Shown one piece after another: positions 1 through 64,000 of a stretch of 64,000 nt of DNA. This DNA comes from Verrucomicrobiia bacterium (GTDB lineage Bacteria > Verrucomicrobiota > Verrucomicrobiia > Chthoniobacterales > UBA6821), in contig JBEIJN010000014.1 of assembly GCA_040380225.1 (NCBI GenBank), positions 1,995 to 65,994 of the forward strand, in the 5' to 3' direction. Positions within the stretch are counted from its first letter, which is position 1; the number at the start of each line of letters is the position of its first letter. The translations under genes and the position numbers were made by a program. The notes below the pieces were generated by a model, which saw only the letters and a program-made list of their open reading frames with translations, made no database searches and was not told where the DNA came from.

Positions 1-1826
1 GTTCCGTTGGCGGCGATCCTTCTTATTGAGTTATTGAAGGTGTCGGCGATTAACAGGACTCCGTTGGTGCCGACCGTGATGCCGTAAGGCCAGTTGAACA
101 GGGCATTGGTCCCCTGCCCATCATTGGCTCCGGTCACTCCGTATTGGCCGGCAATGGTTGTCACGGTTCCATTGGAAGCAATCTTGCGAATGAGTTGATT
201 GCCTGTATCGGCAATATACAGATTTCCGCTGGAATCGGTTGCCAATCCTTGGATCCATCCGAAGGTCGCCCCGTTGGTTCGCGAACCGTTTTGGCTACCC
301 CAGACCGTTCGTTGTCCGGCATAGGTGGTGACATTTCCCGCCAGGTCGATTTTCCGAATCACCGGAGAGTCGGCCACATAAAGATTACCTGCGGAATCGA
401 GTGCAAGTCCTGCGGGTGACTGGAAGAGAGCGTTGGTGCCTGATGCGTTGCTTGTTCCCCAGATCCAAGGCCTGCCGGCGATCGTGGTTACCACCCCATT
501 GGTGGCAAGCCTGCGAATGATGTAGCTTGAGTTATCGGAGACATAGATCGTGCCGTTCGCCGTCACGGCGACCCCGCTTGGTGCTGCAAACTGGGCTCCA
601 AACCCGTTCCCATCCTTGGATCCGGAAATGCCTGCCTGGCCAGCCAGAGTCGTGACATTCCACGGGGTGTAGGTATTGAGCCTGTTGTAGTCCAGAACCA
701 GGGAACTCAGATTGCTGTGGGTTTGACCCGGGAAGATTCCAGATAATGAGGGATCGAGAAGCGTTCCCGGGGTGTAGAAATTCCCATAAAAGCTGTTTGT
801 TGAAAGCCATCCTCTCGGTGATGTCGTTGTCTGGAAGAACTGCCCGAGGTTGATGGTCTTGCCATCCAAAAGAGTCGAGGAATTAGTATCGGCGGGAAAG
901 ACTGCGGGGTTGCTAAGAGATGCGGCGAGTGCAGTAAAGCGATTTCGAGTCACCTCCTCGGCAGCAAGTGCCTCCGTGCTGGATGTGTCGAATGAAAAGA
1001 TATTCCTGTATGCCGACTGCTCGACGCGCTGGTTGCGGATATAACTGGATGCCGTCTGATAAGAGGAATTTGCCTTTGAGAATGCCTCCTTTGCCAAGGC
1101 GCGTTGAGCGACATTCGGATTCGAGCTGAACAGTGCGGGATAGGCATTCAAGATGTCCTGAATCGTGCTTGCCCCTTGGATCAGCTTCACAAAGTCGGGA
1201 AGGGCTGCACCTAGATTGTAGCTGTCGAGCGCATGAATCGCGGACTTGATCAGATAGAGGATGCTCAGGACGCCTTTCACATCACCATAATCAACCGCTT
1301 CGGGTTCGGTGCTGGTCTGATCTGCTGTGAGCGTGAAGCTGACATTGGTTGAAACCATTTCCAACCTGCCAATGGCCTGATCAATGGCTGGCCTCAGCGT
1401 ATTCGTGGCGTAATAAAGAATCTGCTCCGTGCGTGAGTTCGTCGCCACCGTTGGATTGCCATCCATGTCGAGGGGCAGTTGATAATCGTACCCGTAGATA
1501 CTCCCATTGGGTTGCATAACGCCGACCTGAGTCAGGAGCGTGATGAACTGGGGATTCTGCTGCAGGATGAAAAGTTCCGTTCCGGTCTTCAGGACCAATG
1601 CCTGCGAATTGGTGGGGTTTTTTTGAAGCGCTATTGCAAAATTTGTATCAGCAGAGATCAGTCCATTCGTACTCTGCAGCGTCAGATTCTGTAATCCTGC
1701 CTGAACCGACTGGGTGGAAGCAGCCTGATCAGTCGGCGATACAGCTCGAACAGAGGCCGTGATGGCGAGCATCGCGCAAAACGGCAGCGCGATCTTAGCC
1801 CGCGAAAGAATCTTGAGGGGAGTCAT
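1..1826 (-). CDS. Secreted NHL-repeat (beta-propeller) protein; C-terminus runs off the left window edge
   Basis: Absent from the ORF track because there is no stop in the window. Hand translation from ATG (1826..1824) stays open to base 1. It starts MTPLKILSRAKIALPFCAMLAITASVRA (signal peptide) and has a ~400-aa N-terminal region. At least 4 NHL-type repeats follow: PSGVAVTANGTIYVSDNSSYIIRRL, PAGLALDSAGNLYVADSPVIRKI, GLATDSSGNLYIADTGNQLIRKI, PYGITVGTNGVLLIADTFNNSIRRI. Confidence 0.75.
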   Translation of the reverse strand, partial: MTPLKILSRAKIALPFCAMLAITASVRAVSPTDQAASTQSVQAGLQNLTLQSTNGLISADTNFAIALQKNPTNSQALVLKTGTELFILQQNPQFITLLTQVGVMQPNGSIYGYDYQLPLDMDGNPTVATNSRTEQILYYATNTLRPAIDQAIGRLEMVSTNVSFTLTADQTSTEPEAVDYGDVKGVLSILYLIKSAIHALDSYNLGAALPDFVKLIQGASTIQDILNAYPALFSSNPNVAQRALAKEAFSKANSSYQTASSYIRNQRVEQSAYRNIFSFDTSSTEALAAEEVTRNRFTALAASLSNPAVFPADTNSSTLLDGKTINLGQFFQTTTSPRGWLSTNSFYGNFYTPGTLLDPSLSGIFPGQTHSNLSSLVLDYNRLNTYTPWNVTTLAGQAGISGSKDGNGFGAQFAAPSGVAVTANGTIYVSDNSSYIIRRLATNGVVTTIAGRPWIWGTSNASGTNALFQSPAGLALDSAGNLYVADSPVIRKIDLAGNVTTYAGQRTVWGSQNGSRTNGATFGWIQGLATDSSGNLYIADTGNQLIRKIASNGTVTTIAGQYGVTGANDGQGTNALFNWPYGITVGTNGVLLIADTFNNSIRRIAANG

Positions 1827-1830
1827 GAGT

Positions 1831-1859
1831 AAAGAATTCGTTTTACGAGCGAATTCTTT
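1831..1859 (-). terminator. 10-bp perfect hairpin between ORF 1887..2495 and the NHL gene start (terminator or translational hairpin)
   Basis: AAAGAATTCG (1831-1840) pairs with CGAATTCTTT (1850-1859) around a 9-nt loop. On the minus strand the stem ends 4 nt before the NHL ATG and runs into TTT. Confidence 0.3.
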
Positions 1860-1886
1860 TCTATGTCTATACGACTGTCAATCGTC

Positions 1887-2495
1887 TTATCGCATGTTGC
1901 CTTCTTTTAATGGACAAAGGAGCGATAGCGTATGACGACCCGAGGATCCTTTCCAACTCAAGGTTCCCTTGTCACCCCCCCGTAGGTGTAAACGAGCTTC
2001 AGAAATTTCCTGAATCCCGCTTCCCATATCGAGGTGGAGCCTCCGCAGCACCATCACCCCTTGCCCTTGGCAGAATGATGCCTGAGCGGCGCTGATTTGC
2101 AGTGAAGTGTCCCAGTCACAAACGAGATTCACCCTCTCCATGCGCCCCTGTTGGAAGAGAGGATTGGAGTTAGAAAAGTCATCCAAAAGTTCACACCAAG
2201 AACTGGAATTATCGGTACTTAATATTTTAATGTTAATACCACGGAAAGTAACTTCTGGAATAACTGAAATAATTAAAAAATCAAATTTCTTTGAACTTAC
2301 ATCTATTTTTTCAATTCGAATAATCAAATCTGGATTAAGATGATCTTTTCTTGCAAGAGGGATCCTCACATCAGAGAAAAACACTCCCCTTTCCAAAGGA
2401 AGGCCAGCAAAGTCCATGGCTCCAACGCATCCAATACTTAGGATGATAAGCATCAACCGAAATACCAAATACTTATATAGTTTATTTAACATCAA
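1887..2495 (-). CDS. Hypothetical membrane-anchored protein; N-terminal half encoded by a strongly AT-rich patch
   Basis: 202-aa ORF with N-terminal hydrophobic anchor LVFRLMLIILSIGCVGA. No recognisable family. Lines 2221-2340 hold only about 13-14 G/C per 60 nt, against GC-rich surroundings. Confidence 0.4.
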   Translation of the reverse strand: MMLNKLYKYLVFRLMLIILSIGCVGAMDFAGLPLERGVFFSDVRIPLARKDHLNPDLIIRIEKIDVSSKKFDFLIISVIPEVTFRGINIKILSTDNSSSWCELLDDFSNSNPLFQQGRMERVNLVCDWDTSLQISAAQASFCQGQGVMVLRRLHLDMGSGIQEISEARLHLRGGDKGTLSWKGSSGRHTLSLLCPLKEGNMR

Positions 2496-2507
2496 AATCC
2501 CTTTAAA

Positions 2508-3800
2508 TCAAAGCTTCAAGAAGCGTTCATTGGCAAACCTGCACCAAGCAGTAATGATCAGTCCCGCCGCCGCGAGGTAGGCGAGACCGCTCCAGGCGAT
2601 CGCCCCGCTCATCCGTTCCATTTGCGCCCCCGTTCCGTAGGTGGCGGCCAGGCCGATCGCCACCGGACCGAGCGCACCGCCACCCCATCCGAGGAGATTC
2701 ATCAGGCCGGCGACCGAGGCCCTCTCCCGCGGACTCACAAAGTCAAAGACCGAGGCGAAGATCCCGCCGTCATACGCTCCCTTGCAGAGGCCGAAGCAGA
2801 CCATCGCACCCATCAGTGCCTCCATGGTCGGGGCACGACCGACCAGCACCACGCAGAAGGATCCCGCCATCAGCGCGACCGCCTGCACCAGCATCCGCGC
2901 TCCCGGGATCGAGAGCGACAAGCGGTCGGCAAGCATCCCCGAGAGCGGGGCGCTCACCGCGCTGGCAAGCTGGATCGCGGCCACGGCCGAGAAACCCGCC
3001 GCCACCAAGCCGAGATGGAATTTTTCGAAAAGGAAGGTTGGGGCCCAGATTAGGAAAATGGATCCCACCGCATTCGCACAGGCAAAGGCCCCCATGAGCA
3101 GCAGCACCGCCGGACGCCCGAGCAATCCCTGGAATGTCGGCAGGATCCCTTGAGGCTTATCGTGCGGTTGCAGCGGGATATCCTCCGATGCCCCGCGGAT
3201 CGGCTCGCGCAGGCGCCACCAGAGGAGCAGGGCGACCACGATGCCAGCACCTCCGAATCCGTAGAAGGCCCACCGCCACCCGTAGCGCTCGGCCAGCAAT
3301 GCTCCGAGCCATCCTCCGGCGATCGTTCCGATGTAGACCGCCGACTGGTGGAACGAGAGGGCCGTCGAGCGGGTGCGGGGACCATGGTAGTCCGAGAGCA
3401 TCGAGGCGGCCGCGGGAAAGTATACCGACTCCCCCAGCCCTATCAGGGCACGCACCGCGACGAACTGCCAGAGACGGCCGCACCAACCGGTCGCACCGGT
3501 CATGAGACTCCAGAAGAGACATCCTCCCAAGATCAGCCCCTTGCGGGAACGGCGGTCGCCCGCATATCCGGCAAAGGGAGCCGAGGCGGCGTAGACCCAC
3601 ATGAAGGCACTGCCGATCAAACCGAGTTGCGCCTTGGTGAACCCGAAATCACGCTCCAGAAGCGGAAAGAGACTACTGATCGCCTGACGGTCGGCGTAGT
3701 TGAGCAGGCAGACCATCCAGAGCATCCCGAGCACGATCCACTTCTCACGAACGGCGACAGTCGGAGCGAAGTTTCTACTGGGATGATTCATGGAGGGCAA
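2508..3800 (-). CDS. MFS transporter
   Basis: 430 aa, multi-TM. MFS signature region LNYADRQAISSLFPLLERDFGFTKAQLGLIGSAFMWVYAASAPFAGYAGDRRSRK (GDRxxRK-type loop). Confidence 0.85.
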   Translation of the reverse strand: MPSMNHPSRNFAPTVAVREKWIVLGMLWMVCLLNYADRQAISSLFPLLERDFGFTKAQLGLIGSAFMWVYAASAPFAGYAGDRRSRKGLILGGCLFWSLMTGATGWCGRLWQFVAVRALIGLGESVYFPAAASMLSDYHGPRTRSTALSFHQSAVYIGTIAGGWLGALLAERYGWRWAFYGFGGAGIVVALLLWWRLREPIRGASEDIPLQPHDKPQGILPTFQGLLGRPAVLLLMGAFACANAVGSIFLIWAPTFLFEKFHLGLVAAGFSAVAAIQLASAVSAPLSGMLADRLSLSIPGARMLVQAVALMAGSFCVVLVGRAPTMEALMGAMVCFGLCKGAYDGGIFASVFDFVSPRERASVAGLMNLLGWGGGALGPVAIGLAATYGTGAQMERMSGAIAWSGLAYLAAAGLIITAWCRFANERFLKL

Positions 3801-3893
3801 AGTATCCCGGTTGCTTCATCGGTCGGAGCAATCGGAAAAACACCCCTTCTCTTCACAGGAGCGGAGTTGCCGTTATCGGATCCGTCGTTGCTC

Positions 3894-4484
3894 CTACTTT
3901 GATTCGGCCACGGAGCGGTTGAGGGCGGCGATCACGGCGTCCGCTCCACCCTGCTTGAATTGGGAGTCGAACTGGGTCCTGTAATTGGCAACCATGCTGA
4001 CCCCCTCGATCACCACGTCGGTGATCCGCCAAGGGGCGCCGTCGGTTTCCTCGAGACGGTAGATCACGTCGTAACGGCTCCCCTTGTAGAGCGACGTGGT
4101 GGGGATCTCGACGCGGTTGGGCGCAGGGGAGGAGGCCGTCTTGTATTCCACGCCGGGCAACTCGCCAGGCGTGAACTTCGCGGTGTAGGTGCGGAGGATG
4201 AGGGTCGTGAAGAGGCGGATCGCCTCCTTCTGCTGCTCGGGCGTGAACTGCCTCCATCCGGGACCGATGGCTCGGCGGGTCATCGCATCGAAGCTGAGGA
4301 TATTCTCAAGGACCGGCTTCACTCCCGCGATCAGGGCCTTGCGGTCGGGGGCGCTCTTCGCGACGGCGACCACCTTGTCGACGGAGGCTTTCAGGCGCTT
4401 CTCGGCCTCCTCGGTGGAGGCGAGGAGGGTTCCTTGGATCAGCAGGAACGGCAGAATCAGGAGTAGCAGGGATCGTGGGTTCAT
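3894..4484 (-). CDS. mlaC: Phospholipid-binding periplasmic protein MlaC (Ttg2D/toluene-tolerance family)
   Basis: 196 aa with a signal peptide. MlaC-like core FDAMTRRAIGPGWRQFTPEQQKEAIRLFTTLILRTYTAKF. Its start overlaps the mlaD stop by 4 nt. Confidence 0.8.
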   Translation of the reverse strand: MNPRSLLLLILPFLLIQGTLLASTEEAEKRLKASVDKVVAVAKSAPDRKALIAGVKPVLENILSFDAMTRRAIGPGWRQFTPEQQKEAIRLFTTLILRTYTAKFTPGELPGVEYKTASSPAPNRVEIPTTSLYKGSRYDVIYRLEETDGAPWRITDVVIEGVSMVANYRTQFDSQFKQGGADAVIAALNRSVAESK

Positions 4485-4999
4485 GGGTTGGTTTTTTTGA
4501 CTTTCTCCTTGGTCTCTTTGGAATCTTTTTCCTTGGTCTCTTTATCGTTTTTGGAGACCGATCCGAAAGCCATTTTTCCGATCAATGACTCCATATCCAC
4601 CGCCGATTCCGTCATGGTGATCCTTTCGCCGGGTTTGAGATACTCCTCCTCGGCACCCGGGGAAAGGGCGACGTATTTGTCGCCGATCAGGCCGGAGGTT
4701 TTGACGGAAGCCATGGAATCGGCGGGAAGCCTCAATCCGGAGAGCAGGCGCAGCGTCACGATGGCGCTGTAATCGGAGGGTTCCATCCTCACTCCTTCCA
4801 CCCGTCCGACGGTGACTCCGGACATCAGCACGCTGCTGCCCGCGTGGATGCCGCCCGCATTCGCAAAGCGGGTCTCGATCAGGTAGGTGTCGCCGCCGAC
4901 CATCGATCCTGTCCCCAGCTTGATCGTCATGTAGGCGATCGCTGCGATCCCCAGGATCACGAAGATCCCGACGGAAAGTTCAAGTTTGGTGTTTTTCAT
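4481..4999 (-). CDS. mlaD: MCE-domain protein MlaD
   Basis: 172 aa. N-terminal TM ELSVGIFVILGIAAIAYM, then MCE core GGIHAGSSVLMSGVTVGRV...SGLIGDKYVALSPG. Confidence 0.85.
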   Translation of the reverse strand: MKNTKLELSVGIFVILGIAAIAYMTIKLGTGSMVGGDTYLIETRFANAGGIHAGSSVLMSGVTVGRVEGVRMEPSDYSAIVTLRLLSGLRLPADSMASVKTSGLIGDKYVALSPGAEEEYLKPGERITMTESAVDMESLIGKMAFGSVSKNDKETKEKDSKETKEKVKKTNP

Positions 5000-5005
5000 A
5001 AATCG

Positions 5006-5800
5006 TCAGAGGGCGGCTGTGTCGCGACGGATCTCGGCAAGCGACCAGGCGAGGGCATCCGCGCTGTCACGGAATGCCGAGACAACCGGGTGGGTGGAGG
5101 CGCTGAACTCCGAGGGGGCTCCCTCGAAGCAGATCCGCCCGTGATCAAGCAGGGCCACCCGGTCGCTGGCGACCAGAGCCTCGGGCACGTCGTGGGTGAC
5201 CACCAGCGCGGTGAAGCTGAATCGTCGCTGGTATTTGGCAATCATGGCGAAGACCGCGTTCCGGCGGAGCGGATCAAGCCCGGCCGTCGGTTCATCGAAG
5301 AGCACAAGCTCGGGGCGGGTCACGATCGCACGGGCAAGGGCAAGACGCTTCTGCATCCCTCCCGACAAACGGCCCGGGTACTGGTTGCGGTGCTCGTCCA
5401 TTTCCAGTTGATGCAATGCTTCACGACTCCGTTCCCGGATCTCCTTCTCCCCCAGATCCGTGGTCTGCTCGAGCGGAAGGGCCACATTCTCCAGAGCAGT
5501 CAGCGAATCAAAGAGGGCGTTGCTCTGGAACAGGAAGCTGCAGCGCTTCCGGAAGCTGGCACGGGCGGCGGGATCGGCACCCAGGAGACAGCCGTCGAAA
5601 CTGATCCGTCCCGCATCGGGAGGGAGGACATTGGCAAGGCACTTGAGAAAGACGGACTTCCCCGTTCCGCTGGGTCCCAGCAGAGTGAAGACACTTCCCC
5701 GGGGCACCGCAAGGTCGATGCCGTCGAGAACGACGCGGCCGCCGAAGCTCTTCCTCAGCCCATTCACCTCAAGCACATATCCCGGATCGGCGACACCCAT
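5006..5800 (-). CDS. mlaF: ABC transporter ATP-binding protein MlaF
   Basis: Walker A GPSGTGKS, signature LSGGMQKRLALARA, Walker B LVLFDEPTAGLD. Start trimmed to ATG 5800 (MGVADPGYVLEV), 2 nt after the mlaE stop. The longer track ORF (to 5992) overlaps mlaE. Confidence 0.85.
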   Translation of the reverse strand: MGVADPGYVLEVNGLRKSFGGRVVLDGIDLAVPRGSVFTLLGPSGTGKSVFLKCLANVLPPDAGRISFDGCLLGADPAARASFRKRCSFLFQSNALFDSLTALENVALPLEQTTDLGEKEIRERSREALHQLEMDEHRNQYPGRLSGGMQKRLALARAIVTRPELVLFDEPTAGLDPLRRNAVFAMIAKYQRRFSFTALVVTHDVPEALVASDRVALLDHGRICFEGAPSEFSASTHPVVSAFRDSADALAWSLAEIRRDTAAL

Positions 5801-5802
5801 GA

Positions 5803-6588
5803 TCAGACGAAGAAGGAGCTGATGACGTAATCGGCCACCAGAATGATGATGCTGGAATAAACCACCGCCCGGGTCGTGGCGGCGCTGACGGCCCTGGCTC
5901 CGCTTGCCGAGCGGTTCCGGTCGGCATGGAAGCCCTGATAGGCGCAGATGGCAACGGAGAGCAGGCCGAACGATGCCGCCTTCACGAAGCATTCCCTGAG
6001 GTCACGCGACTCCACTGCCCGCTCCACGGAGGACCAGTAGACCCCCGAATCGACTCCGAGCAGAAGCGACCCGGAGAGGGCGCCGCCCCATAGTCCGACA
6101 ACCACGAAGAGAGCCGCCTGAATCGGGAATGCCAGCACCGAAGCGATCAGGCGTGGTGCCACCAGGTATCCGTGACTGCTCACACCCATCGTCTCCAGCG
6201 CCACGATCTGCTCCGTGTTACGCTGCATCCCGAGCTCCGCGGCGAGAGCCGATCCGGCCTGACCGACCAGCATCAGGGCGGCCAGGACAGGCGCCATCTC
6301 GCGCACCAGACTCAGGGAGACCAGCGCCCCCAGCAGTCCCTCCGAACCGAAGCGGTTCAGGACATGATATCCCTGCAGTCCGAGGACGAGCCCCGTGAAG
6401 ATCCCGACGATCAGGATGACGGGGAGGCAGACGGTTCCCTGCTCATGGAGTGCCCGAATGATCCGGCGGCCGATCCTTCTGGCATGCAGCAAGGAACGGA
6501 AAGACCTTCCGGTGAACAGGGCGAAATCGCCGAATCCGGAAACAACCTGCAGAGTCTCTCGTCCGATCAGAGGCAACATTCCGACCAT
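5803..6588 (-). CDS. mlaE: ABC transporter permease MlaE
   Basis: 261 aa, multi-TM. MlaE-like LVREMAPVLAALMLVGQAGSALAAELGMQRNTEQIVALETMGV. Confidence 0.85.
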   Translation of the reverse strand: MVGMLPLIGRETLQVVSGFGDFALFTGRSFRSLLHARRIGRRIIRALHEQGTVCLPVILIVGIFTGLVLGLQGYHVLNRFGSEGLLGALVSLSLVREMAPVLAALMLVGQAGSALAAELGMQRNTEQIVALETMGVSSHGYLVAPRLIASVLAFPIQAALFVVVGLWGGALSGSLLLGVDSGVYWSSVERAVESRDLRECFVKAASFGLLSVAICAYQGFHADRNRSASGARAVSAATTRAVVYSSIIILVADYVISSFFV

Positions 6589-6788
6589 TCATGCATGAAA
6601 CGTCGTATTAAACAATACAATGCCATGTCCTCCCGATAGCTGGGGAAGTGTCGCTATATCCTAGGTTCAGGTCTCAGGTTTGCTTACCCGGCCGTTGCTT
6701 TGCAGCCGTTACGGCAGGTTTGATGGCACTTTGCTCCCGCAAAGCGGTGCCGCACTTTGCTACAGGGCTGCCTTCGGCAGTCTTCCGC

Positions 6789-6873
6789 GCCTGTTCCCAG
6801 GCTTGGTTCATCCTTCAGGTTTCAAGTTTCAGCTTTCAGGTTTCCCCTTCCCATTTTTCAGCCTTCAGCCTTT
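6789..6873 (+). repeat. 3'-UTR repeat module after bioA: covarying hairpin, then TTGGTTCA, then a GTTTCAG-type heptamer array
   Basis: GCCTG-TTCC-CAGGC (6789-6802), TTGGTTCA (6803-6810), then CCTTCAGGTTTCAAGTTTCAGCTTTCAGGTTTCC...TTTTTCAGCCTTCAGCC up to the bioA stop at 6875. Confidence 0.7.
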
Positions 6874-6874
6874 T

Positions 6875-8203
6875 TCACAATCCCTTCTGCCTTCCGAGGA
6901 ATTCCCCGATGACCCCGAAAGCGGTGTCGATCTGCTCGTCGGTGATGCAGTAAGGGGGGATGAAGTAGATGACGTTTCCGATCGTCCTCATCAGCAGTCC
7001 ATTCTCTTGGGCATAGGCCGCCAACTCGCGCCCCGCAGCCGCTGAATAGGCACTCTCCACCCCGGCCAGATCAAAGGCGGCGATCCCTCCCAGAATGCGG
7101 AGATGCTCGATCCGGGGGTTTCCAGCCAGAAGCCCCAGATGGCGCGCCATCCGGCGGTTGATCCGATCCACCTGACCCAGGGAATCAGTCTGCTCGTGGA
7201 GATCGAGACTGCAGAGAGCGGCCGCGCAGGCGACGGGATTGGCCGTGTAACTGTGGCCGTGCGCGAGGGCGGTCGAGAAGTCATTCCCTAGAAAGGAGTC
7301 GAAGAGGTTCTCCGCAACGATCGTCACCGCGAGCGGAAGAATGCCGCCGGTGATCCCCTTGGAGAGGCAGATCATGTCGGGAATGATGCCGGTCTGCTGG
7401 TAGGCAAAGAAGCTTCCTGTCCTTCCGAATCCGGTCATGACCTCGTCGAAGATCACGGGGATGCCCCGGTCACGGAAGAGAGCGCAGAGCTTTTCAAGGA
7501 ACTGGGGCGAGTGAAACCTCATCCCGCCGGCGCCTTGGACAAGGGGTTCGACGATGAGAGCCGCCATGGAGTCGGCATCTCCCTCAAGAAGACGCGCGAC
7601 CTCCTCCAGCGCCGCCTTCTCCCCTTCCTCGTTGGCGAATCCGTTCCAGATCAGCGGGACTGGCAGGGAGACGGTCTCGAACATCATCCCGTGAAAGGCA
7701 TCGAAGAACCCGGAACTGCGACCGACACTCATCGCCCCGACCGTGTCACCGTGGTAGCTGCCGAGGAGCGTCGCGAAGAGCCGGCGCGGCTCACCTCGAT
7801 TCACCCAATGCTGGTGGGCGATCTTCAATGCCGCCTCCACGGCCGTGGAGCCGTTGTCCGAGTAGAAGACCTTCGCACTCCCAGCGAGTCCCGCCTTCTC
7901 CAGCAGACGCTCCGCCAGACGGACGGCAGGCTCGTGGGTGGCCCCGGCGAACTGCACATGGTCGAGACGCTGGATCTGTTCCGCGACAGCTTGGGCCAAC
8001 TCCCGACGGCCGTGGCCATGGAGGTTCACCCACCAGGAAGAGATCATGTCCAGGTATTCCCGTCCCTGCGTGTCACGGAGCATGGCACCCCTGGCCTCCG
8101 CCACGGGAAGAAGGGGCCGCCCCAGACCATGCTGGGTGAAGGGATGCCAGATCACGGCGCCATCGCGGGCCAGCAGGGTGTCCAAGGAATCCGATGAGTC
8201 CAC
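6875..8203 (-). CDS. bioA: Adenosylmethionine-8-amino-7-oxononanoate aminotransferase
   Basis: 442 aa class-III aminotransferase: WHPFTQH, SDNGSTAVEAALKIA, DEVMTGFGRTG, LSKGITGG (PLP lysine). Confidence 0.85.
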   Translation of the reverse strand: MDSSDSLDTLLARDGAVIWHPFTQHGLGRPLLPVAEARGAMLRDTQGREYLDMISSWWVNLHGHGRRELAQAVAEQIQRLDHVQFAGATHEPAVRLAERLLEKAGLAGSAKVFYSDNGSTAVEAALKIAHQHWVNRGEPRRLFATLLGSYHGDTVGAMSVGRSSGFFDAFHGMMFETVSLPVPLIWNGFANEEGEKAALEEVARLLEGDADSMAALIVEPLVQGAGGMRFHSPQFLEKLCALFRDRGIPVIFDEVMTGFGRTGSFFAYQQTGIIPDMICLSKGITGGILPLAVTIVAENLFDSFLGNDFSTALAHGHSYTANPVACAAALCSLDLHEQTDSLGQVDRINRRMARHLGLLAGNPRIEHLRILGGIAAFDLAGVESAYSAAAGRELAAYAQENGLLMRTIGNVIYFIPPYCITDEQIDTAFGVIGEFLGRQKGL

Positions 8204-8350
8204 GGGAGGGATGTTGCATCCCCTGCCCCACTTTCGGAAGCCTTAACCCCCAAACGCCCCCCCGAAAGCTGGCTATCTCCACAGAAACGCATTGCCATTC
8301 TGTTCCGGGCATGAAAGGTAAGAGCAGGTTTTCATCTCGATTCCCACCCA

Positions 8351-9376
8351 ATGACCAGAACCCGTACCATCTTCCTGATCATGTCAGTCTTTTCGGTTGC
8401 GGCTTCTGTCAGGATGTTGCCAGCCGCTTCGGATGATTCCGATTCCCCGATTATCAGAATCACCCAGAAGGGGTTCGTCCCCGTCAGGACCTTGGGGGCA
8501 AGAAGCAGAAACTCTGGCGAGACCTGCTATCTGCGTAGCGCGGTGGAGCCGCAGGCAAGAGTGCATGCCACCTGCTCCACTTCGTCTGCAAAGCCAACGC
8601 CTACTCCCAAGCCAAAGGCAACTCCAACACCCACTCTTGCGCCTGCCAAAATCACCGTCGTCAAACCGGCAAAAGTCCAGGCGGCCAAAAGTACGGTCAA
8701 ATCCACCGCTCCTGCCAACAATGATCTCGACGAGTACAGTAATGTGGCCCTGATCGCCGACCCCATCGAACCGGTCAACCGCGGCATCTTCTGGGTCAAC
8801 CACCAGTTCTACAGGTATATACTCAAGCCGGTTTCCCGCACCTACGACGCCATCCTGCCGAAACCCGTGAGGAAGGGAGTCTACAACGTCTTTGACAACC
8901 TCGAATATCCGGTTCGTTTCGTGAACGACCTGCTCCAGTGCAAGTTCCAGCGCGCAGGCAAGGAAACCGGGAAGTTTGTCGTTAACAGCACCGCCGGTGT
9001 CGCAGGCATCATGAAAGTCTCCGACCGCATCCCCGCCCTGACCGACGTTCCCCCCGAGGACACCGGCCAGACATTCGCCCAATGGGGCATCGGTCACGGA
9101 CCATACATCGTCCTTCCGCTGATCGGCCCCAAGAGCCTGCGAGAAACAGCAGGCTTTGCCGGCGACGTCGCCCTGAGTCCCGTGACATGGGTCACCTTTG
9201 GAGTCATCGGAGGACTCGGAGGCGCCACCTCGCTGGCCGTGAACTACCCCAATACGGCACGTAGCATGAACGGACGACTGAGCGCCTACGACGCAGTCAC
9301 CAAGGATGCGGTGGATCCTTACCTTGCGACACGGAGCGCCTATGTCCAGAGCCGCAAGCAGGCTGTATCGAAGTAG
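8351..9376 (+). CDS. mlaA: MlaA/VacJ family lipoprotein with a long low-complexity N-terminal extension
   Basis: VacJ core DPIEPVNRGIFWVNHQFYRYILKPVSRTYDAILPKPVRKGVYNVFDNLEYPVRFVNDLLQ...QWGIGHGPYIVLPLIGP. It is preceded by about 120 aa including PTPTPKPKATPTPTLAP. Confidence 0.8.
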   Translation: MTRTRTIFLIMSVFSVAASVRMLPAASDDSDSPIIRITQKGFVPVRTLGARSRNSGETCYLRSAVEPQARVHATCSTSSAKPTPTPKPKATPTPTLAPAKITVVKPAKVQAAKSTVKSTAPANNDLDEYSNVALIADPIEPVNRGIFWVNHQFYRYILKPVSRTYDAILPKPVRKGVYNVFDNLEYPVRFVNDLLQCKFQRAGKETGKFVVNSTAGVAGIMKVSDRIPALTDVPPEDTGQTFAQWGIGHGPYIVLPLIGPKSLRETAGFAGDVALSPVTWVTFGVIGGLGGATSLAVNYPNTARSMNGRLSAYDAVTKDAVDPYLATRSAYVQSRKQAVSK

Positions 9377-9407
9377 AAACCCGTTTCACGAACTCTCGGA
9401 CAAAAAG

Positions 9408-9752
9408 ATGTTCCTTCCCGGCCAAGCCGTCGTTTGCATTGACGACTCCTTCCCCTTGGGGATTCAGGCCTTGTACAACCAGCTTCCCAAGAAGGGGAAC
9501 ACCTATCACATCCGGGACCTGGTTCCGGGATGCGACTTCAACGCCAATCCCGGTGAAGTGGCCGTCTACCTCACGGAACTTCGGAACCCCACCAACAAGC
9601 TGGGGATCGAGCGTGGATTCAAGGCCGAGCGATTTGCCCCTTTGGAAACGGATGAGACCGAGGAGGAGGACATCTTCCACCTCGATGAGGTGTTGCCCTC
9701 GCCCAATCAGAAACCGATTAGGAAACCGGATCTTGTTCCCGCCGGAGATTGA
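9408..9752 (+). CDS. Hypothetical small protein
   Basis: Track ORF 9306..9752 trimmed to ATG 9408 (MFLPGQAVVCIDD) to clear the mlaA overlap. Acidic C-terminal tail. No family recognised. Confidence 0.4.
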   Translation: MFLPGQAVVCIDDSFPLGIQALYNQLPKKGNTYHIRDLVPGCDFNANPGEVAVYLTELRNPTNKLGIERGFKAERFAPLETDETEEEDIFHLDEVLPSPNQKPIRKPDLVPAGD

Positions 9753-10014
9753 AAGTGGAATGCCGCCAACTCCTTGACGACAAGGTCTGAGCGGGCGAAT
9801 GGGTGGCGAATTAACTCGCGTGCTCCCGCACGTCTCGCCTTTCAGGCTGGCTTTGCCAGTCTACCTCGCTTTTTCCATAAGCTCGGTTCTCTTCTCGGGT
9901 ATCTCAAACCTGCCCTTGATAGGGATTCTATTTTTGATGGTGAGCTAGGCGCGCGAGCAATGCCGTAGTAAACCTACGGCAAGCGAAGAGCAACAAAGCT
10001 CACCGCAAAAAAAG

Positions 10015-10090
<76 letters not shown>

Positions 10091-10204
10091 TTGAAAATGG
10101 TTCTCGGAGATTGCTCCAAGTCGGGCTTTCCGTCAAGCGGGGTTTCTTGGGAGGAATTGGGTCCAATCTTGCCGGAAAGGACTTCCTGAAGGAAAGTCGC
10201 CCCG

Positions 10205-11416
10205 ATGAACACGTATTTCAATGAACTGGGAAAGAGGGTCTACGCACGATGGGAGAAGGAAAACTTCTCCCTGGAGGCCTTCCCTGCCATCGCGACCCGG
10301 GCCCTTGAGGAAAAGCCTCCGGCCAAGCATGTCGATCTCGAGGAACTGATGCGCGATTTCCTCCTCGATGACGCGCAGCCGTTCCAAACCTCCTCCGGAT
10401 TCGGGCAACCGGAGTTGATCGTGTACGATAACCCGAAGTTCTACATCCAATTGCTCTTCTGGCTGGATGGGACGACCGATATCCACCAGCACGGTTTCTC
10501 GGGAGCCTTTCACGTGATGGAGGGGTCGAGCATCCACTCCGAGTTCGAGTTCCTGAATCCTCTCCCCATCACGGCCTATTTCCGCCTCGGTGATCTGAAG
10601 CTCAAAAACACCGGTCTCCTGGAGACCGGATCAACGGTTCCGATCCTCTCGGGTAACGGATGCATCCACTCGCTCTTCCATCTGGAGACGCCCTCCGTGA
10701 CTGTGGTGGTGAGGACTCATGCGGATCCCGGTTCGTCTCCGCAGTTCACCTACCTGCCGCCTCATGTGGCTCTCGATCCGGTGAAAGAGGATGCACTGAC
10801 CCTGCGCAGGAAGCAGTTGCTCGACGCGATGGAGAGAACGGGTGATGACCGCTATGCGACTCTGGTGAGCACCATGGTGGGGAAGCTGGATCTGGAACGG
10901 GGATTCTTCATCCTGCAGAACTGCATGGGGCACCTGCGCGCAATCGGGGCTTGGGAACGAGTCTGGAAGACCTTCACCAAGAAGCATGGAAAAGCCGCCT
11001 GGATGATCTCACCGACGCTCGACGAGATCGTTCGTCGCGATGCCCTGGTCGCGATGCGTTCCTCCATCGAGGATGTGGAGCACCGATTCTTCCTCGCGCT
11101 ACTGCTGACGGTTCCGGATCGGGAGCGGATTCTGGCAATGATCGGTAAACGTTTCCCCGGAAAGCCGCTAGAAACTGTCGCACGGTTGGCGGGTGAACTG
11201 GCGATCACAACGGAGGGAGGCACATGGATCCTGGATGCCTGCTTCCCGGAGGATCTGCAGGTCGCTGAGGAGGAACAGATCCCGCTCTTCCTTGGAACGC
11301 TGGATCACCTCATCCAAGGAGGGAAGCCTCCGGCGTGGCTCGCGAAATTCCCGAAGGTACTCAAGTCCCTCAGGGAATCCCTCTCGAATTCCAGTTGGCG
11401 GGTCCTGATCCGGTAA
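10205..11416 (+). CDS. Hypothetical protein with a cupin-like His cluster
   Basis: 403-aa ORF with clean coding appearance. DGTTDIHQHGFSGAFHVMEGSSIH resembles a cupin/dioxygenase metal site. No firm family call. Confidence 0.5.
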   Translation: MNTYFNELGKRVYARWEKENFSLEAFPAIATRALEEKPPAKHVDLEELMRDFLLDDAQPFQTSSGFGQPELIVYDNPKFYIQLLFWLDGTTDIHQHGFSGAFHVMEGSSIHSEFEFLNPLPITAYFRLGDLKLKNTGLLETGSTVPILSGNGCIHSLFHLETPSVTVVVRTHADPGSSPQFTYLPPHVALDPVKEDALTLRRKQLLDAMERTGDDRYATLVSTMVGKLDLERGFFILQNCMGHLRAIGAWERVWKTFTKKHGKAAWMISPTLDEIVRRDALVAMRSSIEDVEHRFFLALLLTVPDRERILAMIGKRFPGKPLETVARLAGELAITTEGGTWILDACFPEDLQVAEEEQIPLFLGTLDHLIQGGKPPAWLAKFPKVLKSLRESLSNSSWRVLIR

Positions 11417-11438
11417 AGGGAAATTTTTCTGCCCGCCA

Positions 11439-11466
11439 GCTCCCAACGGCCTCGCCCCGTTGGAGC
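11439..11466. terminator. Hairpin between convergent genes (403-aa ORF and rfbB); possible bidirectional terminator
   Basis: GCTCCCAACGG / CCGTTGGAGC, 9-10 bp with one bulge, loop CCTCGCC. No clear U-tract. Confidence 0.3.
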
Positions 11467-11530
11467 GCAAGTTCTGATGGCAGTCCGTGGATTGCGACCA
11501 AGTCGCCCCACTCGACTTCGGTACTCGGGT

Positions 11531-12595
11531 TTAACCCTGATACTGCTTGTCCACCCAGTCCTTGTAGGCTCCCGAGGTGACGTTCTTCACCCACTCCTGG
11601 TTGTCGAGGTACCACTGGACGGTCTTGCGGATTCCGGTCTCGAATGTCTCTTCCGGTTTCCAGCCCAAGTCGCGGTTGATCTTAGTGGCGTCGATCGCGT
11701 AGCGGCGGTCGTGGCCGGGACGATCGGTGACGTAGGTGATCTGCTCCTTGTAGCTCTTCCCATCCGATCGCGGCGCGAGCTGATCAAGAATGGCGCAGAG
11801 CGTGTGGACGACATCGAGGTTCGGCTTCTCGTTCCAGCCGCCGACGTTATAGGTCTCACCCACCCCGCCCGCCTGGAGAACGCGGCTGATGGCTGAGGCG
11901 TGATCCTTCACGTAGAGCCAGTCGCGGATCTGCTGGCCATCGCCGTAAATCGGGAGCGGCTTGCCGGCGAGGGCGTTGTGGATGACGAGCGGGATGAGCT
12001 TCTCGGGGAAGTGATAGGGACCGTAGTTGTTCGAGCAGTTGGTGGTCAGCACCGGGAGGCCGTAGGTGTGGTGGTAGGCGCGGATAAGGTGGTCCGAGGC
12101 CGCCTTGCTGGCCGAGTAGGGGCTATTGGGCTCGTATTGCTTGGTCTCGGTGAAGGCGGGATCCTTCGGGGCCAGAGATCCGTAGACTTCGTCGGTGGAG
12201 ACATGGAGGAAGCGAAAGGCTTTCTTGGCCTGCTCATCAAGGCCGTTCCAGTAGGCGCGGGTGGCTTCGAGGAGGTTGAAGGTGCCGACGATGTTGGTCT
12301 GGATGAACTCGGCGGGGCCATGGATGGAGCGGTCGACATGGGACTCCGCGGCAAAGTTCACGATGGCACGGGGCTGATGCTCAGCGAGGAGCTTGGCCAC
12401 CAATTCCGCATCCCCGATATCGCCGCGGACGAAGGTATGGCGGGGGTTTCCCTCGAGGGAGGCAAGGTTCTGGAGATTGCCGGCGTAGGTGAGCTTGTCG
12501 AGGTTGATGACGGAGCCCTGCTCGAGGGCGATCCAGTCGAGGACGAAGTTGGAACCGATGAATCCGGCACCGCCGGTGACGAGGATGGTGGACAT
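11531..12595 (-). CDS. rfbB: dTDP-glucose 4,6-dehydratase
   Basis: 354 aa. [14 protein letters not shown] Rossmann motif, SDR catalytic [10 protein letters not shown], typical RfbB C-terminus. Confidence 0.9.
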
Positions 12596-12665
12596 GATTG
12601 AGAGGTTGTTAGGCTGAAGACTTTTAGGCTGTTAGAAAAGAAAGGACGAAGGATGATGACTCCGA

Positions 12666-13097
12666 TCAAGCAGTCAAGGGGTTCCACACGCGCTGAAATC
12701 CAAGCTCCTCAAAATCCTTGGTATTCGCCGTGGCGAATTCTGTCACGCCGTGAGCCTGGAGCGTTTTGGCAAGCCGGACATCGAAAATTCCCCGGCGGGC
12801 AAATCCCTCCTTGGCGGCCACAGGCCAGACTTCCTTCATGACATCCGCAGCATCGATCAACTGCCATCTGGGATGAGCGCGAAGGAGATGACATTCCTCT
12901 ACTGCTTCCGAGGCAGAGAGCGGCGGAGACAACACCCTCTCATTGCGCAGCAGGAGGTAAAGTTCCATGAGAACCAGTTCGGAAATCACAACTTGCTGAT
13001 TCGCCCCCAAACCTTCAAGAAACTCCACTGCCGCTCCGTGCCACGGCGAAGTCCCAATTCTGGCATAGGCCAGGATAGTCGTATCGATGCCGATCAT
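12666..13097 (-). CDS. vapC: PIN-domain toxin VapC
   Basis: 143 aa. MIGIDTTIL (N-terminal acidic D), internal ELVLMELY, C-terminal TANTKDFEELG (PIN D). Abuts the antitoxin stop directly. Confidence 0.8.
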   Translation of the reverse strand: MIGIDTTILAYARIGTSPWHGAAVEFLEGLGANQQVVISELVLMELYLLLRNERVLSPPLSASEAVEECHLLRAHPRWQLIDAADVMKEVWPVAAKEGFARRGIFDVRLAKTLQAHGVTEFATANTKDFEELGFQRVWNPLTA

Positions 13098-13349
13098 TCA
13101 GCGAATCGCTTCCGCATCGTCACGAACGAGATCGCGAAGAATTTCAGGATCATGCACCAGCATCCTCGATCGAATGGGGGGAGGAAGTTTCCAACCGGAA
13201 GATGCTTGTTGCTTCAGGGCGGGGTAGGCCCGGATGATGGATTCAGCTCCCCTCCGGATCACCTCGGCTATACTCCACTCCTGATCACGTGCCACTCTCT
13301 GCACCTCCCGGTAAAGCTGATCTGGAAGCTGTATCTGAGTACGAACCAT
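13098..13349 (-). CDS. vapB: Ribbon-helix-helix (CopG/Arc-like) antitoxin
   Basis: 83 aa. MVRTQIQLPDQLYREVQRVARDQEWSIAEVIRRGAE matches the RHH pattern. Contiguous with vapC. Confidence 0.7.
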   Translation of the reverse strand: MVRTQIQLPDQLYREVQRVARDQEWSIAEVIRRGAESIIRAYPALKQQASSGWKLPPPIRSRMLVHDPEILRDLVRDDAEAIR

Positions 13350-13380
13350 GATTAAAATATAGCGTGATTAAAATATGACA

Positions 13381-13932
13381 TCAATCATATTTCTCACACT
13401 CGGCGAACGAGGCCGCGGCGGCATCTTTAGGGGAAACAAGGGGGTTGATTCCGATCTCGACGGGCCAAGTGATGGCTAGTTCCGGATCATCCCATCGAAG
13501 GGAGCGCTCTGCGGCGGGGGCATAGAGCGAGGTCACCTTGTAATGAAAGTCAGCCGTGTCGCTGACCACGAGGAAACCATGCGCACAACCGGGAGGCACC
13601 CAAAGACGCTCATGGGCATCCGCGGTAAGGTAATAACCATCCCAGACACCGTAGGTTGGAGAGCTTTTGCGAAGATCCACGATCACGTCGAAAACCGTAC
13701 CGGAGGTCACCCAGACAAGCTTTCCCTGTGCGGCATCCCCCGCCTGGTAATGAAGCCCACGCAGAACGTGCTTGGCGGATCGTGAGTGGTTGTCCTGAAC
13801 GAAATCGAAATCGCCGACCAGATCGCGGAATGTCTGCTTGTTCCAGGACTCCAGGAAGAAGCCCCGGGCATCGCCGAAGACCTTTGGCTTGAGCAGGTAG
13901 GCGTCGTGGATTTTGGTGGAGATTTTTTGCAT
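13381..13932 (-). CDS. rfbC: dTDP-4-dehydrorhamnose 3,5-epimerase
   Basis: 183 aa. FGDARGFFLESWN, RGLHYQ, GKLVWVTSGTVFDVIVDLR, VPPGCAHGF. Confidence 0.9.
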   Translation of the reverse strand: MQKISTKIHDAYLLKPKVFGDARGFFLESWNKQTFRDLVGDFDFVQDNHSRSAKHVLRGLHYQAGDAAQGKLVWVTSGTVFDVIVDLRKSSPTYGVWDGYYLTADAHERLWVPPGCAHGFLVVSDTADFHYKVTSLYAPAAERSLRWDDPELAITWPVEIGINPLVSPKDAAAASFAECEKYD

Positions 13933-13986
13933 CTATCTAATAAATGAGCGAGTTGTTTCGCGCAAAGGCGCAGAGAAGGTAGAGAG

Positions 13987-14868
13987 CTACCGCTTCCGAC
14001 GTTTGAGGACATCGCGGAGGTAGGTGCCGTAGGTCGATTTGCCAAGGGGCTCGAGAGCACGCTCAAAGGCGGCCTCGTCCAGAAAGCCCATCTGGAGCCC
14101 GATTTCCTCCAGGCAGGCGATCCGAAGTCCCTGACGGTTCTGGATGGCACGCACAAAATCGGCCGCTTCGAGCAGGGACTCATGGGTGCCGGTGTCGAGC
14201 CATGCCGTCCCTCGCCCCAGCTTCTGAACGCGAAGACGGTCGGCATCGAGGTAGAGGCGGTTGAGGTCCGTGATCTCGAGTTCGCCGCGGGCGGAGGGTT
14301 TCAGCGATCGGGCCATCTCCACGACATCACTGCTGTAGAAATAGAGCCCTGGAACGGCGTAGTTGCTCTTGGGATCGGCGGGCTTTTCCTCCAGCGAGAT
14401 CGCCTTGCCGGAAGCATCGAACTCCACCACACCATAGGCAGAGGGATCAGCCACCTCGTATCCGAAGACGGTGGCATATTCCTTGTCTTGATCAGCCGCA
14501 GCCAGAATGTCGGTGAAGTCATGGCCGTAGAAGAGATTATCCCCCAGCACGAGTGCGGCAGGCGATCCCGCAAGAAATTCGGCGCCAATCAGGAAGGCCT
14601 GGGCAAGGCCGTCAGGAGAGGGCTGCTCCGCATACTCGAAGCGAACCCCATAACGGGAGCCATCCCCGAGCAGGCGTCGGAAGGAAGGCAGGTCGTGAGG
14701 CGTGGAGATGATCAGGATCTCACGGATACCGGCCAGCATGAGGACCGAGATCGGATAGTAGATCATCGGCTTGTCATAGACCGGCATGAGCTGCTTACTC
14801 ACCGCCATGGTCAGGGGGTGGAGACGGGAGCCGGTGCCTCCGGCCAGAACGATGCCTTTGCGAGTCAT
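13987..14868 (-). CDS. rfbA: Glucose-1-phosphate thymidylyltransferase
   Basis: 293 aa. [50 protein letters not shown]. Confidence 0.9.
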
Positions 14869-15013
14869 GGGAAAAAAGGGATTAGCGCTTTAGTCTGCAA
14901 TCCTTTTGGAAAGATGCGAGTCGAAAGCCGAGGCTCCCCACCGTTTTCAGCGGGTAAGAAAACCATCAATGCCCCCTCAGTCGGGCTTAATCCTTCATCC
15001 GCGACCGTGTTTG

Positions 15014-15045
15014 CTCTTTCAGCTTTTTGGCGTTTCAGCTTTTCC
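15014..15045 (+). repeat. GTTTCAG-type short tandem motif in the 3' region of the 15096 gene
   Basis: CTCTTTCAGCTTTTTGGCGTTTCAGCTTTTCC. In minus-strand (mRNA) sense it reads GCUGAAAC / GCUGAAAG. Confidence 0.5.
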
Positions 15046-15095
15046 CTCCTAGCATCCTCCATCATCGATCCTCCATCCATCTCCGAGTTGCCGAC

Positions 15096-15473
15096 CTAAA
15101 ACTGACTCTGTCCCATGAATGCGCCGTTGCGTGCATTGTAGCGACGGACGAGGTGCGGTGACTGGACTAGCACGACGCCTCCGGTGACCTGGACACCAGT
15201 GCATCCTGCACCGGGCTGCATCTGCCCCATGAAGGCGCCGTTCTCCGCATTATAGCGGGAGACAACTCCGTGCGGCGAGAGGATCGCGATGGTCTCTCCG
15301 TCGCAACCGACCGAGAGGACGCCGCCCGAGGGTTGGATCTGACCAAGGAACGCCCCATTGCTCCCTTTGAGCCGGTAAACCAGCGAAGGGCTCTTCATGA
15401 CGGCGGTGACATCGGCGGCGCTCATGGTGGTGATCGTGAAGCCCAAGAGGGCAAGTCTCCCAAGCAACTTCAT
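15096..15473 (-). CDS. Small secreted protein built of three ~38-aa repeats
   Basis: Start trimmed to MKLLGRLALLGFTITTMSA (signal). Repeats: YRLKGSNGAFLGQIQPSGG, RYNAENGAFMGQMQPGAG, RYNARNGAFMGQSQF. Confidence 0.5.
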   Translation of the reverse strand: MKLLGRLALLGFTITTMSAADVTAVMKSPSLVYRLKGSNGAFLGQIQPSGGVLSVGCDGETIAILSPHGVVSRYNAENGAFMGQMQPGAGCTGVQVTGGVVLVQSPHLVRRYNARNGAFMGQSQF

Positions 15474-15555
15474 GGCATGCAGTGAAGGACAACCAGCCCC
15501 GAATGACAACCCGAAAGAAGTGGAAGCCCCGCGCAGATTCGGGTAATCGGAAGGC

Positions 15556-16023
15556 ATGTGGAACATGTCGATTCACTGGTGGGAGCTGATCGGAAGAGGG
15601 TTGCTGATCTATTTCTTCTTGATCCTTCTACTGCGGGCGACCGGCAAGCGTCAGATCGGGCAAATGAGCCCCTTCGATCTGGTCCTTCTGATGGTACTCA
15701 GCAACGCGGTGCAGAACTCGATGAATGGCGGCGACAACTCGGTCACGGCAGGAGTGATCCTCGCCGTCACCCTCGTCGCGGCGAACTGGATCGTCGGCAG
15801 GATCACCACATCCAGCAAGACGATGGAGCAACTCATCGAAGGGAACCCCCAGGTCCTCTTCCATAACGGCAAGGTTTATGAAAACGTCCTGGCCGACGCC
15901 CAGATCACCCGCCAGGAACTCATCGCTGCCGTCCACAAGGCCGGGCATGCCGACCTGAATGCGATCAGGGCGGCGATCCTCGAGAACGACGGGACGATCA
16001 GCGTGATCCCGAAACAGCACTGA
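15556..16023 (+). CDS. DUF421 (YetF-like) membrane protein
   Basis: 155 aa. RATGKRQIGQMSPFDLVLLMVLSNAVQNSM is typical of DUF421. Confidence 0.7.
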   Translation: MWNMSIHWWELIGRGLLIYFFLILLLRATGKRQIGQMSPFDLVLLMVLSNAVQNSMNGGDNSVTAGVILAVTLVAANWIVGRITTSSKTMEQLIEGNPQVLFHNGKVYENVLADAQITRQELIAAVHKAGHADLNAIRAAILENDGTISVIPKQH

Positions 16024-16029
16024 CCCTTC

Positions 16030-17154
16030 ATGAAAAATGATTCATCCAAACACGGGGGATTCCTCCCGGGACTCATCCGCCGCGAGTGGGTGCTACTGGC
16101 CAGTTACGGGACATCGGCCCTATTTCTCACGCAGGGCGCATCGTGGCTTGCAACCAACCCCGGACTGGCATGCGGCGCGGTCTTCTTCGTCTGGCTCTTC
16201 ACGGTGATGATGGCCTCCGCGTTCGCCATCTCACGCCATGCCGACCATCTCGCCCTGCAACTCAAAGAACCGCTCGGCACGCTGGTCCTCACCCTTGCGG
16301 TTACCAGCATCGAGGTGATGATGATCTCTGCCCTGATGCTCAAGGGCAACAATCCCGCACTGGCCAGGGACACGATGTTTTCTGTGGTGATGATCGTGCT
16401 GGGTGGACTCCTCGGCACGGCCCTGCTCACGGGAGGACTCCGCTTCGGGGAGCAGAATTTCAACATCAAGGGGGTGAACTCGTTTTTGGGCCTCATTCTA
16501 CCCCTGTCGGTCCTCTCGCTGGTGATGCCCAACTTCACCATTTCCGGGGGCGAGGGTTCGTTCTCGGTTATGCACGAGGTGAGTCTGATGCTCCTATCCT
16601 TCGCCATCTACGGAATCTTCCTCGCCGTGCAGACCAGGAGGCACCAGGAATTCTTCAATGAAAGGGAGACCGAATCCGCAAGCGGGGAGGAACATGAGAT
16701 CTGCGCCCCACCCCTCGTGGAGGCGCTGCTGATGATCCTTCACATGATACCGCTGGTCGTTCTCTCCAAGCAACTGGCCCGCCTGCTGGACTTCAGCATC
16801 GATTGCGGCGGCTTCCCAGCAGCACTGGGAGGCCTCGTGGTGGCCGTCCTCAGCCTGTCTCCCGAGGCATTGACCGCCATTCAGGCGGCGACTCGCAACC
16901 AGATGCAGCGCTCGGTGAACGTAATGCTGGGCTCCGTGCTTGCAACGATTGGAATGACGGTGCCTGCGGCGCTGGGCATCAGCCTCTTCACGGGAAAGCC
17001 GATCCATCTCGGCCTCTCCCCCATCTCGATGACCCTACTCGCAGTGACGCTGGGCAGTTGCATCATCACCTTCGGTCAGGGACAGACGAATATCCTGCAG
17101 GGATTCGTCCACCTGCTCCTCTTCGCAGCCTACATCGTGCTGATGTTTGACTGA
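16030..17154 (+). CDS. chaA: Ca2+/H+ antiporter (ChaA/CaCA family)
   Basis: 374 aa, about 11 TM. Two alpha-repeat-like regions: LVLTLAVTSIEVMMISALM and VVAVLSLSPEALTAIQAA. Confidence 0.75.
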   Translation: MKNDSSKHGGFLPGLIRREWVLLASYGTSALFLTQGASWLATNPGLACGAVFFVWLFTVMMASAFAISRHADHLALQLKEPLGTLVLTLAVTSIEVMMISALMLKGNNPALARDTMFSVVMIVLGGLLGTALLTGGLRFGEQNFNIKGVNSFLGLILPLSVLSLVMPNFTISGGEGSFSVMHEVSLMLLSFAIYGIFLAVQTRRHQEFFNERETESASGEEHEICAPPLVEALLMILHMIPLVVLSKQLARLLDFSIDCGGFPAALGGLVVAVLSLSPEALTAIQAATRNQMQRSVNVMLGSVLATIGMTVPAALGISLFTGKPIHLGLSPISMTLLAVTLGSCIITFGQGQTNILQGFVHLLLFAAYIVLMFD

Positions 17155-17428
17155 GGAAGCGCTGATTAAATCCCATGAAGGCCGCTGAAGAGCATTTGCT
17201 GATTTTTGAAGGCGCGAGCGCGGGGCGATACCCGCAGCGGTCTCGCCCGAGCGAGCAAATCGGCAAAAATCGACAAATGGCTTCAGCCCTTTGGGTTGCG
17301 GGGATAACAGGCCGGGGGCTGCGTTGGCTTGGCACTTACAGCCCACTGAGGGGATGCTCGTGCCAAGCCGCCTTGCCCGCGGCACATTCTTCCCGCAACG
17401 GCCTCTATGCGATTTAATCAGCGTTTCC
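17155..17428. repeat. 274-bp element bounded by 18-bp terminal inverted repeats (MITE-like or giant hairpin) filling the chaA/folB convergent gap
   Basis: GGAAGCGCTGATTAAATC (17155-17172) against the reverse complement of GATTTAATCAGCGTTTCC (17411-17428): 17/18 match, 13 contiguous. It starts 1 nt after the chaA stop. Confidence 0.55.
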
Positions 17429-17475
17429 CTAGGGAAGCGTCGACAGTCGAAAGACGAGGGTCGAGAGCCTGAGTT

Positions 17476-17835
17476 TTAATCCGCTTGTCGTCGAATGGTG
17501 ACCGACACCCACTCCGCGTTGGGGAGGATGAATTTGCGGACGGTGATCTCGATCCAACGGAGGTCGAACTCACCAAGAAGAAGCGAAGCAAGGTCGTCGG
17601 CCAGAGTCTCGATCAGTTTGCGCGGACGCTCCTCCACGATCGCCGTAACCCGCAGGGCAACCGCATGGTAGTCGACGGTGCGGCTGATCTCATCGCCGAG
17701 ATCAGGAGGCTGATCGGTGGTGGCGAAGCGAAGGTCGAACAGGAGGCGCTGTGGATGGGCACGTTCCCCGTCAGGCACCCCGACCTGGGCATTTAGCTCC
17801 AGTCCCCGTATCTCGATGATGCGTTCGGTTCCCAT
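17476..17835 (-). CDS. folB: Dihydroneopterin aldolase
   Basis: 119 aa. IEIRGLELNAQVGVPDGERAHPQRLLFDL...DYHAV matches the FolB pattern. Confidence 0.8.
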   Translation of the reverse strand: MGTERIIEIRGLELNAQVGVPDGERAHPQRLLFDLRFATTDQPPDLGDEISRTVDYHAVALRVTAIVEERPRKLIETLADDLASLLLGEFDLRWIEITVRKFILPNAEWVSVTIRRQAD

Positions 17836-17837
17836 GA

Positions 17838-18218
17838 TCAGAGGACGAACTTGATGTCACGGATCACCTTCTCCCCGAACTGCTCCCGGAGCTTGCGGAT
17901 GATCTCGGGCTTCCAAGTCCGGTCGAGCTCGTAGCGGACGCTGGGTTGGATGACGCGGATGTGGAGAGTGCCTGCCACGAGTCGCTCGGGCTGGGAATGC
18001 TGGGCGATGAATTCCCCAACGATCCCCTTCCATGCGGCCGTGATGTCGGCCTCCTTGATCCGGGTGTCGAGCCCCAACTGGGGTAGAAGCTTACCTAGGA
18101 TATCTCCGACCGGCGAGGCGCGGTCGGGACGGGCGCTCTCATCAAAACCGCGCCACTCCTGCAGGAGACGCCTGGCGGCGGTCCATTTCGCGGGGAAACG
18201 GCCGCCTGCCGGTGTCAT
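17838..18218 (-). CDS. DUF721 (DciA-like) protein
   Basis: Start trimmed to ATG 18218, because the longer ORF overlaps the ferredoxin gene. DUF721 core: ITAAWKGIVGEFIAQHSQPERLVAGTLHIRVIQPSVRYEL. Confidence 0.6.
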   Translation of the reverse strand: MTPAGGRFPAKWTAARRLLQEWRGFDESARPDRASPVGDILGKLLPQLGLDTRIKEADITAAWKGIVGEFIAQHSQPERLVAGTLHIRVIQPSVRYELDRTWKPEIIRKLREQFGEKVIRDIKFVL

Positions 18219-18238
18219 GCCCTGGGCAGGGAAAGGGA

Positions 18239-18472
18239 CTAGGCCGCGTCGTTGCCGATGGCCTCGACGGGGCAGCCCTCCATGGCCTCCTTGCAGAGAG
18301 CCTCCTCCTCGGGAGTCTCGGGCTGCTTGAAGACATACGAGTGACCACCATCCTCGTTGCGCTTGAAGTTGGCGGGTGCGGTTTCGCGGCAAAGATCGCA
18401 ATCGATGCACTGGTCGTCGCAGTAGTAGGCTCCTGCGACATTCTCGGGATACTTGTTGGATACGTCGGCCAT
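18239..18472 (-). CDS. Small ferredoxin (single Fe-S cluster type)
   Basis: MADVSNKYPENVAGAYYCDDQCIDCDLCRETAP...CPVEAI has the CxxCxxC...CP cluster motif. Confidence 0.7.
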   Translation of the reverse strand: MADVSNKYPENVAGAYYCDDQCIDCDLCRETAPANFKRNEDGGHSYVFKQPETPEEEALCKEAMEGCPVEAIGNDAA

Positions 18473-18564
18473 AGTGACGGAAAGGTTAAAAGCCCCCACC
18501 CTGATTGCAACGGTTTTTTTGGCCGCGCGTTGCCAAAATCGGGCTTTTGGTCAAAATCCCCTCC

Positions 18565-19401
18565 ATGACCGATACCACGACTTCCTTGCCACCGATCCTC
18601 CCCACCGAGGGACGCCATGTCCTTCATCTCTACTACCGGGTCGAGCGGAGGGCATGGCGGTGGCTGTTTGCCGGGGAGAAGAGGAAGCGTCGCGACGGCT
18701 TGGCACGGCTGGTCCGTGAGATCCAGGGGATGCCCGACACCCAACTCCTCCCCTTCAGCGCGGTGAGCCCCAAGGCCGACCTGGGCTTCATGCTCGTGAC
18801 GCCCGACCTGCAGGTGGCCGACCGCTGTGCCAAGCTCCTCGGCGAGGGACTCGGCGCCGGGATGCTCACCCCGACCTTCTCCTGGCTCTCGATGACGGAG
18901 CGCAGCGAATACACCATGACGGAATCCGAATACACCGACACCCTGAGGGAGGAGGGTATCGGACCTGCGCATCCGGAATTCGCCGGGAAGATGGCTGAGT
19001 TCCACGCCCGGATGGAGAAGTACATGCGCTATCGGATCGAGCCGGAACTTCCCTCGGCCGCCGAGTGGCCGGTTCTCTGCTTCTACCCGATGTCGAAGCG
19101 CCGCAATCCCGGGCAGAACTGGTATGCCCTCTCCTTCGAGGATCGCAAGCGCCTGATGGCGGGACATGCAAGGATCGGGCGCACCTACTCGGGTCGCGTC
19201 CTCCAGCTCATCACCGGATCCACGGGTCTCGATGACATGGAGTGGGGGGTGAGCCTCTTTGCCAAGACCACCAGCGAGATCAAGGCGATCGTCTATGAGA
19301 TGCGCTTCGACGAGGTGAGCTCGCAGTATGCGGAGTTCGGCGAGTTCTTCATCGGCATCAGGATGGACATCCCCGATCTCTGCAACCGACTTAATCTGTG
19401 A
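18565..19401 (+). CDS. Chlorite dismutase family protein (HemQ/ChdC-like)
   Basis: VLCFYPMSKRR, NWYALSFEDRKRLMAGHARIGRTYSGRVLQLITGSTGLDDMEWGVSLF, IVYEMRFDEVS. Start trimmed to ATG 18565. Confidence 0.7.
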   Translation: MTDTTTSLPPILPTEGRHVLHLYYRVERRAWRWLFAGEKRKRRDGLARLVREIQGMPDTQLLPFSAVSPKADLGFMLVTPDLQVADRCAKLLGEGLGAGMLTPTFSWLSMTERSEYTMTESEYTDTLREEGIGPAHPEFAGKMAEFHARMEKYMRYRIEPELPSAAEWPVLCFYPMSKRRNPGQNWYALSFEDRKRLMAGHARIGRTYSGRVLQLITGSTGLDDMEWGVSLFAKTTSEIKAIVYEMRFDEVSSQYAEFGEFFIGIRMDIPDLCNRLNL

Positions 19402-20237
19402 GCGGGCTTGGGTCAGGCCTGGCGCCGGCGGACAAGGAGGTGCTCCACAAGGAGACACTCCTTGAGGAGATCTTGCGTCGCCATACCCCGCTCCTGATCG
19501 CCTATTCGGGCGGCGTCGACAGCACCCTCCTGCTGGCGGTGGCCCACCGCACGCTGGGCAGGAACGCGACCGGCATCATCGCCGACTCCCCCAGCCTCCC
19601 CCGCGCTTCCCTGGCGGAAGCTCTTCGCGTCGCGGAGGGGATCGGAGCCTCCGTGGAAGTCGTCCCCACCGCGGAACTGGAGGATCCGCGCTACGCGGAG
19701 AATCCGATGAACCGTTGCTACTTCTGCAAGGCGGAGCTCTTCACCCGGATGGATCAGGTGGCCAAGGAACGGAAATTCGCGGCGATCGCCTACGGGGAGA
19801 ATGCCGATGACCCCGCCCATCTGCGCCCCGGATCAGTGGCTGCGGCCGAGTTCTCCGTCATCGCCCCGCTCAAGGAGGCAGGGCTCACCAAGGCCGATGT
19901 CCGCGCTCTCTCCCGCAAACTCGGCCTCCCCACGGCAGATGCCCCGGCCCAGCCATGCCTCAGCTCCCGTATTCCGCACGGCACACCCGTGACCCGGGAG
20001 GCTCTGGACTTCGTGGAGAGGGGCGAGGCGATCGTGAGGCAGTTCGGATTCAAGGTCTTCCGCGTTCGTTACAGGGCACCGGAAGCTGAGGGAGGATCAG
20101 GTCGCCCGGGAGCCAGAATTCAGGTTGCCTCCGGGGAAACGACACGGCTCGAAGCGACCAGGCACACCGTCATCGCCGCACTCTCTGCGAGCGGGTTCGG
20201 AAGGGTCGAGATCGATCCAGAGCCCCTGAAAAGATAA
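19398..20237 (+). CDS. LarE-like PP-loop ATP pyrophosphatase (TIGR00268-type), three-cysteine variant
   Basis: PP-loop AYSGGVDS. CYFC (CxxC) plus PCLSSRIPHG cysteine. The GTG start overlaps the preceding stop (GTGA). Confidence 0.65.
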   Translation: MSGLGSGLAPADKEVLHKETLLEEILRRHTPLLIAYSGGVDSTLLLAVAHRTLGRNATGIIADSPSLPRASLAEALRVAEGIGASVEVVPTAELEDPRYAENPMNRCYFCKAELFTRMDQVAKERKFAAIAYGENADDPAHLRPGSVAAAEFSVIAPLKEAGLTKADVRALSRKLGLPTADAPAQPCLSSRIPHGTPVTREALDFVERGEAIVRQFGFKVFRVRYRAPEAEGGSGRPGARIQVASGETTRLEATRHTVIAALSASGFGRVEIDPEPLKR

Positions 20238-20261
20238 GACTAAGGGCGACACTCCAGACAG

Positions 20262-20873
20262 TCATTCATCGATTACTGAGGCGAGGCATCCGGCCAACCG
20301 TGATAGAGCATTTTGAATAATCGGGTTGCCGTGGGCAAAAAGGAGGATCTGAGGTTTTAACCCCTTGAGAGCGGCCAGTGATCGAAGCGACTGCTTTTTA
20401 TCCTCCCGGTATTTCTCGGGAAGCAGGCGTAATCCCTCCGGCTCCAGATTGATCAGGGCGTCCCCGAAGATCAGTGCCCCTTCGTGAAAGAAAACCGTCT
20501 CTCCTGGACCGAATCCCTGCAGGGAGATCGACTCCATCCCGGCCACAGGATCGCCTGATCGGAACCGCTGATCGGCGATGATGTCGTCGCCTGAATCCGC
20601 GGGGGCGAAGACCGGAATCCCAAAGCGCTTGGCGAGCGACAGGCTCTCGCGTTGGTGATTTCCACTGGTCAGTACCACGGCCGCTGGAGCGGAGAACGAC
20701 TCCGCCACCAACTCCTTCAGCGCCTCATCGGCGAGAGGGATCGGATCGATGAAGATCAATCCCGCAGGGGTCACAATCGCCGTCGAGGAGCAGTCACACT
20801 TCACCGCAGGTTCATACCCCTGCCAATGGAACAGGCCGGATCGAACCGTGGAGTATTCGGGAACAGCTTTCAT
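20262..20873 (-). CDS. Metallo-beta-lactamase-fold-like protein (degenerate metal motif)
   Basis: 203 aa. The topology-like stretch IFIDPIPL...VVLTSGNHQRES...LLFAHGNP resembles the MBL fold, but the HxHxDH motif is not intact. Confidence 0.4.
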   Translation of the reverse strand: MKAVPEYSTVRSGLFHWQGYEPAVKCDCSSTAIVTPAGLIFIDPIPLADEALKELVAESFSAPAAVVLTSGNHQRESLSLAKRFGIPVFAPADSGDDIIADQRFRSGDPVAGMESISLQGFGPGETVFFHEGALIFGDALINLEPEGLRLLPEKYREDKKQSLRSLAALKGLKPQILLFAHGNPIIQNALSRLAGCLASVIDE

Positions 20874-20895
20874 AGGATACTACTAGGATTCATAT

Positions 20896-20984
20896 CCCGC
20901 AGAGGCGCTGAGAACGCAGAGAAAATAAAAGCCAATTTTTCCTTCTCCGATCACTTCATCTCCGCGCCTCTGCGACTCTGCGGG
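20896..20984. repeat. GCGCAGAG-family inverted repeat pair
   Basis: CCCGCAGAGGCGCTGAGAACGCAGAG (20896-20921) and CTCCGCGCCTCTGCGACTCTGCGGG (20960-20984). The ends CCCGCAGAG / CTCTGCGGG are perfectly complementary. Confidence 0.55.
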
Positions 20985-20992
20985 AAAACTCA

Positions 20993-22738
20993 TCAGACTT
21001 TCTTCGCCGCGAGCACCTTCTCGATCTTTCCGAGCGGCAGACAGTTGACCACGTCGCCCTTGGTCAGCCATCCCTTCCGGGCGATGCCGACTCCGTAGAT
21101 CAGATCCTGCAGGCCGAAGGTTGTGTGGGCGTCGGGGTTGATCGCGCACTTCACTCCCTTCTCTTTCGCAAGCGGCCACCAGCGCCAGTCCATGTCGAGA
21201 CGCCAGGGGCTGGCATTGATCTCAATGATCGTCCCGGTCTCGGCGGCCGCCTCGATGACGGCGGGGATATTCACTGGATAGGCCTCGCGGGAGAGCAGAA
21301 GTCGGCCCGTCAGATGCCCCATCATCGTGACATGGGGGTTTCGGATCGCGCGGATAATCCGCTCGGTCATCGTCTTCTCATCGGCCGTGAAGCCCGAGTG
21401 AACCGAGGCAACGACATAGTCGAGTGTCGAGAGCACCTCGTCGGGAAAATCAAGGTCTCCCTCTTTCAGGATATCGCATTCGGTACCGGCAAAGAGCCGG
21501 AAGCCAGCCTCCTGGAACTCCTTCGATGCGTTGAGTTCGCGGATCTCAGCCACCTGCTCGGAGAGGCGGGCGGCATCGAGCCCCCTCGCCTGGAAGGAGC
21601 TTTTGCTGTGGTCGGCGATACCGAGGTACTCGAGGCCGAGGTCGATGGCGGCGCGGGCCATCTCAAGCAGCGAGCTCTTCCCGTCGCTCGCCGTGGTGTG
21701 GCAGTGGAAGGTGCCCCGGAGATTGCTCCACTCGATGAGGTCAGGGAGTTCTCCCGCTTCGGCGGCGGCAATCTCCCCCTTATCCTCACGTAGTTCGGGC
21801 GGAATGAAATCGAGATCGAGCGCCTTGTAGAGCCCCTTCTCATCCAGGATCTCGGGGGGCTGTTCGGCTCCCTCGGCCACGCTGAAACGGTATTCGTTAA
21901 GGGACCAACCCCGGTCCAGCGCCCTGCTGCGAAGGCGGATATTGTGCTCCTTGCTCCCGGTAAAATAGACGAGTGCGAAAGGGAACTCCTCCGGCTTTAC
22001 CACACGCAGATCACACTGCACTCCGCCCTGGAGGCGGACACTTGATTTCGTCGGGCCATGGACGATCACCTCCTCCACAAGGGGATGATGGATGAAGAAA
22101 TCAGAGACCTCCTCGGGGTGCTTCGATGAAACCAAGATATCGAGATCACCGATCGTCTCCTTGCGTCGGCGGAAGCTTCCTCCCTCGCTGATCTGACCGA
22201 CCGCCTCCAGCGCGCGCAGATCGGAGAGGAGTTGCTCTGCCAGCACGGCCACCACGTTGATCCGGAAGCGCCCGGCATGCTTGCGGTGATCCTCGATCGC
22301 TTTCAGCAACTTCGTCTGGGTCTTTTCGCCAAAACCGGCCAACTCAGCCGCCTTCCCCTCCTTGCAGACACGCTCGAGATCCTCCACGGATGAGACCCCG
22401 AGTTGGTCATGGAGCGCCTTGATCTTCTTGGCTCCCAATCCCTGAAGCTCGAAGAGTTCGAAGATCCCCTCGGGGAAGGAGCCCTTCAGCTCCTCGTAGT
22501 ATGCGAGGCGGCCCGTGGTCACGAGCTCCGTGACCTTCTCGGTGATCGCCTTCCCGATCCCCTCGATCTCACCGAGGCGCCCCTCCTTGACCAGCGTCTC
22601 GATCGGCTCACTCAGTGACTCCAGAGCCCGGGCTGCATTGGTGTAGGCACGGATCTTGAAAGGGTTCTCACCCTTCAGTTCGAGCAACTGGGCGATGTGC
22701 TCTAGGATTTCTCCAATATGGGCGGGTGTCTCTGACAT
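20993..22738 (-). CDS. polX: Family X DNA polymerase with C-terminal PHP domain (PolX)
   Basis: 581 aa. HhH N-terminus LELKGENPFKIRAYTNAARAL, GIGKAITEKV, GDLDILV catalytic aspartates, PHP motifs FHCHTTASDG and GIADHS. Confidence 0.85.
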   Translation of the reverse strand: MSETPAHIGEILEHIAQLLELKGENPFKIRAYTNAARALESLSEPIETLVKEGRLGEIEGIGKAITEKVTELVTTGRLAYYEELKGSFPEGIFELFELQGLGAKKIKALHDQLGVSSVEDLERVCKEGKAAELAGFGEKTQTKLLKAIEDHRKHAGRFRINVVAVLAEQLLSDLRALEAVGQISEGGSFRRRKETIGDLDILVSSKHPEEVSDFFIHHPLVEEVIVHGPTKSSVRLQGGVQCDLRVVKPEEFPFALVYFTGSKEHNIRLRSRALDRGWSLNEYRFSVAEGAEQPPEILDEKGLYKALDLDFIPPELREDKGEIAAAEAGELPDLIEWSNLRGTFHCHTTASDGKSSLLEMARAAIDLGLEYLGIADHSKSSFQARGLDAARLSEQVAEIRELNASKEFQEAGFRLFAGTECDILKEGDLDFPDEVLSTLDYVVASVHSGFTADEKTMTERIIRAIRNPHVTMMGHLTGRLLLSREAYPVNIPAVIEAAAETGTIIEINASPWRLDMDWRWWPLAKEKGVKCAINPDAHTTFGLQDLIYGVGIARKGWLTKGDVVNCLPLGKIEKVLAAKKV

Positions 22739-22799
22739 TGGCTGGCTGTTTTTGCGCGGGGCGGTGTTGCCACTCGCTTGCAGTATAGTTCATTCAACT

Positions 22800-23717
22800 T
22801 CACTTGGAAGCCTGAGCGCGACATGCGGACCGGAAGCGTAGCTTCTGCAACGTCATCACAACTCCCAGCACAATCACCCCCACCAGCACGCCGATGAGGG
22901 CATCCCACACAAAGGGCATCGGAAGACTGTTCGTCAGGTGGTGAAGGAAAGGCACGCCGTGCACCAGAATGCCGCCACCCACTAAGAACATCGCCGCCGT
23001 ACCGACAACCGACAACGTTTTCATCATCCAAGGCGTGACCCGCAGCAAGCCGCGACCCAAGGCATGCAACACGCCACCTTGCGGCACTGCCGACGGACGA
23101 CGGATGAGGTAGAGCCCCATATCGTCAATCTTGACGATGCCGGCCACCAATCCATAGACCCCGAAGGTCATCAGCAGCGCGATGCCGGCCAGCACCAGAA
23201 ACTGGGTGAGTAACGGGCTGCTTTGCACCGTCCCAAGCGTGATGGCGATGATTTCGGCGGAAAGAATGAAATCGGTGCGGATTGCGCCCTTGATCTTACC
23301 CTTCTCCAGCGCCAACAGGTCGGTCTCGGGATCCTTCAATGCGTGCAAAAGTTCCGCTTCATGGGCATGCCCCTCATCACCGTGCGGCAGAAACTTATGG
23401 GCCAGTTTTTCAACACCCTCGAAGCAGAGGTAAGCACCCCCCACCATCAGTAACGGGGTGACCAACGAGGGAGCCACCCCGCTGATGGCCAGCGCAGCCG
23501 GCACCAGGATCACCTTATTGACCAGCGACCCCTTGAAGACGGCCCATACCACGGGCAACTCCCGTTCAGCCGACAATCCGGTTACCTGCTGGGCGTTGAG
23601 CGCCAGATCGTCACCAAGCACGCCGGCGGTTTTTTGTGCGGCCACTTTGCTCAGGACCGACACATCATCCAATAGCGTGGCGATGTCATCAATCAGTGCA
23701 AGGAGGCTGCTGGACAT
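22800..23717 (-). CDS. DUF808 (YedI-like) inner-membrane protein
   Basis: [45 protein letters not shown] is the characteristic DUF808 N-terminus. Confidence 0.7.
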
Positions 23718-23879
23718 GGATGGGTAATACCTTCCTCCCACAGGAAGGGAAAGCCGCGAGAAGGGCCCTTAACAAGCAACCCCGAAGTACCGTGACCCGG
23801 CCATGGAACGTGAAATCCCAAGCCCTTCCAAAAGCGTCTTTACCTAGGGGCGATCTAAAGAGAAGATCACGGGCTCTTT

Positions 23880-25172
23880 ATGCGAAGCATCGGCATCGGA
23901 TTAGCCGGCTTCGGCACTGTCGGTGCCGGAGTCTATGAAAATCTGGAGCGCCACCGCGATCTGATCGCGGAGCGTTCCGGGTATACCTTTGCCGTGCGCC
24001 GGATCGTCGTGCGCGATCAGAAGAAGCAGCGCGATGTCGCGGCACCGGCCGAACTCTTTTCCAACCGCTGGCAGGAGCTGCTCGAGGATCCCGAAATCAA
24101 GGTGATCGTCGAGTTGATCGGCGGCACAACGGAGGCCTTCGACCTGACGGTCGCCGCCATCAAGTCGGGTCGCATCGTCGTCACGGGCAACAAGGCCCTG
24201 CTCGCCGAGCGCGGCGCGGAGATCTTCGCCCTCGCCTGCGAGCACAAGGTTCCCGTTTTCTTCGAGGCGGCGGTGGCGGGAGGCATCCCGATCATCCAGT
24301 CGCTCCGCGACGCTTTCGTGGGCAACCGCATCGAGTCGGTTCACGGCATTCTCAACGGCACGAGCAACTACATCCTCACGCGCATGCAGGAGGCGGGACT
24401 CGACTACCCCGAGGCGCTCGCCGAGGCGGTGAAGCTCGGCTATGCCGAGGCCGACCCCTCCCTCGACATCAACGGCTGGGATGCCGGCCACAAGGCGATC
24501 ATCCTCGCCGCACTCGCCTACGGCTTCTGGGTCGATCCCTCCACGGTCCGCGTCGAGGGGATCGACCGCGTCAGCGCGGCCGACATCCATTTCGCCAGGA
24601 GCCTCGGCTACTGCATCAAGCTTCTCGGCTCGATCCGTGAGAAGGAGGGGAAGGTCGAGGTCGGCGTCGCCCCCACCCTCATCCCCCAAGGAAACGTCCT
24701 CGCCTCGGTGAACGGCGTCTTCAACGCCATCGCCGTCCGCGGCGATCTGGTCGGCGACAGTCTCTTCTACGGACGCGGAGCGGGACGCGGCCCCACGGCC
24801 AGCTCCGTGATCGGCGACCTCGTCGAGGCGGCCCATGTGCTCGACGCCCCTCGCAAGACCTACGGCTTCGCCTCCCACGCCCTCTACGGCAGCAGCCGCC
24901 CGGCCGACCAGATCGTCGGCTCCTACTACCTGCGCCTCTCCGTCGATGACAAACCGGGCGTCCTAGCCCGCATTGCCGGAGTGCTCGGCGAGGCCGGCAT
25001 CGGGATCTCCTCGGTCGTCCAACCGGAATCGATTGCCGGCGTCGAGACCCCTCTCGTCCTGATGATCCACGAGGCCCCCTACGGCGCCGTTCGTGCCGCA
25101 CTCGCGAAGATCACCTCCCTGGACTGCGTGAAGGGCGAGCCGATCCTCTTCAACGTGGAGACCCTTTCCTGA
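23880..25172 (+). CDS. hom: Homoserine dehydrogenase
   Basis: 430 aa. [46 protein letters not shown]-terminal ACT-like domain. Confidence 0.9.
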
Positions 25173-25183
25173 TTTCCGACCCG

Positions 25184-26284
25184 ATGAAGAAAACGTTCAA
25201 TGACTGCGGCGTGATCGCGCGCTACCGGGAGTTCCTTCCCGTCACCGACGCCACCCCCGTCATCTCGCTGAGCGAGGGTTCCACTCCCCTGATTCATTCG
25301 CCCAAGCTGAGTGCGATCACCGGCGGCGAGGTCTACGTCAAGTACGAGGGGCTCAATCCGACCGGATCGTTCAAGGATCGCGGAATGACCATGGCCATCT
25401 CCAAGGCCGCCGAGGAGGGAGCCCACACCGTTCTCTGCGCCTCCACGGGGAATACCTCCGCGGCAGCGGCAGCCTACGCAGCGCGGGCCGGCATGAAGTG
25501 CGCCGTCCTCCTCCCCGCCGGACGCATCGCGGGGGGCAAGATGGTCCAGGCCTACATCTACGGTGCGACCGTCATCGCCATCCGGGGGAACTTCGACGAC
25601 GCCCTGCGCCTCGTGCGCGAACTGGGCGAGACCGGCGACTTCGCCATCGTCAATTCGATCAACCCCTACCGCATCGAGGGTCAGAAGACGGCGGCCTTCG
25701 AGATCATCGAGGAGCTTGGCAACGCGCCCGACATCCACATCCTCCCCGTCGGCAACGCCGGGAACATCACCGCCTACTGGAAGGGCTACAAGGAATTCAA
25801 GGAACTCGGCCGCAGCCACAAGCTGCCCCGGATGCTCGGCGTCCAGGCTGCGGGAGCCGCCCCCCTTTATCACGGAGCCCCGATGGACAATCCCGAGACC
25901 GTGGCCACCGCCATCCGGATTGGCCGCCCGGCCAGCTGGGACGGAGCCAAGGCCGCCGTCTCCGAATCGGGCGGATGCTTCGAGATCGTCGAGGACTCGG
26001 AGATCCTCGCGGCCCAGAAGTGGCTCGCCTCCAACGAGGGCATCTTTGCCGAACCGGCCAGCGCTGCTCCCGTGGCGGCCCTCTTCAAATGCTACAACCG
26101 CAGCGGAAAGACCACGCAATGCGACTGCTGCCCCTTCCGCCAGATCCAGCCCGGCGCCAAGGTCGTCCTCACCGTCACCGGCCACGGACTCAAGGATCCC
26201 GACACGGCCAAGCACGCCGTCACGGCCCCGATCGAGACCGACGCCACCGCATCGGCCGTCCGCGAAGCCCTTTCAATAGGCTGA
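25184..26284 (+). CDS. thrC: Threonine synthase
   Basis: 366 aa. [13 protein letters not shown] (PLP lysine), [30 protein letters not shown]. Confidence 0.9.
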
Positions 26285-26290
26285 TTTCAA

Positions 26291-26325
26291 GCCCTCGACT
26301 CTCGTCCCTCGACACTCGACTCACC
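26291..26325 (+). repeat. C-rich CCCTCGAC-type short tandem array (thrC-lysC spacer)
   Basis: GCCCTCGACTCTCGTCCCTCGACACTCGACTCACC. Confidence 0.55.
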
Positions 26326-26327
26326 CC

Positions 26328-27545
26328 ATGTCCCTCATCGTCCAGAAATACGGCGGCACCTCGGTCGGCAACCCCGAGCGCATCACCAATGTTGCCAGAC
26401 GCCTTCTCGAGACCCAGCGCGCCGGTCATTCCGTCGTGGCCGTCGTCTCGGCGATGTCGGGAGTCACCGATTCCCTGATCAAGCTGGCACGCGAGGTCTC
26501 AGCAAAGCCGACCGAGCGCGAGATGGATGTCCTTCTTTCCACCGGCGAGCAGACCACGATGGCCCTCACCGCGATGGCTATCCAGAGCATGGGTGGCAAG
26601 GCCGTCTCCCTCACGGGAGCCCAGGCGGGAATCGTCACCAACGGCGTCCACACCAAGGCCAAGATCAGCAACATCACCCCGGACCAGATCCGCAAGCACC
26701 TCGATCAGGGTGAGATCGTGATCGTCGCGGGTTTTCAGGGGGAGACCAGCGAGGGGGACATCACCACCCTCGGACGGGGCGGCTCCGACCTCACCGCCAT
26801 CGCCTTGGCCTCCGCCGTCGAGGCTGATGCCTGCCAGATCTTCACCGACGTCGATGGCGTCTACACCTGCGACCCGCGCATTGTCCCAACTGCAAAGAAG
26901 ATCGCGGAGATCTCCTACGACGAGATGCTCGAGATGGCCTCGAGCGGCTCCAAGGTCATGCAGTCGCGATCCGTCGAGTTCGCCAAGAAATTCGGAGTGA
27001 CCTTCGAGGTCCGCAGCAGCTTCAACAACAACCCAGGAACCACCGTGAAAGAAGAATCCGCAGGAATGGAACAGGTCGTCGTGCGCGGCGTCAGCGTCGA
27101 GCGCAATCAGGCCAAGGTCACCGTCACCAACGTCCCCGACAAACCGGGATGCGCGGCCCGGCTCTTCACCGCACTCGCCGATGCGCACGTCATGGTCGAT
27201 GTCATCGTCCAGAATGTCTCGGCCAGCGGCTCCACCGACATCTCCTTCACGATGAACCGTGATGAACTCGAGAAGATCGGTGATCTCCTCGACCGCGTCG
27301 CCGCCGAGATCGGGGCCGGCAAGGTCAGCAAGCAGGATGGCATCGCCAAGCTCAGCGTGGTCGGCATCGGCATGCGCACCCACTCGGGTGTCGCCGCCAA
27401 GCTTTTCGACGCGCTCGCGAAGGGGGGGATCAACATCCAGATGATCTCCACCTCCGAGATCAAGATCGCGGTGATCATTGAGGAGACCAAGATCGCCGAG
27501 GCGGCAAAGTTGGCCCACACCGCCTTTGGGTTGGACGCGGCGTAG
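26328..27545 (+). CDS. lysC: Aspartate kinase
   Basis: 405 aa. [29 protein letters not shown], two C-terminal ACT domains. Confidence 0.9.
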
Positions 27546-27563
27546 GCTGAAAGGCCAGCTGCC

Positions 27564-27656
27564 GAGTCGAGCGTCGATGGACGAGAGACGAGAGCCAGCG
27601 GCGGAAAGCCTCCTGTCTGTTTGAGCCCTCGACGTTCGACACTAGACCCTCGACAG
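27564..27656. repeat. Inverted pair of CCCTCGAC-type arrays downstream of lysC
   Basis: GAGTCGAGCGTCGATGGACGAGAGACGAGAG (27564-27594, reverse orientation) and GCCCTCGACGTTCGACACTAGACCCTCGACAG (27625-27656). They are partially complementary. Confidence 0.45.
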
Positions 27657-27684
27657 CCCACGCGGGTTAAATGACCCTTCGTCT

Positions 27685-29727
27685 GTGATGACTGTTTTCA
27701 AAGCATCTTCCTCCCTTCTCTCCAAGTGTGCGTGGGCTCTTGTCTCCCTCCTTCTGCTTCTCTCCATTGCCATCATCTCCTTCGTCCGGGGTGAACCGGT
27801 CAATGCCCTCTGGCTCGTGGTGGCGGGGGTCTGCACCTTTGCCCTCGCCTACCGATTCCATGCCGCATGGTTGCTGGCCGATGTCCTGACGCTGGATCAG
27901 GAGAGGCAGACGGCAGCCTCCCGCCACGCCGACGGGAAGGACTTCGTCCCCACGAACCGCTGGGTCGTCTTCGGACATCACTTTGCCGCCATTGCCGGAC
28001 CCGGACCCTTGGTCGGCCCCGTGCTTGCCGCCCAGTTCGGCTATCTTCCGGGGACCCTCTGGATGCTGATCGGCGCGACCCTCGGGGGAGCCGTCCACGA
28101 CTGCATCATCCTTTTCTGCTCGTCACGACGGAAAGGAAAGAGCCTCGGGCAGATGGTCTCCGAGGAGGTCGGCCCGTTTGCCGGGCTGGTCACGCTGATT
28201 GGGGTCGTCTCCATCATGGTGATCCTCCTAGCGGTGCTGGGCCTTGTCGTGGTCAAGGCTCTGGCCGAAAGCCCCTGGGGCCTCTTCACGATCGTGGCCT
28301 CCATGCCGATCGCCCTCTGCATGGGAGTGGCCATGCGCTCGGGAAAGATTCATCTCGGACTCATCAGCACGCTCGGAGTGGCGGCACTTCTCCTTTCCGT
28401 AGTAGCTGGCCAATGGATCAAGGGATCCCCGCTCGAGCCGTGGTTCACTCTCGACGGACGGACGCTCGCGCTCGGCATCATGATTTACGGGTTGCTCGCC
28501 TCCGTCCTCCCGGTCTGGCTCCTACTCGCCCCCCGCGACTACCTGAGCACCTTCCTCAAGATCGGAGTCGTTGCCCTGCTCGGCATCACCATCGTCGCCC
28601 TCGCCCCGAAACTCCAGATGCCCGCACTGACCAGATTTATTGATGGCACCGGCCCCGTCTTCGCGGGCAAGGTCTTCCCATTTGCCTTCATCACGATAGC
28701 CTGTGCGGCCGTCTCGGGCTTCCACTCCCTGATCGCCTCGGGCACCACGCCGAAGCTCCTTGCCAATGAAAAGGACATCCGGATCATCGGCTACGGGGCC
28801 ATGATCACCGAGATGCTGGTCGGCCTGCTGGCGCTGGTTGCGGCCTGCTCGATGGTCCCCGGGGAATACTTCGCGATCAACATGAAGGGAGAGCCCGCCC
28901 AGGTCGTCGCCTCCATCACCGCTCAGGGATTCCCGGTCACCATGGCGCAGATGGATGCCCTTGCGACAAGCGTCGGGGAAAGGAGTATGTTCGGCCGCAC
29001 CGGAGGGGCCCCGACCTTCGCCGTTGGGATGGCCCAGATGTTCGCCGGTGTGTTCAACAGCCCCGCCGCCACCTCCCTCTGGTACCACTTTGCCATCATG
29101 TTCGAGGCCCTCTTCATCCTCACCACGATCGATGCCGGCACCCGGGTCGGCCGCTTTCTGGTACAGGACCTCGCTGGCCTCTTCTGGAAGCCGCTCGCGC
29201 GCACTGACTCCGCTCTTGCGGGGTGGAGCGCCAGCATCCTCTTTGTGGGCGCCTGGGGCTACTTCCTCTATCAGGGAGTCATCGACCCGCTCGGGGGGAT
29301 CAATTCTCTCTGGCCGATCTTCGGTGTGTCCAACCAGCTCCTGGCAGTGATCGCACTGAGCCTCGGCACCACCATCCTCCTCAAGATGCGAAAGGAACGC
29401 TACCTCTGGGTCACCATCCTGCCCCTCTCATGGCTTCTCGCCGTCACGCTGACGGCTGGATGGCAGAAGATCTTTGCCACCGACATCCGCCTCGGATTCC
29501 TGAGCGCGGGAAAGCACTTCGAGAAACTCGTTGCGGCGGGAGGTTCCGCCAGGGATCTCGCAGGCTGGCAGCACCAGATCTTCAACAATTACCTCAACGC
29601 CTCCGTCACCGCCCTGTTCCTTATCCTGGTCATCCTGATCGTCGCCTCCTGCGCCCGTGTCTGGATCCGGCTATTGGCCGGACGACATGAAGAGCATCCG
29701 CTGAGGGAAGAGCCAAGCGTGGCCTGA
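27685..29727 (+). CDS. cstA: Carbon starvation protein A (CstA family peptide/pyruvate transporter)
   Basis: 680 aa, about 18 TM. FGHHFAAIAGPGPLVGPVLAAQFGYLPG, SGFHSLIASGTTPK, LWPIFGVSNQLLA. Confidence 0.85.
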   Translation: MMTVFKASSSLLSKCAWALVSLLLLLSIAIISFVRGEPVNALWLVVAGVCTFALAYRFHAAWLLADVLTLDQERQTAASRHADGKDFVPTNRWVVFGHHFAAIAGPGPLVGPVLAAQFGYLPGTLWMLIGATLGGAVHDCIILFCSSRRKGKSLGQMVSEEVGPFAGLVTLIGVVSIMVILLAVLGLVVVKALAESPWGLFTIVASMPIALCMGVAMRSGKIHLGLISTLGVAALLLSVVAGQWIKGSPLEPWFTLDGRTLALGIMIYGLLASVLPVWLLLAPRDYLSTFLKIGVVALLGITIVALAPKLQMPALTRFIDGTGPVFAGKVFPFAFITIACAAVSGFHSLIASGTTPKLLANEKDIRIIGYGAMITEMLVGLLALVAACSMVPGEYFAINMKGEPAQVVASITAQGFPVTMAQMDALATSVGERSMFGRTGGAPTFAVGMAQMFAGVFNSPAATSLWYHFAIMFEALFILTTIDAGTRVGRFLVQDLAGLFWKPLARTDSALAGWSASILFVGAWGYFLYQGVIDPLGGINSLWPIFGVSNQLLAVIALSLGTTILLKMRKERYLWVTILPLSWLLAVTLTAGWQKIFATDIRLGFLSAGKHFEKLVAAGGSARDLAGWQHQIFNNYLNASVTALFLILVILIVASCARVWIRLLAGRHEEHPLREEPSVA

Positions 29728-29865
29728 AGGCCGCCAATAGGGGTTTAGACTGAAGGCTATTAGACTTGTTAGGTCTGATCAGAAGAATATCCGCAGACCT
29801 AGAGCATCATCTAGTTAATCTGTCGTTCCTTGGGCGATCATCTTGACCGTCGATAATTAAAAGGA

Positions 29866-30063
29866 CTCGCGCAGAGACGCAGAGGCGCGGAGTAAAAGAC
29901 AAAGGATTGGGTCCGGAGAAGGTTGTCAGCGTTACTCCTATCGAATCGGAGAATCACTTGGCCGATTCATAATGGGGTCTGACGACTACTTTCAAGGGAG
30001 ATGTTTCTAAAGACGCATTGCCATTGGTCATAAAAACTCTGCGCCTCTGCGTCTCTGCGCGAG
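29866..30063. repeat. 198-bp unit bounded by 27-bp GCGCAGAG-family inverted repeats (MITE-like)
   Basis: CTCGCGCAGAGACGCAGAGGCGCGGAG (29866-29892) against the reverse complement of CTCTGCGCCTCTGCGTCTCTGCGCGAG (30037-30063): 26/27 match. Confidence 0.6.
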
Positions 30064-30156
30064 ATTTCTTGCCTTGTAAATGCATCCAATAAAACCGCAA
30101 CCACACTAAAAGGAAGCACCGGGGCACGACTCATTAATCCTGGGCTCATTTTTTCC

Positions 30157-30183
30157 CTCCGCGCCTCTGCGCCTCTGCGCGAG
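30157..30183. repeat. Third GCGCAGAG-family copy
   Basis: CTCCGCGCCTCTGCGCCTCTGCGCGAG, same orientation as 30037-30063. Confidence 0.6.
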
Positions 30184-30233
30184 AAGTTGATCCGCTCTCC
30201 ATCCGCCGATATCTCAAGCCTCCCCTGGAAACG

Positions 30234-30262
30234 AAAAAGCCCCGGATTGCTCCGGGGCTTTT
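30234..30262 (-). terminator. Rho-independent terminator of rpoA-rplQ
   Basis: Minus strand reads AAAAGCCCCGG-AGCAAT-CCGGGGCTTTT followed by TCGTTT. GC-rich stem plus U-run, 22 nt after the rplQ stop. Confidence 0.75.
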
Positions 30263-30283
30263 CGTTGATTGGTTGGAGATGGG

Positions 30284-30784
30284 TTATTCGCCCTTCTCTT
30301 CCTTGGACTTGGAGGCCTTCTTCTTGGGCTTCTCCTCGCCTTCAGCCTTGGGGGCCTTGGGTTCCTTGGGTTCCTTCTTCGCCTTGGCAGGCTTTTCGGC
30401 GGCAGGCTCCTCCTTCTTGACCTCGGGGGCGTAATCGACCCACTCGAGGTAAGCCATCGGGGCGCTGTCGCTGAGACGGGCTCCGAGCTTGGTGATGCGG
30501 GTGTAGCCTCCCTTGCGGTCGGCGGCGGCCGGAGCGATCTCGGTGAAGAGGGTCTTCACGATGTCCTTGTGCTTGAGGTAGGAGATCGCGACGCGGCGTG
30601 CGTGGAGATCCCCCTTCTTGCCCAGGGTGAGCATGCGCTCGGCCAGCGGCTTGACGGCCTTGGCCTTGGCGAGGGTGGTCTTGATGCGGCGGTGCTCGAT
30701 GAGACTGCAGACCTGGTTCGCGAGGAGCGAATCCCGGTGTGCCTGGCTGCGGCCGAGCTTGACGGTTTTCTTACGGTGACGCAT
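30284..30784 (-). CDS. rplQ: 50S ribosomal protein L17 with a lysine-rich C-terminal tail
   Basis: MRHRKKTVKLGRSQAHRDSLLANQVCSLIEHRRIKTTLAKAK..., GGYTRI. About 45 extra residues follow: KKEEPAAEKPAKAKKEPKEPKAPKAEGEEKPKKKASKSKEEKGE. Confidence 0.9.
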   Translation of the reverse strand: MRHRKKTVKLGRSQAHRDSLLANQVCSLIEHRRIKTTLAKAKAVKPLAERMLTLGKKGDLHARRVAISYLKHKDIVKTLFTEIAPAAADRKGGYTRITKLGARLSDSAPMAYLEWVDYAPEVKKEEPAAEKPAKAKKEPKEPKAPKAEGEEKPKKKASKSKEEKGE

Positions 30785-30809
30785 GGCGTGTCGTTCTTTC
30801 TATGGGTGC

Positions 30810-31814
30810 TTATTCGGCGGCGGTCGTGGAATCGACGAGGCCGGACTCGAACTTCATGCCGAGGCCGAGGCCGAGCTGGACGAGCTTGTCCTTGATCTCG
30901 TTCAGCGACTTCTTGCCGAAGTTGCGGTACTTGAGCATCTCGGCCTCGCTCTTGAGGGCGAGCTGTCCGACGGTGGTGATGTTGGCGTTGTTGAGGCAGT
31001 TCGCGGCGCGGACGGAGAGTTCGATCTCGTTGACGCTCATGGCGAGCAGCTTCTTGAGGCGGCTGTTCTCCTGGCTGACCTCGACGGGGGTCTCATCGAA
31101 CTCGACCTGGGTGTCGTCGAAGTTGACGAACACGTCGAGGTGGTGACGAAGGATCGCGGCGGACTGGAGGAGGGCCTCGTCGGGGGTGAGGCGGCCGTCG
31201 GTCCAGATGTCGAGGATGAGTTTGTCGTAGTCGGTACGCTGGCCGACGCGGGTCTGCTCGACGGCGTACTTGACCTTGGTGACGGGCGAGAAGATGGAGT
31301 CGATGGCGATGACGCCGATCGGCTTGTCAGCGGCCTTGTTCTCGTCGCCGGTGGCGAATCCGCGGCCGACCTTGACCTCGAACTCCGCGTCGAACTTCAT
31401 CTTCTTGTCGAGCGTGCAGATGTGCTGGTCGGGGTTGAGGACCTCGCACTGTGCGGTCGACTGGATGTCGCCGGCGGTGACGGCTCCCTGCTTGTTGACC
31501 GAGAGGGTCAGGTTGCGGGGCTCGTGGTCGTGGGCCTTGAACTTGACCTGCTTGAGGTTGAGGATGATCTCGACGACATCCTCGACGACGCCGGGGATGC
31601 TGGTGAACTCGTGGGGAGCCCCCTCGATCCTGACCGAGGTGATGGCTGCTCCCTCAAGCGAGGAGAGAAGGGTGCGGCGGAGCGAGTTGCCGATGGTGTG
31701 GCCGTAGCCGGCCTCGAAGGGCTCGGCGACAAACTGCGCGTAGGTTTCAGTGGCGGTTTTCTCGTTCTTGACGAGGGTCTTCGGCATTTCGAAGCGACCG
31801 AGGCGGATAGGCAT
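30810..31814 (-). CDS. rpoA: DNA-directed RNA polymerase subunit alpha
   Basis: 334 aa. GYGHTIGNSLRRTLLSSLEGAAITSVRIEG, C-terminal domain ELSVRAANCLNNANITTVGQL. Confidence 0.95.
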   Translation of the reverse strand: MPIRLGRFEMPKTLVKNEKTATETYAQFVAEPFEAGYGHTIGNSLRRTLLSSLEGAAITSVRIEGAPHEFTSIPGVVEDVVEIILNLKQVKFKAHDHEPRNLTLSVNKQGAVTAGDIQSTAQCEVLNPDQHICTLDKKMKFDAEFEVKVGRGFATGDENKAADKPIGVIAIDSIFSPVTKVKYAVEQTRVGQRTDYDKLILDIWTDGRLTPDEALLQSAAILRHHLDVFVNFDDTQVEFDETPVEVSQENSRLKKLLAMSVNEIELSVRAANCLNNANITTVGQLALKSEAEMLKYRNFGKKSLNEIKDKLVQLGLGLGMKFESGLVDSTTAAE

Positions 31815-31860
31815 GGTGTCTGATGGTTCTCGTTGCCGGGTTTCCCTTGGCGCTTTCCGA

Positions 31861-31880
31861 TGATCTGCAAGTGCAGATCA
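31861..31880 (-). promoter_or_regulatory. Perfect 8-bp hairpin / near-palindrome in the rpoA leader
   Basis: TGATCTGC-AAGT-GCAGATCA, 47-66 nt upstream of the rpoA ATG. Confidence 0.3.
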
Positions 31881-32094
31881 CCCAAGGACCGACGGCAAAT
31901 GTTTGATGCGCGGTTAGGTAGAATAGCCCGACAAGGCCGGCCTGCAAGGATGAATTATCCTGAAATTTGCATTAGAAGGTGGTGAGCATAGAATTTTATC
32001 AGTAAATCAGCCGTAACGGATGCGAAGCAACGGCCGGGCTAGCAAAAACAGGAATGGAGGGAACTTGGCAGGCGGGTCGGGATCGAATACCGAA

Positions 32095-32201
32095 GGAACC
32101 ACGAAACACAGAAAAACACGAAATGAAGGAAATAATTGGACTCCATTTTCCCTTCTCTCACCCCTCGGCATTTCGTGACTTTCGCGTTTTTCGTGGTTCT
32201 C
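32095..32201. repeat. CACGAAA-family imperfect inverted repeat
   Basis: GGAACCACGAAACACAGAAAAACACGAAATGAAGG (32095-32129) against the reverse complement of GGCATTTCGTGACTTTCGCGTTTTTCGTGGTTCTC (32167-32201). Confidence 0.5.
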
Positions 32202-32339
32202 TCTCAATTGCTTCGTCTTCACCATCTTGGTGAACACACCAGACCTGTTGTCAGGGTTCCATTGCAAAATCTGGGATTATCCCAAAATCTACATTAGCGG
32301 CGGGATGTCCGAAGCCAAAAGACGTTAAAAAGGCCTGTA

Positions 32340-32747
32340 TCAGGCCACCGATAACTTATAGCCGACGACATCAAGAGCCGGTATCGCGTCGAAGTGTTTG
32401 GGATTTCTGGTGATCACTGGCCTTTTTCGTGCGCTGGCAGCAGCGGCAATCCACAAATCAGGGTAGTCGGGAGCCTTGCCTCTTCGAGCCATCTCCACCC
32501 ATAACTCGCAGTAGCGATCCATGGTCCCTTGATCCAGTGCGAGAAGCAAAAAACTACTGTAAAAAGAAGAGAGTGACGGTAACGAGACTCCCTTGTATAG
32601 GGCTCCTCTTGAGAACTCCGCCTGTGTGATCCAAGGGACAATCAAGGATGCCTCTCCCACCTTTTCGATCAAATCGGAAATCCGTGCCGGCTTGTCCCTG
32701 AATCTCCAGAGATCGATCAAGACCGTTGTGTCAGCGATCAACTCCAT
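32340..32747 (-). CDS. vapC: PIN-domain toxin VapC
   Basis: 135 aa. MELIADTTVLIDLWR, ITQAEF, ITRNPKHFDAI. Overlaps the antitoxin by 10 nt. Confidence 0.8.
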   Translation of the reverse strand: MELIADTTVLIDLWRFRDKPARISDLIEKVGEASLIVPWITQAEFSRGALYKGVSLPSLSSFYSSFLLLALDQGTMDRYCELWVEMARRGKAPDYPDLWIAAAASARKRPVITRNPKHFDAIPALDVVGYKLSVA

Positions 32748-32962
32748 ACAGGAGGAAGCTGCTTGCGCGTCGCGTTGACTGATTGCTCCAGTTCCTGAAA
32801 GCCTGCCTCCGATAGTTTCGGCAGTGTCCTGGAGGCCTTGAGCGCCGCCTGGAGAGTACCCTTGGGGGGGATCAATTTCTCGATCACTTCGGAAAAGGTG
32901 TCCCCTTCCTTCCAGGAAAGCAGCCTCTGATATGCGGATTCAGAGAGGGAAATCGTTTTCAT
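32738..32962 (-). CDS. vapB: VapB-type antitoxin (short alpha-helical, DUF217-like)
   Basis: Start trimmed to MKTISLSESAYQRLLSWKEGDTFSEVIEKLI. Overlaps the vapC start. Confidence 0.6.
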   Translation of the reverse strand: MKTISLSESAYQRLLSWKEGDTFSEVIEKLIPPKGTLQAALKASRTLPKLSEAGFQELEQSVNATRKQLPPVWS

Positions 32963-33056
32963 ACACAGGACACATGACACATGACACAGAACACGAATCA
33001 TGTCAAACAGAGGTCAAGTTCTCAGTTCCCAGTGGGAACCTTACCGCCACACCCCC

Positions 33057-34976
33057 TTACCCCTCGAACATCTTATCCATCTTGCCAGCATACTTCTCTG
33101 CGATGACGTGACGCTTCAACTTGAAGGTCATGGTCAGTTCATCGCCGACCTCGAAGGGCTTCTCCAGAAGATCAACCGCGGCGATCCGCTCAAAGGGCTT
33201 GAAGCCCGTCTCGCCGGAGACCAGACGACGGATCTCTTTCTGGATCTTTTCGCGGACCTCGGGGCGCGAGGCCAAGGAGGCGGAATCCGCCGCCTCGATC
33301 CCGGCGGTCGCAAATCCACCAACCGACGGAACCACCAGGACGCCGAGATGCTTCTGATCCTGTCCGACGACCATGCACTGGTCGATGAGCGGTGACTCGA
33401 GCAGCTTCGACTCGATCGGGAGGGGCTCCACATTCTCCCCTCCCAGCAGGACGATGGTCTCCTTGCAGCGGCCGACGATCTTGATGCAGTCATTGAAGGT
33501 CACCAGACCCAGATCGCCGGTCGAGAGCCATCCGTCACGTAGCACCTTTGCCGTCTTTTCAGGATCCTTGTGGTATCCCGACATCATCTGGGGCCCTTTG
33601 GCATGGATCTCTCCGCGCCGTCCACGACCGAGATCTCGACGGGTGGTGTCCGGATAGAGGATGGCACCGGTGACGGGGTCGACGATGCGGATTTCCGTTC
33701 CGGGAAAAGCCGGGCCGACCGTTCCGATGACCAGGCGACCCCATGTCCTGACGGCCAGCACGGTGCCCGACTCCGTGAGTCCGTATCCCTCGAGAACGGG
33801 AAAGCCGATGTCATTGAAGAACTCGTCAACATGGGGTGGCAGCGCCCCTCCCCCCGAGATCGTTCCTCGGAAGCATCCTCCCACGATGGCGCGGAGTTTC
33901 TTCAGCACGATCGCGTCGAGCAGGAGGAACGGGAGGATGAAGACGAGCCATGCCGCCGCATGAAAGGCCCCGAGCACGAGCGAGACCGGGAATGAGCGCC
34001 CCATGAGATCAACCTTCCTTCCGCTCAGGAAATCCTCCGCCCTGCGGACGGCATGCGATGAGATCCGGGCCGCGTGAAAGAGCGACCGACGGATCAGGGG
34101 CGCCTTCTCCACCGTGGAGAGGATCCTGCGGTGCAGCCCCTCCCAGAGCCGGGGCGCCGAGGCCATGATCGTGGGCCGCGCCGACTTGAGATCCTCCCCC
34201 AAGTGCCGCAGCGTCGTGTAGTAGGTGTGCAAGCCGCTCGAGATGGAAAGCATCTCGAAGACCCTCTCGTAGATATGCCAGACGGGAAGGATCGAGAGGG
34301 CCCTGTCCTCCGGCCCGAGGGCAAAGGGGAGATTCCTCACCTGCGAGATGATGGAGCCGTGCGAAAGCCGCACCCCTTTGGGTACACCCGTGGTGCCCGA
34401 AGTGTAGATGATCGTGTAGAGATCCTCGGAACTCACCCCGGCGATCCGTTCCTCAGCCCGGAGATCGCCCCCCACCCGCAATCGCTCGCCGGCTATTTCC
34501 AGATCGCGGAGTCGGTGGACATTTCTGGCGGAGGCAATATCCGCATCACCGGCCATGATGATGAGATGGCGTAGACCCGGCAGGCGGTCGCGTACCGACT
34601 CCACCTTGGCCAGCACGGCCTCATTCTCGACGAAAGCCACGCCGACGTCGGCATGCCCCAGGATGTAGGCGATCTCTTCGGCCGTGACATCGGCGGCGCG
34701 CGGCACATCGGCGGCACCGCAGAACTGCACGGCGGCATCCGCCAGAATCCACTCGAAGCAGTTGTCGGAGAGGATCGCGACATGATCGCGCGCACCGACG
34801 CCGAGTTCGATCAATGCTGTGGCAAGTGCCAGCGAGCGGTCACACCACGCGCGGTAAGAGACCGAATAAAAAGTCCCGTCAGGACGACGGGAAGAGAATG
34901 CGGGGAGATCCCCCCACCGCTCCCCCGCTTCCCGGATGAGGGAAGCGAGGTTCGGTGAATCAATGCGGTCTGACAT
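33057..34976 (-). CDS. fadD: Long-chain acyl-CoA ligase (AMP-binding enzyme)
   Basis: 639 aa. AMP motif IIYTSGTTGVPKGV, YGLTES, WLSTGDLG, and an internal hydrophobic insertion typical of the long FadD/FAA type. Confidence 0.8.
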   Translation of the reverse strand: MSDRIDSPNLASLIREAGERWGDLPAFSSRRPDGTFYSVSYRAWCDRSLALATALIELGVGARDHVAILSDNCFEWILADAAVQFCGAADVPRAADVTAEEIAYILGHADVGVAFVENEAVLAKVESVRDRLPGLRHLIIMAGDADIASARNVHRLRDLEIAGERLRVGGDLRAEERIAGVSSEDLYTIIYTSGTTGVPKGVRLSHGSIISQVRNLPFALGPEDRALSILPVWHIYERVFEMLSISSGLHTYYTTLRHLGEDLKSARPTIMASAPRLWEGLHRRILSTVEKAPLIRRSLFHAARISSHAVRRAEDFLSGRKVDLMGRSFPVSLVLGAFHAAAWLVFILPFLLLDAIVLKKLRAIVGGCFRGTISGGGALPPHVDEFFNDIGFPVLEGYGLTESGTVLAVRTWGRLVIGTVGPAFPGTEIRIVDPVTGAILYPDTTRRDLGRGRRGEIHAKGPQMMSGYHKDPEKTAKVLRDGWLSTGDLGLVTFNDCIKIVGRCKETIVLLGGENVEPLPIESKLLESPLIDQCMVVGQDQKHLGVLVVPSVGGFATAGIEAADSASLASRPEVREKIQKEIRRLVSGETGFKPFERIAAVDLLEKPFEVGDELTMTFKLKRHVIAEKYAGKMDKMFEG

Positions 34977-34997
34977 TCAGGAACCGCTGTACGGGAT

Positions 34998-35534
34998 TTA
35001 GAATGCGGCCGTCTCGGAGGGGAAGGACGCGGCGGGAGCCACGGCCTCGGGAAGGATTCCCACGGGTGCGCTGAGGCTCTCGGCAACATAGATTCCTTCG
35101 CCTGCCTTCCTCACGCCGGCGAGCTTGCCGATGCGGACGTAAAGCGTCTGAGTAGGGCTCTTGGCGGTCCAGACATATCCGTCCTGCTCGAGACCGATGA
35201 GGATTTCCTTCACCTTCATGGGGCGATTGTAGCGCTGAAGCACCTTCACGACGGCAGGAGCCAGAGGGCCGGAGGGCGATGCGGGACGCGGACGGCCTGC
35301 AAGCTTGGATGTGCGGGGCTCACCGTCGACGGCAACCTTGCGGCCGGAACCGGGAGGACGGCCACGGCGGCGGGGAGTGCTGGCCAACTGGGTCAGGTGA
35401 CTGGTCATGGTGACGGTGGCGGGAGGCAGTTCGAGCGTGGCGCCGAGGAGCTCGTGGAGCTTCTGCTGAAGGCGCTCGATCTTGACGGCGATCTTCATCG
35501 CTTTCTTAAGGGTCAGGGAATCAGGGATGGTCAT
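34998..35534 (-). CDS. Hypothetical DNA-binding protein (AT-hook-like motif plus winged-helix/HARE-HTH-like C-terminus)
   Basis: 178 aa. N-terminal coiled segment, RRGRPPGSGRK, C-terminal VLQRYNRPMKVKEILIGLEQDGYVWTAKSPTQTLYVRIGKL. Confidence 0.4.
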   Translation of the reverse strand: MTIPDSLTLKKAMKIAVKIERLQQKLHELLGATLELPPATVTMTSHLTQLASTPRRRGRPPGSGRKVAVDGEPRTSKLAGRPRPASPSGPLAPAVVKVLQRYNRPMKVKEILIGLEQDGYVWTAKSPTQTLYVRIGKLAGVRKAGEGIYVAESLSAPVGILPEAVAPAASFPSETAAF

Positions 35535-35544
35535 GGTATTGGGT

Positions 35545-35620
35545 GGTTAGGTTCTAGGTTTTTAGACTCTAGGAGTATAGGTGCTAGGTGATTGGTGATG
35601 GGAACTAGGTGATGGGTGAT
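35545..35620. repeat. Short-word tandem array (CTAGGTG / GGTGATG words) downstream of infA
   Basis: GGTTAGGTTCTAGGTTTTTAGACTCTAGGAGTATAGGTGCTAGGTGATTGGTGATGGGAACTAGGTGATGGGTGAT. C-rich and G-poor in infA mRNA sense. Confidence 0.5.
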
Positions 35621-35621
35621 C

Positions 35622-35840
35622 TTATGCGGTACGGAAGGTGATGCGGGCCTTGGTCAGGTCGTAAGGGGACATTTCGACAGTCACCTTGTCACCCGGCACA
35701 ATGCGGATGAAATGCTTGCGCATTTTCCCTGAAATATGGGCCAACACCACGTGGCCGTTGCCGAGTTCGACACGAAACATCGTGCCTGGGAGAACCTCGA
35801 CGACAACGCCTTCGGTGGTAATTGCTTCTTCTTTTGCCAT
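35622..35840 (-). CDS. infA: Translation initiation factor IF-1
   Basis: [70 protein letters not shown]. Confidence 0.95.
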
Positions 35841-35917
35841 AAAGGTTAAAGTTAGTAGGGAAAATATCTCTGTATGTCGAGGAAAATGTTATTTTGGAGG
35901 GTTAAAAAGATGAAAAA

Positions 35918-36065
35918 GTTAAAAGGTTAAAAGAGGTTCAACCCACCCCCGCAGAACTCTCGCACCGAAAGCCGCTGCACTTTCGGAAAAGTGGTAGCCG
36001 TCGTGAATACCTCTTCGGCCCACATTGTAACGATTCAACGTTATAACTCTTTTAACCTTTTTAAC
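35918..36065. repeat. 18/19-bp inverted repeat GTTAAAAGGTTAAAAGAG flanking the infA/exonuclease divergent region
   Basis: GTTAAAAGGTTAAAAGAG (35918-35935) against the reverse complement of CTCTTTTAACCTTTTTAAC (36047-36065); one indel. Extra GTTAAAAAG word at 35901. Confidence 0.5.
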
Positions 36066-36097
36066 TTTTTATCCGGATGCGATAGCATCCGTGCTTC

Positions 36098-36649
36098 ATG
36101 TCCGCCCCAAAGAACATCGTCTATTTTGATCTGGAGACTCAGCGCACCGCCAATGACGTCGGCGGTTGGGACAAGAAAGCGGACATGGGAGTCTCCGTGG
36201 GGGTCACCTACAGCACGGGGACGCAGAGCTACGAGATCTTCACCGAGAAGCGGGTCGGCGATCTGATCGACCTGCTCGGGCGCGCCGATCTGGTGGTGGG
36301 CTACAACAACCGTCGCTTCGATTACGAGGTCCTCATGGGCTACACGATTCTCGACCTGCCCCACCATCTCCCCACGCTCGATCTTCTCGAAGTCGTCGAG
36401 AAGGCTGCGGGTCACAGGCTGCCGCTCGACTCCATCGCCACGGCCACACTCGGCGTCGGCAAGACGGCCGAGGGGCTTGATGCGATCCGCTGGTGGCGAG
36501 AGGGTAAGATGATGGAGATCGCGGAGTACTGCTGCTTCGACGTGAAGGTGACCAAGCTCGTGCACGAGTACGCCGTGCAGCACGGACAGCTCCACTACAT
36601 CGACCGCTTCTCCAGGAAGCAGACCCTGACGATCGAACTGCCATCATGA
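36098..36649 (+). CDS. RNase H-fold DEDD-type 3'-5' exonuclease-like protein
   Basis: 183 aa. ExoI VYFDLET, ExoII VVGYNNRRFDYEVL, ExoIII YCCFDVKVT. Confidence 0.6.
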   Translation: MSAPKNIVYFDLETQRTANDVGGWDKKADMGVSVGVTYSTGTQSYEIFTEKRVGDLIDLLGRADLVVGYNNRRFDYEVLMGYTILDLPHHLPTLDLLEVVEKAAGHRLPLDSIATATLGVGKTAEGLDAIRWWREGKMMEIAEYCCFDVKVTKLVHEYAVQHGQLHYIDRFSRKQTLTIELPS

Positions 36650-37944
36650 TCCAGCCCCTCGACTCAGCCCGCAACAGCTGGCGACTCCTCTGGATCGATC
36701 TGGAGGAACCCGTGCCGGCACCCGCTCAATCCGGTGAATCCGGAACCGGAGACTACTGCCTGCCGACCTGCCTTCTGGTGACCACCGCATCCGGCAAGCC
36801 GCTCTGCCCTCCCGAGATCCTGGAGGAACTCGACCAACCCCGCGCCGAGCAACTGCTGGGACGACTCTTCGACGAGCATGGCACGCCCGACCGCCTGACC
36901 ATCGCGGAGAGCAGCGACTGGGATACGGAGGCATGGCGCTCCTTCGCCATCGACTGCCGTATCGAGATCGCCTTTGGAGCCTTCCCTGAAGCCAAGCCGG
37001 GCGAACTGCTCCAAGTCGGCCGCAGGATCGCGCAGCGACTCAGGGGCGAAGGCTTCCACTCTCCGGGGGCCATTGCCCGGGGACTGGTCGCCACGGCGCG
37101 CCGCCTCCGCTCGCCGGAAAGAAAAAGCGCCCACCTGCGTAAGGCTATCGAGCAGGATTCAGAATGCGTCCTTGCACGGATCGAACTGGCCGACGCCGAC
37201 TATCAGGCAGCCCGATGGAACGAAGCCAGACGTGGCTATCAGGAGGTGGCCGAGCGCGAGGAGCGGCGCTGGCGCGGCGAGACTCCCGAATGGTGGGAGG
37301 ATCACGAGACACGCCCCTACATGAGGGCACTCTACGGGCGGGCGATGACCGAGTGGCACCAGGGACGCTTCGCGGAGACCGCCAAGGATTTGGAAAAACT
37401 CCTAAAACTCAACCCACGCGACAACCAGGGAGTCCGCTTCCTGATCCCGCTCGTCCACCTGCTGGGTGATGACGATGCCAAGGCGCTCAAATCCCTTGAG
37501 GAATACGATCGGAACTATCCCGACGACTACTGCGAGCCGTCGCTGCTTTTCGGCAAGGGGCTCGCCCTCTGGCGCTTGGGCGACGATGAACCGGCCCGCG
37601 CCGCCTACCGCACCGCGATGCTGCAGAACCTCTACATCACCCCGATGCTGCTGGATCTCCCCACCCCACCAGCCGACATCTGGCATCCCAACGACCGTTC
37701 CGAGATCAACTACGCCCAGGACTTCATGCAGTCCTACGCGATCCTGTGGGACAGGGAACCCGCAGCCACTCGGTTCATTTCCGAACTCCACGACGAACTG
37801 GCCCCGGAAATCGAGAAGATCCTCACCCTGCGCCGCACGATGGCGGATTGGCAGGACCAGCGCTACGACCGGGACTTCAAAGCCCGCTGGAAAGCCATGA
37901 TCGATCAGGACAAGTCACTGACGGGAGGAGCGGATAGGGAGTAG
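36646..37944 (+). CDS. TPR-repeat protein with an unknown N-terminal domain
   Basis: 432 aa. TPR-like helices (YQAARWNEARRGYQEVAE, ALYGRAMTEWHQGRFAETAKDLEKLLKLNPRDNQG). The ATG overlaps the exonuclease stop (ATGA). Confidence 0.55.
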   Translation: MIQPLDSARNSWRLLWIDLEEPVPAPAQSGESGTGDYCLPTCLLVTTASGKPLCPPEILEELDQPRAEQLLGRLFDEHGTPDRLTIAESSDWDTEAWRSFAIDCRIEIAFGAFPEAKPGELLQVGRRIAQRLRGEGFHSPGAIARGLVATARRLRSPERKSAHLRKAIEQDSECVLARIELADADYQAARWNEARRGYQEVAEREERRWRGETPEWWEDHETRPYMRALYGRAMTEWHQGRFAETAKDLEKLLKLNPRDNQGVRFLIPLVHLLGDDDAKALKSLEEYDRNYPDDYCEPSLLFGKGLALWRLGDDEPARAAYRTAMLQNLYITPMLLDLPTPPADIWHPNDRSEINYAQDFMQSYAILWDREPAATRFISELHDELAPEIEKILTLRRTMADWQDQRYDRDFKARWKAMIDQDKSLTGGADRE

Positions 37945-37951
37945 GGGATGG

Positions 37952-38000
37952 GAGAAACTTGAAACCTGAAAGCTGAAACCTGAACCAAGGCGGGGGCGAA
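37952..38000 (-). repeat. Heptamer array plus TGAACCAAGG module, reverse orientation (3' of the TPR gene)
   Basis: GAGAAACTTGAAACCTGAAAGCTGAAACCTGAACCAAGG-CGGGGGCG starts 8 nt after the TPR stop. It is the reverse complement of the 6789-6873 module. Confidence 0.65.
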
Positions 38001-38052
38001 AAATGAAAAAGGGGCGGAGATGTGAGTAAAGCGGACGGATGAAACCTGATTT

Positions 38053-38099
38053 CTGACAACCGACAACCGACAACTGACTCCCGACCTCCGACCACCAAC
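38053..38099. repeat. CGACAAC / CCGACC short-word array
   Basis: CTGACAACCGACAACCGACAACTGACTCCCGACCTCCGACCACCAAC. Confidence 0.5.
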
Positions 38100-38110
38100 T
38101 TCCGAAAACC

Positions 38111-38488
38111 TCAATACCGGAAACCAGGCTTAGCCGGAGCGTTGGTGGAGGTGCGGGCCGTTTCGGTCTTGGGCTTTGCAGAAGCCTCTGGTGCGGCGGG
38201 TAGAAGAGGCTTGAGAGCCTCATTGGCCACGTACCCATTCTGACCGTCAAAGATTCGCACAAAACTGTAACCCAACTCCTTGCGCAACACCTCCACCTCG
38301 TCACCCTTCACGAGCGAGAGGTCGGGCCCGTTACCCTGGGCCGGGCCGTTGTGAAAAAAGGGTGTTCGCTCCACCACAACAACCATCTTGGGACTGTTGG
38401 TAGAATTGTACTCAATGGAACCGCATCCCGTGATCACCAACAATGCCGCCCAGAGAGCTACCCCAGTGATTGGTTGAATAAGCTTCAC
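38111..38488 (-). CDS. Lipoprotein with an SH3-like domain
   Basis: 125 aa. Lipobox LLVITGC. GDEVEVLRKELGYSFVRIFDGQNGYVANEAL resembles bacterial SH3. Confidence 0.55.
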   Translation of the reverse strand: MKLIQPITGVALWAALLVITGCGSIEYNSTNSPKMVVVVERTPFFHNGPAQGNGPDLSLVKGDEVEVLRKELGYSFVRIFDGQNGYVANEALKPLLPAAPEASAKPKTETARTSTNAPAKPGFRY

Positions 38489-38538
38489 GGATAACTCCTA
38501 TGCGTTGATTTCCGACGATTGCCAAGCCAGAAAAAGCT

Positions 38539-39057
38539 TCATTCCAAGTTCTTGACTCCGGAATGCAATCTCCTAACGGCCTCCTCAATGGTAAGTTCAT
38601 GAGTAGGTATTACCAGTTCAGGATGTAAGGGGGGCTCATAGGGGGAATCAATTCCTGTGAACTTCGGAATCATGCCCGCGCGAGCCTTCTTGTAGAGCCC
38701 TTTGGGATCTCGCCCTTCGCAAGTGGAGAGAGGAGTGCTGACATAAACCTCAATGAACGCGACATCGCGCGCCTGACATAGCCCCCTGATTGCCTCCCTT
38801 TCACTTCGGAGGGGCGAAATCAAGGAGCAGATACTCGTGATGCCGGATCGCGCAGCCAGCAGGGCGATCGCCCCAGCGCGACGTATATTCTCCATCCGAT
38901 CCTCGGCTGAAAATCCAAGATCCCTGGATAGTTCCTCGCGCAAACCATCCCCATCTATCATGAGGGGATGAATGCCCTCAGCCTTGAGTTTCGCAGCCAA
39001 TCCATCCGCAAGCGTCGACTTTCCCGCGCCGGATAAACCTGTAAGCCAAATAATCAT
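38539..39057 (-). CDS. cysC: Adenylyl-sulfate (APS) kinase
   Basis: 172 aa. IIWLTGLSGAGKSTLA (P-loop), LDGD-like IDGDGLR, FSAEDRMENIRR, ISPLRSER, GLYKKARAG, FTGIDSPYEPP. Confidence 0.9.
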   Translation of the reverse strand: MIIWLTGLSGAGKSTLADGLAAKLKAEGIHPLMIDGDGLREELSRDLGFSAEDRMENIRRAGAIALLAARSGITSICSLISPLRSEREAIRGLCQARDVAFIEVYVSTPLSTCEGRDPKGLYKKARAGMIPKFTGIDSPYEPPLHPELVIPTHELTIEEAVRRLHSGVKNLE

Positions 39058-39124
39058 GAGCAGAGGATTAGCCGTTTGCTTTTCGGTATGCCAGCCAGAA
39101 GCTGGAAGCTAGGGAAACGAGGAT

Positions 39125-40243
39125 TCAATCGGCAACAAGAACCTCTTCGTAAATGCCCTCAATCCGACGAACAAGATGCCGGATTTCGTATCGCTCCAAA
39201 ATGGTGTTGCGGGCATTCCCTCCCAGAGTGGCCCTCAATCCATCATCCTGAAGCATGCCTTCAAGTGCTCCAGTGAAACCCGCGGCATCACCCGGAGGGA
39301 GCAGAATGGCATCGTGGCCGTTCGTACAGACCTCCGCGATCCCGTCCACCGCCGAGGCAAGCACAGGCAACCCACAGGACATCGCCTCCAGCAGAACCAT
39401 TGGGGTTCCCTCAAAATCGGAAGTCATCAGCAAAGCATCAAAGGCATGATAGAGGGTCAACCGATCGCTTACATGCCCCAGGAAGCGTACCCGGTGACTA
39501 ATTCCAAGCGACGCCACCTTCTCCTTGAGCGCCTCCTCCTCCGGCCCCGTGCCGGCAATCACAAACATAGCGGAGGGATTTCCAGATAGGACTCGCACCG
39601 CAACATCCATGAAGAGCGAAAAATTCTTCTGTGCCACGAGCCTTCCGACCCCGCCGATCACGAAGCACTCACGGGGAATTCCTAGTGCTGCCCTCGCAGC
39701 TTCCCTCGCTCCAGCACTTGCCGGAGAAAAGACCTCCGTATCGATCCCGTTGGGGATCGTTATCACCAGGTCATCCCGCTGATCTTCGCGATCAAGAAGG
39801 TAACGGCGCGTGCTTTCGGAGACGGCGATCACACGATCGGAGCGCCGGTTCCAAAAAGAATCCGCCGCCAAAAGCAGCGGGTTCTTTTCCCTCGAGGCAT
39901 CATTGCACTGGTCATGCACGATGATCGCCGGATGACCGGCCATGATCGCGAGTGGCTTGGCGCAGAGGTTCGCCCCAAACAGATGGAAGTGGAGGATGTC
40001 GTACCCTCCCGAGCGCATCAGTCGCCAAAAATTCGGGAGATAATACGGTGGGAACTTTTCAGGAGAGAGTGAGTGAACGGTGATTCCATTCTTCTCAAAA
40101 GCCTCCGCATAGACCCCCCGCCCGTGCATGCAGGCCACCTCCGGAAGATAACGTGACCTGTCATGGTGCTTAGCCAGTTCAAGCAGGAAGGTCTGAGCTC
40201 CGCCCAGATCCAGACTATCGATCACATGAAGAATCCTCTTCAC
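39125..40243 (-). CDS. Glycosyltransferase family 4
   Basis: 372 aa. ILHVIDSLDLGGAQ N-terminus, EX7E region SDFEGTPMVLLEAMSCGLPV. Confidence 0.8.
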   Translation of the reverse strand: MKRILHVIDSLDLGGAQTFLLELAKHHDRSRYLPEVACMHGRGVYAEAFEKNGITVHSLSPEKFPPYYLPNFWRLMRSGGYDILHFHLFGANLCAKPLAIMAGHPAIIVHDQCNDASREKNPLLLAADSFWNRRSDRVIAVSESTRRYLLDREDQRDDLVITIPNGIDTEVFSPASAGAREAARAALGIPRECFVIGGVGRLVAQKNFSLFMDVAVRVLSGNPSAMFVIAGTGPEEEALKEKVASLGISHRVRFLGHVSDRLTLYHAFDALLMTSDFEGTPMVLLEAMSCGLPVLASAVDGIAEVCTNGHDAILLPPGDAAGFTGALEGMLQDDGLRATLGGNARNTILERYEIRHLVRRIEGIYEEVLVAD

Positions 40244-41322
40244 TTCAATCCCTCCAGAAATGCCTCGGTGTTTTTCCCGTTATCAAGCCACTCGGCGACC
40301 ATCCTTTGCGCCCCGTCCCCCATCCTTTGGGAATCTCCGCCTTCAGCCAGGAGTTCGAGGACTTTCGTGACAAATAGCTCAAAATCCCCCCCTGCGGAAA
40401 AACCGGCACCAAAGGTCTCGATCAAGCCGTCGGGATCTAGTTCCAAGGATAGGATCCCTGCTGCTCCCTGTGCAGCCTGAATCATGACGTTAGGAAAACC
40501 TTCCGTTTCGGAAGTGCTTACCAAGAAGCGCGCCCTGTCGTAGGTCTCTTGGATCTCATGATAGGGAACCCTCTCATGAAAAGTAAGATTGGGCATCCCG
40601 GCGGCGCGGGCGACCACGGATTGCCATAACTCTTCATCCTCCCTGGGGCAGATCATCTCGCAGTGGGCTTCGGGCAATCGTTCCACCAGATCGAGAAAGA
40701 AATGCGGGCGCTTGATATGCTGGCATCTTCCGACCCAGAGCAGATCGATATCTTTCAGCGCCGTCCGGGGCTTCGCTCGCGGGAGGATCAGATTTCGGTA
40801 CATGCCGCAGGAGAGTCCGGCTTGGCCGAAAAGTCTCCTCTGATATTCCGACATGGCGAACCTGATATCGGAGAGTGCGACGCCCCGCTCAAACAGCCTT
40901 CCTTTCCATCCATGGCTTTTTCCGAAGGAACCGTCTATCTCCGTGTCGAGGCCGCAGATGAAGACCAAGCTGTAACCGAAAAGCGGCCTCAGCAGACAGA
41001 GGATATAGAGCCACGCCGTCCATCCCAGCACGCAGACGAATTCGGGACGATACTCAGCCAGCAGGCGCGTGACTTTGGGCAGTGCAATGATGGTATCGGC
41101 CATTCCTCCCGTGTGGAAACGGCCCGCATTCCTTGTCACCACCCCGTTGAAAACCCTGCCGTCCTGCTGGCCGGTATCCCCGCCTGCAATGACGGCCTCA
41201 TGGCCACGCATGGCCAATTCTTTGGCAAGCAACGCCACCTGAAGCTCCGCACCGCCGGAAACACGGGTCGCCAAGGGGTCGAGCGCGTAATGCGCATGGC
41301 TGGAAAGAAAGAAAAACTTCAT
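40240..41322 (-). CDS. GT-B fold glycosyltransferase (GT4-like)
   Basis: MKFFFLSSHAHY..GGAELQV, STSETEGFPNVMIQAAQGAAG. Alternative start at 41364. Its stop overlaps the next gene's start by 4 nt. Confidence 0.6.
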   Translation of the reverse strand: MKFFFLSSHAHYALDPLATRVSGGAELQVALLAKELAMRGHEAVIAGGDTGQQDGRVFNGVVTRNAGRFHTGGMADTIIALPKVTRLLAEYRPEFVCVLGWTAWLYILCLLRPLFGYSLVFICGLDTEIDGSFGKSHGWKGRLFERGVALSDIRFAMSEYQRRLFGQAGLSCGMYRNLILPRAKPRTALKDIDLLWVGRCQHIKRPHFFLDLVERLPEAHCEMICPREDEELWQSVVARAAGMPNLTFHERVPYHEIQETYDRARFLVSTSETEGFPNVMIQAAQGAAGILSLELDPDGLIETFGAGFSAGGDFELFVTKVLELLAEGGDSQRMGDGAQRMVAEWLDNGKNTEAFLEGLK

Positions 41323-41351
41323 GTGCTCTTCCGCGCGTTTCCCCAATGACT

Positions 41352-41861
41352 TCAAGCTTCGCAACGTATCACTCGCGCAGGATTGCCGGCGACAACGGAC
41401 TTTGGAGCCACATCATCGATCACGACCGATCCCGCGCCGATCACAGCCCCCTCTCCCACGCTTATTGGACCAAGAATCAGCGCATTCGCTCCGACATTCA
41501 CATTGTTGGCGAGGACCGGAATCCCCTTTCTGGGCAATCTGTCGCCGATCGTCACCCCCTGCCTCAGCGTGCATCGTGAACCGATAACCGCGGCGGGATG
41601 GACGACCAAGCCCGTGCCGTGGCGGAGACAGAGACCCGCTCCAATATCCGAACGGTAGTCGATCTCGATTCCCATGATCCAATGAACCAACAGCACATAT
41701 AGCCCCAGAATTGGTGATCCAAATATCCAAAGACCGTATGGCAGCTTCCTGATCCGCTGGCATAGTCGGCAAAACAACATCACAAACCTTCCCTTGGGAC
41801 TGCCTTGATTTACATCCCAGTCCTGAAAGATTCCCGCCGTGGATTTGATTTCGTTGTCCAT
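41352..41861 (-). CDS. Hexapeptide-repeat O-acetyltransferase (CysE/WcaB/NodL-like)
   Basis: 169 aa. LbH repeats IGAGLCLRHGTGLVVHPAAVIGSRCTLRQGVTIG...NVNVGANALILGPISVGEGAVIGAGSVV. Confidence 0.75.
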   Translation of the reverse strand: MDNEIKSTAGIFQDWDVNQGSPKGRFVMLFCRLCQRIRKLPYGLWIFGSPILGLYVLLVHWIMGIEIDYRSDIGAGLCLRHGTGLVVHPAAVIGSRCTLRQGVTIGDRLPRKGIPVLANNVNVGANALILGPISVGEGAVIGAGSVVIDDVAPKSVVAGNPARVIRCEA

Positions 41862-41941
41862 ACTTCAAATCATGTGATGAATGGATGCTTGTCGTGATTC
41901 ACATCCATCATGGCAAGTAATGATCCATAACTCCAAAGCAT

Positions 41942-42931
41942 TCACTGGTTCAAAAACAGACGTGCTGCAAACAACCGCAACCAAGGTAGCCCTAGTAACC
42001 GTGTTGGGGCATGCCGACTTAAAGCAGAGATGAGACCCGTCAGAGATTGCCCGGATCTCTGAATCAATGTCTGGTATTCGAGGCCGATTTCATGCCAGGG
42101 GTTCCCGTGGACACGGCCGTAATTGGACACTGTATTTTCAAAAACCCGGCAATATTCATCCCAGTCAATTCCGCCGGGATCCTCCCACGATCGGGCAAGC
42201 ACATCTTCCTCACTAGGCGAGAGCATGGTTCCCAAGAAACGGTGGATATTCCTGCGCCTCACAAGGTTTATGTCGGCATCCCCTTGCAAGTCCCTTCTCA
42301 TGATCGATCCATCATGCACCCTGTATTTGACTAACTTATCCCGAATCATCCCGAAACGATTTTGGGCCGCAATCTCAGACCACAAGGCATAATCCTCAGA
42401 CTTTCGGGAAGCGGCATACCCACCGTATTCGTTTAGGATCCTTTCCCTTCGCATCATCACGGAACAATGAGGCACGGGATTTCTGAAGCACAGATCCCAC
42501 TTAAGCCATGGCGTGGAGAATGGGACCCTCATGACCCCGCGAGGGATCCCTGCCGAGCCTATAATGGTTGCGGCTGATCCAACAGCGTCGATGTGATTAT
42601 TGGCATTCAGGTAATCAAACTGCCGGGCCAACCGACACCTCATGGCAACATCGTCCGCGTCCATTCTCGCAACAAGCGGAGATGACGCGGAGATCAATCC
42701 CTCGTTCAGCGTGGCGACAAGCCCCTTGTTTTCCGAGTGGCGGATCAAGCGGATGCGGATGTCTCGAATCGAGGAAACGATATCAGGGGTCCCGTCGGAA
42801 GATCCGTCATCAATCACCAGCAGTTCAAAATCACGGAAGGTCTGATCCAGTATACTGCCAATGGATTCATGAATGAAATCGGCCGCATTGTACGCCGGCA
42901 TCAGCACTGTAACCAAGGGACTCTTCATCAC
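41942..42931 (-). CDS. Glycosyltransferase family 2
   Basis: VTVLMPAYNAADFIHESIGSILDQTFRDFELLVIDDGSSDGT, RMDADD. Confidence 0.85.
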   Translation of the reverse strand: MMKSPLVTVLMPAYNAADFIHESIGSILDQTFRDFELLVIDDGSSDGTPDIVSSIRDIRIRLIRHSENKGLVATLNEGLISASSPLVARMDADDVAMRCRLARQFDYLNANNHIDAVGSAATIIGSAGIPRGVMRVPFSTPWLKWDLCFRNPVPHCSVMMRRERILNEYGGYAASRKSEDYALWSEIAAQNRFGMIRDKLVKYRVHDGSIMRRDLQGDADINLVRRRNIHRFLGTMLSPSEEDVLARSWEDPGGIDWDEYCRVFENTVSNYGRVHGNPWHEIGLEYQTLIQRSGQSLTGLISALSRHAPTRLLGLPWLRLFAARLFLNQ

Positions 42932-44058
42932 GATAGCACCTCCCGGAAAATCTCCCCGTGGCGACGCATCCAGCCAGTCAGATCAAAAACCTCAACGGCA
43001 CGCTTCCTCGCGGATTCAGATATTGCCAGGCGATTGCCCATGATATGCTCCACCGCATCGGCTAGGTCCCCTGGATTCCCAGCACGATCACAGCTCCACC
43101 CCTGCTCCACCGGAACCAGCACGCCGCATGAATCCGTCACGAGTTCAGGCATCCCTCCGCTCCGCGTTCCGACAACCGGCAAACCGCTGGCCATCGCCTC
43201 GATGGGAACCGTCGGGCAGGGATCGTTGTATTTTGTGTGAAGTAACAGATTGGCGGTGCGATAGATTTCCGGAGCCTCTTCCTGGCCGAATGGAGGGAGG
43301 ATCGTGACGCGCCGATCCAAGCCGCACATCGCCTCCCTTACCTGCACTTCCGCATCCTTCCAGCGAAATTCTCCGGCAATCGTCAGATGCACGTCATGAC
43401 CTCGGGAGAGAAGCTCTCTGAGTGTATCGAGAGCTGATTTGGTTCTGTAGAGCGCATGACTTGTTCCCGCCGCAAGGATGCGCCACGGGCCATCCGGCAA
43501 CGATTGCATTCGGGGAGAAAAGACTTCCGTATCGACGGGATTGACCAGGATCTCGGACGGTACGGTCGATGATCCGAGATAACGCTCGGCACTGATGCGG
43601 GAGAACTCGCTCTGGTTGATGATGAAGTCGGCCTGATTGCGGAGCGCCGCCATCCGGCGGTTGAGCCAGGGATAGAAATCCCCGTAACATCCCGGATAGG
43701 CCACCCCGTTCTGGTTCCAGACAAGCTTGGCGCCCTTGCTTTTTGCCGCCCTGACGACCTCCTCAACCTGTGGTGGCAGGGCACTGCTCACCAGATACAT
43801 CACGTTGAAGTCGTCAAAAGATTCCGGGAAAGCCTTCCGGAGATGGATCAGCTTGATCTCCCCGCCGATGGGACGACCGGCCTTCATGGGAGCAAGTCGA
43901 CCGTAATTGACGGCAGGAACTCCGGATTCCGAAATCCGCACCAGAGAGGCCTTGGATCTTATAGTGATTTTTTCGGGAAAGCGACGGACCCTGCTGCCGA
44001 GTTCCCTAAGGCCGTACAGCAGATCATTCGCCAGCAGTGTCGGTTCGGGCCTTACCAT
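42928..44058 (-). CDS. Glycosyltransferase family 4
   Basis: 376 aa. YNDPCPTVPIEAMASGLPVVGTRSGGMPELV. 4-nt overlap with the downstream GT2. Confidence 0.75.
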   Translation of the reverse strand: MVRPEPTLLANDLLYGLRELGSRVRRFPEKITIRSKASLVRISESGVPAVNYGRLAPMKAGRPIGGEIKLIHLRKAFPESFDDFNVMYLVSSALPPQVEEVVRAAKSKGAKLVWNQNGVAYPGCYGDFYPWLNRRMAALRNQADFIINQSEFSRISAERYLGSSTVPSEILVNPVDTEVFSPRMQSLPDGPWRILAAGTSHALYRTKSALDTLRELLSRGHDVHLTIAGEFRWKDAEVQVREAMCGLDRRVTILPPFGQEEAPEIYRTANLLLHTKYNDPCPTVPIEAMASGLPVVGTRSGGMPELVTDSCGVLVPVEQGWSCDRAGNPGDLADAVEHIMGNRLAISESARKRAVEVFDLTGWMRRHGEIFREVLS

Positions 44059-44864
44059 GGGAGATCACGCCCCAGCAAGCCGGCAAGATCGGCATTCAAA
44101 GGCTTATAAAATTCCGCCAGCATCCTCTCCGCTTCACTTGGAAGAGGCTCCGCACCCCCTCCATCCCGTGCGTGGGGCATTTTCTTGACGGGGACAGGCT
44201 CCAACCCAAGATGCCTCCAACTTCTTGCAAGGTTTTCCTGTGGGGATTCCGTCAACTCCTCCAGAAAAAGCACCAACGATTGTTCACGCGGAAAATGACC
44301 CCACCACTCGCGTAGCAAGTCGGCATACATGCCGCAGCGGACGTAGCGGAGCGGATTATTCCACTGTCGCAGAGCTGATCGACAAAGAGCCGTGCCTGAT
44401 GGATCCGACAGCCACCGGACTGCATTCGTCACCGTTTTGGTGAAATCCGAGAGATCGTCACCCGACTTGCGGAACATCCTGTACTCCGACCAAGCCCTTA
44501 CCACCGGTTCCCTGAAAATGAAGATCAGCCTGGCATCCGGCATCACCTCGGCCGCACGGGCGGGCAAATCGGGATGGAACCAGTACTCCATGCTTGCATC
44601 CCCGCAGACCCATGGGGCGAACGGCCTGACAAAAGGGAAGTTCATCCTCAGACGAAGTTCGCTTCCCGGATAACGGATCATGCTGGCCGGTTCCTTGAAC
44701 GGCCCCCTTCGTACTCGCGGATGAAGGAGCAGTGCGTCAAAGAGGGAGGAGGAGCCGCACTTCGGAGCCCCGGGCATTAGGAAGGAAGGTCGCGTCCTGA
44801 GCGGAGCGGTAAGCAGGCGGCATGCCTTCGAGATCTCGGCGTTGATGTCGGGCTTTTTAGGCAT
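44052..44864 (-). CDS. PAPS-dependent sulfotransferase
   Basis: 5'-PSB loop PGAPKCGSSSLFDALLLHP and 3'-PB element FIFREPVVRAWSEY. Start trimmed to ATG 44864, 2 nt after the upstream stop. Confidence 0.75.
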   Translation of the reverse strand: MPKKPDINAEISKACRLLTAPLRTRPSFLMPGAPKCGSSSLFDALLLHPRVRRGPFKEPASMIRYPGSELRLRMNFPFVRPFAPWVCGDASMEYWFHPDLPARAAEVMPDARLIFIFREPVVRAWSEYRMFRKSGDDLSDFTKTVTNAVRWLSDPSGTALCRSALRQWNNPLRYVRCGMYADLLREWWGHFPREQSLVLFLEELTESPQENLARSWRHLGLEPVPVKKMPHARDGGGAEPLPSEAERMLAEFYKPLNADLAGLLGRDLPW

Positions 44865-44866
44865 GG

Positions 44867-46021
44867 TCAGCTTGCTGGAAGGAAGGATCGAATCCGAGAC
44901 GCGATTTTCCTGCCCACGGCATCCCATGTAAACTCTTTCTCCACCATCGTCCTTCCGGCGCTTCCCATGACGCGCGCCCGGTCCTGATCCTGCAAGAGGG
45001 CGACAATGGCAGAGGCAAACTCCTCCGTATTCCTGGGATCAACAAGCCGGCCGGTCACCCCATCCCTCACACGCTCGGCCCCTGCTCCGAAGGGCGTGGT
45101 GATCACCGGCAACCCGTAGGCGGCGGCATCCAGCGCCAGCATACTTGCCCGCTCCACGCGACTCGGGACACTGACAAGGGCTGCCTTGCGAAAGAGCTGG
45201 TCCAACTCCCCGAGCCTCACCCTTCCGAAAACCCTCATCCCTTCCTGAGCACTCCGAGGCTGTGCTCCAACCACCCAGAGTTCCGCGGAGGGTATCTTCT
45301 GCCGGACTCTTTTGAATGCAGCAGCGAGTTCCTCTCCTCCCTTGATCCCCCAATCCGCTCCGACAAATAGAATCACGGGTTCGGGCGTTGAGGCAGACTC
45401 CTCCAGAAGCGGCAGATCCATGTTGATCCCGGTGGAAACTGTCAGCACTCGTTCCTCGGGAATCCCGTAATCCAAGACGACTGACTTTTCGCAGAAACGA
45501 CTCAGGGTGAAGACCGTCGCCGCCTTCGGGTAAAGAGCAGCTTCTAATCTTATCCATTCTGGTGATGCCGGCGCCGGCGATCCCCCGCCCGGTTGGCGTT
45601 TGTGCGCCTCGCGGGTGTGATCCGTATAGATGAAGAATGGGATTCCCGGATGCGAGGCATCAAACATCGACTGCGTCTGGAAAATGAAAGAGACCCGGGA
45701 AGGATCAATATTCCGCAGGATCCACAACGAGATCAGATCCCATGCCTTCGGTTCCTGGAAAACAAAATCCCAAGGGCTGTGCCTTCCCCGGAGGAGCGGC
45801 ACCAACCGCTTCATGGAGGCCTTGCAGCACAGCCACAGTGAGTGTAACGGAAAGGATGACAGAATATCGCGCGCCGCATCCACGACTTCCAGCTCACACT
45901 CAGGAAACCGCTCCCTCAGCACCCTCTCCATCTTCGCGTTCACGTGTGAGAACGATCCGTATTTGACGAAGATGATCCGATTCGGAATTCCACCGCCAAG
46001 AGGAGAGGATGATGAGTTCAT
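44867..46021 (-). CDS. Glycosyltransferase family 4
   Basis: 384 aa. VSVPSRVERASMLALDAAAYGLPVITTPFGAGAERV. Confidence 0.7.
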   Translation of the reverse strand: MNSSSSPLGGGIPNRIIFVKYGSFSHVNAKMERVLRERFPECELEVVDAARDILSSFPLHSLWLCCKASMKRLVPLLRGRHSPWDFVFQEPKAWDLISLWILRNIDPSRVSFIFQTQSMFDASHPGIPFFIYTDHTREAHKRQPGGGSPAPASPEWIRLEAALYPKAATVFTLSRFCEKSVVLDYGIPEERVLTVSTGINMDLPLLEESASTPEPVILFVGADWGIKGGEELAAAFKRVRQKIPSAELWVVGAQPRSAQEGMRVFGRVRLGELDQLFRKAALVSVPSRVERASMLALDAAAYGLPVITTPFGAGAERVRDGVTGRLVDPRNTEEFASAIVALLQDQDRARVMGSAGRTMVEKEFTWDAVGRKIASRIRSFLPAS

Positions 46022-47133
46022 TTTGGGGACAAAACGGCTTTCACCGCGTCAACATGCCGTGGCGCGACAACCTCCGTTGCATAATGTTCCAAAAACACAC
46101 GGCGCGACGCATGCGATGCCTCAGCGCGCCATTCATCACTGCGGGCAGTCTCGAATGCCCCACCCCACTCCTTATAGGACTCACAGATCGTAACGGCCGC
46201 CCCCCCCGTGCTCCGATCCCTCACATCCAGATAGCTGGGTTGGGGGCTTGCAATAGCGGGCAGGCCGCAAGCCATCCCCAGAGTGATCTTCCATTCCGTA
46301 TGAGACTGGTTGTACGGGTTCTCCAGAAACCTCGGCGAGATAACTACCCCAGGTTTTTCGGCATACAGCGAGAGCAGATTCTCGATCGACCTGAACCGAT
46401 GGGTTGTGTGGGGCACTGAAGAAAGAAGAGACTCAAGACTCGCCGCAGCAGTGGCGTCCAGGCGACTCACGGCTGATTTCAAATCGCCCGTCACAAGATG
46501 CAGTCTGATCTTCTTTCCCATCGAGCGCATCGCCTCTCCTGCCGCAAGCAGATCGGACGCCTTGTCAGCCATCCCCGACCACCAGACATGGAGTGCGGAA
46601 TCATCGCGCGGGACGGTAGCCTGCGGCGTGGGGATCATTCTCGCGGGAATTTGGTCCGGAACCCAGAAAACGTTAGGATTCCACGCCGCGCAAATTGCTG
46701 TCAGATGACTGGAGGAGGCAATCACGCCGTCCGTCAGGGATGTCATCCTGATTGCTTTTTCCCTCTGCGCCGAGGTTGGTCTTAAATGCCCGGGGAGCGT
46801 CCCTCCCCCCCCTTCGGTGTAGTAATCGACATTGGCCTCGAAGATGACCTTTGTCCCCTTCTCCTTGAGCCTTTCGGCAAAGTCGGCGCATCCGGCCTCC
46901 ATTGACTTAAGAAATACCACCGCGTCGTAACGACGCCAGGGTTTGAAAAGCTCATAGCGCATCCCGAAACCTGGATCACGGTTCACCACCTCCGCAATCC
47001 AGCCAAAGCGCATGAAATTCATGGGGGAGTGCCGGTCCGGCCACCCCGTCAGGAGGTAATGAGGTTTCATACCTCGCATCACCGCTTTCCATTCAGGAAA
47101 ACGACTATTGATGATGAATCCGATCCGCTTCAC
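46018..47133 (-). CDS. Hypothetical GT-B-like glycosyltransferase
   Basis: Likely GTG start at 47133, overlapping the upstream TGA (GTGA). GT-B-like C-terminal half (KITLGMACGLPAIASP). Weak family call. Confidence 0.45.
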   Translation of the reverse strand: MKRIGFIINSRFPEWKAVMRGMKPHYLLTGWPDRHSPMNFMRFGWIAEVVNRDPGFGMRYELFKPWRRYDAVVFLKSMEAGCADFAERLKEKGTKVIFEANVDYYTEGGGGTLPGHLRPTSAQREKAIRMTSLTDGVIASSSHLTAICAAWNPNVFWVPDQIPARMIPTPQATVPRDDSALHVWWSGMADKASDLLAAGEAMRSMGKKIRLHLVTGDLKSAVSRLDATAAASLESLLSSVPHTTHRFRSIENLLSLYAEKPGVVISPRFLENPYNQSHTEWKITLGMACGLPAIASPQPSYLDVRDRSTGGAAVTICESYKEWGGAFETARSDEWRAEASHASRRVFLEHYATEVVAPRHVDAVKAVLSPK

Positions 47134-47933
47134 CTGGCGGGAGACCTCGGAAAGAAGGATCGGATCTCCTTGGTAACCAAGGGGCCCCTGCCGTAACGCT
47201 GCTCCTTGGAGTCCCTCGGTGCTCCGCGTAAGACAAAGGCAATCCAAGCGCGTATGAATCGCAGGACCGGCCATGTGTGACGATCCATGATGCAGTCTCG
47301 ATTCCGGGGATTTTCCGCGTCACGCGACGACCTCCTGACAAAGCATGGATGGAGGCAGCGGAAATCGGCTTCTTCCCAGGAAACCTGCTCATGAAGGTCC
47401 CGGCGAAGACCTTCGTGGTATCCCTCACGGAAAACCACCGTACCCCCATGCATCCGCTCCCGGCAGGGACCATTCCATGCCTTGATGGCATTGAAGTTGT
47501 AGAGTTTCGTCATGCTGCGGCACGGGGGAGCCAGATGACCCTGCGCCCAAGCTTCCCCGACATTGATCCTGCGGACATTGAGGACGTTTCCAAAAATGCA
47601 CCAGTCCTTGTCAAACTCACCCGACTCGAGGCGTCCCCTCATCCGCGAAAGGCCTTCCGGATCGTAAATCTCGTCGCCATCGAATCCGAAGATCCAGGTA
47701 TGGGTTCCGGCATACCCCTCGATCAGATCATGGCTAACAGCGGGCGTCATGACGCTGTGAATTTCGAGCTTGTCACCGAATTCGGTTTTCAACTCCTCAA
47801 GAATTTCAAGAGTGCGATCCGATGACGGCCCCTCCACCGCAATCACCTTGTCGCAGAAGTCGATGGCGTTTCTAAGAACCCTTTCGACATACAGATCCTC
47901 ATCCTTCACCAGAAGAATTCCAATGATTTTCAT
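47130..47933 (-). CDS. GT-A fold glycosyltransferase (GT2-like)
   Basis: MKIIGILLVKDEDLYVERVLRNAIDFCDKVIAVEGPSSDRT, FDGDEIY (DxD-like). Start trimmed from 48023. Confidence 0.55.
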   Translation of the reverse strand: MKIIGILLVKDEDLYVERVLRNAIDFCDKVIAVEGPSSDRTLEILEELKTEFGDKLEIHSVMTPAVSHDLIEGYAGTHTWIFGFDGDEIYDPEGLSRMRGRLESGEFDKDWCIFGNVLNVRRINVGEAWAQGHLAPPCRSMTKLYNFNAIKAWNGPCRERMHGGTVVFREGYHEGLRRDLHEQVSWEEADFRCLHPCFVRRSSRDAENPRNRDCIMDRHTWPVLRFIRAWIAFVLRGAPRDSKEQRYGRGPLVTKEIRSFFPRSPAR

Positions 47934-47982
47934 GCGCGGCACTCCTTGGGTAACAACGATGTGGAGATCATGGCAAGGTTCA

Positions 47983-49140
47983 TCACCGACGTTTGCGAAT
48001 CCAATCCCGGCAAGGCATCTCAAAATAGCGGTAGGAAAGATCCGATAATCCGAGAACCACTGCTAGGAGAACCGCAAGATTGATGAGTCCATGCCCGAGT
48101 AGACTTGCGGAGAAATGCTCCTTCCCTATCCGAATCAGGAATACAATCCACCCCATGACAAGAATATGCCACAGATAGATTGAATAGGATCTTTCACCCA
48201 ACCATTGGAAAACCCTGTGCTTGAGGATCCCTGTAATAATGCCGCTGTCATAGGCACTGAAGAGAATGAGTGCCGGGAACGCATAGAGTAGGTACTGGTC
48301 GGGGAGCCCCCCCTGTCTGGTCAGCACTAACACCATCACCACGCCGATCAACACGGCGTCGATGAACGGAAAACGCAGGATGAATGCAGGAATCCTGCGA
48401 AACACGGAACAGAGAAAGAACCCTGCCGCAAAACCCAGGATGCCTTTTGCCAAAAATCGTGATTGCCACTCGAAATCACCCACATGCAGCGGCGGAATCT
48501 TGTAATTCGCCATCCACCATGTGGCGGCCAAGGCAAGGACCGCTGACAGAAACCCGATGCCGCGCCTATCCGCGCACCGTGTGACCAAGAGAACGAGAAG
48601 AGGGAAAACAAAGAGGTAACAGAAGAATTCGACGCTGATCGACCATGCGGGTGAATTCAATGTCTCTCTCCAACCGAAAAGCACACCCGATACCATCGTG
48701 AAGTTGGTGAGTAGGGTGATCGCTGGATTGCCTGTCAGAACCTCCGGTTTATGCCCCCAGATCGCATAAAATGAGAGAGGGGTTAGAAAGGGAAGCAAGG
48801 TGAGATAATACAGCGGCATGATACGACCAATGCGTGCACGGAGATATGAAGACCAAACGATGGGGCGATCCCGGCCGACATAAACCCAGTTGAGGATGAA
48901 CCCGCTCAGCATGAAAAACAGAAGGACAGCCTGATAACCCCAGTTGAAGAGCGAGAACCAACGGACATCCAGCCCCCAGTCGGTCAGGATGCCGTTTTTT
49001 GCCTGACCTCCCACATGCCCCAGAAAGACGCTCATGGCAGCGATTCCACGGAGCGCCGTGTGGGACTGGATTTCCGACCCGGGCCTCTTGGGCGCGGGTG
49101 CCCGCAATCCTTGGAAAAAACCAGCCATGCCGCCGCTCAC
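47983..49140 (-). CDS. Membrane O-acyltransferase, acyltransferase-3 (AT3) family
   Basis: 385 aa, about 10 TM. ALRGIAAMSVFLGH, FFMLSGF, AWSISVEFFCY, SYSIYLWH. Confidence 0.75.
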   Translation of the reverse strand: MSGGMAGFFQGLRAPAPKRPGSEIQSHTALRGIAAMSVFLGHVGGQAKNGILTDWGLDVRWFSLFNWGYQAVLLFFMLSGFILNWVYVGRDRPIVWSSYLRARIGRIMPLYYLTLLPFLTPLSFYAIWGHKPEVLTGNPAITLLTNFTMVSGVLFGWRETLNSPAWSISVEFFCYLFVFPLLVLLVTRCADRRGIGFLSAVLALAATWWMANYKIPPLHVGDFEWQSRFLAKGILGFAAGFFLCSVFRRIPAFILRFPFIDAVLIGVVMVLVLTRQGGLPDQYLLYAFPALILFSAYDSGIITGILKHRVFQWLGERSYSIYLWHILVMGWIVFLIRIGKEHFSASLLGHGLINLAVLLAVVLGLSDLSYRYFEMPCRDWIRKRR

Positions 49141-50114
49141 CTGTTTGTCACCAGATACTGGCAGAGATCGGCGTAATCCATCGCCATTCTGTCGCCCGAC
49201 GGCATCGCCCTTAAGAGTTTTTTCCGAAACTCTGGTAGCCTTTCAGCCATTTGCTTCAAGGCATCCGCAGGGTCATCCCTGAATCCGATCCCGTATTTCC
49301 TGCCCGCCTCGACGATACCGCCGCCGTCCTCATGGTAAACAAGGGGCAACCCGCATTGGGCCCCCTCCACATGGTGCATCCCGCAAGGTTCCCAGCGAGA
49401 GGCAGTCAGATAGATGTGGCACTCGCGAAGCTTCCGCGCGAGCGGTTTTCCGGTCATCGGCCCGATCAGTTCCGCCGAACGCCAATTGATTGACTTCGGC
49501 CAGCGTCCGATCACACGAAGTTCAAAACCGGGTAATTTCCCGTCCGCGATCATATGATCCACTTTTTCGTACATATCGAATCCCTTCAGTGCATTATCGG
49601 ACCAGTGATGAGTCACGATCCTGACGGTTTCCCCGGCTTTGGGAAGCGCCGATCCGAATGGGTGATACACCGCCGGGTCCGCGCCATTGTAGATGCAGGA
49701 ATGTGGCTTCGAGAGATCGAACCACCTTGCCGCGAAATAATCCCTCAGCCACTCCGCGATGAACACGGTGTGATCAGCCATGTCGTTTGCCTGCCGCAGA
49801 AGCTCGTCAATGTCGTTGGTTCCCTTGCGCTGGTCGCATTCATTGATGCGGTGAAGGACAGGAATCCGAGGATGAGCGGCACGGAAACGCTTGAGTTCCT
49901 GCAGTCCGAATTTCTTTTTCGGATGATCCATCCGAGGATCCATCACCAGAACAACATCAGGAACAGGATCCAAGGCGTATTGGATCCTCCACCCCCTCCT
50001 CTTCAGAAGAGCAGCCAACTGCCAGACAAAAGGGCTTGCTCCTCCCCATGGCGACCATGTCGGAGCCATACTGATCGCCAAACGGGGCCCCTGATTGAAT
50101 AAGGTGAAATTCAC
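49137..50114 (-). CDS. GT-B fold glycosyltransferase (GT4-like)
   Basis: 325 aa. YLTASRWEPCGMHHVEGAQCGLPLVY. Confidence 0.55.
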   Translation of the reverse strand: MNFTLFNQGPRLAISMAPTWSPWGGASPFVWQLAALLKRRGWRIQYALDPVPDVVLVMDPRMDHPKKKFGLQELKRFRAAHPRIPVLHRINECDQRKGTNDIDELLRQANDMADHTVFIAEWLRDYFAARWFDLSKPHSCIYNGADPAVYHPFGSALPKAGETVRIVTHHWSDNALKGFDMYEKVDHMIADGKLPGFELRVIGRWPKSINWRSAELIGPMTGKPLARKLRECHIYLTASRWEPCGMHHVEGAQCGLPLVYHEDGGGIVEAGRKYGIGFRDDPADALKQMAERLPEFRKKLLRAMPSGDRMAMDYADLCQYLVTNR

Positions 50115-50168
50115 TGCTCGAAACTGACTCCTAAAGCCCGCTCAAGAAAGGCTCTTTTCATGGTATTT

Positions 50169-52097
50169 TTACGGCATGACGGTTCGGTCGAGATAAGTGA
50201 CGTGATCTTTCACATACCCTTTGCGGAGATGGGCCTTGTCGAACCGGATGGGACCCTGCTCGTTCTCCTGGATGCACCAACCGTCGATGCACAGAAAATC
50301 AAGTGGATCGATCACCTCGGCACCGTTTGCCAGTGCAACACGTTTCATGTCCTTCCTTGAAATGAAGTCGCCGATTCCATTCAGGAACTCCTCCCGGCTC
50401 ACGGGAACGGGCCTGCTGATGCTGATGCCGGTGAAGGTCCTGGTGATGAAGTGACGTGGATCGAAGACATCGCCATTCGGGACGCTCAGCACCAGCACCA
50501 CCTCCTTGCCCTGCTCGTGTAGCGATCGAATAAGGGCTCCGAGGGCAGCGATAGCCTCGTTCTCACCTATCGGGGTCGCCAGAGAGTGACCGTTGATCTC
50601 AAACTTGCTTCCTTTCTTAAAATAAGGATCCCAGTTGGCAGCAATCACCACCCGTCGGATCAATGGGTTCTCCTGAAGCACGCCCATAAGACGGCCCATT
50701 GCAATCGCGGTGGTTTTTATTGGATCGATCACCCCGGGAATGGGTGGGCGACCGCCGGATCCCAGCATCAATACTCCTGTGTTTTTATCTTTGAGCCCGT
50801 TCACCACGATCCGGATGCGCGGCGCGTAATGCCACATGTTGCTGTCGCCAAGGTAAAGGGTTCGGATCTCCTTCCCACCAACCCTGCAGAGGTAGACATT
50901 CCCTTGAGTATCAGTCTCCCAACCATCGAAAAACCCTTGGTTTTTGGTGGCAAAAGCCACCTGCTCAATCCTTGCGGTCGTCGTCGGATAGATCCCCTTT
51001 CTCCAGATGATCCAACCGAAGATACCGGCAATGAGGAAGGATGCCACGAGCAACCAAAAAACAGCACGGGATCTCGTGTGGCGGAGCGGTTTCTCGATGA
51101 GATAGTAGGTGAAAATCGTCAGTACGAGTGCGACTCCCAAAGCCATCCAGATAACACCGGGCGGAGGATTGGTACCTTTGACAATATGCAGGAATGACAA
51201 GGCAGGCCAATGGAAGAGATAGAGCGGATAGCTGATCAGGCCGATCCAGACTATCGCCGGATAGGAAAGGAAGAAACGGTTGAACCAAGCTCCTTTTCCT
51301 CCCTCCATCACCAGAACCGTCCCGCATACTGGCAACAAGGCCCTCCATCCCGGATAGAAGGCATCCTCGTGAATGAAGGCAAAACCTGCCGCGAGCAGAA
51401 GTACTCCAACAAAGGATAAAAGATGCCTGTGTACCGGCACATCCTCCTCGTGCCCCCTTTCAAAGTGCCACCATGCCAGAAGCGAACCTCCGAGAAATTC
51501 CCATGACCTCCATGGGGTGAGGAAAAAAGCGGCGGAACCGCTTATGCGGGATATCAGGAGATTTCCGATCAACGAGGCCAGAAACAGCCCCCCCAGAACT
51601 CGGGCCATCGGCCAGCGTTTTCTGGCAACAAGGAGAAGCAGCGGGGGGAAGAAAATGTAGAACTGTTCTTCCACAGCCAGCGACCAGAGATGCAGGAGTG
51701 GCTTCGTGTCAGCCGCAGTATCGAAGTAACCGCACTCCTGCCAGAAGACGATGTTCTGGATAAAGACAGCTCCAGCCGCGACATGCTTCCCAAGTTGTTC
51801 GTATTCCCCCCGGAGCAGCACGAAGAACCCATAGGCAAGACAGAGTCCTAGTACTGCCACCAGCGAGGGAAAGAGGCGGCGAACCCGGCGCGCATAAAAC
51901 TCGGAAAAGCTGAAATCACCCGCCTTTACACCCTTGTAAAGGATCCCGCTGATCAGATAGCCGGAAATCACGAAGAAAATGTCCACACCGGTGAATCCTC
52001 CGGGCAACGCCTTGGGAAAGGCATGATAGACAATCACGCCGAGCACGGCGACAGCCCTCAGGCCATCGATGTCGGGGCGGTATCGCAGAGAGGTCAT
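50169..52097 (-). CDS. AT3-SGNH fused O-acyltransferase (OafA/YrhL-like), paralog 1
   Basis: 642 aa. YRPDIDGLRAVAVLGVIVYHAF, VDIFFVISGYLIS, LWSLAVEEQFYIFFP, ISYPLYLFHWP. C-terminal extracytoplasmic domain with LGDSNMWHY (SGNH block I-like). Confidence 0.8.
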   Translation of the reverse strand: MTSLRYRPDIDGLRAVAVLGVIVYHAFPKALPGGFTGVDIFFVISGYLISGILYKGVKAGDFSFSEFYARRVRRLFPSLVAVLGLCLAYGFFVLLRGEYEQLGKHVAAGAVFIQNIVFWQECGYFDTAADTKPLLHLWSLAVEEQFYIFFPPLLLLVARKRWPMARVLGGLFLASLIGNLLISRISGSAAFFLTPWRSWEFLGGSLLAWWHFERGHEEDVPVHRHLLSFVGVLLLAAGFAFIHEDAFYPGWRALLPVCGTVLVMEGGKGAWFNRFFLSYPAIVWIGLISYPLYLFHWPALSFLHIVKGTNPPPGVIWMALGVALVLTIFTYYLIEKPLRHTRSRAVFWLLVASFLIAGIFGWIIWRKGIYPTTTARIEQVAFATKNQGFFDGWETDTQGNVYLCRVGGKEIRTLYLGDSNMWHYAPRIRIVVNGLKDKNTGVLMLGSGGRPPIPGVIDPIKTTAIAMGRLMGVLQENPLIRRVVIAANWDPYFKKGSKFEINGHSLATPIGENEAIAALGALIRSLHEQGKEVVLVLSVPNGDVFDPRHFITRTFTGISISRPVPVSREEFLNGIGDFISRKDMKRVALANGAEVIDPLDFLCIDGWCIQENEQGPIRFDKAHLRKGYVKDHVTYLDRTVMP

Positions 52098-52108
52098 GCC
52101 GGCCGTCT

Positions 52109-54046
52109 TTAGGGAGCAACGGTAAAATCGAGGTACATCAACTTATCCCTGACATATCCCGGACGGAGGTGCGTAGCATCATAGCGGATGGGACCATCAG
52201 TATCTTCGGCGATACACATGCCGTCCACGCAAAGGTAATCCATAGGGTCAATTACCTCCGCTCCGTTTCTTCGTGCCACCGCAGCGATCTCGGACAAGAA
52301 ATCCCCCCTATCTTCAAGAAACTCCTTCACAGTCAGTCGACCCGCCGAACAGCTGCGAACCCCAGTGAAATCCCTTGCGAAAAAACTTTTTGGATCGAGC
52401 AGATCACCCGACGGCACGCTTAGCACAAGCGTGACTTGTTTCCCGGACAGCGCAAAATTGTTTATTTCGCGCCCCAAATCCTCAAGGGCAGTTTTTCTTC
52501 CATTCACGCCGCTCATGGGTTGCCCTTGATGCAAGTATTTTGAGTGATCCATGAAATAGGCATGCCAGCGAGCTGCTATCACCACACGGTCAATTCTTGG
52601 ATCAGAGTTCAGTACCTCATGGATCTTTGGCATCAACGCCACACACCTTGGTTTTGCGGGATGGGTTACGCGGGGAATCGGGGGAACCCCGACAGATGTC
52701 AGAAAAAGAGCCCCCCTTGCCGGATTGGCAGACTGTTTAGTCAAGAGCCTCAATATTCGCGGTGCATACTGCTGGGCATTACTGTCGCCGATATAGAGTG
52801 TCTGCGGCCCTTCCCCTCCAGCATGGTTGAAGCTAAAGAGTTGAGCATCACCCAAGCACTGCAATCCCGCCAGCGAATCATGATCGCGCGTTGCCGTCAC
52901 ACACTTCTGAACATCGCCTGAAACCGATATTGCTGGGATCCAACCCCTGAAAATCGCCCAACCAGCAAATCCCAAGAGAAGGTAGATCAGGATGAGAGTG
53001 GGCAACACCCGGGCGGACATGCAGTACCTGATCTTTTTCTCAACGAGATAGTAAGTGATGAGCGTCAGCGCGAAGGCAACTCCCAAGGCCATCCAGATAA
53101 GTTCCGGCTCAGGATTCGCACCTTTGACGATGTGAAGGAACGACAATGCCGGCCAGTGGAAGAGGTAGAGGGGATAGCTAATTAGCCCCACATACACCAT
53201 TGCAGGATGGGAAAGGATCCTTCTGTTCACCCAAGCACCGCCGCCCCCCTCGATCACCAGCAGCGTACCCGCTACTGGCAGCAGGGCTCGCCATCCGGGA
53301 TAGGGTTGCGCCTTCGTCAGCAAGATCATGCCTAGCAGCATCAGGATGGCCCCCGCCCAGGAAAGGATCTCCCTGTGCTTTGGCTTCTCCGCATGATGAG
53401 CCCGATCATAGTGCCACCATGCAAGGAGACTTCCTGCCAGGAACTCCCATGCCCGATAGGGCGTCAGGAAGAAGTCTGAGGCTGCACTCTGATACGACAT
53501 CACCACGTTGCCAATGAAGGAACCGATGAGAAGCACGCCCATGATGGCTGCAGGCGGCCACTTCTTTTTCCAGATCAGCAGTAGGAGCGGCGGAAAGAAG
53601 ATATAGAACTGTTCCTCCACCGCAAGCGACCAGAGGTGGAGTAGCGGCTTGAGAATGGCCGCCGTGTCAAAATAACCGCTCTCCTGCCAGAAAACCATAT
53701 TCTGGATAAAGAGAGTTCCTGCCGCCACATGCTTTCCCAGCTTCTCATACTCGTCCGGCAGCAGAATGACCCACCCATAGCCCAGGCAGAGCAGCAGAAC
53801 GGTGATGAGCGAAGGAAAGAGCCTCCTGATACGCCGTGCGTAGAACTCCTTGAAGCTGAAGGGCCCTTCCCTATGACCCTTGTAGAGAATCCCGCTGATC
53901 AGATATCCGCTAATCACGAAGAAGATATCCACCCCGCTGAACCCTCCCGGCAATAACTTCGGGAACGCATGGAAAATGATGACGCCGAGAACCGCCACAG
54001 CCCTTAGGCCATCAATGTCGGGACGGTATCTCAGTGAAACACTCAT
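52109..54046 (-). CDS. AT3-SGNH fused O-acyltransferase, paralog 2 (tandem duplicate)
   Basis: 645 aa. N-terminal AT3 half is highly similar to paralog 1 (same motifs). The C-terminal half (IGDSNAQQY) is clearly more diverged. Confidence 0.8.
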   Translation of the reverse strand: MSVSLRYRPDIDGLRAVAVLGVIIFHAFPKLLPGGFSGVDIFFVISGYLISGILYKGHREGPFSFKEFYARRIRRLFPSLITVLLLCLGYGWVILLPDEYEKLGKHVAAGTLFIQNMVFWQESGYFDTAAILKPLLHLWSLAVEEQFYIFFPPLLLLIWKKKWPPAAIMGVLLIGSFIGNVVMSYQSAASDFFLTPYRAWEFLAGSLLAWWHYDRAHHAEKPKHREILSWAGAILMLLGMILLTKAQPYPGWRALLPVAGTLLVIEGGGGAWVNRRILSHPAMVYVGLISYPLYLFHWPALSFLHIVKGANPEPELIWMALGVAFALTLITYYLVEKKIRYCMSARVLPTLILIYLLLGFAGWAIFRGWIPAISVSGDVQKCVTATRDHDSLAGLQCLGDAQLFSFNHAGGEGPQTLYIGDSNAQQYAPRILRLLTKQSANPARGALFLTSVGVPPIPRVTHPAKPRCVALMPKIHEVLNSDPRIDRVVIAARWHAYFMDHSKYLHQGQPMSGVNGRKTALEDLGREINNFALSGKQVTLVLSVPSGDLLDPKSFFARDFTGVRSCSAGRLTVKEFLEDRGDFLSEIAAVARRNGAEVIDPMDYLCVDGMCIAEDTDGPIRYDATHLRPGYVRDKLMYLDFTVAP

Positions 54047-55122
54047 TCAGATGAAGATGCCCGCTCAATGACGCCGGCCAATCGCTCGGCAAAACCTTGG
54101 GCCGTCCACTTTGCCCCAAGAAGCGCATTCCTCGCGGCAAGCACACTGGATGTCGACATGGTTCCCTGAATCGCCGCCGCAAACTCTTCCGCATTGTCAG
54201 GGCTCACCAGTGAAACTTCTTTCCCGTCGCGAATGACATCGCTCCCCCACCATCCCGAGGTTTTGGTGATGACCACGGGGGCTTCGCACATCATCGCCTG
54301 CATGGCCACACTCTGCCCGGACGGCTGAAGGCTTTCCCTAAGTGGAACCAACACGCACGCGGCCATCTGGTAAAGATCCCGGAGCCCTTCATCGCTTAGC
54401 GCGTTTTCCTTCCAGTCACCACGACGCCAGAGGACATTCTTCGGCAAATTGTCAGGGGCATCCAGACGTGTGACCACGGTGAAGGGAATCGCCGGAAGGA
54501 TCCTTGCCGTCTCCACAAGCGTGGCGTAGTCACGACGACCATCGTTCCCCACGGCAAGAACTCCACTGCGGTTTCCGTCGATAGACGGAGGGATCCAGAA
54601 AGTCTCATCCACTCCAAACCAACCCGATTGGATTTCATCAGCCTCGGGCTTGAAACGCTTCCTGATCTCAGCCTCCTCTGAATCTGCGAAGAGCACGGCC
54701 TGCATCCGGCCCAGCAGTCGGGCGGTGATGATCCTGCGTACCTCTGATCCTATAGGATAATTGACAGCTCCACAGAGAATTCCCGCGAGAGGCTTCTTGA
54801 ACAGGCCCAGTTCTTTCCAAAGAGCCAGACCGAAGGAAATCTCGGTCGCTGTTGCAACCACCACATCGTAGCCCTTCAACTTCGGAAGCAGACGACGCGT
54901 CCGGGCAATCCAATCGGCCGAAGTTCTGGGAGGAACAAGTATGCCCAAGAGCCCCCCTGCGATCAGGCCGGTCAGCGGATCTGCCGGTTCGGCATCCACC
55001 TCGAGGCAATCCACAGTCCATCCGTGGCGAGAGGATAACTCCCTGGCCCCATAAAAGAAATCGGACGGCCCGTCGGTTCCCCGAAGATGCCGTCCGCCAG
55101 CGTAGACAAAGGCAACCTTCAT
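54043..55122 (-). CDS. GT-B fold glycosyltransferase (GT4-like)
   Basis: Start trimmed to MKVAFVYAGG (ATGA overlap with the upstream stop at 55119-55122). LQPSGQSVAMQAMMCEAPVV. Confidence 0.55.
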   Translation of the reverse strand: MKVAFVYAGGRHLRGTDGPSDFFYGARELSSRHGWTVDCLEVDAEPADPLTGLIAGGLLGILVPPRTSADWIARTRRLLPKLKGYDVVVATATEISFGLALWKELGLFKKPLAGILCGAVNYPIGSEVRRIITARLLGRMQAVLFADSEEAEIRKRFKPEADEIQSGWFGVDETFWIPPSIDGNRSGVLAVGNDGRRDYATLVETARILPAIPFTVVTRLDAPDNLPKNVLWRRGDWKENALSDEGLRDLYQMAACVLVPLRESLQPSGQSVAMQAMMCEAPVVITKTSGWWGSDVIRDGKEVSLVSPDNAEEFAAAIQGTMSTSSVLAARNALLGAKWTAQGFAERLAGVIERASSSE

Positions 55123-55955
55123 TTCATTCGGAAGAGCCTCCACCTGATTCCCTCCATAACTTTCCCAATCACCCCCGCCATCCAGGCATCCCATCCGATC
55201 CAGTATCCGAGGCATCGACCGGGCTTGCTCAGAATCCCGAAATGCCTCGGAGAAGCCTCCCTGAGCCTCGGTAGGAATACCCGGGGACTTCCGCTCTTGT
55301 TCAATGAAGCCGACAACGCCTCGTAATCTGGATGCCGCCCGTGGAGGATTTTTACCGACCCCCTTCCCGCGAACGCAGGCATGATGAATCGGAAGTTGTA
55401 TTCGGGAGGCAGAGTCGCGAAGGAAACATCACTCTGCCACAGCGCATCCCTCAGCGACGGTTGGTCATCGATCACGCCGGTGCTCGTGAGTCTTTCCTGA
55501 TAAAGCTTCTCCCAGAGTGAAAAAAGCGAGCGAGTGCGGTCATTCAGATGATAGGCAATCACCCCGCTGTTGCATTCGGGAAAGGTCGGCGGAACCGACG
55601 AGGTTGCGGTAAATCTCATCGGGGCGTGGGCCATGGCGACATCATGCCGATCCAAGATGGCAAACATCTCGGGAACCGGCTCGCAGAGCCATGTATCGGT
55701 ATCGAGAAACACAGTTCTTTCAAATGGCGTCGAAAGAAGCGGCCCGATCTTATCGGAGAAATTAAACTGCGGGTTTGCTATCGCGAGATGATGATCAAAC
55801 AGATCTTTCGGTGGCGATAGATCGGATGCGATCGCTATCGGAACCCCAGGCATCACCGAGCGGATACGCACGGCAGATCGGCATGACTCATCAAGGAATC
55901 TGCGCCCTGTAGCGATAAAGTAAAATCCGGTGGATGATTCCTTCATACTATCCAT
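55119..55955 (-). CDS. GT-A fold, GT8-like nucleotide-sugar transferase
   Basis: Start trimmed to MDSMKESS (TAATG overlap with the upstream stop). FLDTDTW (DxD), CNSGVIAY, DDQPSL. Confidence 0.5.
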   Translation of the reverse strand: MDSMKESSTGFYFIATGRRFLDESCRSAVRIRSVMPGVPIAIASDLSPPKDLFDHHLAIANPQFNFSDKIGPLLSTPFERTVFLDTDTWLCEPVPEMFAILDRHDVAMAHAPMRFTATSSVPPTFPECNSGVIAYHLNDRTRSLFSLWEKLYQERLTSTGVIDDQPSLRDALWQSDVSFATLPPEYNFRFIMPAFAGRGSVKILHGRHPDYEALSASLNKSGSPRVFLPRLREASPRHFGILSKPGRCLGYWIGWDAWMAGVIGKVMEGIRWRLFRMK

Positions 55956-57202
55956 TACCGAGTATTTACACCTCGTCGGAAGTGCCTGTGATAAATCTCC
56001 TTGGCCACGCAGGAAGCCATCCTCGAGACAAACTTGCCGGAAGAGCAACCCTTGGCGACGATTCGGTTCGGGGAGAAAGCTGCGAGAAGAAGCCCAGCCC
56101 CCAACCCTCCGGAAGTTTCATAACCATATTGTGGGAGAAGCTTACCAAAAAGCCCCTCGATGAGGTCTTTTTGCTTATCGCTCAATTCCGATTTCCAGCG
56201 TCCCGACATCTTGGGGCTAACCGTTCCGGAAGCCATCCCATCGGAATCCATTCTCGAAGTATTGGACCCAGCAGAGCGCCCGTAAACCGAGGGAGTGAGA
56301 AGAACCTTGTCAAATCCTATGCCCAGGAACTCAGCGATCCGCTTCATCTCGGCGGAGGTGTTGGCAACGAGATCCTCGTAACGCACGATATGATGAGAAG
56401 CGCTTAGGATTCTGTCGTTTGAAAGTCCAAACCTCATCGAGCTATGGATCGCCTCCATTTCATTGATCAGGGAGAAAGAGCGAAACTTCTTGTGCTGCTT
56501 GCGGGACTGCGCGGCAATGATCGCACCAGGATGACGCACGATGTGCAGGAATTTAGCCTCAGGGAACACTGATGCCAGGCGAAGGGCCTCCTCGGCATTA
56601 CCCGTCGATTTCTCAACCCATCCTTTTTTCACTTGGCCCGAAGGCGCCATCTCCTCCTCGATACTGCAGTATGCCCATGCCATGGCCGAGAGCAGCGACT
56701 CGGAAGAGTCCAAGCCTCTCTTCGTGGTGGCCAGTTCCAGCATCGCGGCGATCCGCGGATAGGCAGCGTGTTCCCTACCCGCAATCCATGTCGGCTCCTC
56801 CCCCGCGATGGGCATCACCAGGGAATGAATCATCGTCTCCAGAAGGGAGGATCGACGGTGTTCCCGCGGGCATTTCATCACAAGATCCATAAATCGGATC
56901 CCATGACCATCGGTTGGTAGCGTGTAAAGCTCAGGATGGCCGTCGAGCAGATTTCTCAAAAGAGTCGTCCCCGACTTGTGGGAGCCGCCGATGAATATCG
57001 GTCTCTGCACGACAGACTCGGGGACAAGCGTGGGATGCAGCCCGGCCGTTGACTGCTCCGCCCGCGCTCTCAGGCTGCTCACCTGATTTCGGAAACGTTC
57101 CGCGGAAGGGTGAGGGGAGACAAGCAGGAATCTCTCGCCGGCGGAGCGGGCTTCATCCAGCGATGCGTCTATATTCTTAAGTGATTGTTCCAGTTCCATC
57201 AT
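55955..57202 (-). CDS. PAPS-dependent sulfotransferase with an N-terminal ~75-aa extension
   Basis: 5'-PSB loop FIGGSHKSGTTLLRNLLDGHP and 3'-PB element FLHIVRHPGAIIAAQS. Confidence 0.75.
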   Translation of the reverse strand: MMELEQSLKNIDASLDEARSAGERFLLVSPHPSAERFRNQVSSLRARAEQSTAGLHPTLVPESVVQRPIFIGGSHKSGTTLLRNLLDGHPELYTLPTDGHGIRFMDLVMKCPREHRRSSLLETMIHSLVMPIAGEEPTWIAGREHAAYPRIAAMLELATTKRGLDSSESLLSAMAWAYCSIEEEMAPSGQVKKGWVEKSTGNAEEALRLASVFPEAKFLHIVRHPGAIIAAQSRKQHKKFRSFSLINEMEAIHSSMRFGLSNDRILSASHHIVRYEDLVANTSAEMKRIAEFLGIGFDKVLLTPSVYGRSAGSNTSRMDSDGMASGTVSPKMSGRWKSELSDKQKDLIEGLFGKLLPQYGYETSGGLGAGLLLAAFSPNRIVAKGCSSGKFVSRMASCVAKEIYHRHFRRGVNTR

Positions 57203-57224
57203 TGGTGCCAGGTCATTTCATTAT

Positions 57225-58460
57225 TCAGTCCAGCACGATCCGTGCAGGCATGCCCGCAATCATCGGATCACATCCTCCGTGACGCATTGCGCGTGATATA
57301 TTGCCATCTCCATCGCAGATCCAGTTTTCGGCGGCTCCGGCTTTGGACAAGAGACCGATGTTTTTGAATATCTGCTCCTCGCTGGTGTCATGGGATTTCA
57401 TATGGACGCAGATTTCGGGAGCTCCCGAGTATGCGGGCAGGCGACATAGAGTGGAACGCCGCGCTTCCGAGATCCAAGCCACATCGGCGACGCGAACACC
57501 ATCCCCGGTCTCGATCGGCACATCGACCAGCACATGCCCGCCCTGCAGCGACCGGGCCAGAAGCGAGCTGATAGCACCGACCATTTCGGCACGTCTCGAT
57601 CCCGTACCTGCTGAAAAATGCGATGCGCCGTGAAGATGAAGCCCCTCCGTGTAGAAGTCCGCCGCCTCCAGCGCGGGCGCATCGCAGACCACCCTTCCTT
57701 GCTGCAGGACGATGGCCCGGTTGCAGAGTTGCTTCACACTCTCGGCGGCATGACTCACGAAGAGAATCGTCACCCCTGAGTTCTTCGTCGCCTCGATCTT
57801 CTCAAGGCACTTCTCCTGGAACGCCGCATCCCCCACGGCCAGCACTTCGTCGAGGATCAGGATCTCCGGATCCAGATGAGCCGCCACGGAGAATGCCAAC
57901 CGGACTCGCATGCCGCTAGAGTAACGCTTGACCGGCGTGTCCATGAACTTCTCGATCTCGGCAAAGGAAAGGATCTGGTCATAGCGATCATCGATTTCCT
58001 TCTTTTTTAGCCCAAGGATACTTCCGTTGAGATAGACATTCTCCCTGCCGGTGAGCTCCTGGTGAAATCCGGTTCCCACCTCCAGGAGACTTGCCACGCG
58101 CCCCTTCATGTATGCTTTTCCCTCGGTGGGAGCAGTTATCCTGGAGAGAAGCTTCAACAGCGTGGACTTGCCGGAGCCATTGCGCCCCATGATTCCCACG
58201 ATGTCACCTTGATGGACTTCAAAGCTTATATTCTTCAGAGCCCAGAAGTCATAGGCCTCCGGCAAGCTGTCCGTATTCTGTTCATGGACACGGCTATTGG
58301 GGTCTGTTTTTCCCAGCTTCCTTGAGACATAGCTCTCGATCTGATCGACCAGCATCTTCCGGGTGATCACCCCCAGGCGGTATTTTTTGGAAAGGCCCTC
58401 GGCACGAATCACGCACTCCTTAAGTGCATTATTCGATATTGTTAATTGGTCATTATGCAT
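57225..58460 (-). CDS. wzt: Polysaccharide ABC exporter ATP-binding protein (Wzt/TagH-like) with an atypical C-terminal domain
   Basis: Walker A GRNGSGKST, signature YSSGMRVRLAFS, Walker B ILILDEVLAVGD. The C-terminal ~135 aa resemble the Uma2/DUF820 fold (see findings). Confidence 0.85.
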   Translation of the reverse strand: MHNDQLTISNNALKECVIRAEGLSKKYRLGVITRKMLVDQIESYVSRKLGKTDPNSRVHEQNTDSLPEAYDFWALKNISFEVHQGDIVGIMGRNGSGKSTLLKLLSRITAPTEGKAYMKGRVASLLEVGTGFHQELTGRENVYLNGSILGLKKKEIDDRYDQILSFAEIEKFMDTPVKRYSSGMRVRLAFSVAAHLDPEILILDEVLAVGDAAFQEKCLEKIEATKNSGVTILFVSHAAESVKQLCNRAIVLQQGRVVCDAPALEAADFYTEGLHLHGASHFSAGTGSRRAEMVGAISSLLARSLQGGHVLVDVPIETGDGVRVADVAWISEARRSTLCRLPAYSGAPEICVHMKSHDTSEEQIFKNIGLLSKAGAAENWICDGDGNISRAMRHGGCDPMIAGMPARIVLD

Positions 58461-58521
58461 TGTTTATTCCTGCCTTAGAAAATCACTTGAATGTATTTTT
58501 CGGTGCTCCTATGCAGCAGAA

Positions 58522-58553
58522 CTCAGGTTTCATGTTTCAGGTTTCAGATTTCG
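58522..58553 (+). repeat. GTTTCAG-type heptamer array in the wzm-wzt spacer
   Basis: CTCAGGTTTCATGTTTCAGGTTTCAGATTTCG, 12 nt downstream of the wzm stop. Confidence 0.65.
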
Positions 58554-58564
58554 TCTCTTTTCCC

Positions 58565-59422
58565 CTACGCCGTATCCACGCTCGTCTGCTCGACTTTGTT
58601 GAAGACGATCAACCCCAGAAAAAGGATCCCGATGCTCAGTGTTGCGCTGATCACGACCTGCCCGAAGGTAACGGTCCCCTGCCCCATGAATGCGCATCGA
58701 AATGCCTCGATCACAAAGACAATCGGGTTCCAATCATACATCCATCGGTAGCTCTCAGGAACCACCTTCAGTGGATAGACCACACAGCTTGCGTACATCC
58801 AGAGCTGCATAAAGAAACCAAGCAGCACCTGGAGATCTCGAAACCTGCTTGTCACTCCAGAAATCAGGCAACCCACCCCCAGACCGAGTGCAGCCATCTG
58901 GATGATGAGTACCGGTAATACGATGATCCTCCAGTCAAGGCGGATAGGCGCCCCGTGGAAGTAAAACCAGAGATAGAACGCAAAGAAGAGGACTAATCCC
59001 ATGGCCAGTCCCACGAGATTGGTGATCAGTTGGGAGATCGGCACGGCCAATCGCGGAAAGTAGACTTTATCGAACATTCCTTGGTTCGAGGTGAAGGTGT
59101 TCGCCGTCTTGGTCACACACTCAGAGAAATACCTCCAGCAGACCGTTCCGGAGAGATAGAAGAGAATCGGCGGAATTTCCCCAGTGGAGATCTTGGCAAC
59201 CCTTGTGAAGACCAGCACGAACATAAGGCTCTGCAGCAGCGGCTGCAGCACATACCAGAAGGATCCCAGAACCGTCTGCTTATACTGGGAGACGAAGTCC
59301 CTGTGGGCCATCAGCCCGATCATCTCCCGGTAGTCCCAGAGTTCCTTGAAGGGGATGTACAGGAGATTACGCCGGGGAGTGATGACCGTAGTCCAGGATT
59401 CGGAAGTTGAAGATGAGGACAT
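58565..59422 (-). CDS. wzm: ABC-2 type polysaccharide exporter permease (Wzm/KpsM/TagG-like)
   Basis: 285 aa, 6 TM. ELWDYREMIGLMAHRDFVSQYKQTVLGSFWYVLQPLL, NPIVFVIEAFR. Confidence 0.8.
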   Translation of the reverse strand: MSSSSTSESWTTVITPRRNLLYIPFKELWDYREMIGLMAHRDFVSQYKQTVLGSFWYVLQPLLQSLMFVLVFTRVAKISTGEIPPILFYLSGTVCWRYFSECVTKTANTFTSNQGMFDKVYFPRLAVPISQLITNLVGLAMGLVLFFAFYLWFYFHGAPIRLDWRIIVLPVLIIQMAALGLGVGCLISGVTSRFRDLQVLLGFFMQLWMYASCVVYPLKVVPESYRWMYDWNPIVFVIEAFRCAFMGQGTVTFGQVVISATLSIGILFLGLIVFNKVEQTSVDTA

Positions 59423-59536
59423 GGGGAATAGTGGAAAGTAGAAAGTTAAAATTGAAAATAAGTGGGGTAGGAGATCAATAGCATGGATATGAAATCATGA
59501 GCTAGTCCGCCTTCATCGAGTTTGTGCAGAAGGTTT

Positions 59537-59971
59537 TCAAATCACGCAAAGATTTTTCTCTTCCGCATCGTTCACTGCAGAAATGGGAATTTTTGTATCA
59601 AATGTCACGAGTCGCCCCTGGCGAGACACTGCCAATCCTAGCAGGTAAAGATCCGTTAAATATCGTGAACTATGAATGCGCTCGCATGCAAAGATGGCTT
59701 TGTTCCGAAGGGAAATGGAATCACCCCAAAATTCATGATCCGTCGAATCGACGAACTGGCGCATCTGGCCGATCAGATCACCGGGCAAGAACTGCATTGT
59801 CCGGCTGTATCCGGGATTGGACATGATGCGTACAGCTCCGTTTTCCGTGAGCGGACAACTGGCCCATCCATCCCCTCCATGCATTGCCCACCAACCATGC
59901 GCCCTCTCGTGAAATGAATGATCCGGATCAAAGAGCGCAATGATCACATTGATATCCAACAATGCCCGCAT
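59537..59971 (-). CDS. vapC: PIN-domain toxin VapC
   Basis: 144 aa. MRALLDINVIIALFDPDH, CPLTENG, YLTDLYLLGLAVSRQGRLVTFD. Confidence 0.8.
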   Translation of the reverse strand: MRALLDINVIIALFDPDHSFHERAHGWWAMHGGDGWASCPLTENGAVRIMSNPGYSRTMQFLPGDLIGQMRQFVDSTDHEFWGDSISLRNKAIFACERIHSSRYLTDLYLLGLAVSRQGRLVTFDTKIPISAVNDAEEKNLCVI

Positions 59972-59975
59972 CGCT

Positions 59976-60215
59976 TCAGATTCCCTCCTGACCCATCAAC
60001 TTTCGGGCATGCTCCAGAGTCACAACCTCACCGCGCGACTGCAGCAATGGAACCCCCCCGCGAGTCACCGGCGATCTCTTTTTTTCGTGCGCGGGAATCG
60101 TCAACCCTCGTCGAGCTAAGACGGAAAGAATGTGGCCGGCGGTACTCCCTTCTCGCTGCGCAAGTTCTTTCGCGGCCTGCAAAACATCTTCCTCTATATC
60201 CAACGTGGTTCTCAT
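59976..60215 (-). CDS. vapB: VapB-type antitoxin
   Basis: 79 aa. MRTTLDIEEDVLQAAKELAQREG is the typical MRTTLDIDDxL antitoxin N-terminus. It lies 4 nt upstream of vapC. Confidence 0.7.
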   Translation of the reverse strand: MRTTLDIEEDVLQAAKELAQREGSTAGHILSVLARRGLTIPAHEKKRSPVTRGGVPLLQSRGEVVTLEHARKLMGQEGI

Positions 60216-60388
60216 GCATCTGATGATAGTGCATCAATCTATCCAAGTCAAACCAAGTTGTGACACCCCTTGTCTTGTTTACCGATAACCGATTACCCAT
60301 TCCCAATCCCCTTTAAAGACCTCCATGCTCTTCATGGTTATTCCATTAAGATTTTTCATTTTCCGCCTATCCCTCCAGTCTTCCGCGC

Positions 60389-60575
60389 CGCTTCCCAGCG
60401 ACTTGGTTCAGGGTACTTTGAACTCGCTTGCTTTGCCTCGGCCTCTCCCTAGGCCCTCGTCCTACGGACTGCTTTGCAGGCTTCATCGTGCCTCCCGGCA
60501 CTCGATGATCGCAAGGCTCGACCCTCTGGGGCTGCTTTCAGCAGTCCTACTCGGTCTTCCCCAGACCTCGTTTCA
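60389..60575 (+). repeat. Full unit of the structured intergenic repeat, bounded by two hairpin+(T)TGGTTCA/TCGTTTCA modules
   Basis: CGC-TTCCCA-GCG-ACTTGGTTCA (60389-60410); TTTGAACTCGCTTGCT (60417-60432, identical to 63980-63995). Hairpins at 60440-60455, 60483-60508 and 60532-60544. GGTCT-TCCCC-AGACC-TCGTTTCA (60553-60575). Confidence 0.65.
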
Positions 60576-60734
60576 CTATCCCCATTTTCCAATTTCCTTA
60601 TTTCTAATTTCTAGATTTCCCAATTTTTCCCTCTCTACTCATTCATCATTCATCATTCATCATTTTGCATTTTCCCCTCCCCTCCCGTGAAGCCGTGGCG
60701 CCCTCTGGGCTACGATTTCATCGTAGTCTACCGC

Positions 60735-60817
60735 GTGCCATCCCAGGCGCTTGGTTCAAGTTTCAGCTTTTCATCTCTGGCACTCGACGCTCGACCCTCG
60801 ACCCTCGACTCAGCTCG
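60735..60817 (+). repeat. Hairpin+TTGGTTCA module, heptamer array and CTCGAC array overlapping the 3' end of the GT2 gene
   Basis: GTGCC-ATCCCA-GGCGC-TTGGTTCA (60735-60758), AGTTTCAGCTTTTCATC, CACTCGACGCTCGACCCTCGACCCTCGACTCAGCTCG (60781-60817). Confidence 0.65.
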
Positions 60818-61629
60818 TCCGCCCACCCCTGCACCATCAGCGGAGGATCCTTGAAGAGGTTCCAGCAGAGGTGATCGAAGATAGAGCGGGGCAATCTGAA
60901 GGGCTGTTTGGAGAGAAGATTACGGATCTGGAAAGAGAGGTTATTCCTATCCAGGGGGCCATTGTGACGCCGGCCAATCCGGGCAATCTCTCTCATCCGC
61001 TTCCACCCTCCCGTGTTGGTCTTTGTATCCTCATAGTAACGGATATTGGCCAGATGCTGAGGAATCGTTACGACCTTCCCGATTTTCGAGAGCTTCAGGA
61101 GCAGATCCCAGTCCATCGCATAGTGCAGAGACTCATCCAGGCCCCCCACTTTCCAGTAGGCATCACGCCTGAAGAACATGGCCGGCTGGACTGCTCCAAA
61201 GGCCCATGACAAACGTTTTGGGCAAAACTCACGAAAAGGAACTTTTTTGATAATACTCCCGTCCAGATCTGTCTTGGCTCCAACTCCGTAGATCACGACT
61301 GTATCCGGGTTTTTAGAGAATGCCTCTTCAACCGCATGGAGAGCCCCTGGGAGAAGGATATCGTCAGAGTTTAACCACCCAACGATCTCTCCAGTTGCCA
61401 CCCTCATTCCCTTATTGATCGCATCACTCTGGCCTCGGTCAGGCTCTACAAAGAGCTTCAGCTTCCCCTCCGTCTCCGCCTTCTTCCAGATCTCGATCAC
61501 CCCGTCAGTCGACCCTGCATCATAGACGATGTGCTCTAGATCCGGGTACTGCTGGACATCCAGCGAGGCCAGCATCTCAGGAGCAAAGACAGCCTGATTC
61601 AGGCTGGGGGTAATAATGGAGATCTTCAT
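60763..61629 (-). CDS. Glycosyltransferase family 2
   Basis: MKISIITPSLNQAVFAPEMLASLDVQQYPDLEHIVYDAGSTDG, LNSDD. Alternative start at 61668. The last ~18 codons are encoded by the repeat arrays. Confidence 0.8.
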   Translation of the reverse strand: MKISIITPSLNQAVFAPEMLASLDVQQYPDLEHIVYDAGSTDGVIEIWKKAETEGKLKLFVEPDRGQSDAINKGMRVATGEIVGWLNSDDILLPGALHAVEEAFSKNPDTVVIYGVGAKTDLDGSIIKKVPFREFCPKRLSWAFGAVQPAMFFRRDAYWKVGGLDESLHYAMDWDLLLKLSKIGKVVTIPQHLANIRYYEDTKTNTGGWKRMREIARIGRRHNGPLDRNNLSFQIRNLLSKQPFRLPRSIFDHLCWNLFKDPPLMVQGWADELSRGSRVERRVPEMKS

Positions 61630-61674
61630 TTCACTATTTTTCTCGGTCTCTACACTGTTGGATTTCACAATTTT

Positions 61675-62817
61675 TTAATTTCCCAACTCCCCTCCATCCA
61701 AAAATCGTGTGCCCTTTTCCAAGTCCATCACAATTGGCTCGGCATCCTTGTAACGCTGACAAAAGCGCTCCAGACCCCCCATGCGTTTCACTCTGCCTGA
61801 TTTCACTTCGATCGCCACAATGCCACGTTGGGTTTTTACAACGAAATCCACCTCGGCGCCACCCTCTCGCCAATACATGACCTCATCATAGCGCCGACAG
61901 AGTTCGGCACCCACCCCGCACTCAAAAAGCCGACCCTTCCATTCGATATCTTGATCGAGCGGAAAAGAATCCCTCTGGGCATTCACCAGCGCCGTATTGA
62001 GCGGGACGATTTTGGGGCTCGATCCCCGCTTTTTTATCTCCGATCCGCTATATTTTTGTAATACCTTGATCAGAAAAGCCCCCTCGAACAGTTCGAGATA
62101 ATGCTTGATTGTAGTTACATTCCCTGACTCCTGCAATTGCCCCAGCAGCTTTTGAAGGGAAATCTCCATTGCAGGATAGGCGAGGCACAACTGAAACGCC
62201 TGCCGGAAAAGAGCCGGCTTGTTCACGACGGCCAGCGACAACAAATCCCGCAGCAGAACCGGCTCAATAATCGAATGGTTGATAAAATCTCTCCACCGGG
62301 AGAAATCCCCAGTGAGTTCCGCCGCCGCCGGATACCCGCCGAATTTTAGAAACTCCTTCAAGCCCCATCCAAAAGCCTCGCGACACTCCGGCAAGCTCCA
62401 GTGTCCTGCGTGAATGACCTCGTAACGACCCGCTAGGCTCTCAGCCATTCCCTTCTGCATCAGCAGGCTGGCCGAGCCTAGCAAAACCACCTTCAAACTA
62501 CGAGATTCGCGATCCTCATCGAAAAGCCTCTTCACTCGCTCACTCCAGCCCGGCACTTTCTGAATCTCATCGATCACCAGCAAAGCCCCCTCACCCATGC
62601 CCCGCGAGATTTTCCAGTTCAACTCGATCCAATCTGCAGTAGGTGGTGCCACCTCATCAGCCGAGGCCAAATGCACAGGCCCCTTCCATCTCTGGGCAAT
62701 TTGTCGGAGCCCCGTGGTCTTTCCCACCTGGTGCGGCCCAGTGACGACCTGAATAAAGTTCAGCCTCTCCTGCAAACGAACTTCTAATTTTTTGCTAAAA
62801 TCACGAAAAAATTGCAT
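61675..62817 (-). CDS. AAA ATPase with a DUF4143-type C-terminal domain
   Basis: 380 aa. P-loop VTGPHQVGKTT, Walker B LLVIDEIQ, C-terminal nuclease-fold-like GAEVDFVVKTQRGIVAIEVKSGR. Confidence 0.7.
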   Translation of the reverse strand: MQFFRDFSKKLEVRLQERLNFIQVVTGPHQVGKTTGLRQIAQRWKGPVHLASADEVAPPTADWIELNWKISRGMGEGALLVIDEIQKVPGWSERVKRLFDEDRESRSLKVVLLGSASLLMQKGMAESLAGRYEVIHAGHWSLPECREAFGWGLKEFLKFGGYPAAAELTGDFSRWRDFINHSIIEPVLLRDLLSLAVVNKPALFRQAFQLCLAYPAMEISLQKLLGQLQESGNVTTIKHYLELFEGAFLIKVLQKYSGSEIKKRGSSPKIVPLNTALVNAQRDSFPLDQDIEWKGRLFECGVGAELCRRYDEVMYWREGGAEVDFVVKTQRGIVAIEVKSGRVKRMGGLERFCQRYKDAEPIVMDLEKGTRFLDGGELGN

Positions 62818-62828
62818 CTCTCAATGAG

Positions 62829-62846
62829 TCTACTATTTTTAGTAGA
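62829..62846. promoter_or_regulatory. Perfect 7-4-7 palindrome upstream of the AAA ATPase gene (candidate operator)
   Basis: TCTACTA-TTTT-TAGTAGA, 12 nt upstream of the ATG at 62817. An extra half-site-like TCTACC sits at 62851-62856. Confidence 0.3.
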
Positions 62847-62960
62847 TGCGTCTACCATTTATTTCATAAGAGAACTTTCCCGATAAAATCAACTCAGCAA
62901 CCTCAAATCCGTCATGACGGAGCCCATGTCCCTTTCCCCTTCCTCCTTGGATCCCTCTTG

Positions 62961-63101
62961 GATTGCCCTTTGCTTCGATCGCTCCCGCGATCCGAACCCT
63001 TGCGGGCTATGCGTCAGCGCATAGGCTACGCCGTGCCCCCCGGCACTCGGCGTTGTGGTTAATAATCGGATCCCCCTTTGCTTCGATCGCTCCTGTGATC
63101 C
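62961..63101 (+). repeat. Two ~34-bp direct repeats (each a UCCC/UCCU-loop hairpin) flanking two further hairpins
   Basis: GGATTGCCCTTTGCTTCGATCGCTCCCGCGATCC (62961-62993) against GGATCCCCCTTTGCTTCGATCGCTCCTGTGATCC (63068-63101). Between them: CTATGCG-TCAG-CGCATAG and ACGCCG-TGCC-CCCC-GGCA-CT-CGGCGT (63028-63053). Confidence 0.65.
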
Positions 63102-63175
63102 ATACACTTCATTTTCCCTCAGGCCACGGGATAAACAAACTTTCTGCGGATGAACCCCCATTTGGGCCCAAGGAC

Positions 63176-63556
63176 TCAGTTGCCAGCTTTCGGGAAAAAG
63201 CGTACGGCAGGAAGGTCTTCAAAGTGGCGATCTTGAGTCCATAAGTCCGCATCCACACTCAAAGAGGATGCATAGACCAGCGCGTCGGCCATAGCCAACT
63301 TGTGCCGGCAAGCTATCTCCGCCGCTGCATCTGCAATGGCATCATCGACGTGCAACTGATCGAACTTGGCAAGCACGCACACTGCCATTTCGCGGCCTGC
63401 CTCCCCCTTGTGAGTCAGCGTATAGCGGCCGACTTCATACCGAACAACCGCAGGTACGAAAAGCTGCTCAGCTTGAAGAGCAGGCTCAAACAAGCCGGCT
63501 CGATCTGAACCTGCCAAAAGCTCTATCCACCCGGAGCTATCGAGAACAACCCTCAT
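63176..63556 (-). CDS. vapC: PIN-domain toxin VapC
   Basis: 126 aa. MRVVLDSSGWIELL, AMADALVYASS, LWTQDRHFEDL. 4-nt overlap with the antitoxin. Confidence 0.8.
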   Translation of the reverse strand: MRVVLDSSGWIELLAGSDRAGLFEPALQAEQLFVPAVVRYEVGRYTLTHKGEAGREMAVCVLAKFDQLHVDDAIADAAAEIACRHKLAMADALVYASSLSVDADLWTQDRHFEDLPAVRFFPKAGN

Positions 63557-63774
63557 GGTAAAATCCGCTCCTCTTCGGAACGGATTGTTGAATCATCGAT
63601 CACCATTCCGCTTAGCAGCCCACGAATCTGATCGATCGATGGCTCCTTTACCAACCTTAACCCTGACGGCTCTGAAATTGCTTGCAACCTCATTCCGGAG
63701 GTTATTCCCAGGGCCTGGCGAGCCTCTTTTGGAATGACAATCTGATATTTGGAGGAAACAGTAACAGCTATCAT
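63553..63774 (-). CDS. vapB: AbrB/MazE/SpoVT-family antitoxin
   Basis: Start trimmed to MIAVTVSSKYQIVIPKEARQALGITSGMRL (SpoVT-AbrB looped-hinge motif). Confidence 0.7.
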   Translation of the reverse strand: MIAVTVSSKYQIVIPKEARQALGITSGMRLQAISEPSGLRLVKEPSIDQIRGLLSGMVIDDSTIRSEEERILP

Positions 63775-63932
63775 GTCTAGATGGTAAAGCGTTTTTACAT
63801 CGATGTCAATATGCTTTCCTTGAAGAAGCAAGAACGACTCCATTTCCCTGCTTTTCGACACAGTTATTTCTGCTCCTAAAAGCCTTCAGTCTTTTATCTG
63901 CTGATGGCTGGCCCCAGGCTAGCCGTACGGGT

Positions 63933-64000
63933 CCACTTTCGGTGGCTACTACTCGACCTTCCCATGGTCTCGTTTCAGGTTTGAACTCGCTTGCTCCCCC
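63933..64000 (+). repeat. End of one structured repeat unit abutting the start of another (cut by the window edge)
   Basis: CCAC-TTTCG-GTGG (63933-63945), GACC-TTCCCAT-GGTC-TCGTTTCA (63955-63977), GG, TTTGAACTCGCTTGCT (63980-63995). Confidence 0.6.

Follow-up and report, generated by a model that had tools for sequence, protein, structure and literature searches.

The locus considered here raises the question of what a sulfotransferase gene does directly behind the genes of an ABC exporter. It lies in a window of 64,000 nucleotides (the whole stretch of DNA that was analysed), which also contains the gene of an MlaA lipoprotein, a marker of diderm bacteria. The glycan cluster occupies positions 39125 to 61668. 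On the minus strand, the operon reads GT2, wzm, wzt, ST415 (the sulfotransferase under study), p278 (a GT-A), GT4, two AT3-SGNH genes, further glycosyltransferase genes and ST291. A preliminary description of this DNA had placed a sulfotransferase at positions 55955 to 57202 and had likened it to the WbdD-type terminators, which rely on a coiled-coil ruler. Indeed, an intact frame of 415 aa fills exactly these coordinates, on the minus strand. The gene had also been located immediately upstream of wzt; the adjacency was borne out but the direction was not, because wzt and ST415 are both read from the minus strand, which puts ST415 directly downstream (3') of wzt, after a gap of 22 nt. At its other end, the stop codon of ST415 overlaps the start of p278 (TAATG). 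No compositional sign of a recent insertion of ST415 was seen, its GC content being 55.5% versus 53-58% in the neighbouring genes, and 100% identical copies are present in two other samples.

The exporter is composed of Wzm, an ABC-2 permease of 285 aa with five hydrophobic segments (58565 to 59422, minus strand; Pfam ABC2_membrane, 4.8e-20), and Wzt, the ABC-transporter ATPase of 411 aa (57225 to 58460, minus strand), in which Pfam ABC_tran covers residues 75-206 (7.7e-24) and whose NCBIfam matches are TagH and galactan Wzt/RfbE-type. On the other side of ST415, p278 (278 aa; 55119 to 55955, minus strand) yielded no Pfam match itself, and a sequence search against solved structures was also empty; it was assigned to the GT-A-fold glycosyltransferases because the precomputed Pfam domains of its homologs are PF03407 or PF01501 and because it contains a DxD-like LDTDT motif. 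These homologs are labelled Chthoniobacterales or Terrimicrobiaceae. The p278 gene accompanies ST415-like genes in five out of five clade loci. It is followed by GT4_359, a GT4 glycosyltransferase of 359 aa (54043 to 55122, minus strand; Pfam Glyco_trans_1_4), which is part of the conserved core of the cluster and is 60-84% identical across related loci.

The nature of the enzyme is the first point to be settled. ST415 matched Pfam Sulfotransfer_3 (PF13469) over residues 68-298 with 95.7 bits (cutoff 27, E=6.3e-27) and Sulfotransfer_1 (PF00685) with 31.9 bits (cutoff 22, E=1.2e-7). The 5'-phosphosulfate-binding loop, FIGGSHKSGTTLLRNLLDGHP, spans residues 70-90 (56933 to 56995, minus strand) and provides the Lys of the motif GGSHK76SGTT, and the 3'-phosphate-binding element, FLHIVRHPGAIIAAQS, spans residues 218-233 (56504 to 56551, minus strand) and provides the Arg of IVR223HP. 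Two homolog alignments were used, A1 with 27 sequences and A2 with 90. In A1, residues F70, G73, K76, S77, G78, T79, L85, L86, D87 and H89 do not vary, and R223 is invariant or almost so. In A2, conservation reaches 90% or more at K76, S77, G78, T79 and T80, R223 never varies and P225 hardly does. When the AF2 model (pLDDT 88.3, pTM 0.89) was compared with the PDB by Foldseek, the top 35 matches were all sulfotransferases, including TPST2 (3ap2, 1.2e-8), 4gox, 2z6v and 4gbm, and the nearest solved folds are those of TPST2, OLS/CurM and Stf9. Judged by family, motifs and predicted fold (Pfam, AF2 and Foldseek), ST415 is a PAPS-dependent sulfotransferase, and the claim that the locus encodes a second enzyme of this type stands, since the Pfam match, both PAPS motifs and the fold agree. 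It belongs to an ordinary enzyme type, and within it to a rare long-form subfamily of 400-440 aa; the relatives found in a genome-contig scan are at most 31% identical and all lack its N-terminal extension. None of the scanned ORFs of the window was recognised as a gene for PAPS synthesis.

The other sulfotransferase of the operon, ST291 (44052 to 44927, minus strand; Pfam Sulfotransfer_1, 3.3e-8), belongs to the conserved core, and it is syntenic and 76-88% identical in three related loci (L087-L089), all without ST415. It had been said that the two enzymes show no likeness beyond their motifs, and BLASTP between them gave the same picture, aligning the 3'-PB element only (12/34 identities, E=0.01). 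The short wzt-adjacent sulfotransferases of L003 and L005 were considered as orthologs of ST291 or ST415 and rejected, their BLASTP similarity (E of 0.01 or worse) being at motif level only.

The feature that had invited the comparison with chain terminators is the N-terminal extension of ST415, described as coiled and about 75 aa long. In the AF2 model it is helical, as proposed, but shorter (residues 1-66; 57005 to 57202, minus strand), and it forms a two-helix hairpin with a loop rather than a continuous coil: two 19-residue helices (2-20 and 32-50) flank a loop that reads VSPHPSA here and is conserved as F-x-x-V-S-x-x-P-S-A, and an ordered non-helical stretch (51-66) leads on to the core. 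The preliminary description had staked its proposal on the conservation of this extension in orthologs, and both its presence and its length are kept (62-91 aa in the long-form homologs), with an identity of 14-31%, compared to 30-48% for the core. The pLDDT is 88-97 throughout, and since it reaches 97 even in the non-helical residues 51-66, the model suggests that the extension is integrated with the globular domain, its short alpha-hairpin and ordered linker being part of the enzyme proper. This architecture is a hallmark of the 400-440-aa ST415 subfamily; it may cover the substrate as a lid, mediate oligomerisation or dock a partner.

WbdD of E. coli O8/O9a and K. pneumoniae O3/O5 and WbbB of K. 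pneumoniae O12 are chain terminators. A terminator of the WbdD type would have the extension of ST415 oligomerise as a coiled coil, space the sulfotransferase from the polymerase and set the chain length. The adjacency to wzt and the conserved length of the extension agree with this, as does a heptad-like hydrophobic stripe on each helix (LLILA and AFVLA), although each stripe comprises only about 2.5 heptads. However, each helix measures some 28 Å (about 3 nm), versus approximately 200 Å (about 20 nm) for the coiled-coil ruler of WbdD (PMC5082667), and no helix of the ST415 model exceeds 27 residues. In addition, the Pro-containing conserved loop splits the helices, the high pLDDT of the extension and the pTM of the model fit a compact protein, and a crude home-made heptad scorer, calibrated on GCN4 and tropomyosin, gave the extension a value of 0.50, compared to 0.71-0.79 for true coiled coils (0.79 for GCN4). 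Nor did a crude, uncalibrated heptad scan of the other cluster proteins reveal an extended coiled coil, no score exceeding 0.53.

The genomic distribution of the extension also speaks against a ruler, as it occurs in homologs from four clusters without wzt within 10 kb, and ST415 itself is missing from the nearest relatives of the present cluster. The four wzt-free clusters are rich in glycosyltransferase and sulfotransferase genes, and two of them possess genes for PAPS synthesis as well, a hint at polymers with multiple sulfates. A further discrepancy concerns topology: the ruler of WbdD and WbbB separates the catalytic module from the end that binds the membrane or polymerase, whereas in ST415 the candidate membrane helix follows the catalytic domain directly, at the other (C) terminus. 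This basic helix (residues 388-414; 55961 to 56041, minus strand), modelled by AF2 at a low-confidence pLDDT of 47-68, has a net charge of +5. All long-form homologs have such a tail, of 43-68 aa, which is only 4-20% identical in those with less than 50% core identity. The helix predicted for ST415 may serve as a membrane or partner anchor and may hold the enzyme at the membrane. On the basis of AF2 helix lengths, the conserved Pro loop and the heptad score, the coiled-coil ruler was discarded, and we consider a WbdD-type function for the extension very improbable.

A cap could also be recognised by the exporter itself. In characterised systems, capped glycans are accompanied by an extra C-terminal domain on Wzt (PMC11231755), and such a domain does exist here (residues 291-411; 57228 to 57590, minus strand). 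However, it is not the carbohydrate-binding module that is the hallmark of capped systems. The domain has no Pfam match, Wzt_C included, at E<=10, and a canonical Wzt carbohydrate-binding module was found neither by Pfam at relaxed thresholds nor among the significant Foldseek matches. Its phmmer matches are PF05685-annotated Uma2 proteins (5e-14 to 2e-10), and the AF2 model (pLDDT 82) retrieved 9y1l, 1wdj (TT1808), 3ot2 (DUF820) and 6okh as the top Foldseek matches (1e-7 to 1e-5), that is, a Uma2/DUF820 restriction-endonuclease-like fold. With the Uma2/DUF820 proteins (PF05685; TT1808, Ava_3926) it shares the DGVRVADVAWIS and GAPEICV motifs; in contrast to standalone Uma2 proteins, the Wzt copies are fused to an ABC-transporter NBD and show two additions, a basic motif (ARRSTLxR) that never varies and a C-terminal segment that does. 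Because all fused copies carry His in place of the conserved Uma2 Glu (PEICVE to PEICVH), and because the domain falls below Pfam detection, we regard it as a divergent Uma2 relative that is probably no nuclease.

Whether ST415 is an obligatory partner of this exporter can be judged from related loci. The same fused Wzt occurs without ST415 in six of them (L088, L089, L100, L104, L105 and L107), contrary to what would hold for a terminator on which the exporter depends. The two closest clusters, L088 and L089, keep the neighbouring genes in order, with identities of 97% for PIN, 88-91% for Wzm, 78-79% for Wzt, 70-72% for p278, 76-84% for GT4_359 and 79-88% for ST291, but they lack ST415, and in both wzt is followed directly by p278 after a gap of about 24 nt. 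They are also without the three AT3 genes of the window. Since the nearest clusters retain the neighbours and not ST415, we take ST415 to be an accessory, variable decoration gene. Across 24 loci with the fused Wzt, at least seven different types of gene come first after wzt; a recombination hot spot for modification genes sits directly 3' of wzt. The substrate, in turn, is suggested by the company that such genes keep, as all 10 independent contexts examined for ST415-like genes are glycosyltransferase-rich polysaccharide clusters. The reading that we favour, with a probability of about 0.6, is that ST415 is an accessory, strain-variable sulfotransferase that decorates the lipid-linked polysaccharide before its export by Wzm/Wzt.

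Three observations count against plain decoration. Wzt has the extra C-terminal domain, a sulfotransferase gene comes directly behind every wzt with a type A variable segment (described below), and ST415 and p278 diverge fastest between related loci (42-45% identity, compared to 60-80% for their neighbours), as expected of specificity-determining terminal enzymes. In a second interpretation, a cap works without a ruler. ST415 would sulfate the non-reducing end of the finished chain, possibly on a residue that the co-translated GT-A p278 has attached, and the Uma2-like domain of Wzt, through residues 354-388, would read that end and license export, by analogy with the WbdD and WbbB caps that are read by the carbohydrate-binding module of Wzt. 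The translational coupling of ST415 and p278 is compatible with this, and the conservation of the extra Wzt domain together with its Glu-to-His change suggests a repurposing away from catalysis.

The most pertinent evidence comes from the variable segment itself (57297 to 57401, minus strand), which in the window is of type A (MKSHDTSEEQIFKN...) and co-varies with the downstream gene. Among the 24 fusion loci, which are related by descent and not phylogenetically independent, and in which fewer than 200 nt separate the segment from the end of wzt, a type A segment is followed by a sulfotransferase directly after wzt in all 13 cases and a type B segment in two out of nine. The sulfotransferases behind type A belong to three unrelated families (short ST258, ST301 and ST415). 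The tree of the segment is incongruent with that of the NBD, on which types A and B are intermixed, implying at least two independent associations between segment and sulfotransferase. The window itself illustrates this mosaic, for its NBD is closest to ST415-free loci (90-91%), whereas its Wzt C-domain is closer to ST415-bearing loci (71% versus 65-66%). The segment tracks the sulfotransferase and not the NBD phylogeny, and there may accordingly be a special tie to export. This sequence co-variation lends circumstantial support to the idea that the exporter reads a sulfate, but it may also stem from physical linkage: recombination with a crossover in the strongly conserved DNA that encodes PEICVH would yield such a pattern with no function behind it, and the two type B loci with a sulfotransferase after wzt (L101 and L102) do not follow the rule.

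Other facts weigh on the same side. The cluster contains neither a coiled-coil protein nor a canonical carbohydrate-binding module, ST415-type enzymes with the same extension are found away from any exporter, and we know of no glycan-binding domain with a nuclease fold. No sulfate cap in ABC-dependent O-antigen systems was found in the literature covered, to which Mann et al. 2019 (Glycobiology 29:822), reportedly a census of terminator chemistries, did not belong. A precedent for the gene arrangement does exist in Aeromonas salmonicida, where a sulfotransferase gene is located between wzt and wbbB (PMC4483657). Taken together, a sulfate cap without a ruler seems to us rather unlikely, and its most specific version, a rare class of Wzt in which a degenerate Uma2 domain has replaced the carbohydrate-binding module, the 35-residue segment reads a sulfate-containing feature made by whichever sulfotransferase fills the slot behind wzt and sulfation licenses export, is unlikely.

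The hot spot also admits a third interpretation, as the slot after wzt takes many unrelated genes. ST415 could have been inserted at a permissive operon junction and act on another substrate, for instance a small molecule, a sugar of the core or of lipid A, or a primer or adaptor linked to lipid. Among its best structural neighbours are enzymes whose acceptors are not polysaccharides (protein tyrosine for TPST, acyl intermediates for OLS/CurM, glycolipids for mycobacterial Stf), and there is a weak match to NoeE, the Nod-factor sulfotransferase (2.7e-6). Nevertheless, the polysaccharide clusters in which all 10 contexts of ST415-like genes are found, and the tight packing and translational coupling of ST415 with a glycosyltransferase, argue for a glycan, and we regard this option as improbable.

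Under the preferred reading, accessory decoration, ST415 is most likely a cytoplasmic PAPS-dependent O-sulfotransferase that would sulfate the undecaprenyl-diphosphate-linked polysaccharide, and the Wzm/Wzt ABC transporter would then export the decorated product. The gene fills the hot-spot slot 3' of wzt within otherwise conserved glycan clusters of uncultured Gram-negative bacteria, and as a strain-variable modification gene it resembles the three AT3 O-acyltransferases that are likewise specific to the window. In this scheme we infer the lipid-linked glycan as substrate, the sulfated position and what the two terminal appendages do. Bacterial polysaccharide sulfation is poorly characterised beyond cyanobacteria and rhizobia; ST415 adds an example to it and marks out a rare subfamily of long-form sulfotransferases whose N-terminal hairpin is conserved. 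Of wider value are the post-wzt recombination hot spot and an exporter ATPase that carries a nuclease-fold domain in the place of the carbohydrate-binding module. If this domain did read a sulfated glycan, the paradigm of cap recognition in ABC-dependent O-antigen export would gain a new chemistry as well as a new fold, and length control by a coiled-coil ruler would be no necessary companion of capping.

Comparison with known systems places ST415 among several models. It shares with TPST1/2, OLS/CurM and Stf the Pfam family Sulfotransfer_3 and the PAPS-binding core (Foldseek E=1e-8 to 2e-5, target-normalised TM 0.37-0.63), but the identity is only 15-22%, the hairpin is unmatched (query-normalised TM 0.33-0.45), and the genomic context and, likely, the substrate are different. 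The WbdD and WbbB systems resemble the present one in the ABC-dependent pathway, in a non-glycosyltransferase modifying enzyme encoded beside wzm/wzt and in the extra C-terminal domain of Wzt. In contrast, ST415 has no extended coiled coil and none of the kinase, methyltransferase or Kdo-transferase chemistry, the Wzt domain is Uma2/PD-(D/E)XK-like instead of a beta-sandwich carbohydrate-binding module, and the most closely related clusters do without the enzyme. WbdD has a C-terminal membrane-associating helix (PMC11231755), to which the predicted basic C-terminal helix of ST415 bears a partial likeness. In the wb cluster of Aeromonas salmonicida, ORF19 encodes a 216-aa protein with a sulfotransferase domain between wzt and wbbB, and no sulfate is reported in the known O-antigen structure of this organism (PMC4483657). 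Compared by description, the two loci have in common a sulfotransferase gene right after wzt in an ABC-dependent O-antigen cluster, but ORF19 is much shorter and without the N-terminal extension, and its cluster possesses a canonical coiled-coil terminator, WbbB.

The polysaccharide-modifying PAPS sulfotransferases form the last group. Rhizobial LpsS and KpsS are enzymes of this kind, encoded in EPS, CPS or LPS clusters. XssA and XssE, which act on the synechan of Synechocystis, are others (PMC8205485). ST415 is similar to both pairs in its cytoplasmic PAPS-type fold, in its location in a glycosyltransferase-rich surface-polysaccharide cluster and in the presence of several sulfotransferase subfamilies per cluster, and it differs from them in its long form, which has an alpha-hairpin at the N terminus and a basic tail at the C terminus, and in its position in a variable slot after wzt.

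The gene for ST415, a 415-residue PAPS-type sulfotransferase, occupies positions 55955-57202 of the minus strand, where its translation is intact; the plus-strand translation of the same interval is riddled with stops. The enzyme class assigned in the preliminary description was confirmed by Pfam (Sulfotransfer_3, E=6.3e-27, residues 68-298, and also Sulfotransfer_1), by conserved motifs and by the predicted fold. Both motifs quoted there were located (residues 70-90 and 218-233); among 27 and among 90 aligned homologs, the KSGTT of the P-loop-like element and the IVRHP Arg show little or no variation. The larger alignment yielded a high-confidence AlphaFold2 (AF2) model (pLDDT 88.3, pTM 0.89), for which every top-ranking solved structure is a sulfotransferase (TPST2 at 1.2e-8, the OLS and CurM domains, and Stf9/Stf1). 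Near the C-terminus, a basic helix (388-414, net charge +5) modelled at low pLDDT may anchor ST415 to the membrane or to a partner. The proposed lack of similarity to ST291, the other sulfotransferase of the cluster (44052-44927, minus strand), beyond these motifs also held, the BLASTP alignment being confined to the 3'-PB stretch (E=0.01).

ST415 had been placed upstream of wzt, the gene for the exporter ATPase; on the minus strand, however, it lies 22 nt downstream of it. The gene belongs to a long minus-strand polysaccharide cluster extending to 39125, which begins, in transcription order, with an AAA_14/DUF4143 ATPase, a GT2 glycosyltransferase, a PIN toxin, wzm (the exporter permease, 58565-59422), wzt (57225-58460), ST415 and p278 (a 278-residue protein, 55119-55955), followed by a GT4 glycosyltransferase, two AT3-SGNH acyltransferases, glycosyltransferases and a third AT3, ST291 and further glycosyltransferases. 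Elsewhere in the window, the presence of an MlaA lipoprotein gene points to a diderm organism. The start of p278 overlaps the stop of ST415 (TAATG), to which it is translationally coupled; its translation begins at ATG 55955, and the listed 309-residue ORF, which opens at TTG 56048, reaches too far upstream. Pfam gave no match for p278 itself, which contains an LDTDT (DxD-like) motif; judging by the PF03407 or PF01501 domains of its homologs, it is a divergent GT-A-fold glycosyltransferase. It occurs much more widely than ST415, with 148 homologs, of which many reach 60-90% identity. Toxin-antitoxin or defence-type genes, including PIN and AAA_14/DUF4143, lie at 59537-59971, 61675-62817 and 63176-63556 (minus strand), and others (HepT/NTP_transf_2, AbiEii, Fic, 23S_rRNA_IVP) are found within or beside the glycan clusters of relatives (L003, L005, L088, L089; the L numbers denote related loci).

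Comparison with such loci revealed how variable the position behind wzt is. The nearest relatives of the cluster, L088 and L089, share genes in the same order (Wzm 88-91% identity, full-length Wzt 78-79%, p278 70-72%, GT4_359 76-84%, ST291 79-88%, GT4_374 81-91%, and PIN, 59537-59971, 97% in L088 only). Neither cluster contains ST415 or any of the three AT3 genes, and in both p278 starts about 24 nt past the wzt stop; ST415 is therefore accessory, and the slot it fills is variable. In a clade at 40-45% identity (L003/4, L005/6, L082), the order wzm-wzt-(short sulfotransferase)-long sulfotransferase-...-p278 recurs, and in L083 the long sulfotransferase and p278 are present on a contig without wzt. 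A metagenome scan with the C-terminal domain of Wzt added 18 loci in which this domain is fused; across all fusion loci, the first gene after wzt encodes a short Sulfotransfer_1 protein, a 301-residue sulfotransferase, ST415, a distant short sulfotransferase, a GT8-like protein, an unknown 242-residue protein or p278. A 227-residue protein in the variable region (L090:1198-1881, L098, L099:3375-4058) matches Sulfotransfer_2 weakly (E=0.003; its motif is KFIFIKNRKVAGSS), so that in some loci up to three kinds of sulfotransferase lie no further than 3 kb from wzt. The AT3 genes (47983-49140, 50169-52097 and 52109-54046, minus strand; two are AT3-SGNH fusions) are, like ST415, missing from the otherwise syntenic L087-L089, forming a second strain-specific decoration set. 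A 418-residue protein (46018-47274, minus strand) without TM segments or any Pfam match is kept in L087-L089 (60-79% identity) at the same position, between GT2-like and GT4 genes, and may be a divergent GT-B.

The N-terminal extension of ST415 had been described as about 75 residues long, helical and coiled. A helical extension does exist in the AF2 model, but it spans about 66 residues and contains two short helices (2-20 and 32-50) separated by a loop; the residues from there to strand 68-73 are ordered but not helical (pLDDT 88-97 over the whole region). The loop bears an F-x-x-V-S-x-x-P-S-A motif conserved subfamily-wide. As anticipated, the extension is conserved: all long-form homologs (400-440 residues, 30-48% core identity) keep 62-91 residues of it, at 14-31% identity, including those of clusters without wzt within 10 kb (L007, L084, L085, L086), and short-form relatives (about 330 residues) are devoid of it. 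A heptad-like hydrophobic stripe runs along each helix for only about 2.5 heptads (about 28 Å), and a crude heptad score gave 0.50, compared to 0.79 for GCN4 and 0.71 for tropomyosin. In the chain terminator WbdD, the catalytic domains are kept about 200 Å away from the membrane by the ruler, an extended coiled coil made of three chains (PMC5082667; PMC11231755). In contrast, the ST415 extension is about 7 times shorter, proline-interrupted and predicted to lie within a compact protein. Because of these features, and of its presence in homologs without a nearby wzt, the suggested coiled-coil ruler was rejected, and a full WbdD-like terminator is highly improbable. We favor, with a probability of roughly 60%, that ST415 is an accessory PAPS-dependent glycan sulfotransferase decorating the lipid-linked polymer, which it would modify ahead of Wzm/Wzt export, its N-terminal hairpin being subfamily-specific. 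That its substrate is something other than the polymer appears improbable.

About 140 residues of Wzt lie beyond its nucleotide-binding domain (NBD). A Wzt_C carbohydrate-binding module was ruled out here, since the C-domain (57228-57590, minus strand, residues 291-411) matched nothing in Pfam, Wzt_C included, even at E<=10. It is instead homologous to small Uma2 (PF05685) proteins (5e-14 to 2e-10), with which it shares the motifs DGVRVADVAWIS and GAPEICV, and its AF2 model (pLDDT 82) matches the restriction-endonuclease-like DUF820/Uma2 structures 9y1l, 1wdj, 3ot2 and 6okh. The Glu of the Uma2 PEICVE sequence is His in every fused Wzt copy, and the fused domains have gained an invariant basic motif, ARRSTLxR. 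Among 1.84 billion representative proteins, 310 relatives were found, nearly all standalone (100-230 residues) and only a handful fused to an ABC ATPase. One protein, P0349 (699 residues), joins a Uma2 domain (residues 19-124) to a GT4 glycosyltransferase domain, which hints at repeated recruitment of Uma2-fold domains into glycan-assembly proteins or, alternatively, at a gene-calling artefact.

Within this domain, 35 residues (354-388; 57297-57401, minus strand) vary between two types, counted in the window and in loci L003, L005, L082 and L088-L107. With type A (KSHxTxxxExFKN..., the form present in the window), the next gene after wzt encodes a sulfotransferase in 13/13 loci, these enzymes coming from three unrelated families; with type B (LPGxDRxExEIHxT, nearer to standalone Uma2), this occurs in 2/9. 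Such a pattern may reflect a reader domain co-adapted to a sulfated substrate, as expected if ST415 added a terminal cap that is recognized by the Uma2-like domain and licenses export with no ruler involved. Alternatively, recombination within wzt may account for the same pattern: a crossover in the strongly conserved DNA that encodes PEICVH would move the last 200 nt of wzt together with the downstream cassette. The NBD tree mixes types A and B: the window, together with L092 (both type A), is sister to L088, L089, L104 and L105 (type B), and a second type A clade is sister to type B loci L100-L103; the tree of the variable segment splits cleanly into A and B and is incongruent with it. Likewise, the NBD of the window is 90-91% identical to L088/L089 and only 80% to L003/L005, and its C-domain 65-66% and 71%, respectively. 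Since the sample is small and phylogenetically non-independent, this sequence association is considered a lead and not evidence of function. Export dependent on a sulfate cap, without a ruler, is conceivable but seems unlikely. The literature searched, outside of which lay the census of Mann et al. 2019, described no sulfate cap in ABC-dependent systems.

Known capped-glycan systems have two hallmarks, a coiled-coil terminator and a Wzt with a carbohydrate-binding module (PMC11231755). With no ruler in ST415 and a Uma2-like domain in Wzt, the cluster has neither of them in its known form. Aeromonas salmonicida also has an unexplained sulfotransferase gene adjoining wzt (PMC4483657), and a sulfotransferase inside a polysaccharide cluster is an already-known kind of arrangement, to which ST415 adds a further example.

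Follow-up and report, generated by a model that had tools for sequence, protein, structure and literature searches.

The window (the whole stretch of DNA analysed, 64,000 nucleotides) carries a polysaccharide locus in which wzm (58565..59422, minus strand), encoding a 285-aa ABC-2 type permease partner (Pfam ABC2_membrane, E 4.8e-20), lies upstream of wzt (57225..58460, minus strand), a whole ORF of 411 codons and a stop whose product is a nucleotide-binding domain (NBD) fused to a Uma2-like domain. Directly downstream of wzt, in a variable block, is the gene for a sulfotransferase of 415 aa (55955..57202, minus strand; Pfam Sulfotransfer_3, E 6.3e-27). Beside wzm and wzt the locus contains about 11 glycosyltransferase genes, three AT3-family acyltransferases, a hexapeptide-repeat transferase and two sulfotransferases, while two conserved neighbour genes (55119..56048 and 46018..47274) had no Pfam, NCBIfam or PDB-sequence family match.

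The NBD occupies residues 16-273 (57642..58415, minus strand), with Pfam ABC_tran at residues 75-206 (E 7.7e-24) and the invariant motifs in place: Walker A (G92-R-N-G-S-G-K-S-T100), signature (Y180-S-S-G-M184), Walker B (I202-L-D-E205) and H-loop (H237). The best NCBIfam matches were the TagH and galactan Wzt/RfbE models (E 2.6e-63 and 3.1e-54), and since all NCBIfam scores were below the equivalog cut-offs, the protein is not orthologous to any named Wzt/TagH. The best PDB sequence match was Aquifex aeolicus Wzt (phmmer, E 2.5e-64), and Foldseek likewise placed TagH/Wzt NBDs at the top, with MetNI and MalK lower down. By sequence, then, this is a Wzt/TagH-type polysaccharide-export ABC ATPase, and the export of a lipid-linked glycan is its predicted role. 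The phmmer alignment with full-length Aquifex Wzt covers the NBD only and ends at the hinge helix; Foldseek alignments with full-length Wzt/TagH-type chains extended over up to 331 columns, but with an rmsd of 8.8-13 Å and TMq <=0.50. The C-terminal hinge helix of the NBD (263-273) and the following linker (274-286) together span 57603..57674 (minus strand). In the AlphaFold2 (AF2) model residues 263-273 are helical and pLDDT falls below 50 over 276-285, so that the linker is read as flexible. Column conservation in this region is nevertheless high, with Tyr270 in 121 of 121 sequences and L274, H275 and L276 in 108, 100 and 116, the linker region carrying a conserved L-H-L-H motif. In the alignment F269-Y270 stands opposite "YY" in the hinge helix of Aquifex Wzt.

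Past the linker, residues 287-411 (57228..57602, minus strand) form the domain that is the subject of this report. An earlier note had read the region 57225-57635, which corresponds to residues 276-411 of the wzt product plus the stop codon, as a Uma2-like tail following a complete ABC NBD, and the peptide that it quoted (...GSRRAEMVGAISSLLARSLQGGHVLVDVPIETGDGVRVADVAWISEARRS...GAPEICVHMKSHDTSEEQIFKNIGLLSKAGAAENWICDGDGNIS...) is present in the 411-aa translation. The last 151 aa matched no Pfam family even at E<=10, Wzt_C and Uma2 included, so the domain does not reach the Pfam Uma2 gathering threshold; nor was there a match to the Wzt_C profile (PF14524) in the tail or in 17 family members. 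Direct matches to Pfam Uma2 were nonetheless obtained for 7 of these 17, all weak (best E 1.4e-4). In a 5.8-billion-sequence database phmmer related the tail to nine PF05685 proteins at a level well beyond chance (E 5e-14 to 1.7e-10), three of which were re-confirmed as Pfam Uma2 (E 1e-16 to 3e-15), and hhalign aligned the tail with Uma2 at 99.5% (E 2.4e-23). The motif parallels that the note had drawn by eye are found residue for residue in the phmmer alignment with 9y1l and 6okh, in the MAFFT alignment with the nine PF05685 proteins and in the hhalign alignment. The AF2 model of the tail (pLDDT 84) has the alpha/beta topology H-E-E-H-E-H-E-E rather than that of a beta-sandwich, as the note had anticipated, and all seven Foldseek PDB matches at E<=0.001 were Uma2/DUF820 structures (9y1l, 1wdj, 3ot2 and 6okh; E 3.3e-8 to 7.4e-6, TM 0.60-0.66), with no Wzt carbohydrate-binding domain (CBD) structure among the 50 best matches. 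On these sequence comparisons and the predicted model, the last ~125 residues are a genuine Uma2/DUF820-type PD-(D/E)xK-fold domain. The reading given in the note is supported, each check that it suggested having turned out in its favour.

The fusion is present in at least 119 homologues (protein clusters) of 376-423 aa with 57-92% identity, and in 9 GTDB species, all Verrucomicrobiota. In these nine genomes wzt always lies beside wzm in polysaccharide loci, wzm being upstream in 9 of 9, and the synteny of the pair within a glycan biosynthesis locus is kept throughout. The fusion defines a verrucomicrobial clade of Wzm/Wzt-type glycan exporters. The nearest Uma2 relatives are standalone, short (141-190 aa) and mostly also from Verrucomicrobiota. 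The note had asked whether orthologous genes share the extension or instead end after the NBD with a separate Uma2 gene downstream; the latter layout occurred in none of 71 standalone Uma2 loci, and only two of these, both from Planctomycetota (L071 and L082), contained a Wzm/Wzt-type transporter gene, two others (L046 and L081) having merely a distant ABC-ATPase match of 27% identity. Where MAFFT sets E272...L276 opposite the E-L-x-N-G hairpin of the standalone proteins, AF2 has the NBD helix (263-273) and disorder (276-285). The tail is a Uma2 unit, probably truncated or degenerate at its N-terminus, that was fused long ago and has become fixed. Two kinds of database entry were set aside: 120-aa entries taken as free-standing copies proved to be contig-edge fragments (in one, P0012, the open frame extends right to the start of the contig, reading ...SRRGEMVGAIS), and P0148, with 5692 aa and 22 matched stretches, is a low-complexity alanine-rich repeat protein and not a family member.

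The catalytic site of the domain is degenerate. Residues were compared between 119 fused and 131 standalone proteins, the latter having a conserved polar/catalytic set of His290, Glu313, Asp326, Glu349, Glu353, Asn359, Lys367 and Glu378 (window numbering). In the window Glu353 is replaced by His, Lys367 by Asn, His290 by Arg and Asn359 by Thr, and Glu313 has become Asp. The same positions have changed across the fused set: position 353 is Glu in 123 standalone proteins versus His (71), Ser (18) or Asn (12) in fused ones, 367 is Lys in 119 versus Thr, Asp, Asn or Ser, 290 is His in 98 versus Arg, Val or Lys, and 359 is Asn in 119 versus Arg, Lys or Thr. The note had proposed that PDL-VEV was altered to PEI-VHM, which holds for the change of Glu353 to His but not for "PE" in place of "PD", since the closest standalone Uma2 proteins also have mostly Glu there (E113/D10 of 131). 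Newly conserved basic residues have appeared in the fused proteins at 289, 359, 373 and 392. Since key nuclease-site residues are lost, the domain is, judging by its residues, most likely not an enzyme, although the old site keeps three acidic residues, namely Asp326 (D105/E9), Glu/Asp349 (118/119) and Glu378 (119/119), so that some residual catalysis may persist. The tail is still under purifying selection, with a dN/dS of 0.13-0.24 compared with 0.04-0.07 for the NBD, and conservation is high in its first half and in the G-A-x-E-N-W motif.

Residues 353-411 (57228..57404, minus strand), the second half of the domain, are hypervariable and recombining; they take in the last part of beta3, helix 361-373, the strands at 378-382 and 387-392, and the tail. 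On average, pairs of NBDs are 77% identical and pairs of tail domains 47%. Over the NBD, residues 287-352 and residues 353-411, respectively, P0027 is 100, 65 and 41% identical to the window protein and P0028 97, 92 and 34%. In blastn comparisons the similarity at DNA level is lost at one of two points, codon ~353 or codon ~283; that of the window to L003, L004, L083, L086 and L090 stops at codon ~353, the mosaic junction being sharp and located at the A-P-E-I-C-V-H codons. In L003 and L004 the tail domain is 59-62% identical, compared with 89-92% for Wzm and 89% for GT4_390. Orthologues of the 415-aa sulfotransferase of the window follow wzt in L083, L085, L086 and L088, either directly or past an inserted small sulfotransferase gene, and are absent from L003-L008, L020 and L090-L092; in tblastn none of the 9 fused GTDB loci had the gene. 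In L088 an orphan window-type wzt 3' end (79% over 24 aa, E 2e-9) precedes the large sulfotransferase gene, and a second lies in the same position in L086, which shows that a block carrying a new tail along with a small sulfotransferase was inserted on two separate occasions. The domain, or only its second half, is exchanged as a module together with adjacent modification genes. Such exchange of the second half along with downstream genes had not been foreseen in the earlier note.

The association with sulfotransferases, based on 5 loci with and about 10 without such genes, could reflect plain physical linkage of the wzt 3' end to the next gene. For residues 353-411, identity to the window is 46% in P0048 and 34% in P0028, both sulfotransferase-linked, and 34-39% in proteins from loci without the sulfotransferase; the tails of the sulfotransferase-linked loci thus do not clearly form a single sequence type. 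A universal sulfate-cap model, with the adjacent sulfotransferase as a conserved partner, was dropped owing to the absence of the gene from the nine fused GTDB loci; it has been replaced by the narrower observation of a cassette of tail and sulfotransferase.

Extended Wzt is the standard example of an ABC exporter that inspects its polymer before transport. With A. aeolicus Wzt as the closest match of the NBD, an alignment that ends at the hinge helix and Tyr270 opposite the Aquifex "YY", the Uma2-type domain occupies the same slot as the CBD. We propose, and consider it somewhat the better bet, that it is a non-catalytic module in this slot, acting in the cytoplasm to confer glycan specificity and to license or stimulate export. 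The domain would hang beneath the NBD on its flexible linker and would read a feature of the finished lipid-linked glycan, for example an anionic or terminal modification such as sulfate, and this recognition would license or stimulate export, as with the CBD. In this scheme the binding of a ligand, the nature of that ligand, dimerisation and the gating of transport are all putative. In its evolution, as judged from sequence divergence, the tail behaves like a specificity module, and the two alternatives offered in the note, a novel recognition module or a fusion with a truncated Uma2 gene, turn out not to be exclusive. A more specific version, which we put forward tentatively and regard as doubtful, is that the decayed cleft reads an anionic glycan cap (a sulfate or phosphate ester) and is retuned by swapping the second half together with its sulfotransferase writer as a cassette. 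If this were true, ABC-transporter-dependent glycan export would have a second way of recognising a cap, one that uses no lectin.

That the fusion is an artefact, with a frameshift, missed stop or chimeric assembly joining wzt to a separate Uma2 gene, has next to no probability: no frameshift or stop lies between NBD and tail, the uninterrupted architecture recurs in all nine species genomes and in no fewer than 119 protein clusters, and the short entries that at first resembled free-standing copies are the contig-edge fragments described above. It is also very unlikely that the domain still works as a nuclease or phosphodiesterase, using a non-canonical site with a His to cleave nucleic acid or a phosphodiester-linked polymer. 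The three retained acidic positions would suit such an enzyme, as would the joint occurrence of Asp313, Glu349, His353 and Asn379 in the subclade of the window and the presence of H353-M-K355 at the place of the classical (D/E)-x-K; however, position 353 may be H, S, N, G, C, I or Q and is acidic in only 1 of 120 (P0118), Lys367 is lost throughout, Lys355 is found in only about 20 of 119, and no substrate is evident for a nuclease that is attached to an exporter ATPase. A metal site formed by His275, His277, His309 and His353 was rejected for the family as a whole, these residues co-occurring in one subclade only.

The remaining explanations give the domain a role other than glycan recognition. 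C-terminal domains of MalK, MetN and ModC hold the NBD dimer together or respond to a small molecule in the cytoplasm, and a general structural or regulatory appendage of this kind would agree with the two chains in Uma2 crystal entries, with a layout of linker and domain like that of regulatory NBD extensions (MetNI and MalK being among the lower structural matches of the NBD) and with the well-conserved first half and G-A-x-E-N-W motif. We consider it unlikely, since a hypervariable second half that is swapped with downstream modification genes would be unexpected for a generic clamp or sensor, as would a domain diverging far more than its flanking genes, as seen in L003 and L004. Alternatively, the domain might be a dock that brings a cognate modifying or terminating enzyme, such as a sulfotransferase, to the transporter without reading the glycan. 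This fits with the acquisition, twice and independently, of a new tail along with a small sulfotransferase, and with the gaps of only 2-3 nt between wzt and the sulfotransferase genes in L083 and L086, but in many members wzt is followed by a glycosyltransferase-like gene, an unassigned gene or an IS element, and no partner family is conserved among the examined loci, which makes a dock quite unlikely.

The proposed specificity module can be compared with known systems. Extended Wzt proteins with a CBD (E. coli O9a, Raoultella terrigena and Aquifex aeolicus; Wzt_C PF14524) resemble the window protein in having a Wzt-type NBD with Wzm, an accessory domain of ~125-150 aa on a linker past the C-terminal hinge helix that diverges much faster than the NBD, and a conserved aromatic hinge-helix residue (Tyr270 here, Tyr233 in Aquifex, where it touches the O antigen; PMC9445017). 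They differ in fold, the CBD being a jelly-roll beta-sandwich dimer with swapped C-terminal strands whereas the tail is predicted to be alpha/beta and restriction-endonuclease-like, with no sequence or profile likeness to Wzt_C. To our knowledge, all described examples of extended Wzt carry this one fold, the jelly-roll carbohydrate-binding domain. With Uma2/DUF820/TT1808 proteins (PF05685; 1wdj, 3ot2, 6okh and 9y1l) the tail shares the core fold, the order of secondary structure and the motifs DG-x-R-x-x-D-V-x-W-x-S, A-P-E/D-I-C-V and G-A-x-E-x-W. Unlike these free-standing proteins it is fused to an ABC ATPase, its N-terminal E-L-x-N-G-x-I-x-x-S-P hairpin is probably missing or degenerate, four site residues are replaced, and it scores below the Pfam threshold. 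The Uma2 family is listed as "predicted endonuclease", and RecC as an inactive RecB homologue (PMC3424549). RecC and other inactive PD-(D/E)xK homologues serving as binding or scaffold domains are similar in that a nuclease fold is selected after loss of catalytic residues, but they stay in nucleic-acid metabolism whereas the tail sits in glycan export.

A full-text search of the literature returned no link of Wzt to an endonuclease-like domain, the titles and abstracts of the papers found to mention both the Uma2 family and ABC transporters describe no such fusion, and none of the papers found to mention both Wzt and Verrucomicrobia describes this architecture; the envelope glycans of Verrucomicrobiota appear to be little studied. 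Here a clade puts a different fold in the same Wzt slot, and if the specificity role is true, the accessory position of Wzt would serve more generally as a place where specificity modules dock and would not be a one-off. Furthermore, the large, function-less Uma2/DUF820 family gains a concrete, testable non-nuclease setting, and the mosaic structure suggests ready-made chimeras with which to probe the coupling of export to glycan modification in Verrucomicrobiota. About 120 database entries labelled only "ABC transporter ATP-binding protein" carry this unannotated domain.

The wzt gene (57225..58460, minus strand) encodes a 411-aa protein whose translation contains, unchanged, the peptide cited in the earlier note; the interval 57225-57635 corresponds to residues 276-411 and the stop codon. 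Pfam assigned ABC_tran to residues 75-206, whereas the last 151 residues matched no Pfam family up to E 10, and the NCBIfam matches were all to nucleotide-binding domain (NBD) models, with TagH and Wzt/RfbE at the top. The top PDB-sequence match was Aquifex aeolicus Wzt (E 2.5e-64), the alignment stopping at the C-terminal hinge helix, short of the Aquifex carbohydrate-binding domain (CBD). TagH/Wzt NBDs were also the top structural matches of a full-length model, and they span roughly half of the query (TMq ≤0.50). An ABC-2 permease gene, wzm (58565..59422), lies upstream of wzt, and the 20 kb around them form a glycan locus encoding GT2 and GT4 glycosyltransferases, three AT3 acyltransferases, a hexapeptide transferase and two sulfotransferases. 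The protein belongs among the Wzt-type ATPases, and to describe it as a Wzt with an unexplained C-terminal domain (the tail, residues ~287-411) is therefore correct. Two of the AT3 genes are tandem AT3-SGNH paralogues (50169..52097 and 52109..54046, both minus strand; 642 and 645 aa) and the third is at 47983..49140; together with the sulfotransferases (55955..57202 and 44052..44927) they imply that the glycan is heavily O-acylated and sulfated.

With the last 141 residues as query, phmmer searched 5.8 billion sequences and retrieved 16 close relatives and nine short Pfam Uma2 (PF05685) proteins of 140-186 aa (E 5e-14 to 1.7e-10), three of which matched Uma2 at E 1e-16 to 3e-15 on re-scanning. 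A profile of 17 tails of the family aligned to one of the nine with 99.5% probability (E 2.4e-23). Direct Pfam matches to Uma2 were obtained for seven of the 17 family tails scanned, all weak (best E 1.4e-4), and the window's own tail was not among them; its best matches among PDB sequences were 9y1l (E 0.003) and 6okh. The AlphaFold2 model of the tail (mean pLDDT 84), built on an alignment that included Uma2 proteins, has the order helix-strand-strand-helix-strand-helix-strand-strand. All seven Foldseek matches in the PDB at E≤0.001 were Uma2/DUF820 structures (9y1l, 1wdj/TT1808, 3ot2, 6okh; E 3.3e-8 to 7.4e-6, TM 0.60-0.66), followed by other PD-(D/E)xK nucleases. The full-length model, built from fused-family sequences only (NBD and tail in one ORF), repeats this order over 287-392, with NBD elements reaching residue 273 and a low-confidence linker at 276-285. 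The proposed likeness to Uma2/DUF820 was thus borne out by phmmer, profile alignment and Foldseek, and we are nearly certain that the tail has this fold. It is a Uma2 homologue that falls below the Pfam threshold and is without the polar residues conserved in that family. It does not belong to Wzt_C: Pfam was empty for it and the top 50 Foldseek matches included no Wzt CBD.

The rival reading that the fusion is an artefact is contradicted by its distribution. A full-length search recovered at least 120 clusters (338-423 aa, 57-92% identity, coverage >90% in nearly all), the few named ones being Verrucomicrobia, Terrimicrobiaceae and Chthoniobacterales MAGs and one labelled Proteobacteria. When one genome per GTDB species was scanned with peptide patterns, 80 loci were found. 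In nine, all from Verrucomicrobiota, the match formed the C-terminal end of an ORF with a Walker A motif; the other 71 were free-standing Uma2 genes (about 150-190 aa), mostly in Verrucomicrobiota with some in Burkholderiales and Planctomycetota. With only two patterns used, the nine fused species are a minimum. When 1.84 billion cluster representatives were searched exhaustively with a profile, 521 matches were obtained; among the best 150 of these, P0094 was the only full-length representative with the NBD-plus-Uma2 layout, the other fused-family matches being short fragments such as P0150, with only a partial ABC_tran match. In this database the tight NBD collapses the fused family at 50% identity. 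As a Wzm/Wzt-type transporter gene is nearby for only two of the 71 free-standing genes (loci L071 and L082), a split arrangement of wzt and a separate Uma2 gene is not common among them. Of the two arrangements envisaged in the earlier note for orthologues, it is the shared C-terminal extension that was found.

The 120-aa "hypothetical proteins" of the phmmer search, considered as free-standing copies, were really contig-edge fragments, the frame of P0012 being open to contig base 1. In L071 (6925-7209 and 8009-8824) the free-standing Uma2 gene lies upstream of a wzm homologue, at a distance of 0.8 kb, and in L082 some 6 kb separate it from a wzm-wzt pair; both are Planctomycetota MAGs, and these genes may represent an unfused counterpart or a coincidence. 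The 699-aa protein P0200 is a second kind of fusion of Uma2 with glycan-assembly machinery: its N-terminal Uma2 domain (Pfam E 4.7e-9), acidic at the 353-equivalent, precedes a region that weakly matches GT1/GT4 glycosyltransferases. Further fusions in the same sequence neighbourhood are DcrB+Uma2 (P0235), DUF2188+Uma2 (P0290) and a weak Replic_Relax+Uma2 (P0215).

Comparison of 119 fused tails with 131 free-standing relatives showed that Glu378 and Trp380 occur in every fused tail (free-standing, 123 and 129), that position 349 is Glu/Asp in 118 (free-standing, 123) and that Asp326 (free-standing, 128) is Asp in 105 and Glu in 9. The free-standing His290 (98/131) becomes Arg, Val or Lys; Glu313 (101/131) becomes Asp (71) or Asn (40); Glu353 (123/131) becomes His (71), Ser (18), Asn (12) or others; Ser356 (122/131) is Ser in 60, Gly in 29 and Asp in 10; Asn359 (119/131) becomes Arg, Lys or Thr; and Lys367 (119/131) becomes Thr, Asp, Asn or Ser. 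Just one of 120 fused proteins (P0118) is acidic at 353. Basic residues were gained at 289, 359, 373 and 392, and two subclades have coupled residues, Asp313/Glu349/His353/Asn379 versus Asn313/Asp349/Ser-Asn353/Ala-Ser379. Uma2 itself is listed as a "predicted endonuclease" (PMC3424549). The rival that the tail retains residual catalysis may be set beside the residues that are kept; since the Glu and Lys near-invariant in free-standing relatives are lost, nuclease activity appears unlikely.

The tail is not decaying, since its dN/dS is 0.13-0.24 (NBD, 0.04-0.07; in the least saturated pair, L003/L004, 0.138 versus 0.042). It evolves much faster than the NBD, with a mean pairwise identity of 47% versus 77%. 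Identities to the window over the NBD, 287-352 and 353-411 are 100%, 65% and 41% in the homologue P0027, 97%, 92% and 34% in P0028, and 89%, 95% and 95% in P0026, and the divergence is mosaic, not gradual. DNA similarity of the window to five relatives' loci (L003, L004, L083, L086, L090) ends within a few codons of codon 353, at the A-P-E-I-C-V-H junction, and is back in the downstream genes of all but L083; with L088 it ends at codon ~283. L088 and L086 each retain an orphan remnant from the 3' end of a window-type wzt, ISRARRHGGYNRMIAGMPSRIVLD (79% identity, E 2e-9) and GCVLMIAEVPARIALD respectively, just upstream of the orthologue of the window's 415-aa sulfotransferase, after the end of the current wzt and an extra 259-261-aa sulfotransferase. 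The simplest reading is that a block of new tail, or half-tail, and small sulfotransferase was inserted twice, independently, into a window-like ancestor. The gene for the large sulfotransferase comes after wzt in the window, L083, L085, L086 and L088; L003-L008, L020 and L090-L092 lack it and have tails of other types, and in L093 a distant sulfotransferase is encoded two genes further downstream. Plain adjacency could account for tail/sulfotransferase co-transfer in this small sample.

In characterised extended Wzt proteins, the CBD after the hinge helix binds the chemical cap ending the chain, is needed for export, acts in trans and modulates ATPase activity (PMC9445017). The window Wzt has its accessory domain in the same place, after the conserved hinge helix. 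Tyr270 is invariant in the family and falls, in the alignment, opposite the "YY" of the Aquifex hinge helix, where Tyr233 contacts the O antigen (PMC9445017). In its divergence the tail behaves like a specificity determinant, and it is swapped along with modification genes. Because of this CBD-like position, divergence and exchange, we favour, at a little better than even, the proposal that the tail would act as a non-catalytic recognition or specificity module in the position of the CBD. Its variable stretch runs from the loop after strand 3 through helix 361-373 to the C-terminal strands and tail end. The equivalent elements of PD-(D/E)xK enzymes border the active-site cleft, and the secondary structure would place the variable stretch beside the former cleft. 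Rival readings are that the tail is a generic clamp or sensor, to be weighed against its specificity-like divergence, or a docking site for a modifying enzyme.

Full-text literature searches returned nothing combining Wzt with "endonuclease-like", and the titles and abstracts of the four papers naming both the Uma2 family and ABC transporters, and of the three naming both Wzt and Verrucomicrobia, do not describe the architecture. Publicly, the fused proteins are annotated as plain ABC transporter ATP-binding proteins.

Among the other genes around wzt, the product of 55119..56048 (minus strand), 43-83% identical in L004-L008, had no Pfam, NCBIfam or PDB-sequence match, and because of its DxD-like motif "FLDTDTW" may be a GT-A glycosyltransferase. 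Its listed TTG start gives a 94-nt overlap with the sulfotransferase gene, which is gone if it starts, like the L004 orthologue, at an internal Met (MKESSTGFYFIATG, about 55946). A 418-aa protein (46018..47274, minus strand) of no recognisable family is 83% identical to its L003 counterpart, with glycosyltransferases on both sides. Between a GT2 gene and wzm are a VapBC-like pair (a 144-aa PIN protein and a 79-aa upstream partner; 59537..60215) and a DUF4143/AAA_14 ATPase (61675..62817), both on the minus strand. Similar PIN, HEPN/MNT and DUF4143 genes lie upstream of wzm in L083 and L090, and the GT2-wzm junction resembles a landing site for mobile modules. Several relatives have a small 23S_rRNA_IVP gene (PF05635, four-helix-bundle) between wzm and wzt (L083, 5597-5881; L085, 1789-2184; L091, 5590-5955), L091 having IS elements there too; the wzm-wzt spacer of the window is only 104 nt.

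Follow-up and report, generated by a model that had tools for sequence, protein, structure and literature searches.

A four-hairpin intergenic repeat family in Chthoniobacterales genomes: anatomy, covariation and signs of mobility

What accounts for the hairpin-rich spacer that lies between the vapB and GT2 genes (60216-60817) in the 64-kb stretch of Verrucomicrobiota DNA analyzed in this work, referred to as the window? A sequence-only reading had described this spacer as an assembly of separate hairpin modules that recur elsewhere in the window, and all 17 of the 17 strings that it quoted were found where it had placed them. The present analysis shows that decayed and nested copies of an interspersed repeat, specific to the lineage, have piled up in the spacer, and that the modules belong to one non-coding four-hairpin unit of about 90 nt and are not independent elements. 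Members of this previously uncatalogued family are dispersed over the genomes of freshwater Chthoniobacterales (Verrucomicrobiota). To our knowledge, interspersed hairpin repeats have been studied extensively in Proteobacteria but scarcely in Verrucomicrobiota.

Read on the minus strand, the unit follows the plan (N-S-A-A)/CCAAG-H1(GGGA loop)-CGCGGWAGA-H2-H3-H4(bulged, GGGA loop)-GTCAA, where the slash marks the left edge, and it occurs in three subtypes, A, B, and C. Its most conserved parts are the GGGA loops and the unpaired linkers CCAAG, CGCGGWAGA, and GTCAA. The modules proposed earlier are real and recurrent, and they find their place in this plan as H1, H2, H4, and further parts of a single unit: Module 1, a hairpin with a C-rich loop, is the 5' terminus plus H1; Module 2, a hairpin with an invariant core and a variable outer stem, is the extended H1 domain of type-C units; and Module 3, a small hairpin with two compensatory pairs, is H2 of type-B copies. 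Likewise, the duplicated 16-nt block corresponds to the type-B 3' terminus, and the additional UCCC-loop hairpins are the H4 of five different copies.

Table 1. Copies and fragments of the four-hairpin unit and other features located in the window
Feature	Coordinates	Strand	Basis and remarks
Type-A unit, best copy of the window	6720..6810	-	between aminotransferase and mlaE genes; model match 6707-6814, 81.9 bits
Diverged copy (AGAA followed by CCGAG...) adjoining tRNA gene	9811..9890	-	model match 9798-9894, 32.1 bits
Unit remnant, TGAACCAAG alone, after GAAACCT heptamer tract	37981..37989	+	orthologous site in L033; no model match
Promoter-like site for vapBC (TTGACT-17-TATCAT), outside the repeat family	60223..60251	-	consensus scan, 10/12; pattern match only
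Type-A 5' fragment (TGAACCAAG-H1-CGCGGAAGACTG), truncated inside H2	60376..60410	-	model match 60346-60414, 32.8 bits
Type-B unit	60416..60575	-	model match 60461-60579, 25.5 bits
Parts of this type-B unit	TGAAACGAG-H1(60553-60567)-CGAGTAGGA-H2(60532-60544)-H3(60522-60531)-H4 arms(60509-60519 and 60416-60432)-GAGTTCAAAG	-	
Type-C four-hairpin unit, nested in type-B H4 loop	60433..60508	-	comparison with L021, L027, L002, L033
Low-complexity tracts, quasi-periodic with period 7-8, lying between the type-B unit and copy 1	60579..60664	.	Tandem Repeats Finder rows 60579-60626, 60586-60619, 60639-60664
Type-A four-hairpin unit, copy 1	60670..60758	-	directly after GT2 stop codon; covariance-model match 60657-60762, 78.9 bits, E about 1e-20
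Parts of copy 1	TGAACCAAG 60750-60758; H1 60736-60749; H2 60710-60726; H3 60701-60709; H4 (decayed) 60674-60700	-	
Period-7 tract (minus strand GTCGAGG)	60783..60809	.	Tandem Repeats Finder
Free-standing type-C unit	62970..63053	-	model match 62957-63053, 25.5 bits, filters off
Second type-B unit, 5' part	63923-63977 (feature 63923..63995)	-	weak model match 63888-63981, 9.1 bits; comparison with other type-B copies

Three copies lie in the spacer (Table 1), or four if the nested type-C unit is counted, and the window as a whole holds five to seven copies or fragments. The spacer members of the family are damaged: H4 has decayed in the first, the second is interrupted by a nested insertion, and the third is a 35-nt fragment from the 5' end that matches the model positions only as far as H2. 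With its H4 broken, copy 1 does not fold better than shuffled sequences (z = -0.36). In the type-B unit the H4 loop is split by the type-C unit, which includes one copy of Module 2 (60483-60508) as well as the hairpin 60440-60455 and ends in GAGGCAA; type-B homologues without this interruption were found in L015 at 3455(-) and in L039 at 1075(+), and another just upstream of L056 7231(-). Folding of the spacer as a whole is only weakly better than that of shuffles, owing to the decay of the local copies. Protein look-ups with the aminotransferase and MlaE gave no match, and that with the AAA ATPase yielded only a 2.4-kb Logan contig, on which the same genes and an identical copy 1 are present. 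The period-7 tract at its right-hand side codes for the final residues of the GT2 ORF, the end of which is at 60763, and extends into the left flank of the unit. A composite cassette of the form left end - vapBC - right end was rejected, since the spacer after vapC has no right-end hairpin. The repeat family accounts for long, odd-looking spacers in Chthoniobacterales MAGs, and its covariance model can be used for masking or annotating them.

Elsewhere in the window, the best type-A copy has a disturbed H3 and is followed by module P at 6682-6717. H4 of the diverged copy is the previously noted hairpin 9819-9832, and the adjoining tRNA gene is at 10018-10090(-). The H1 domain of the free-standing type-C unit is the second copy of Module 2 (63028-63053) and its H4 is the hairpin 62977-62992, a partial duplicate of H4 and tail being present at 63078-63101 (direct repeat D11). 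AGCAAGCGAGTTCAAA (63980-63995) is the 3' terminus of a further type-B unit that runs past the end of the window and precedes the second type-B unit. The reverse copy that had been reported at 37981-38000 has kept only the 9-nt TGAACCAAG and no hairpin. That it is nonetheless a genuine remnant follows from the orthologous site in a related MAG (L033), where full copies, namely, a type-B and a type-A unit, lie after the same GAAACCT heptamer tract.

The combined motif TGAAMCRAG-N8-18-CGMGKWRKA occurs five times in the window, in all cases on the minus strand, versus 0.00 times in 100 dinucleotide-preserving shuffles. An exact-pattern scan of 185,579 species genomes gave 64 loci and revealed that the unit is almost confined to Chthoniobacterales/Spartobacteria MAGs: 55 of the 64 loci are in Chthoniobacterales-type MAGs, at least 15 different assemblies being carriers, and these 55 show the same four hairpins in parts outside the search pattern. 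A covariance-model scan, as the sequence-only reading had proposed, returned 100 matches in about 0.45 Mb, all called outside ORFs, so that the idea of a modular repeat family with many further copies is borne out. The Rfam search that it had also suggested identified no known family: in Rfam 15 there was no match at the gathering score across the window, none at E<=5 over 59900-64000, and none at E<=1 over three loci with canonical copies. A literature search retrieved no description of this family.

Clear evidence for constraint on structure comes from the alignments. Among the 100 model-selected copies, stem cells were paired in 91.9% of cases, versus 71.9% in shuffled and about 40% (33-56%) in slid controls, and double (compensatory) changes were seen in 26 of the 27 pairs. 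Covariation was similar for 52 pattern-selected copies, for which the MAFFT alignment was made without structure. Both alignments give statistical support to the claim that the stems covary between copies, and covariation in turn supports selection on hairpin shape rather than plain duplication. None of the outcomes that the sequence-only reading had listed as refuting it was observed. The notion that the similarities are due to chance in low-complexity GC-rich intergenic DNA, or to simple local duplication in the window, can be given virtually no weight. The spacer is rich in period-7/8 tracts, and the window's own copies do not fold better than shuffled sequences (z = -0.36, -1.15, and -2.24), but the cross-genome scan, the presence of the unit in at least 15 MAG assemblies, the 100 model copies with their strong covariation, and the shuffle test of the combined motif refute this notion.

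The sequence-only reading had hinted at the flanking genes' strand as the relevant one, on which the GGGA loops would be RNA GNRA tetraloops. This hint is not supported. In co-directional spacers of the related genomes, for which genes were called by a crude caller, 13 copies were sense and 15 antisense, which corresponds to no signal of a gene-strand bias. G·U mismatches (44) and A·C mismatches (36) are about equally common in the stems, so that this test for an RNA strand detected no asymmetry. Local GC skew agreed with copy orientation in 21 loci and disagreed in 23, as determined on 8-kb pieces, whose shortness and noise are too great for a replication-strand test. When a canonical copy is folded, the four hairpins form on both strands, with z = -3.1 for the RNA sense strand and z = -4.0 for the DNA antisense strand. 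The sequence-only reading had allowed for action at the level of RNA or of single-stranded DNA, between which the present results lean to DNA. A family with about 100 copies, very strong covariation, and no sign of an RNA strand is a useful warning for noncoding RNA pipelines that treat covariation as proving an RNA function.

The behavior of the copies in related genomes is characterized by turnover. When the segment from CCAAG to GTCAA is removed from the filled locus L060, it can be aligned without gaps to the empty locus L018, where the site reads TGCA. Presence and absence at orthologous sites have exact edges and no target duplication, as seen in one clean filled/empty pair and two nesting contexts, and independent plus- and minus-strand copies are located after the same gene in L054 and L053, whereas three sister genomes have none. 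The same type-C unit also interrupts the TGC-GAA-GCA loop of module P in L021 and L027, whereas this loop is intact in L002 and L033. Type-C nesting is precise and occurs in the GAA loops of two different hosts. Of 98 scorable matches, 93 have NSAA as their left flank, and NGAA or NCAA is also found in copies with a flank that was unconstrained by the search pattern. Tandem copies join as TCAA/CCAAG, and where copies cluster they nearly always follow one another head-to-tail on a single strand (strand patterns - - - and + +), with only two mixed clusters, in L021 and L038. There are no terminal inverted repeats, the termini CCAAG and GTCAA being non-complementary. On the left, 5 nt separate H1 from the end, and on the right a single nucleotide lies between H4 and the terminal TCAA. 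Insertion/deletion turnover and nesting speak for a mobile DNA element.

At least one copy is held in place by purifying selection. This copy is situated between fabI and glcD, a co-directional pair, in sense orientation, and its core is 0.969 identical across five species, as compared to 0.75 and 0.69 for the third codon positions of the flanking genes. The family hence combines turnover with long-term retention, and selfish spread and host recruitment can therefore be studied in one system.

We consider it probable that the unit is a new hairpin repeat of the REP/BIME/PATE-like kind that is recognized as DNA, probably mobilized in trans, and partly exapted. Recognition would depend on the shapes of the hairpins together with a few unpaired bases, most likely in single-stranded or extruded DNA, which would explain why stems vary by paired substitutions and why loops and linkers are fixed. 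Copies would spread and be lost as exact units beside an N-S-A-A tetranucleotide, without target duplication or terminal inverted repeats, and would insert head-to-tail beside other units and into their GC-GAA-GC-type hairpin loops. The mobilizing factor may be a hairpin-recognizing single-strand DNA enzyme of the HUH/Y1 kind (IS200/IS605 TnpA or RAYT), and some inserted copies may later have been recruited by the host and kept by purifying selection. A weak test, namely, a tblastn search of about 0.5 Mb with an approximate IS608 TnpA query, retrieved no Y1 transposase or RAYT, and a regex search for isolated left and right ends bracketing a transposase gene, in which the right-end pattern was too strict, gave nothing useful. 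The exact edges, the N-S-A-A and TCAA ends, and the loop-in-loop nesting constitute a specific, testable prediction on the mobilizing enzyme. A further formulation, to which we attach rather low credence, is that of a hairpin-targeting miniature element that would insert precisely into hairpin loops, those of its own units among them, beside N-S-A-A via a putative single-strand DNA enzyme, with copies recruited by the host as selected parts of operon spacers, or else of a new class of structured RNA with a protein partner.

Two readings at the RNA level have to be weighed against this account. It is unlikely, though it merits attention, that the units act primarily within read-through transcripts, where stable hairpin stacks would end, insulate, or protect mRNA 3' ends. 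Since every stem is a near-perfect palindrome, such stacks would function in either orientation, in agreement with the folding of the hairpins on both strands. Many copies start 0-20 nt past the stop codon of the upstream gene, and copy-bearing spacers are enriched between convergent genes (19/41, versus 28/118 between co-directional and 12/43 between divergent genes; p about 0.02); the conserved fabI-glcD copy, with its sense orientation in a co-directional pair, would also fit. However, hairpins alone leave unexplained why the GGGA loops and the linkers CCAAG, CGCGGWAGA, and GTCAA are the most conserved parts, the 12 copy-bearing spacers between divergent genes do not fit, and a pattern scan of the vapB-GT2 spacer found no U-tract or terminator-like site. 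A role of this kind and mobility can coexist, as is the case for REP elements.

A structured noncoding RNA that is defined by its sense-strand fold and binds a protein or RNA, for example as a GGA-loop sponge of the CsrB/RsmZ kind, appears very doubtful. The envisaged fold would have two GGGA loops of the GNRA type, as well as an H1 domain that closes across an internal loop of 2x2. The conservation of the GGGA loops in H1 and H4 would agree with it, as would the strong conservation in place of a whole copy, the purine-rich sense-strand flanks (68% on the 5' side, 62% on the 3' side), and a few compensatory changes in the outer helix closing H1 (G-C to A-U in four copies, C-G to A-U in three). 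These observations have to be set against an orientation that is random relative to transcription, flanks that differ from copy to copy and contain no conserved promoter or terminator, G·U pairs that are not favored over A·C, the lack of a matching Rfam family, and exact indels and nesting, which are the behavior of mobile DNA. CsrB/RsmZ sponge RNAs are independently transcribed and possess several GGA hairpin loops; the unit has GGGA loops in H1 and H4, and its orientation relative to genes is random.

The hairpin repeat mobilized in trans that we favor shares many features with REP/BIME/REPIN elements. Both are extragenic, multi-copy, GC-rich imperfect palindromes that are arranged in mosaics, occur in either orientation, and persist within lineages. 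In either group some copies are conserved and presumably serve the host, and stems differ between subfamilies yet stay paired. However, a REP is a single palindrome of 20-40 nt, whereas here four different hairpins follow one another in a fixed series of about 90 nt, and REPIN/BIME arrays are inverted pairs, whereas the arrays found here are head-to-tail. REPs have an invariant GTAG or CGTC tetranucleotide at the stem foot, and Opitutus terrae, a verrucomicrobium, carries GTAG-type REPs in abundance (PMC3733652). In the four-hairpin unit, the only candidate for such a tag is G(T/A)AG, which lies one base (A) before the H2 foot and in which T and A are both common. The REP family is tied to RAYT transposases, a link that has so far not emerged for the four-hairpin family.

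Another parallel is that with the IS200/IS605 family and PATEs, in which a hairpin lies just inside each end and terminal inverted repeats are lacking, as is the case here. These elements also show exact insertion or excision without target duplication and a conserved left-flank tetranucleotide, features that the four-hairpin unit appears to share in the small number of cases available. IS608, known for 'peel and paste' transposition, has subterminal hairpins and integrates 3' of a tetranucleotide, with no duplication; its right end is TCAA, and guide tetranucleotides 5' of each hairpin foot pair with its cleavage sites (PMC3201880). The right-end tetranucleotide of the four-hairpin unit is also TCAA. 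The hairpin feet lie closer to the ends than in IS608 (left, 5 nt as compared to 19 nt; right, 1 nt as compared to 10 nt), and two additional internal hairpins are present. Inspection showed no obvious guide/cleavage complementarity, whether CAAG/CCAA was compared with TGAA or the bases 5' of H4 with TCAA, a comparison in which the non-canonical pairing of IS608 cannot be judged from sequence.

More distant comparisons can be drawn. BOX of pneumococcus, ERIC, RUP, Correia/NEMIS, and rhizobial RIME are modular, multi-copy intergenic elements that are predicted to fold and often lie at gene 3' ends. By general description, the four-hairpin family resembles them in being modular, multi-copy between genes, predicted to fold, and often located at gene 3' ends, and it is restricted to Chthoniobacterales with no sequence relation to them. 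Correia, RUP, and ERIC have terminal inverted repeats and usually target duplications, both of which are absent here. Hairpin-forming elements, or GC clusters, of sponge and fungal mitochondria, described in the available excerpt of PMC2800124 as small hairpin units invading intergenic DNA, are likewise small intergenic invaders, but belong to a different genetic system and, as far as that excerpt goes, show no sequence relation. Several other assignments were discarded on anatomical grounds. A CRISPR-like array and a coding region do not agree with four separate hairpins without inverted ends, and length differences between copies are not multiples of three. An integron attC site forms one long imperfect hairpin (closed by RYYYAAC ... 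GTTRRRY, an order that holds on each strand), whereas the unit has four separate hairpins and non-complementary ends. Some copies are flanked by tracts of the GTTAGGC type, but these are direct repeats; in the cases with an inverted partner, the order is GTTAGG...CCTAAC. A MITE was rejected because the unit ends have neither terminal inverted repeats nor a target-site duplication. In contrast to the four-hairpin unit, a true MITE-like repeat with inverted ends is present elsewhere in the window, at 17154-17432.

The repeat family proposed in the sequence-only reading is real, and its interpretation there was essentially right: all strings quoted were found at their coordinates, and the flanking genes, every one of which is on the minus strand, had been described correctly. 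On the minus strand the copies align well beyond the short modules recognized at that time, to a common plan of about 90 nt, TGAACCAAG-H1-CGCGGWAGA-H2-H3-C-H4-GTCAA. Of its four hairpins, H1 has a 5-bp stem and a GGGA loop, H2 a stem of 5 to 7 bp, and H3 the form CCC(C)-loop-GGG(G), and H4 consists of an outer stem (GGCAC/GTGCC or GCCAC/GTGGC), a 3-nt bulge, and an inner stem (CTTGCC/GGCAAG) with a GGGA loop. The modules themselves stand as parts of this unit. The hairpin with a C-rich loop (Module 1) is not a stand-alone element but the left terminus plus H1, the short compensated hairpin (Module 3) is H2, and the extra UCCC-loop hairpins are the H4 of different copies. Two further pieces belong to variants: the duplicated 16-nt block is the right terminus of type B (TGAAACGAG-H1-CGAGTWGNA-H2-H3-CGAGCCTTGC-GGGA-GCAAGCGAGTTCAAA), and the bulged hairpin with a variable outer stem (Module 2) is an extended H1 domain of type C, which has four hairpins in the same order and terminates in GARGCAA. 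In copies on which the scan pattern placed no constraint, the four bases preceding CCAAG are NGAA or NCAA, and at several tandem junctions TCAA is directly followed by CCAAG, which indicates that the unit proper is CCAAG...GTCAA, located 3' of an N-S-A-A site.

One genome for each of 185,579 species was scanned with the pattern TGAACCAAG-N8-18-CGCGGWAGACT, which left H1 and all downstream sequence free, yielding 64 loci. Of these, 55, from at least 15 assemblies, belong to MAGs that carry the label Chthoniobacterales, Spartobacteria, or Verrucomicrobiota, a count that takes in one "Proteobacteria" MAG. In nearly all 55 the gap is 14 nt long and the same four hairpins follow; the 9 matches in other phyla have different gap lengths and no hairpins, in agreement with the approximately two dozen chance matches that we estimated from the information content of the pattern. 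The contig of the "Proteobacteria" MAG (RFPR01000007.1, Proteobacteria bacterium WB4_3_0938; L005 and L060, three pattern matches) is syntenic with the Spartobacteria contig L018 at 83-88% identity, so its label or binning is probably wrong.

A covariance model trained on 52 of the scan copies identified five copies in the window, on the minus strand only, and two more with filters off, and found 100 copies in 56 sources (the 55 related loci and the window, about 0.45 Mb). The motif TGAAMCRAG-N8-18-CGMGKWRKA occurs 5 times in the window, each time on the minus strand, versus 0.00 occurrences in 100 dinucleotide-preserving shuffles. No Rfam 15 family matches the units, either in the window or in loci holding canonical copies, a tRNA gene being the window's sole Rfam match; a diverged four-hairpin copy lies about 130 nt downstream of this gene on the same strand. 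Locus L036 of a related MAG contains a SAM-I/IV riboswitch (3230-3361, minus strand; 46.2 bits, gathering score 41.1) that is unrelated to the repeat.

Features of the window, with the spacer between vapB and the GT2 gene listed 5' to 3' on the minus strand
Feature	Position	Strand	Remark
Covariance-model match	6707-6814	minus	
Covariance-model match	9798-9894	minus	
Covariance-model match	60346-60414	minus	
Covariance-model match	60461-60579	minus	
Covariance-model match	60657-60762	minus	
Covariance-model match	62957-63053		added with filters off
Covariance-model match	63888-63981		weak, added with filters off
Diverged four-hairpin copy	9811-9890	minus	
tRNA gene	10018-10090	minus	
AAA_14/DUF4143 ATPase		minus	neighbour of spacer
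Second PIN + MazE/AbrB-type pair		minus	neighbour of spacer
Family-2 glycosyltransferase (GT2)	ends 60763	minus	ORF tail crosses GTCGAGG heptamer tract, ends at TGA stop
Type-A copy	60758-60670	minus	H4 decayed
Period-7/8 tracts	60664-60579		within spacer
Type-B copy	60575-60416	minus	hosts nested type-C unit
Nested type-C unit	60508-60433	minus	
Type-A 5' fragment	60410-60376	minus	35 nt
Further low-complexity sequence	60375 to about 60252		
Promoter-like site TTGACT-17-TATCAT	60251-60223	minus	immediately upstream of vapB
Small partner gene	59976-60215	minus	upstream of PIN/VapC
PIN/VapC gene	59537-59971	minus	
Other period-7/8 tracts	6814-6872, 20960-20982, 29870-29892, 30037-30060, 30156-30180, 32963-32994, 35587-35620, 35901-35932, 36044-36071, 37954-37984, 38055-38096, 58523-58552, 60783-60809		
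MITE-like repeat	17154-17432		about 280 bp

The stems covary. Among the 100 model-selected copies, 91.9% of the cells were paired, compared with 71.9% when partners were shuffled and 33-56% when they were slid, and 26 of the 27 pairs had changes on both sides; none of 500 shuffles attained any observed measure. A structure-blind MAFFT alignment of 52 copies gave 91.6%, 76.5%, and about 40%, respectively, with both-side changes in 21 of the 27 pairs. Since the first two bases of H2 were the only stem bases fixed by the scan pattern, these counts are not an artefact of collection. The minimum-energy fold of a canonical copy is exactly the four hairpins, both for the sense RNA (z = -3.1) and for the antisense DNA (z = -4.0); the spacer copy at 60670-60758, which has lost H4, folds no better than shuffles.

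Signs of mobility emerge from related loci. The syntenic contigs L060 and L018 differ by exactly one unit: the filled site reads ...CTTTAGGCTGAA / CCAAG...GTCAA / TACTATTAGGCTG... (slashes mark the unit) and the empty site ...CTATTAGGCTGCAGCCTGTTAGGC..., the alignment is gap-free once the unit is removed, and neither a duplication nor inverted ends are seen. The empty site, too, has the low-complexity tract. On the 3' side of one glcD-like gene, a copy lies on the plus strand in L054 and another on the minus strand, at a different position, in L053, and three sister genomes have none; the two copies are independent gains. At 37981 the window has a remnant, TGAACCAAG, where L033 holds full copies. 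Type-C units sit exactly in the GAA loops of hairpins with GC stems, and do so in two unrelated hosts. The first is H4 of the type-B copy in the window (CCTTGCGA / unit / AGCAAG); the second, seen in L021 and L027, is the TGC-GAA-GCA loop of a different recurrent module, a loop that has no interruption in L002 and L033. Some type-A copies carry another module inside H2 (L004, L024, L033, and L042).

At least one copy has been retained. It lies in a fabI-like/glcD-like spacer common to five species-level genomes (L017, L039, L053, L054, and L057) and has locus-specific stem sequences. Mean pairwise identity is 0.969 in the unit core, 0.979 in the 5' flank, and 0.941 in the 3' flank, compared with 0.753 and 0.685 at third codon positions of the two flanking genes (0.93-0.98 at first and second positions), which indicates purifying selection in place; homogenization by other copies is ruled out by the locus-specific variants.

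In this family the stems covary freely while loops and linkers are conserved, neither orientation relative to genes is preferred, and a hairpin lies immediately inside each end of the unit. The termini are not inverted, no target duplication is seen, the left flank holds a fixed tetranucleotide, and the last bases are TCAA. Together these features match those of elements that HUH/Y1 enzymes handle as single-stranded DNA. On this basis we think that the family is a REP/BIME/PATE-like repeat that would be handled as single-stranded DNA by an HUH/Y1-type enzyme and moved in trans, some copies having been recruited by the host. RAYT-mobilized REPs are domesticated relatives of such elements. The IS608 transposase recognizes subterminal hairpins, inserts without duplication, and makes its left cut 3' of a flanking TTAC and its right cut at a terminal TCAA (PMC3201880). 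The units resemble IS608 in their subterminal hairpins, in having a tetranucleotide on the left flank (here N-S-A-A), in the terminal TCAA, and, at the one filled/empty pair and the two nesting contexts compared, in the absence of duplication; IS608-style guide pairing is not evident in them. In the verrucomicrobium Opitutus terrae, REPs of the GTAG type are abundant (PMC3733652); in the units the GTAG tag is not fixed, and their arrays are direct, not inverted as in REPINs/BIMEs. A weak test, tblastn of about 0.5 Mb with an IS608 TnpA query, found no mobilizing enzyme. The family is best filed with the hairpin repeats of REP/BIME/PATE type that occupy intergenic DNA; unusual among its features are the fixed four-hairpin unit, the direct arrays, the nesting of one loop in another, and, for at least one copy, strong conservation in place.

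It is possible that retained copies act as RNA, either as a structured RNA of the sense strand or as orientation-independent hairpin stacks at gene 3' ends. An RNA stem read from one strand is expected to tolerate G·U far above A·C; at well-aligned stem positions, 44 G·U versus 36 A·C mismatches were counted. Copy-bearing spacers between co-directional genes, according to our own codon-usage-based gene calls, comprised 13 sense versus 15 antisense cases, and no conserved promoter or terminator was found to accompany the units, whose flanks vary between copies. None of these three tests (mismatches, orientation, and signals) gave a sign of a preferred transcript strand, and no terminator-like site was found in the spacer. 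Among spacers of >100 nt, copies were present in 19 of 41 convergent, 12 of 43 divergent, and 28 of 118 co-directional ones (p about 0.02). A strand-linked feature does exist: the 40-nt flanks are purine-rich on the sense strand of the unit (68% and 62%). Flanks of the same copy have 3.9 5-mers in common versus 2.64 ± 0.28 for those of different copies.

The densest unit arrays (window 59537-63774; L015, L021, and L056) are located among small toxin-antitoxin-type genes, namely, two PIN pairs (one with a MazE/AbrB-type partner) and a DUF4143 ATPase in the window, three PIN genes in L015, DUF433 in L021, and Phd/YefM and DUF2442 in L056, which are inserted in a polysaccharide cluster (glycosyltransferase/ABC-2 transporter). 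We read this as build-up in a permissive, variable region and not as a functional link; no unit ends bracketing the vapBC pair were found. L015 is syntenic with window 58.5-61.5 kb but has different toxin genes. In the window, the final ~17 codons and stop of the GT2 ORF, next to the 547-bp spacer, fall within the heptamer tract (GTCGAGG) and the flank to the left of the first unit (60763-60815), so the native 3' end appears to have been replaced or extended by the repeat region.

Other repeats accompany the family. The MITE-like repeat, with inverted ends GGAAGCGCTGATTAAATC ... GATTTAATCAGCGTTTCC, has at least 8 copies (74-94% identical) in several related MAGs, often near four-hairpin units (L015, L021 twice, L027, L040, L047, L050, and L064). 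Many spacers contain imperfect period-7/8 tracts of strand-asymmetric base composition, each with its own "flavour" (GAAACCT, GGTGATG, ACACATG, GACAACC, CTCTGCGC, GTTAAAAA, and others); these flank four-hairpin units yet occur without them, as at the empty orthologous L018 site, and are reminiscent of the heptamer direct repeats reported from intergenic DNA of Beggiatoaceae, Cyanobacteria, and Bacteroidetes (PMC4679880). In the spacer upstream of an infA-like gene (window 35909-36073), two tracts of the AAAGTTAAAAGG type are arranged as inverted arms of 34 nt (79% complementary) that enclose 97 nt of unrelated sequence. This spacer has no four-hairpin units in the window or L033, and in L014 and L062 it has units flanked by the same tract flavour; the spacer in L060/L018 and that of the fabI-glcD locus are each bordered by a similar inverted tract pair. 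An 8-nt-period family, CTCTGCGC/CTCCGCGC, is found in three spacers (window 20899-20990, 29870-29892, and 30037-30185) with reverse-complement versions (GCAGAGGCG) nearby, giving inverted pairs of one flavour per spacer. Finally, the adjacent minus-strand ORFs 50169-52097 and 52109-54046, about 640 aa each, are tandem paralogues; several stretches of their DNA, all at one offset of 1946 nt, show 73-81% identity.
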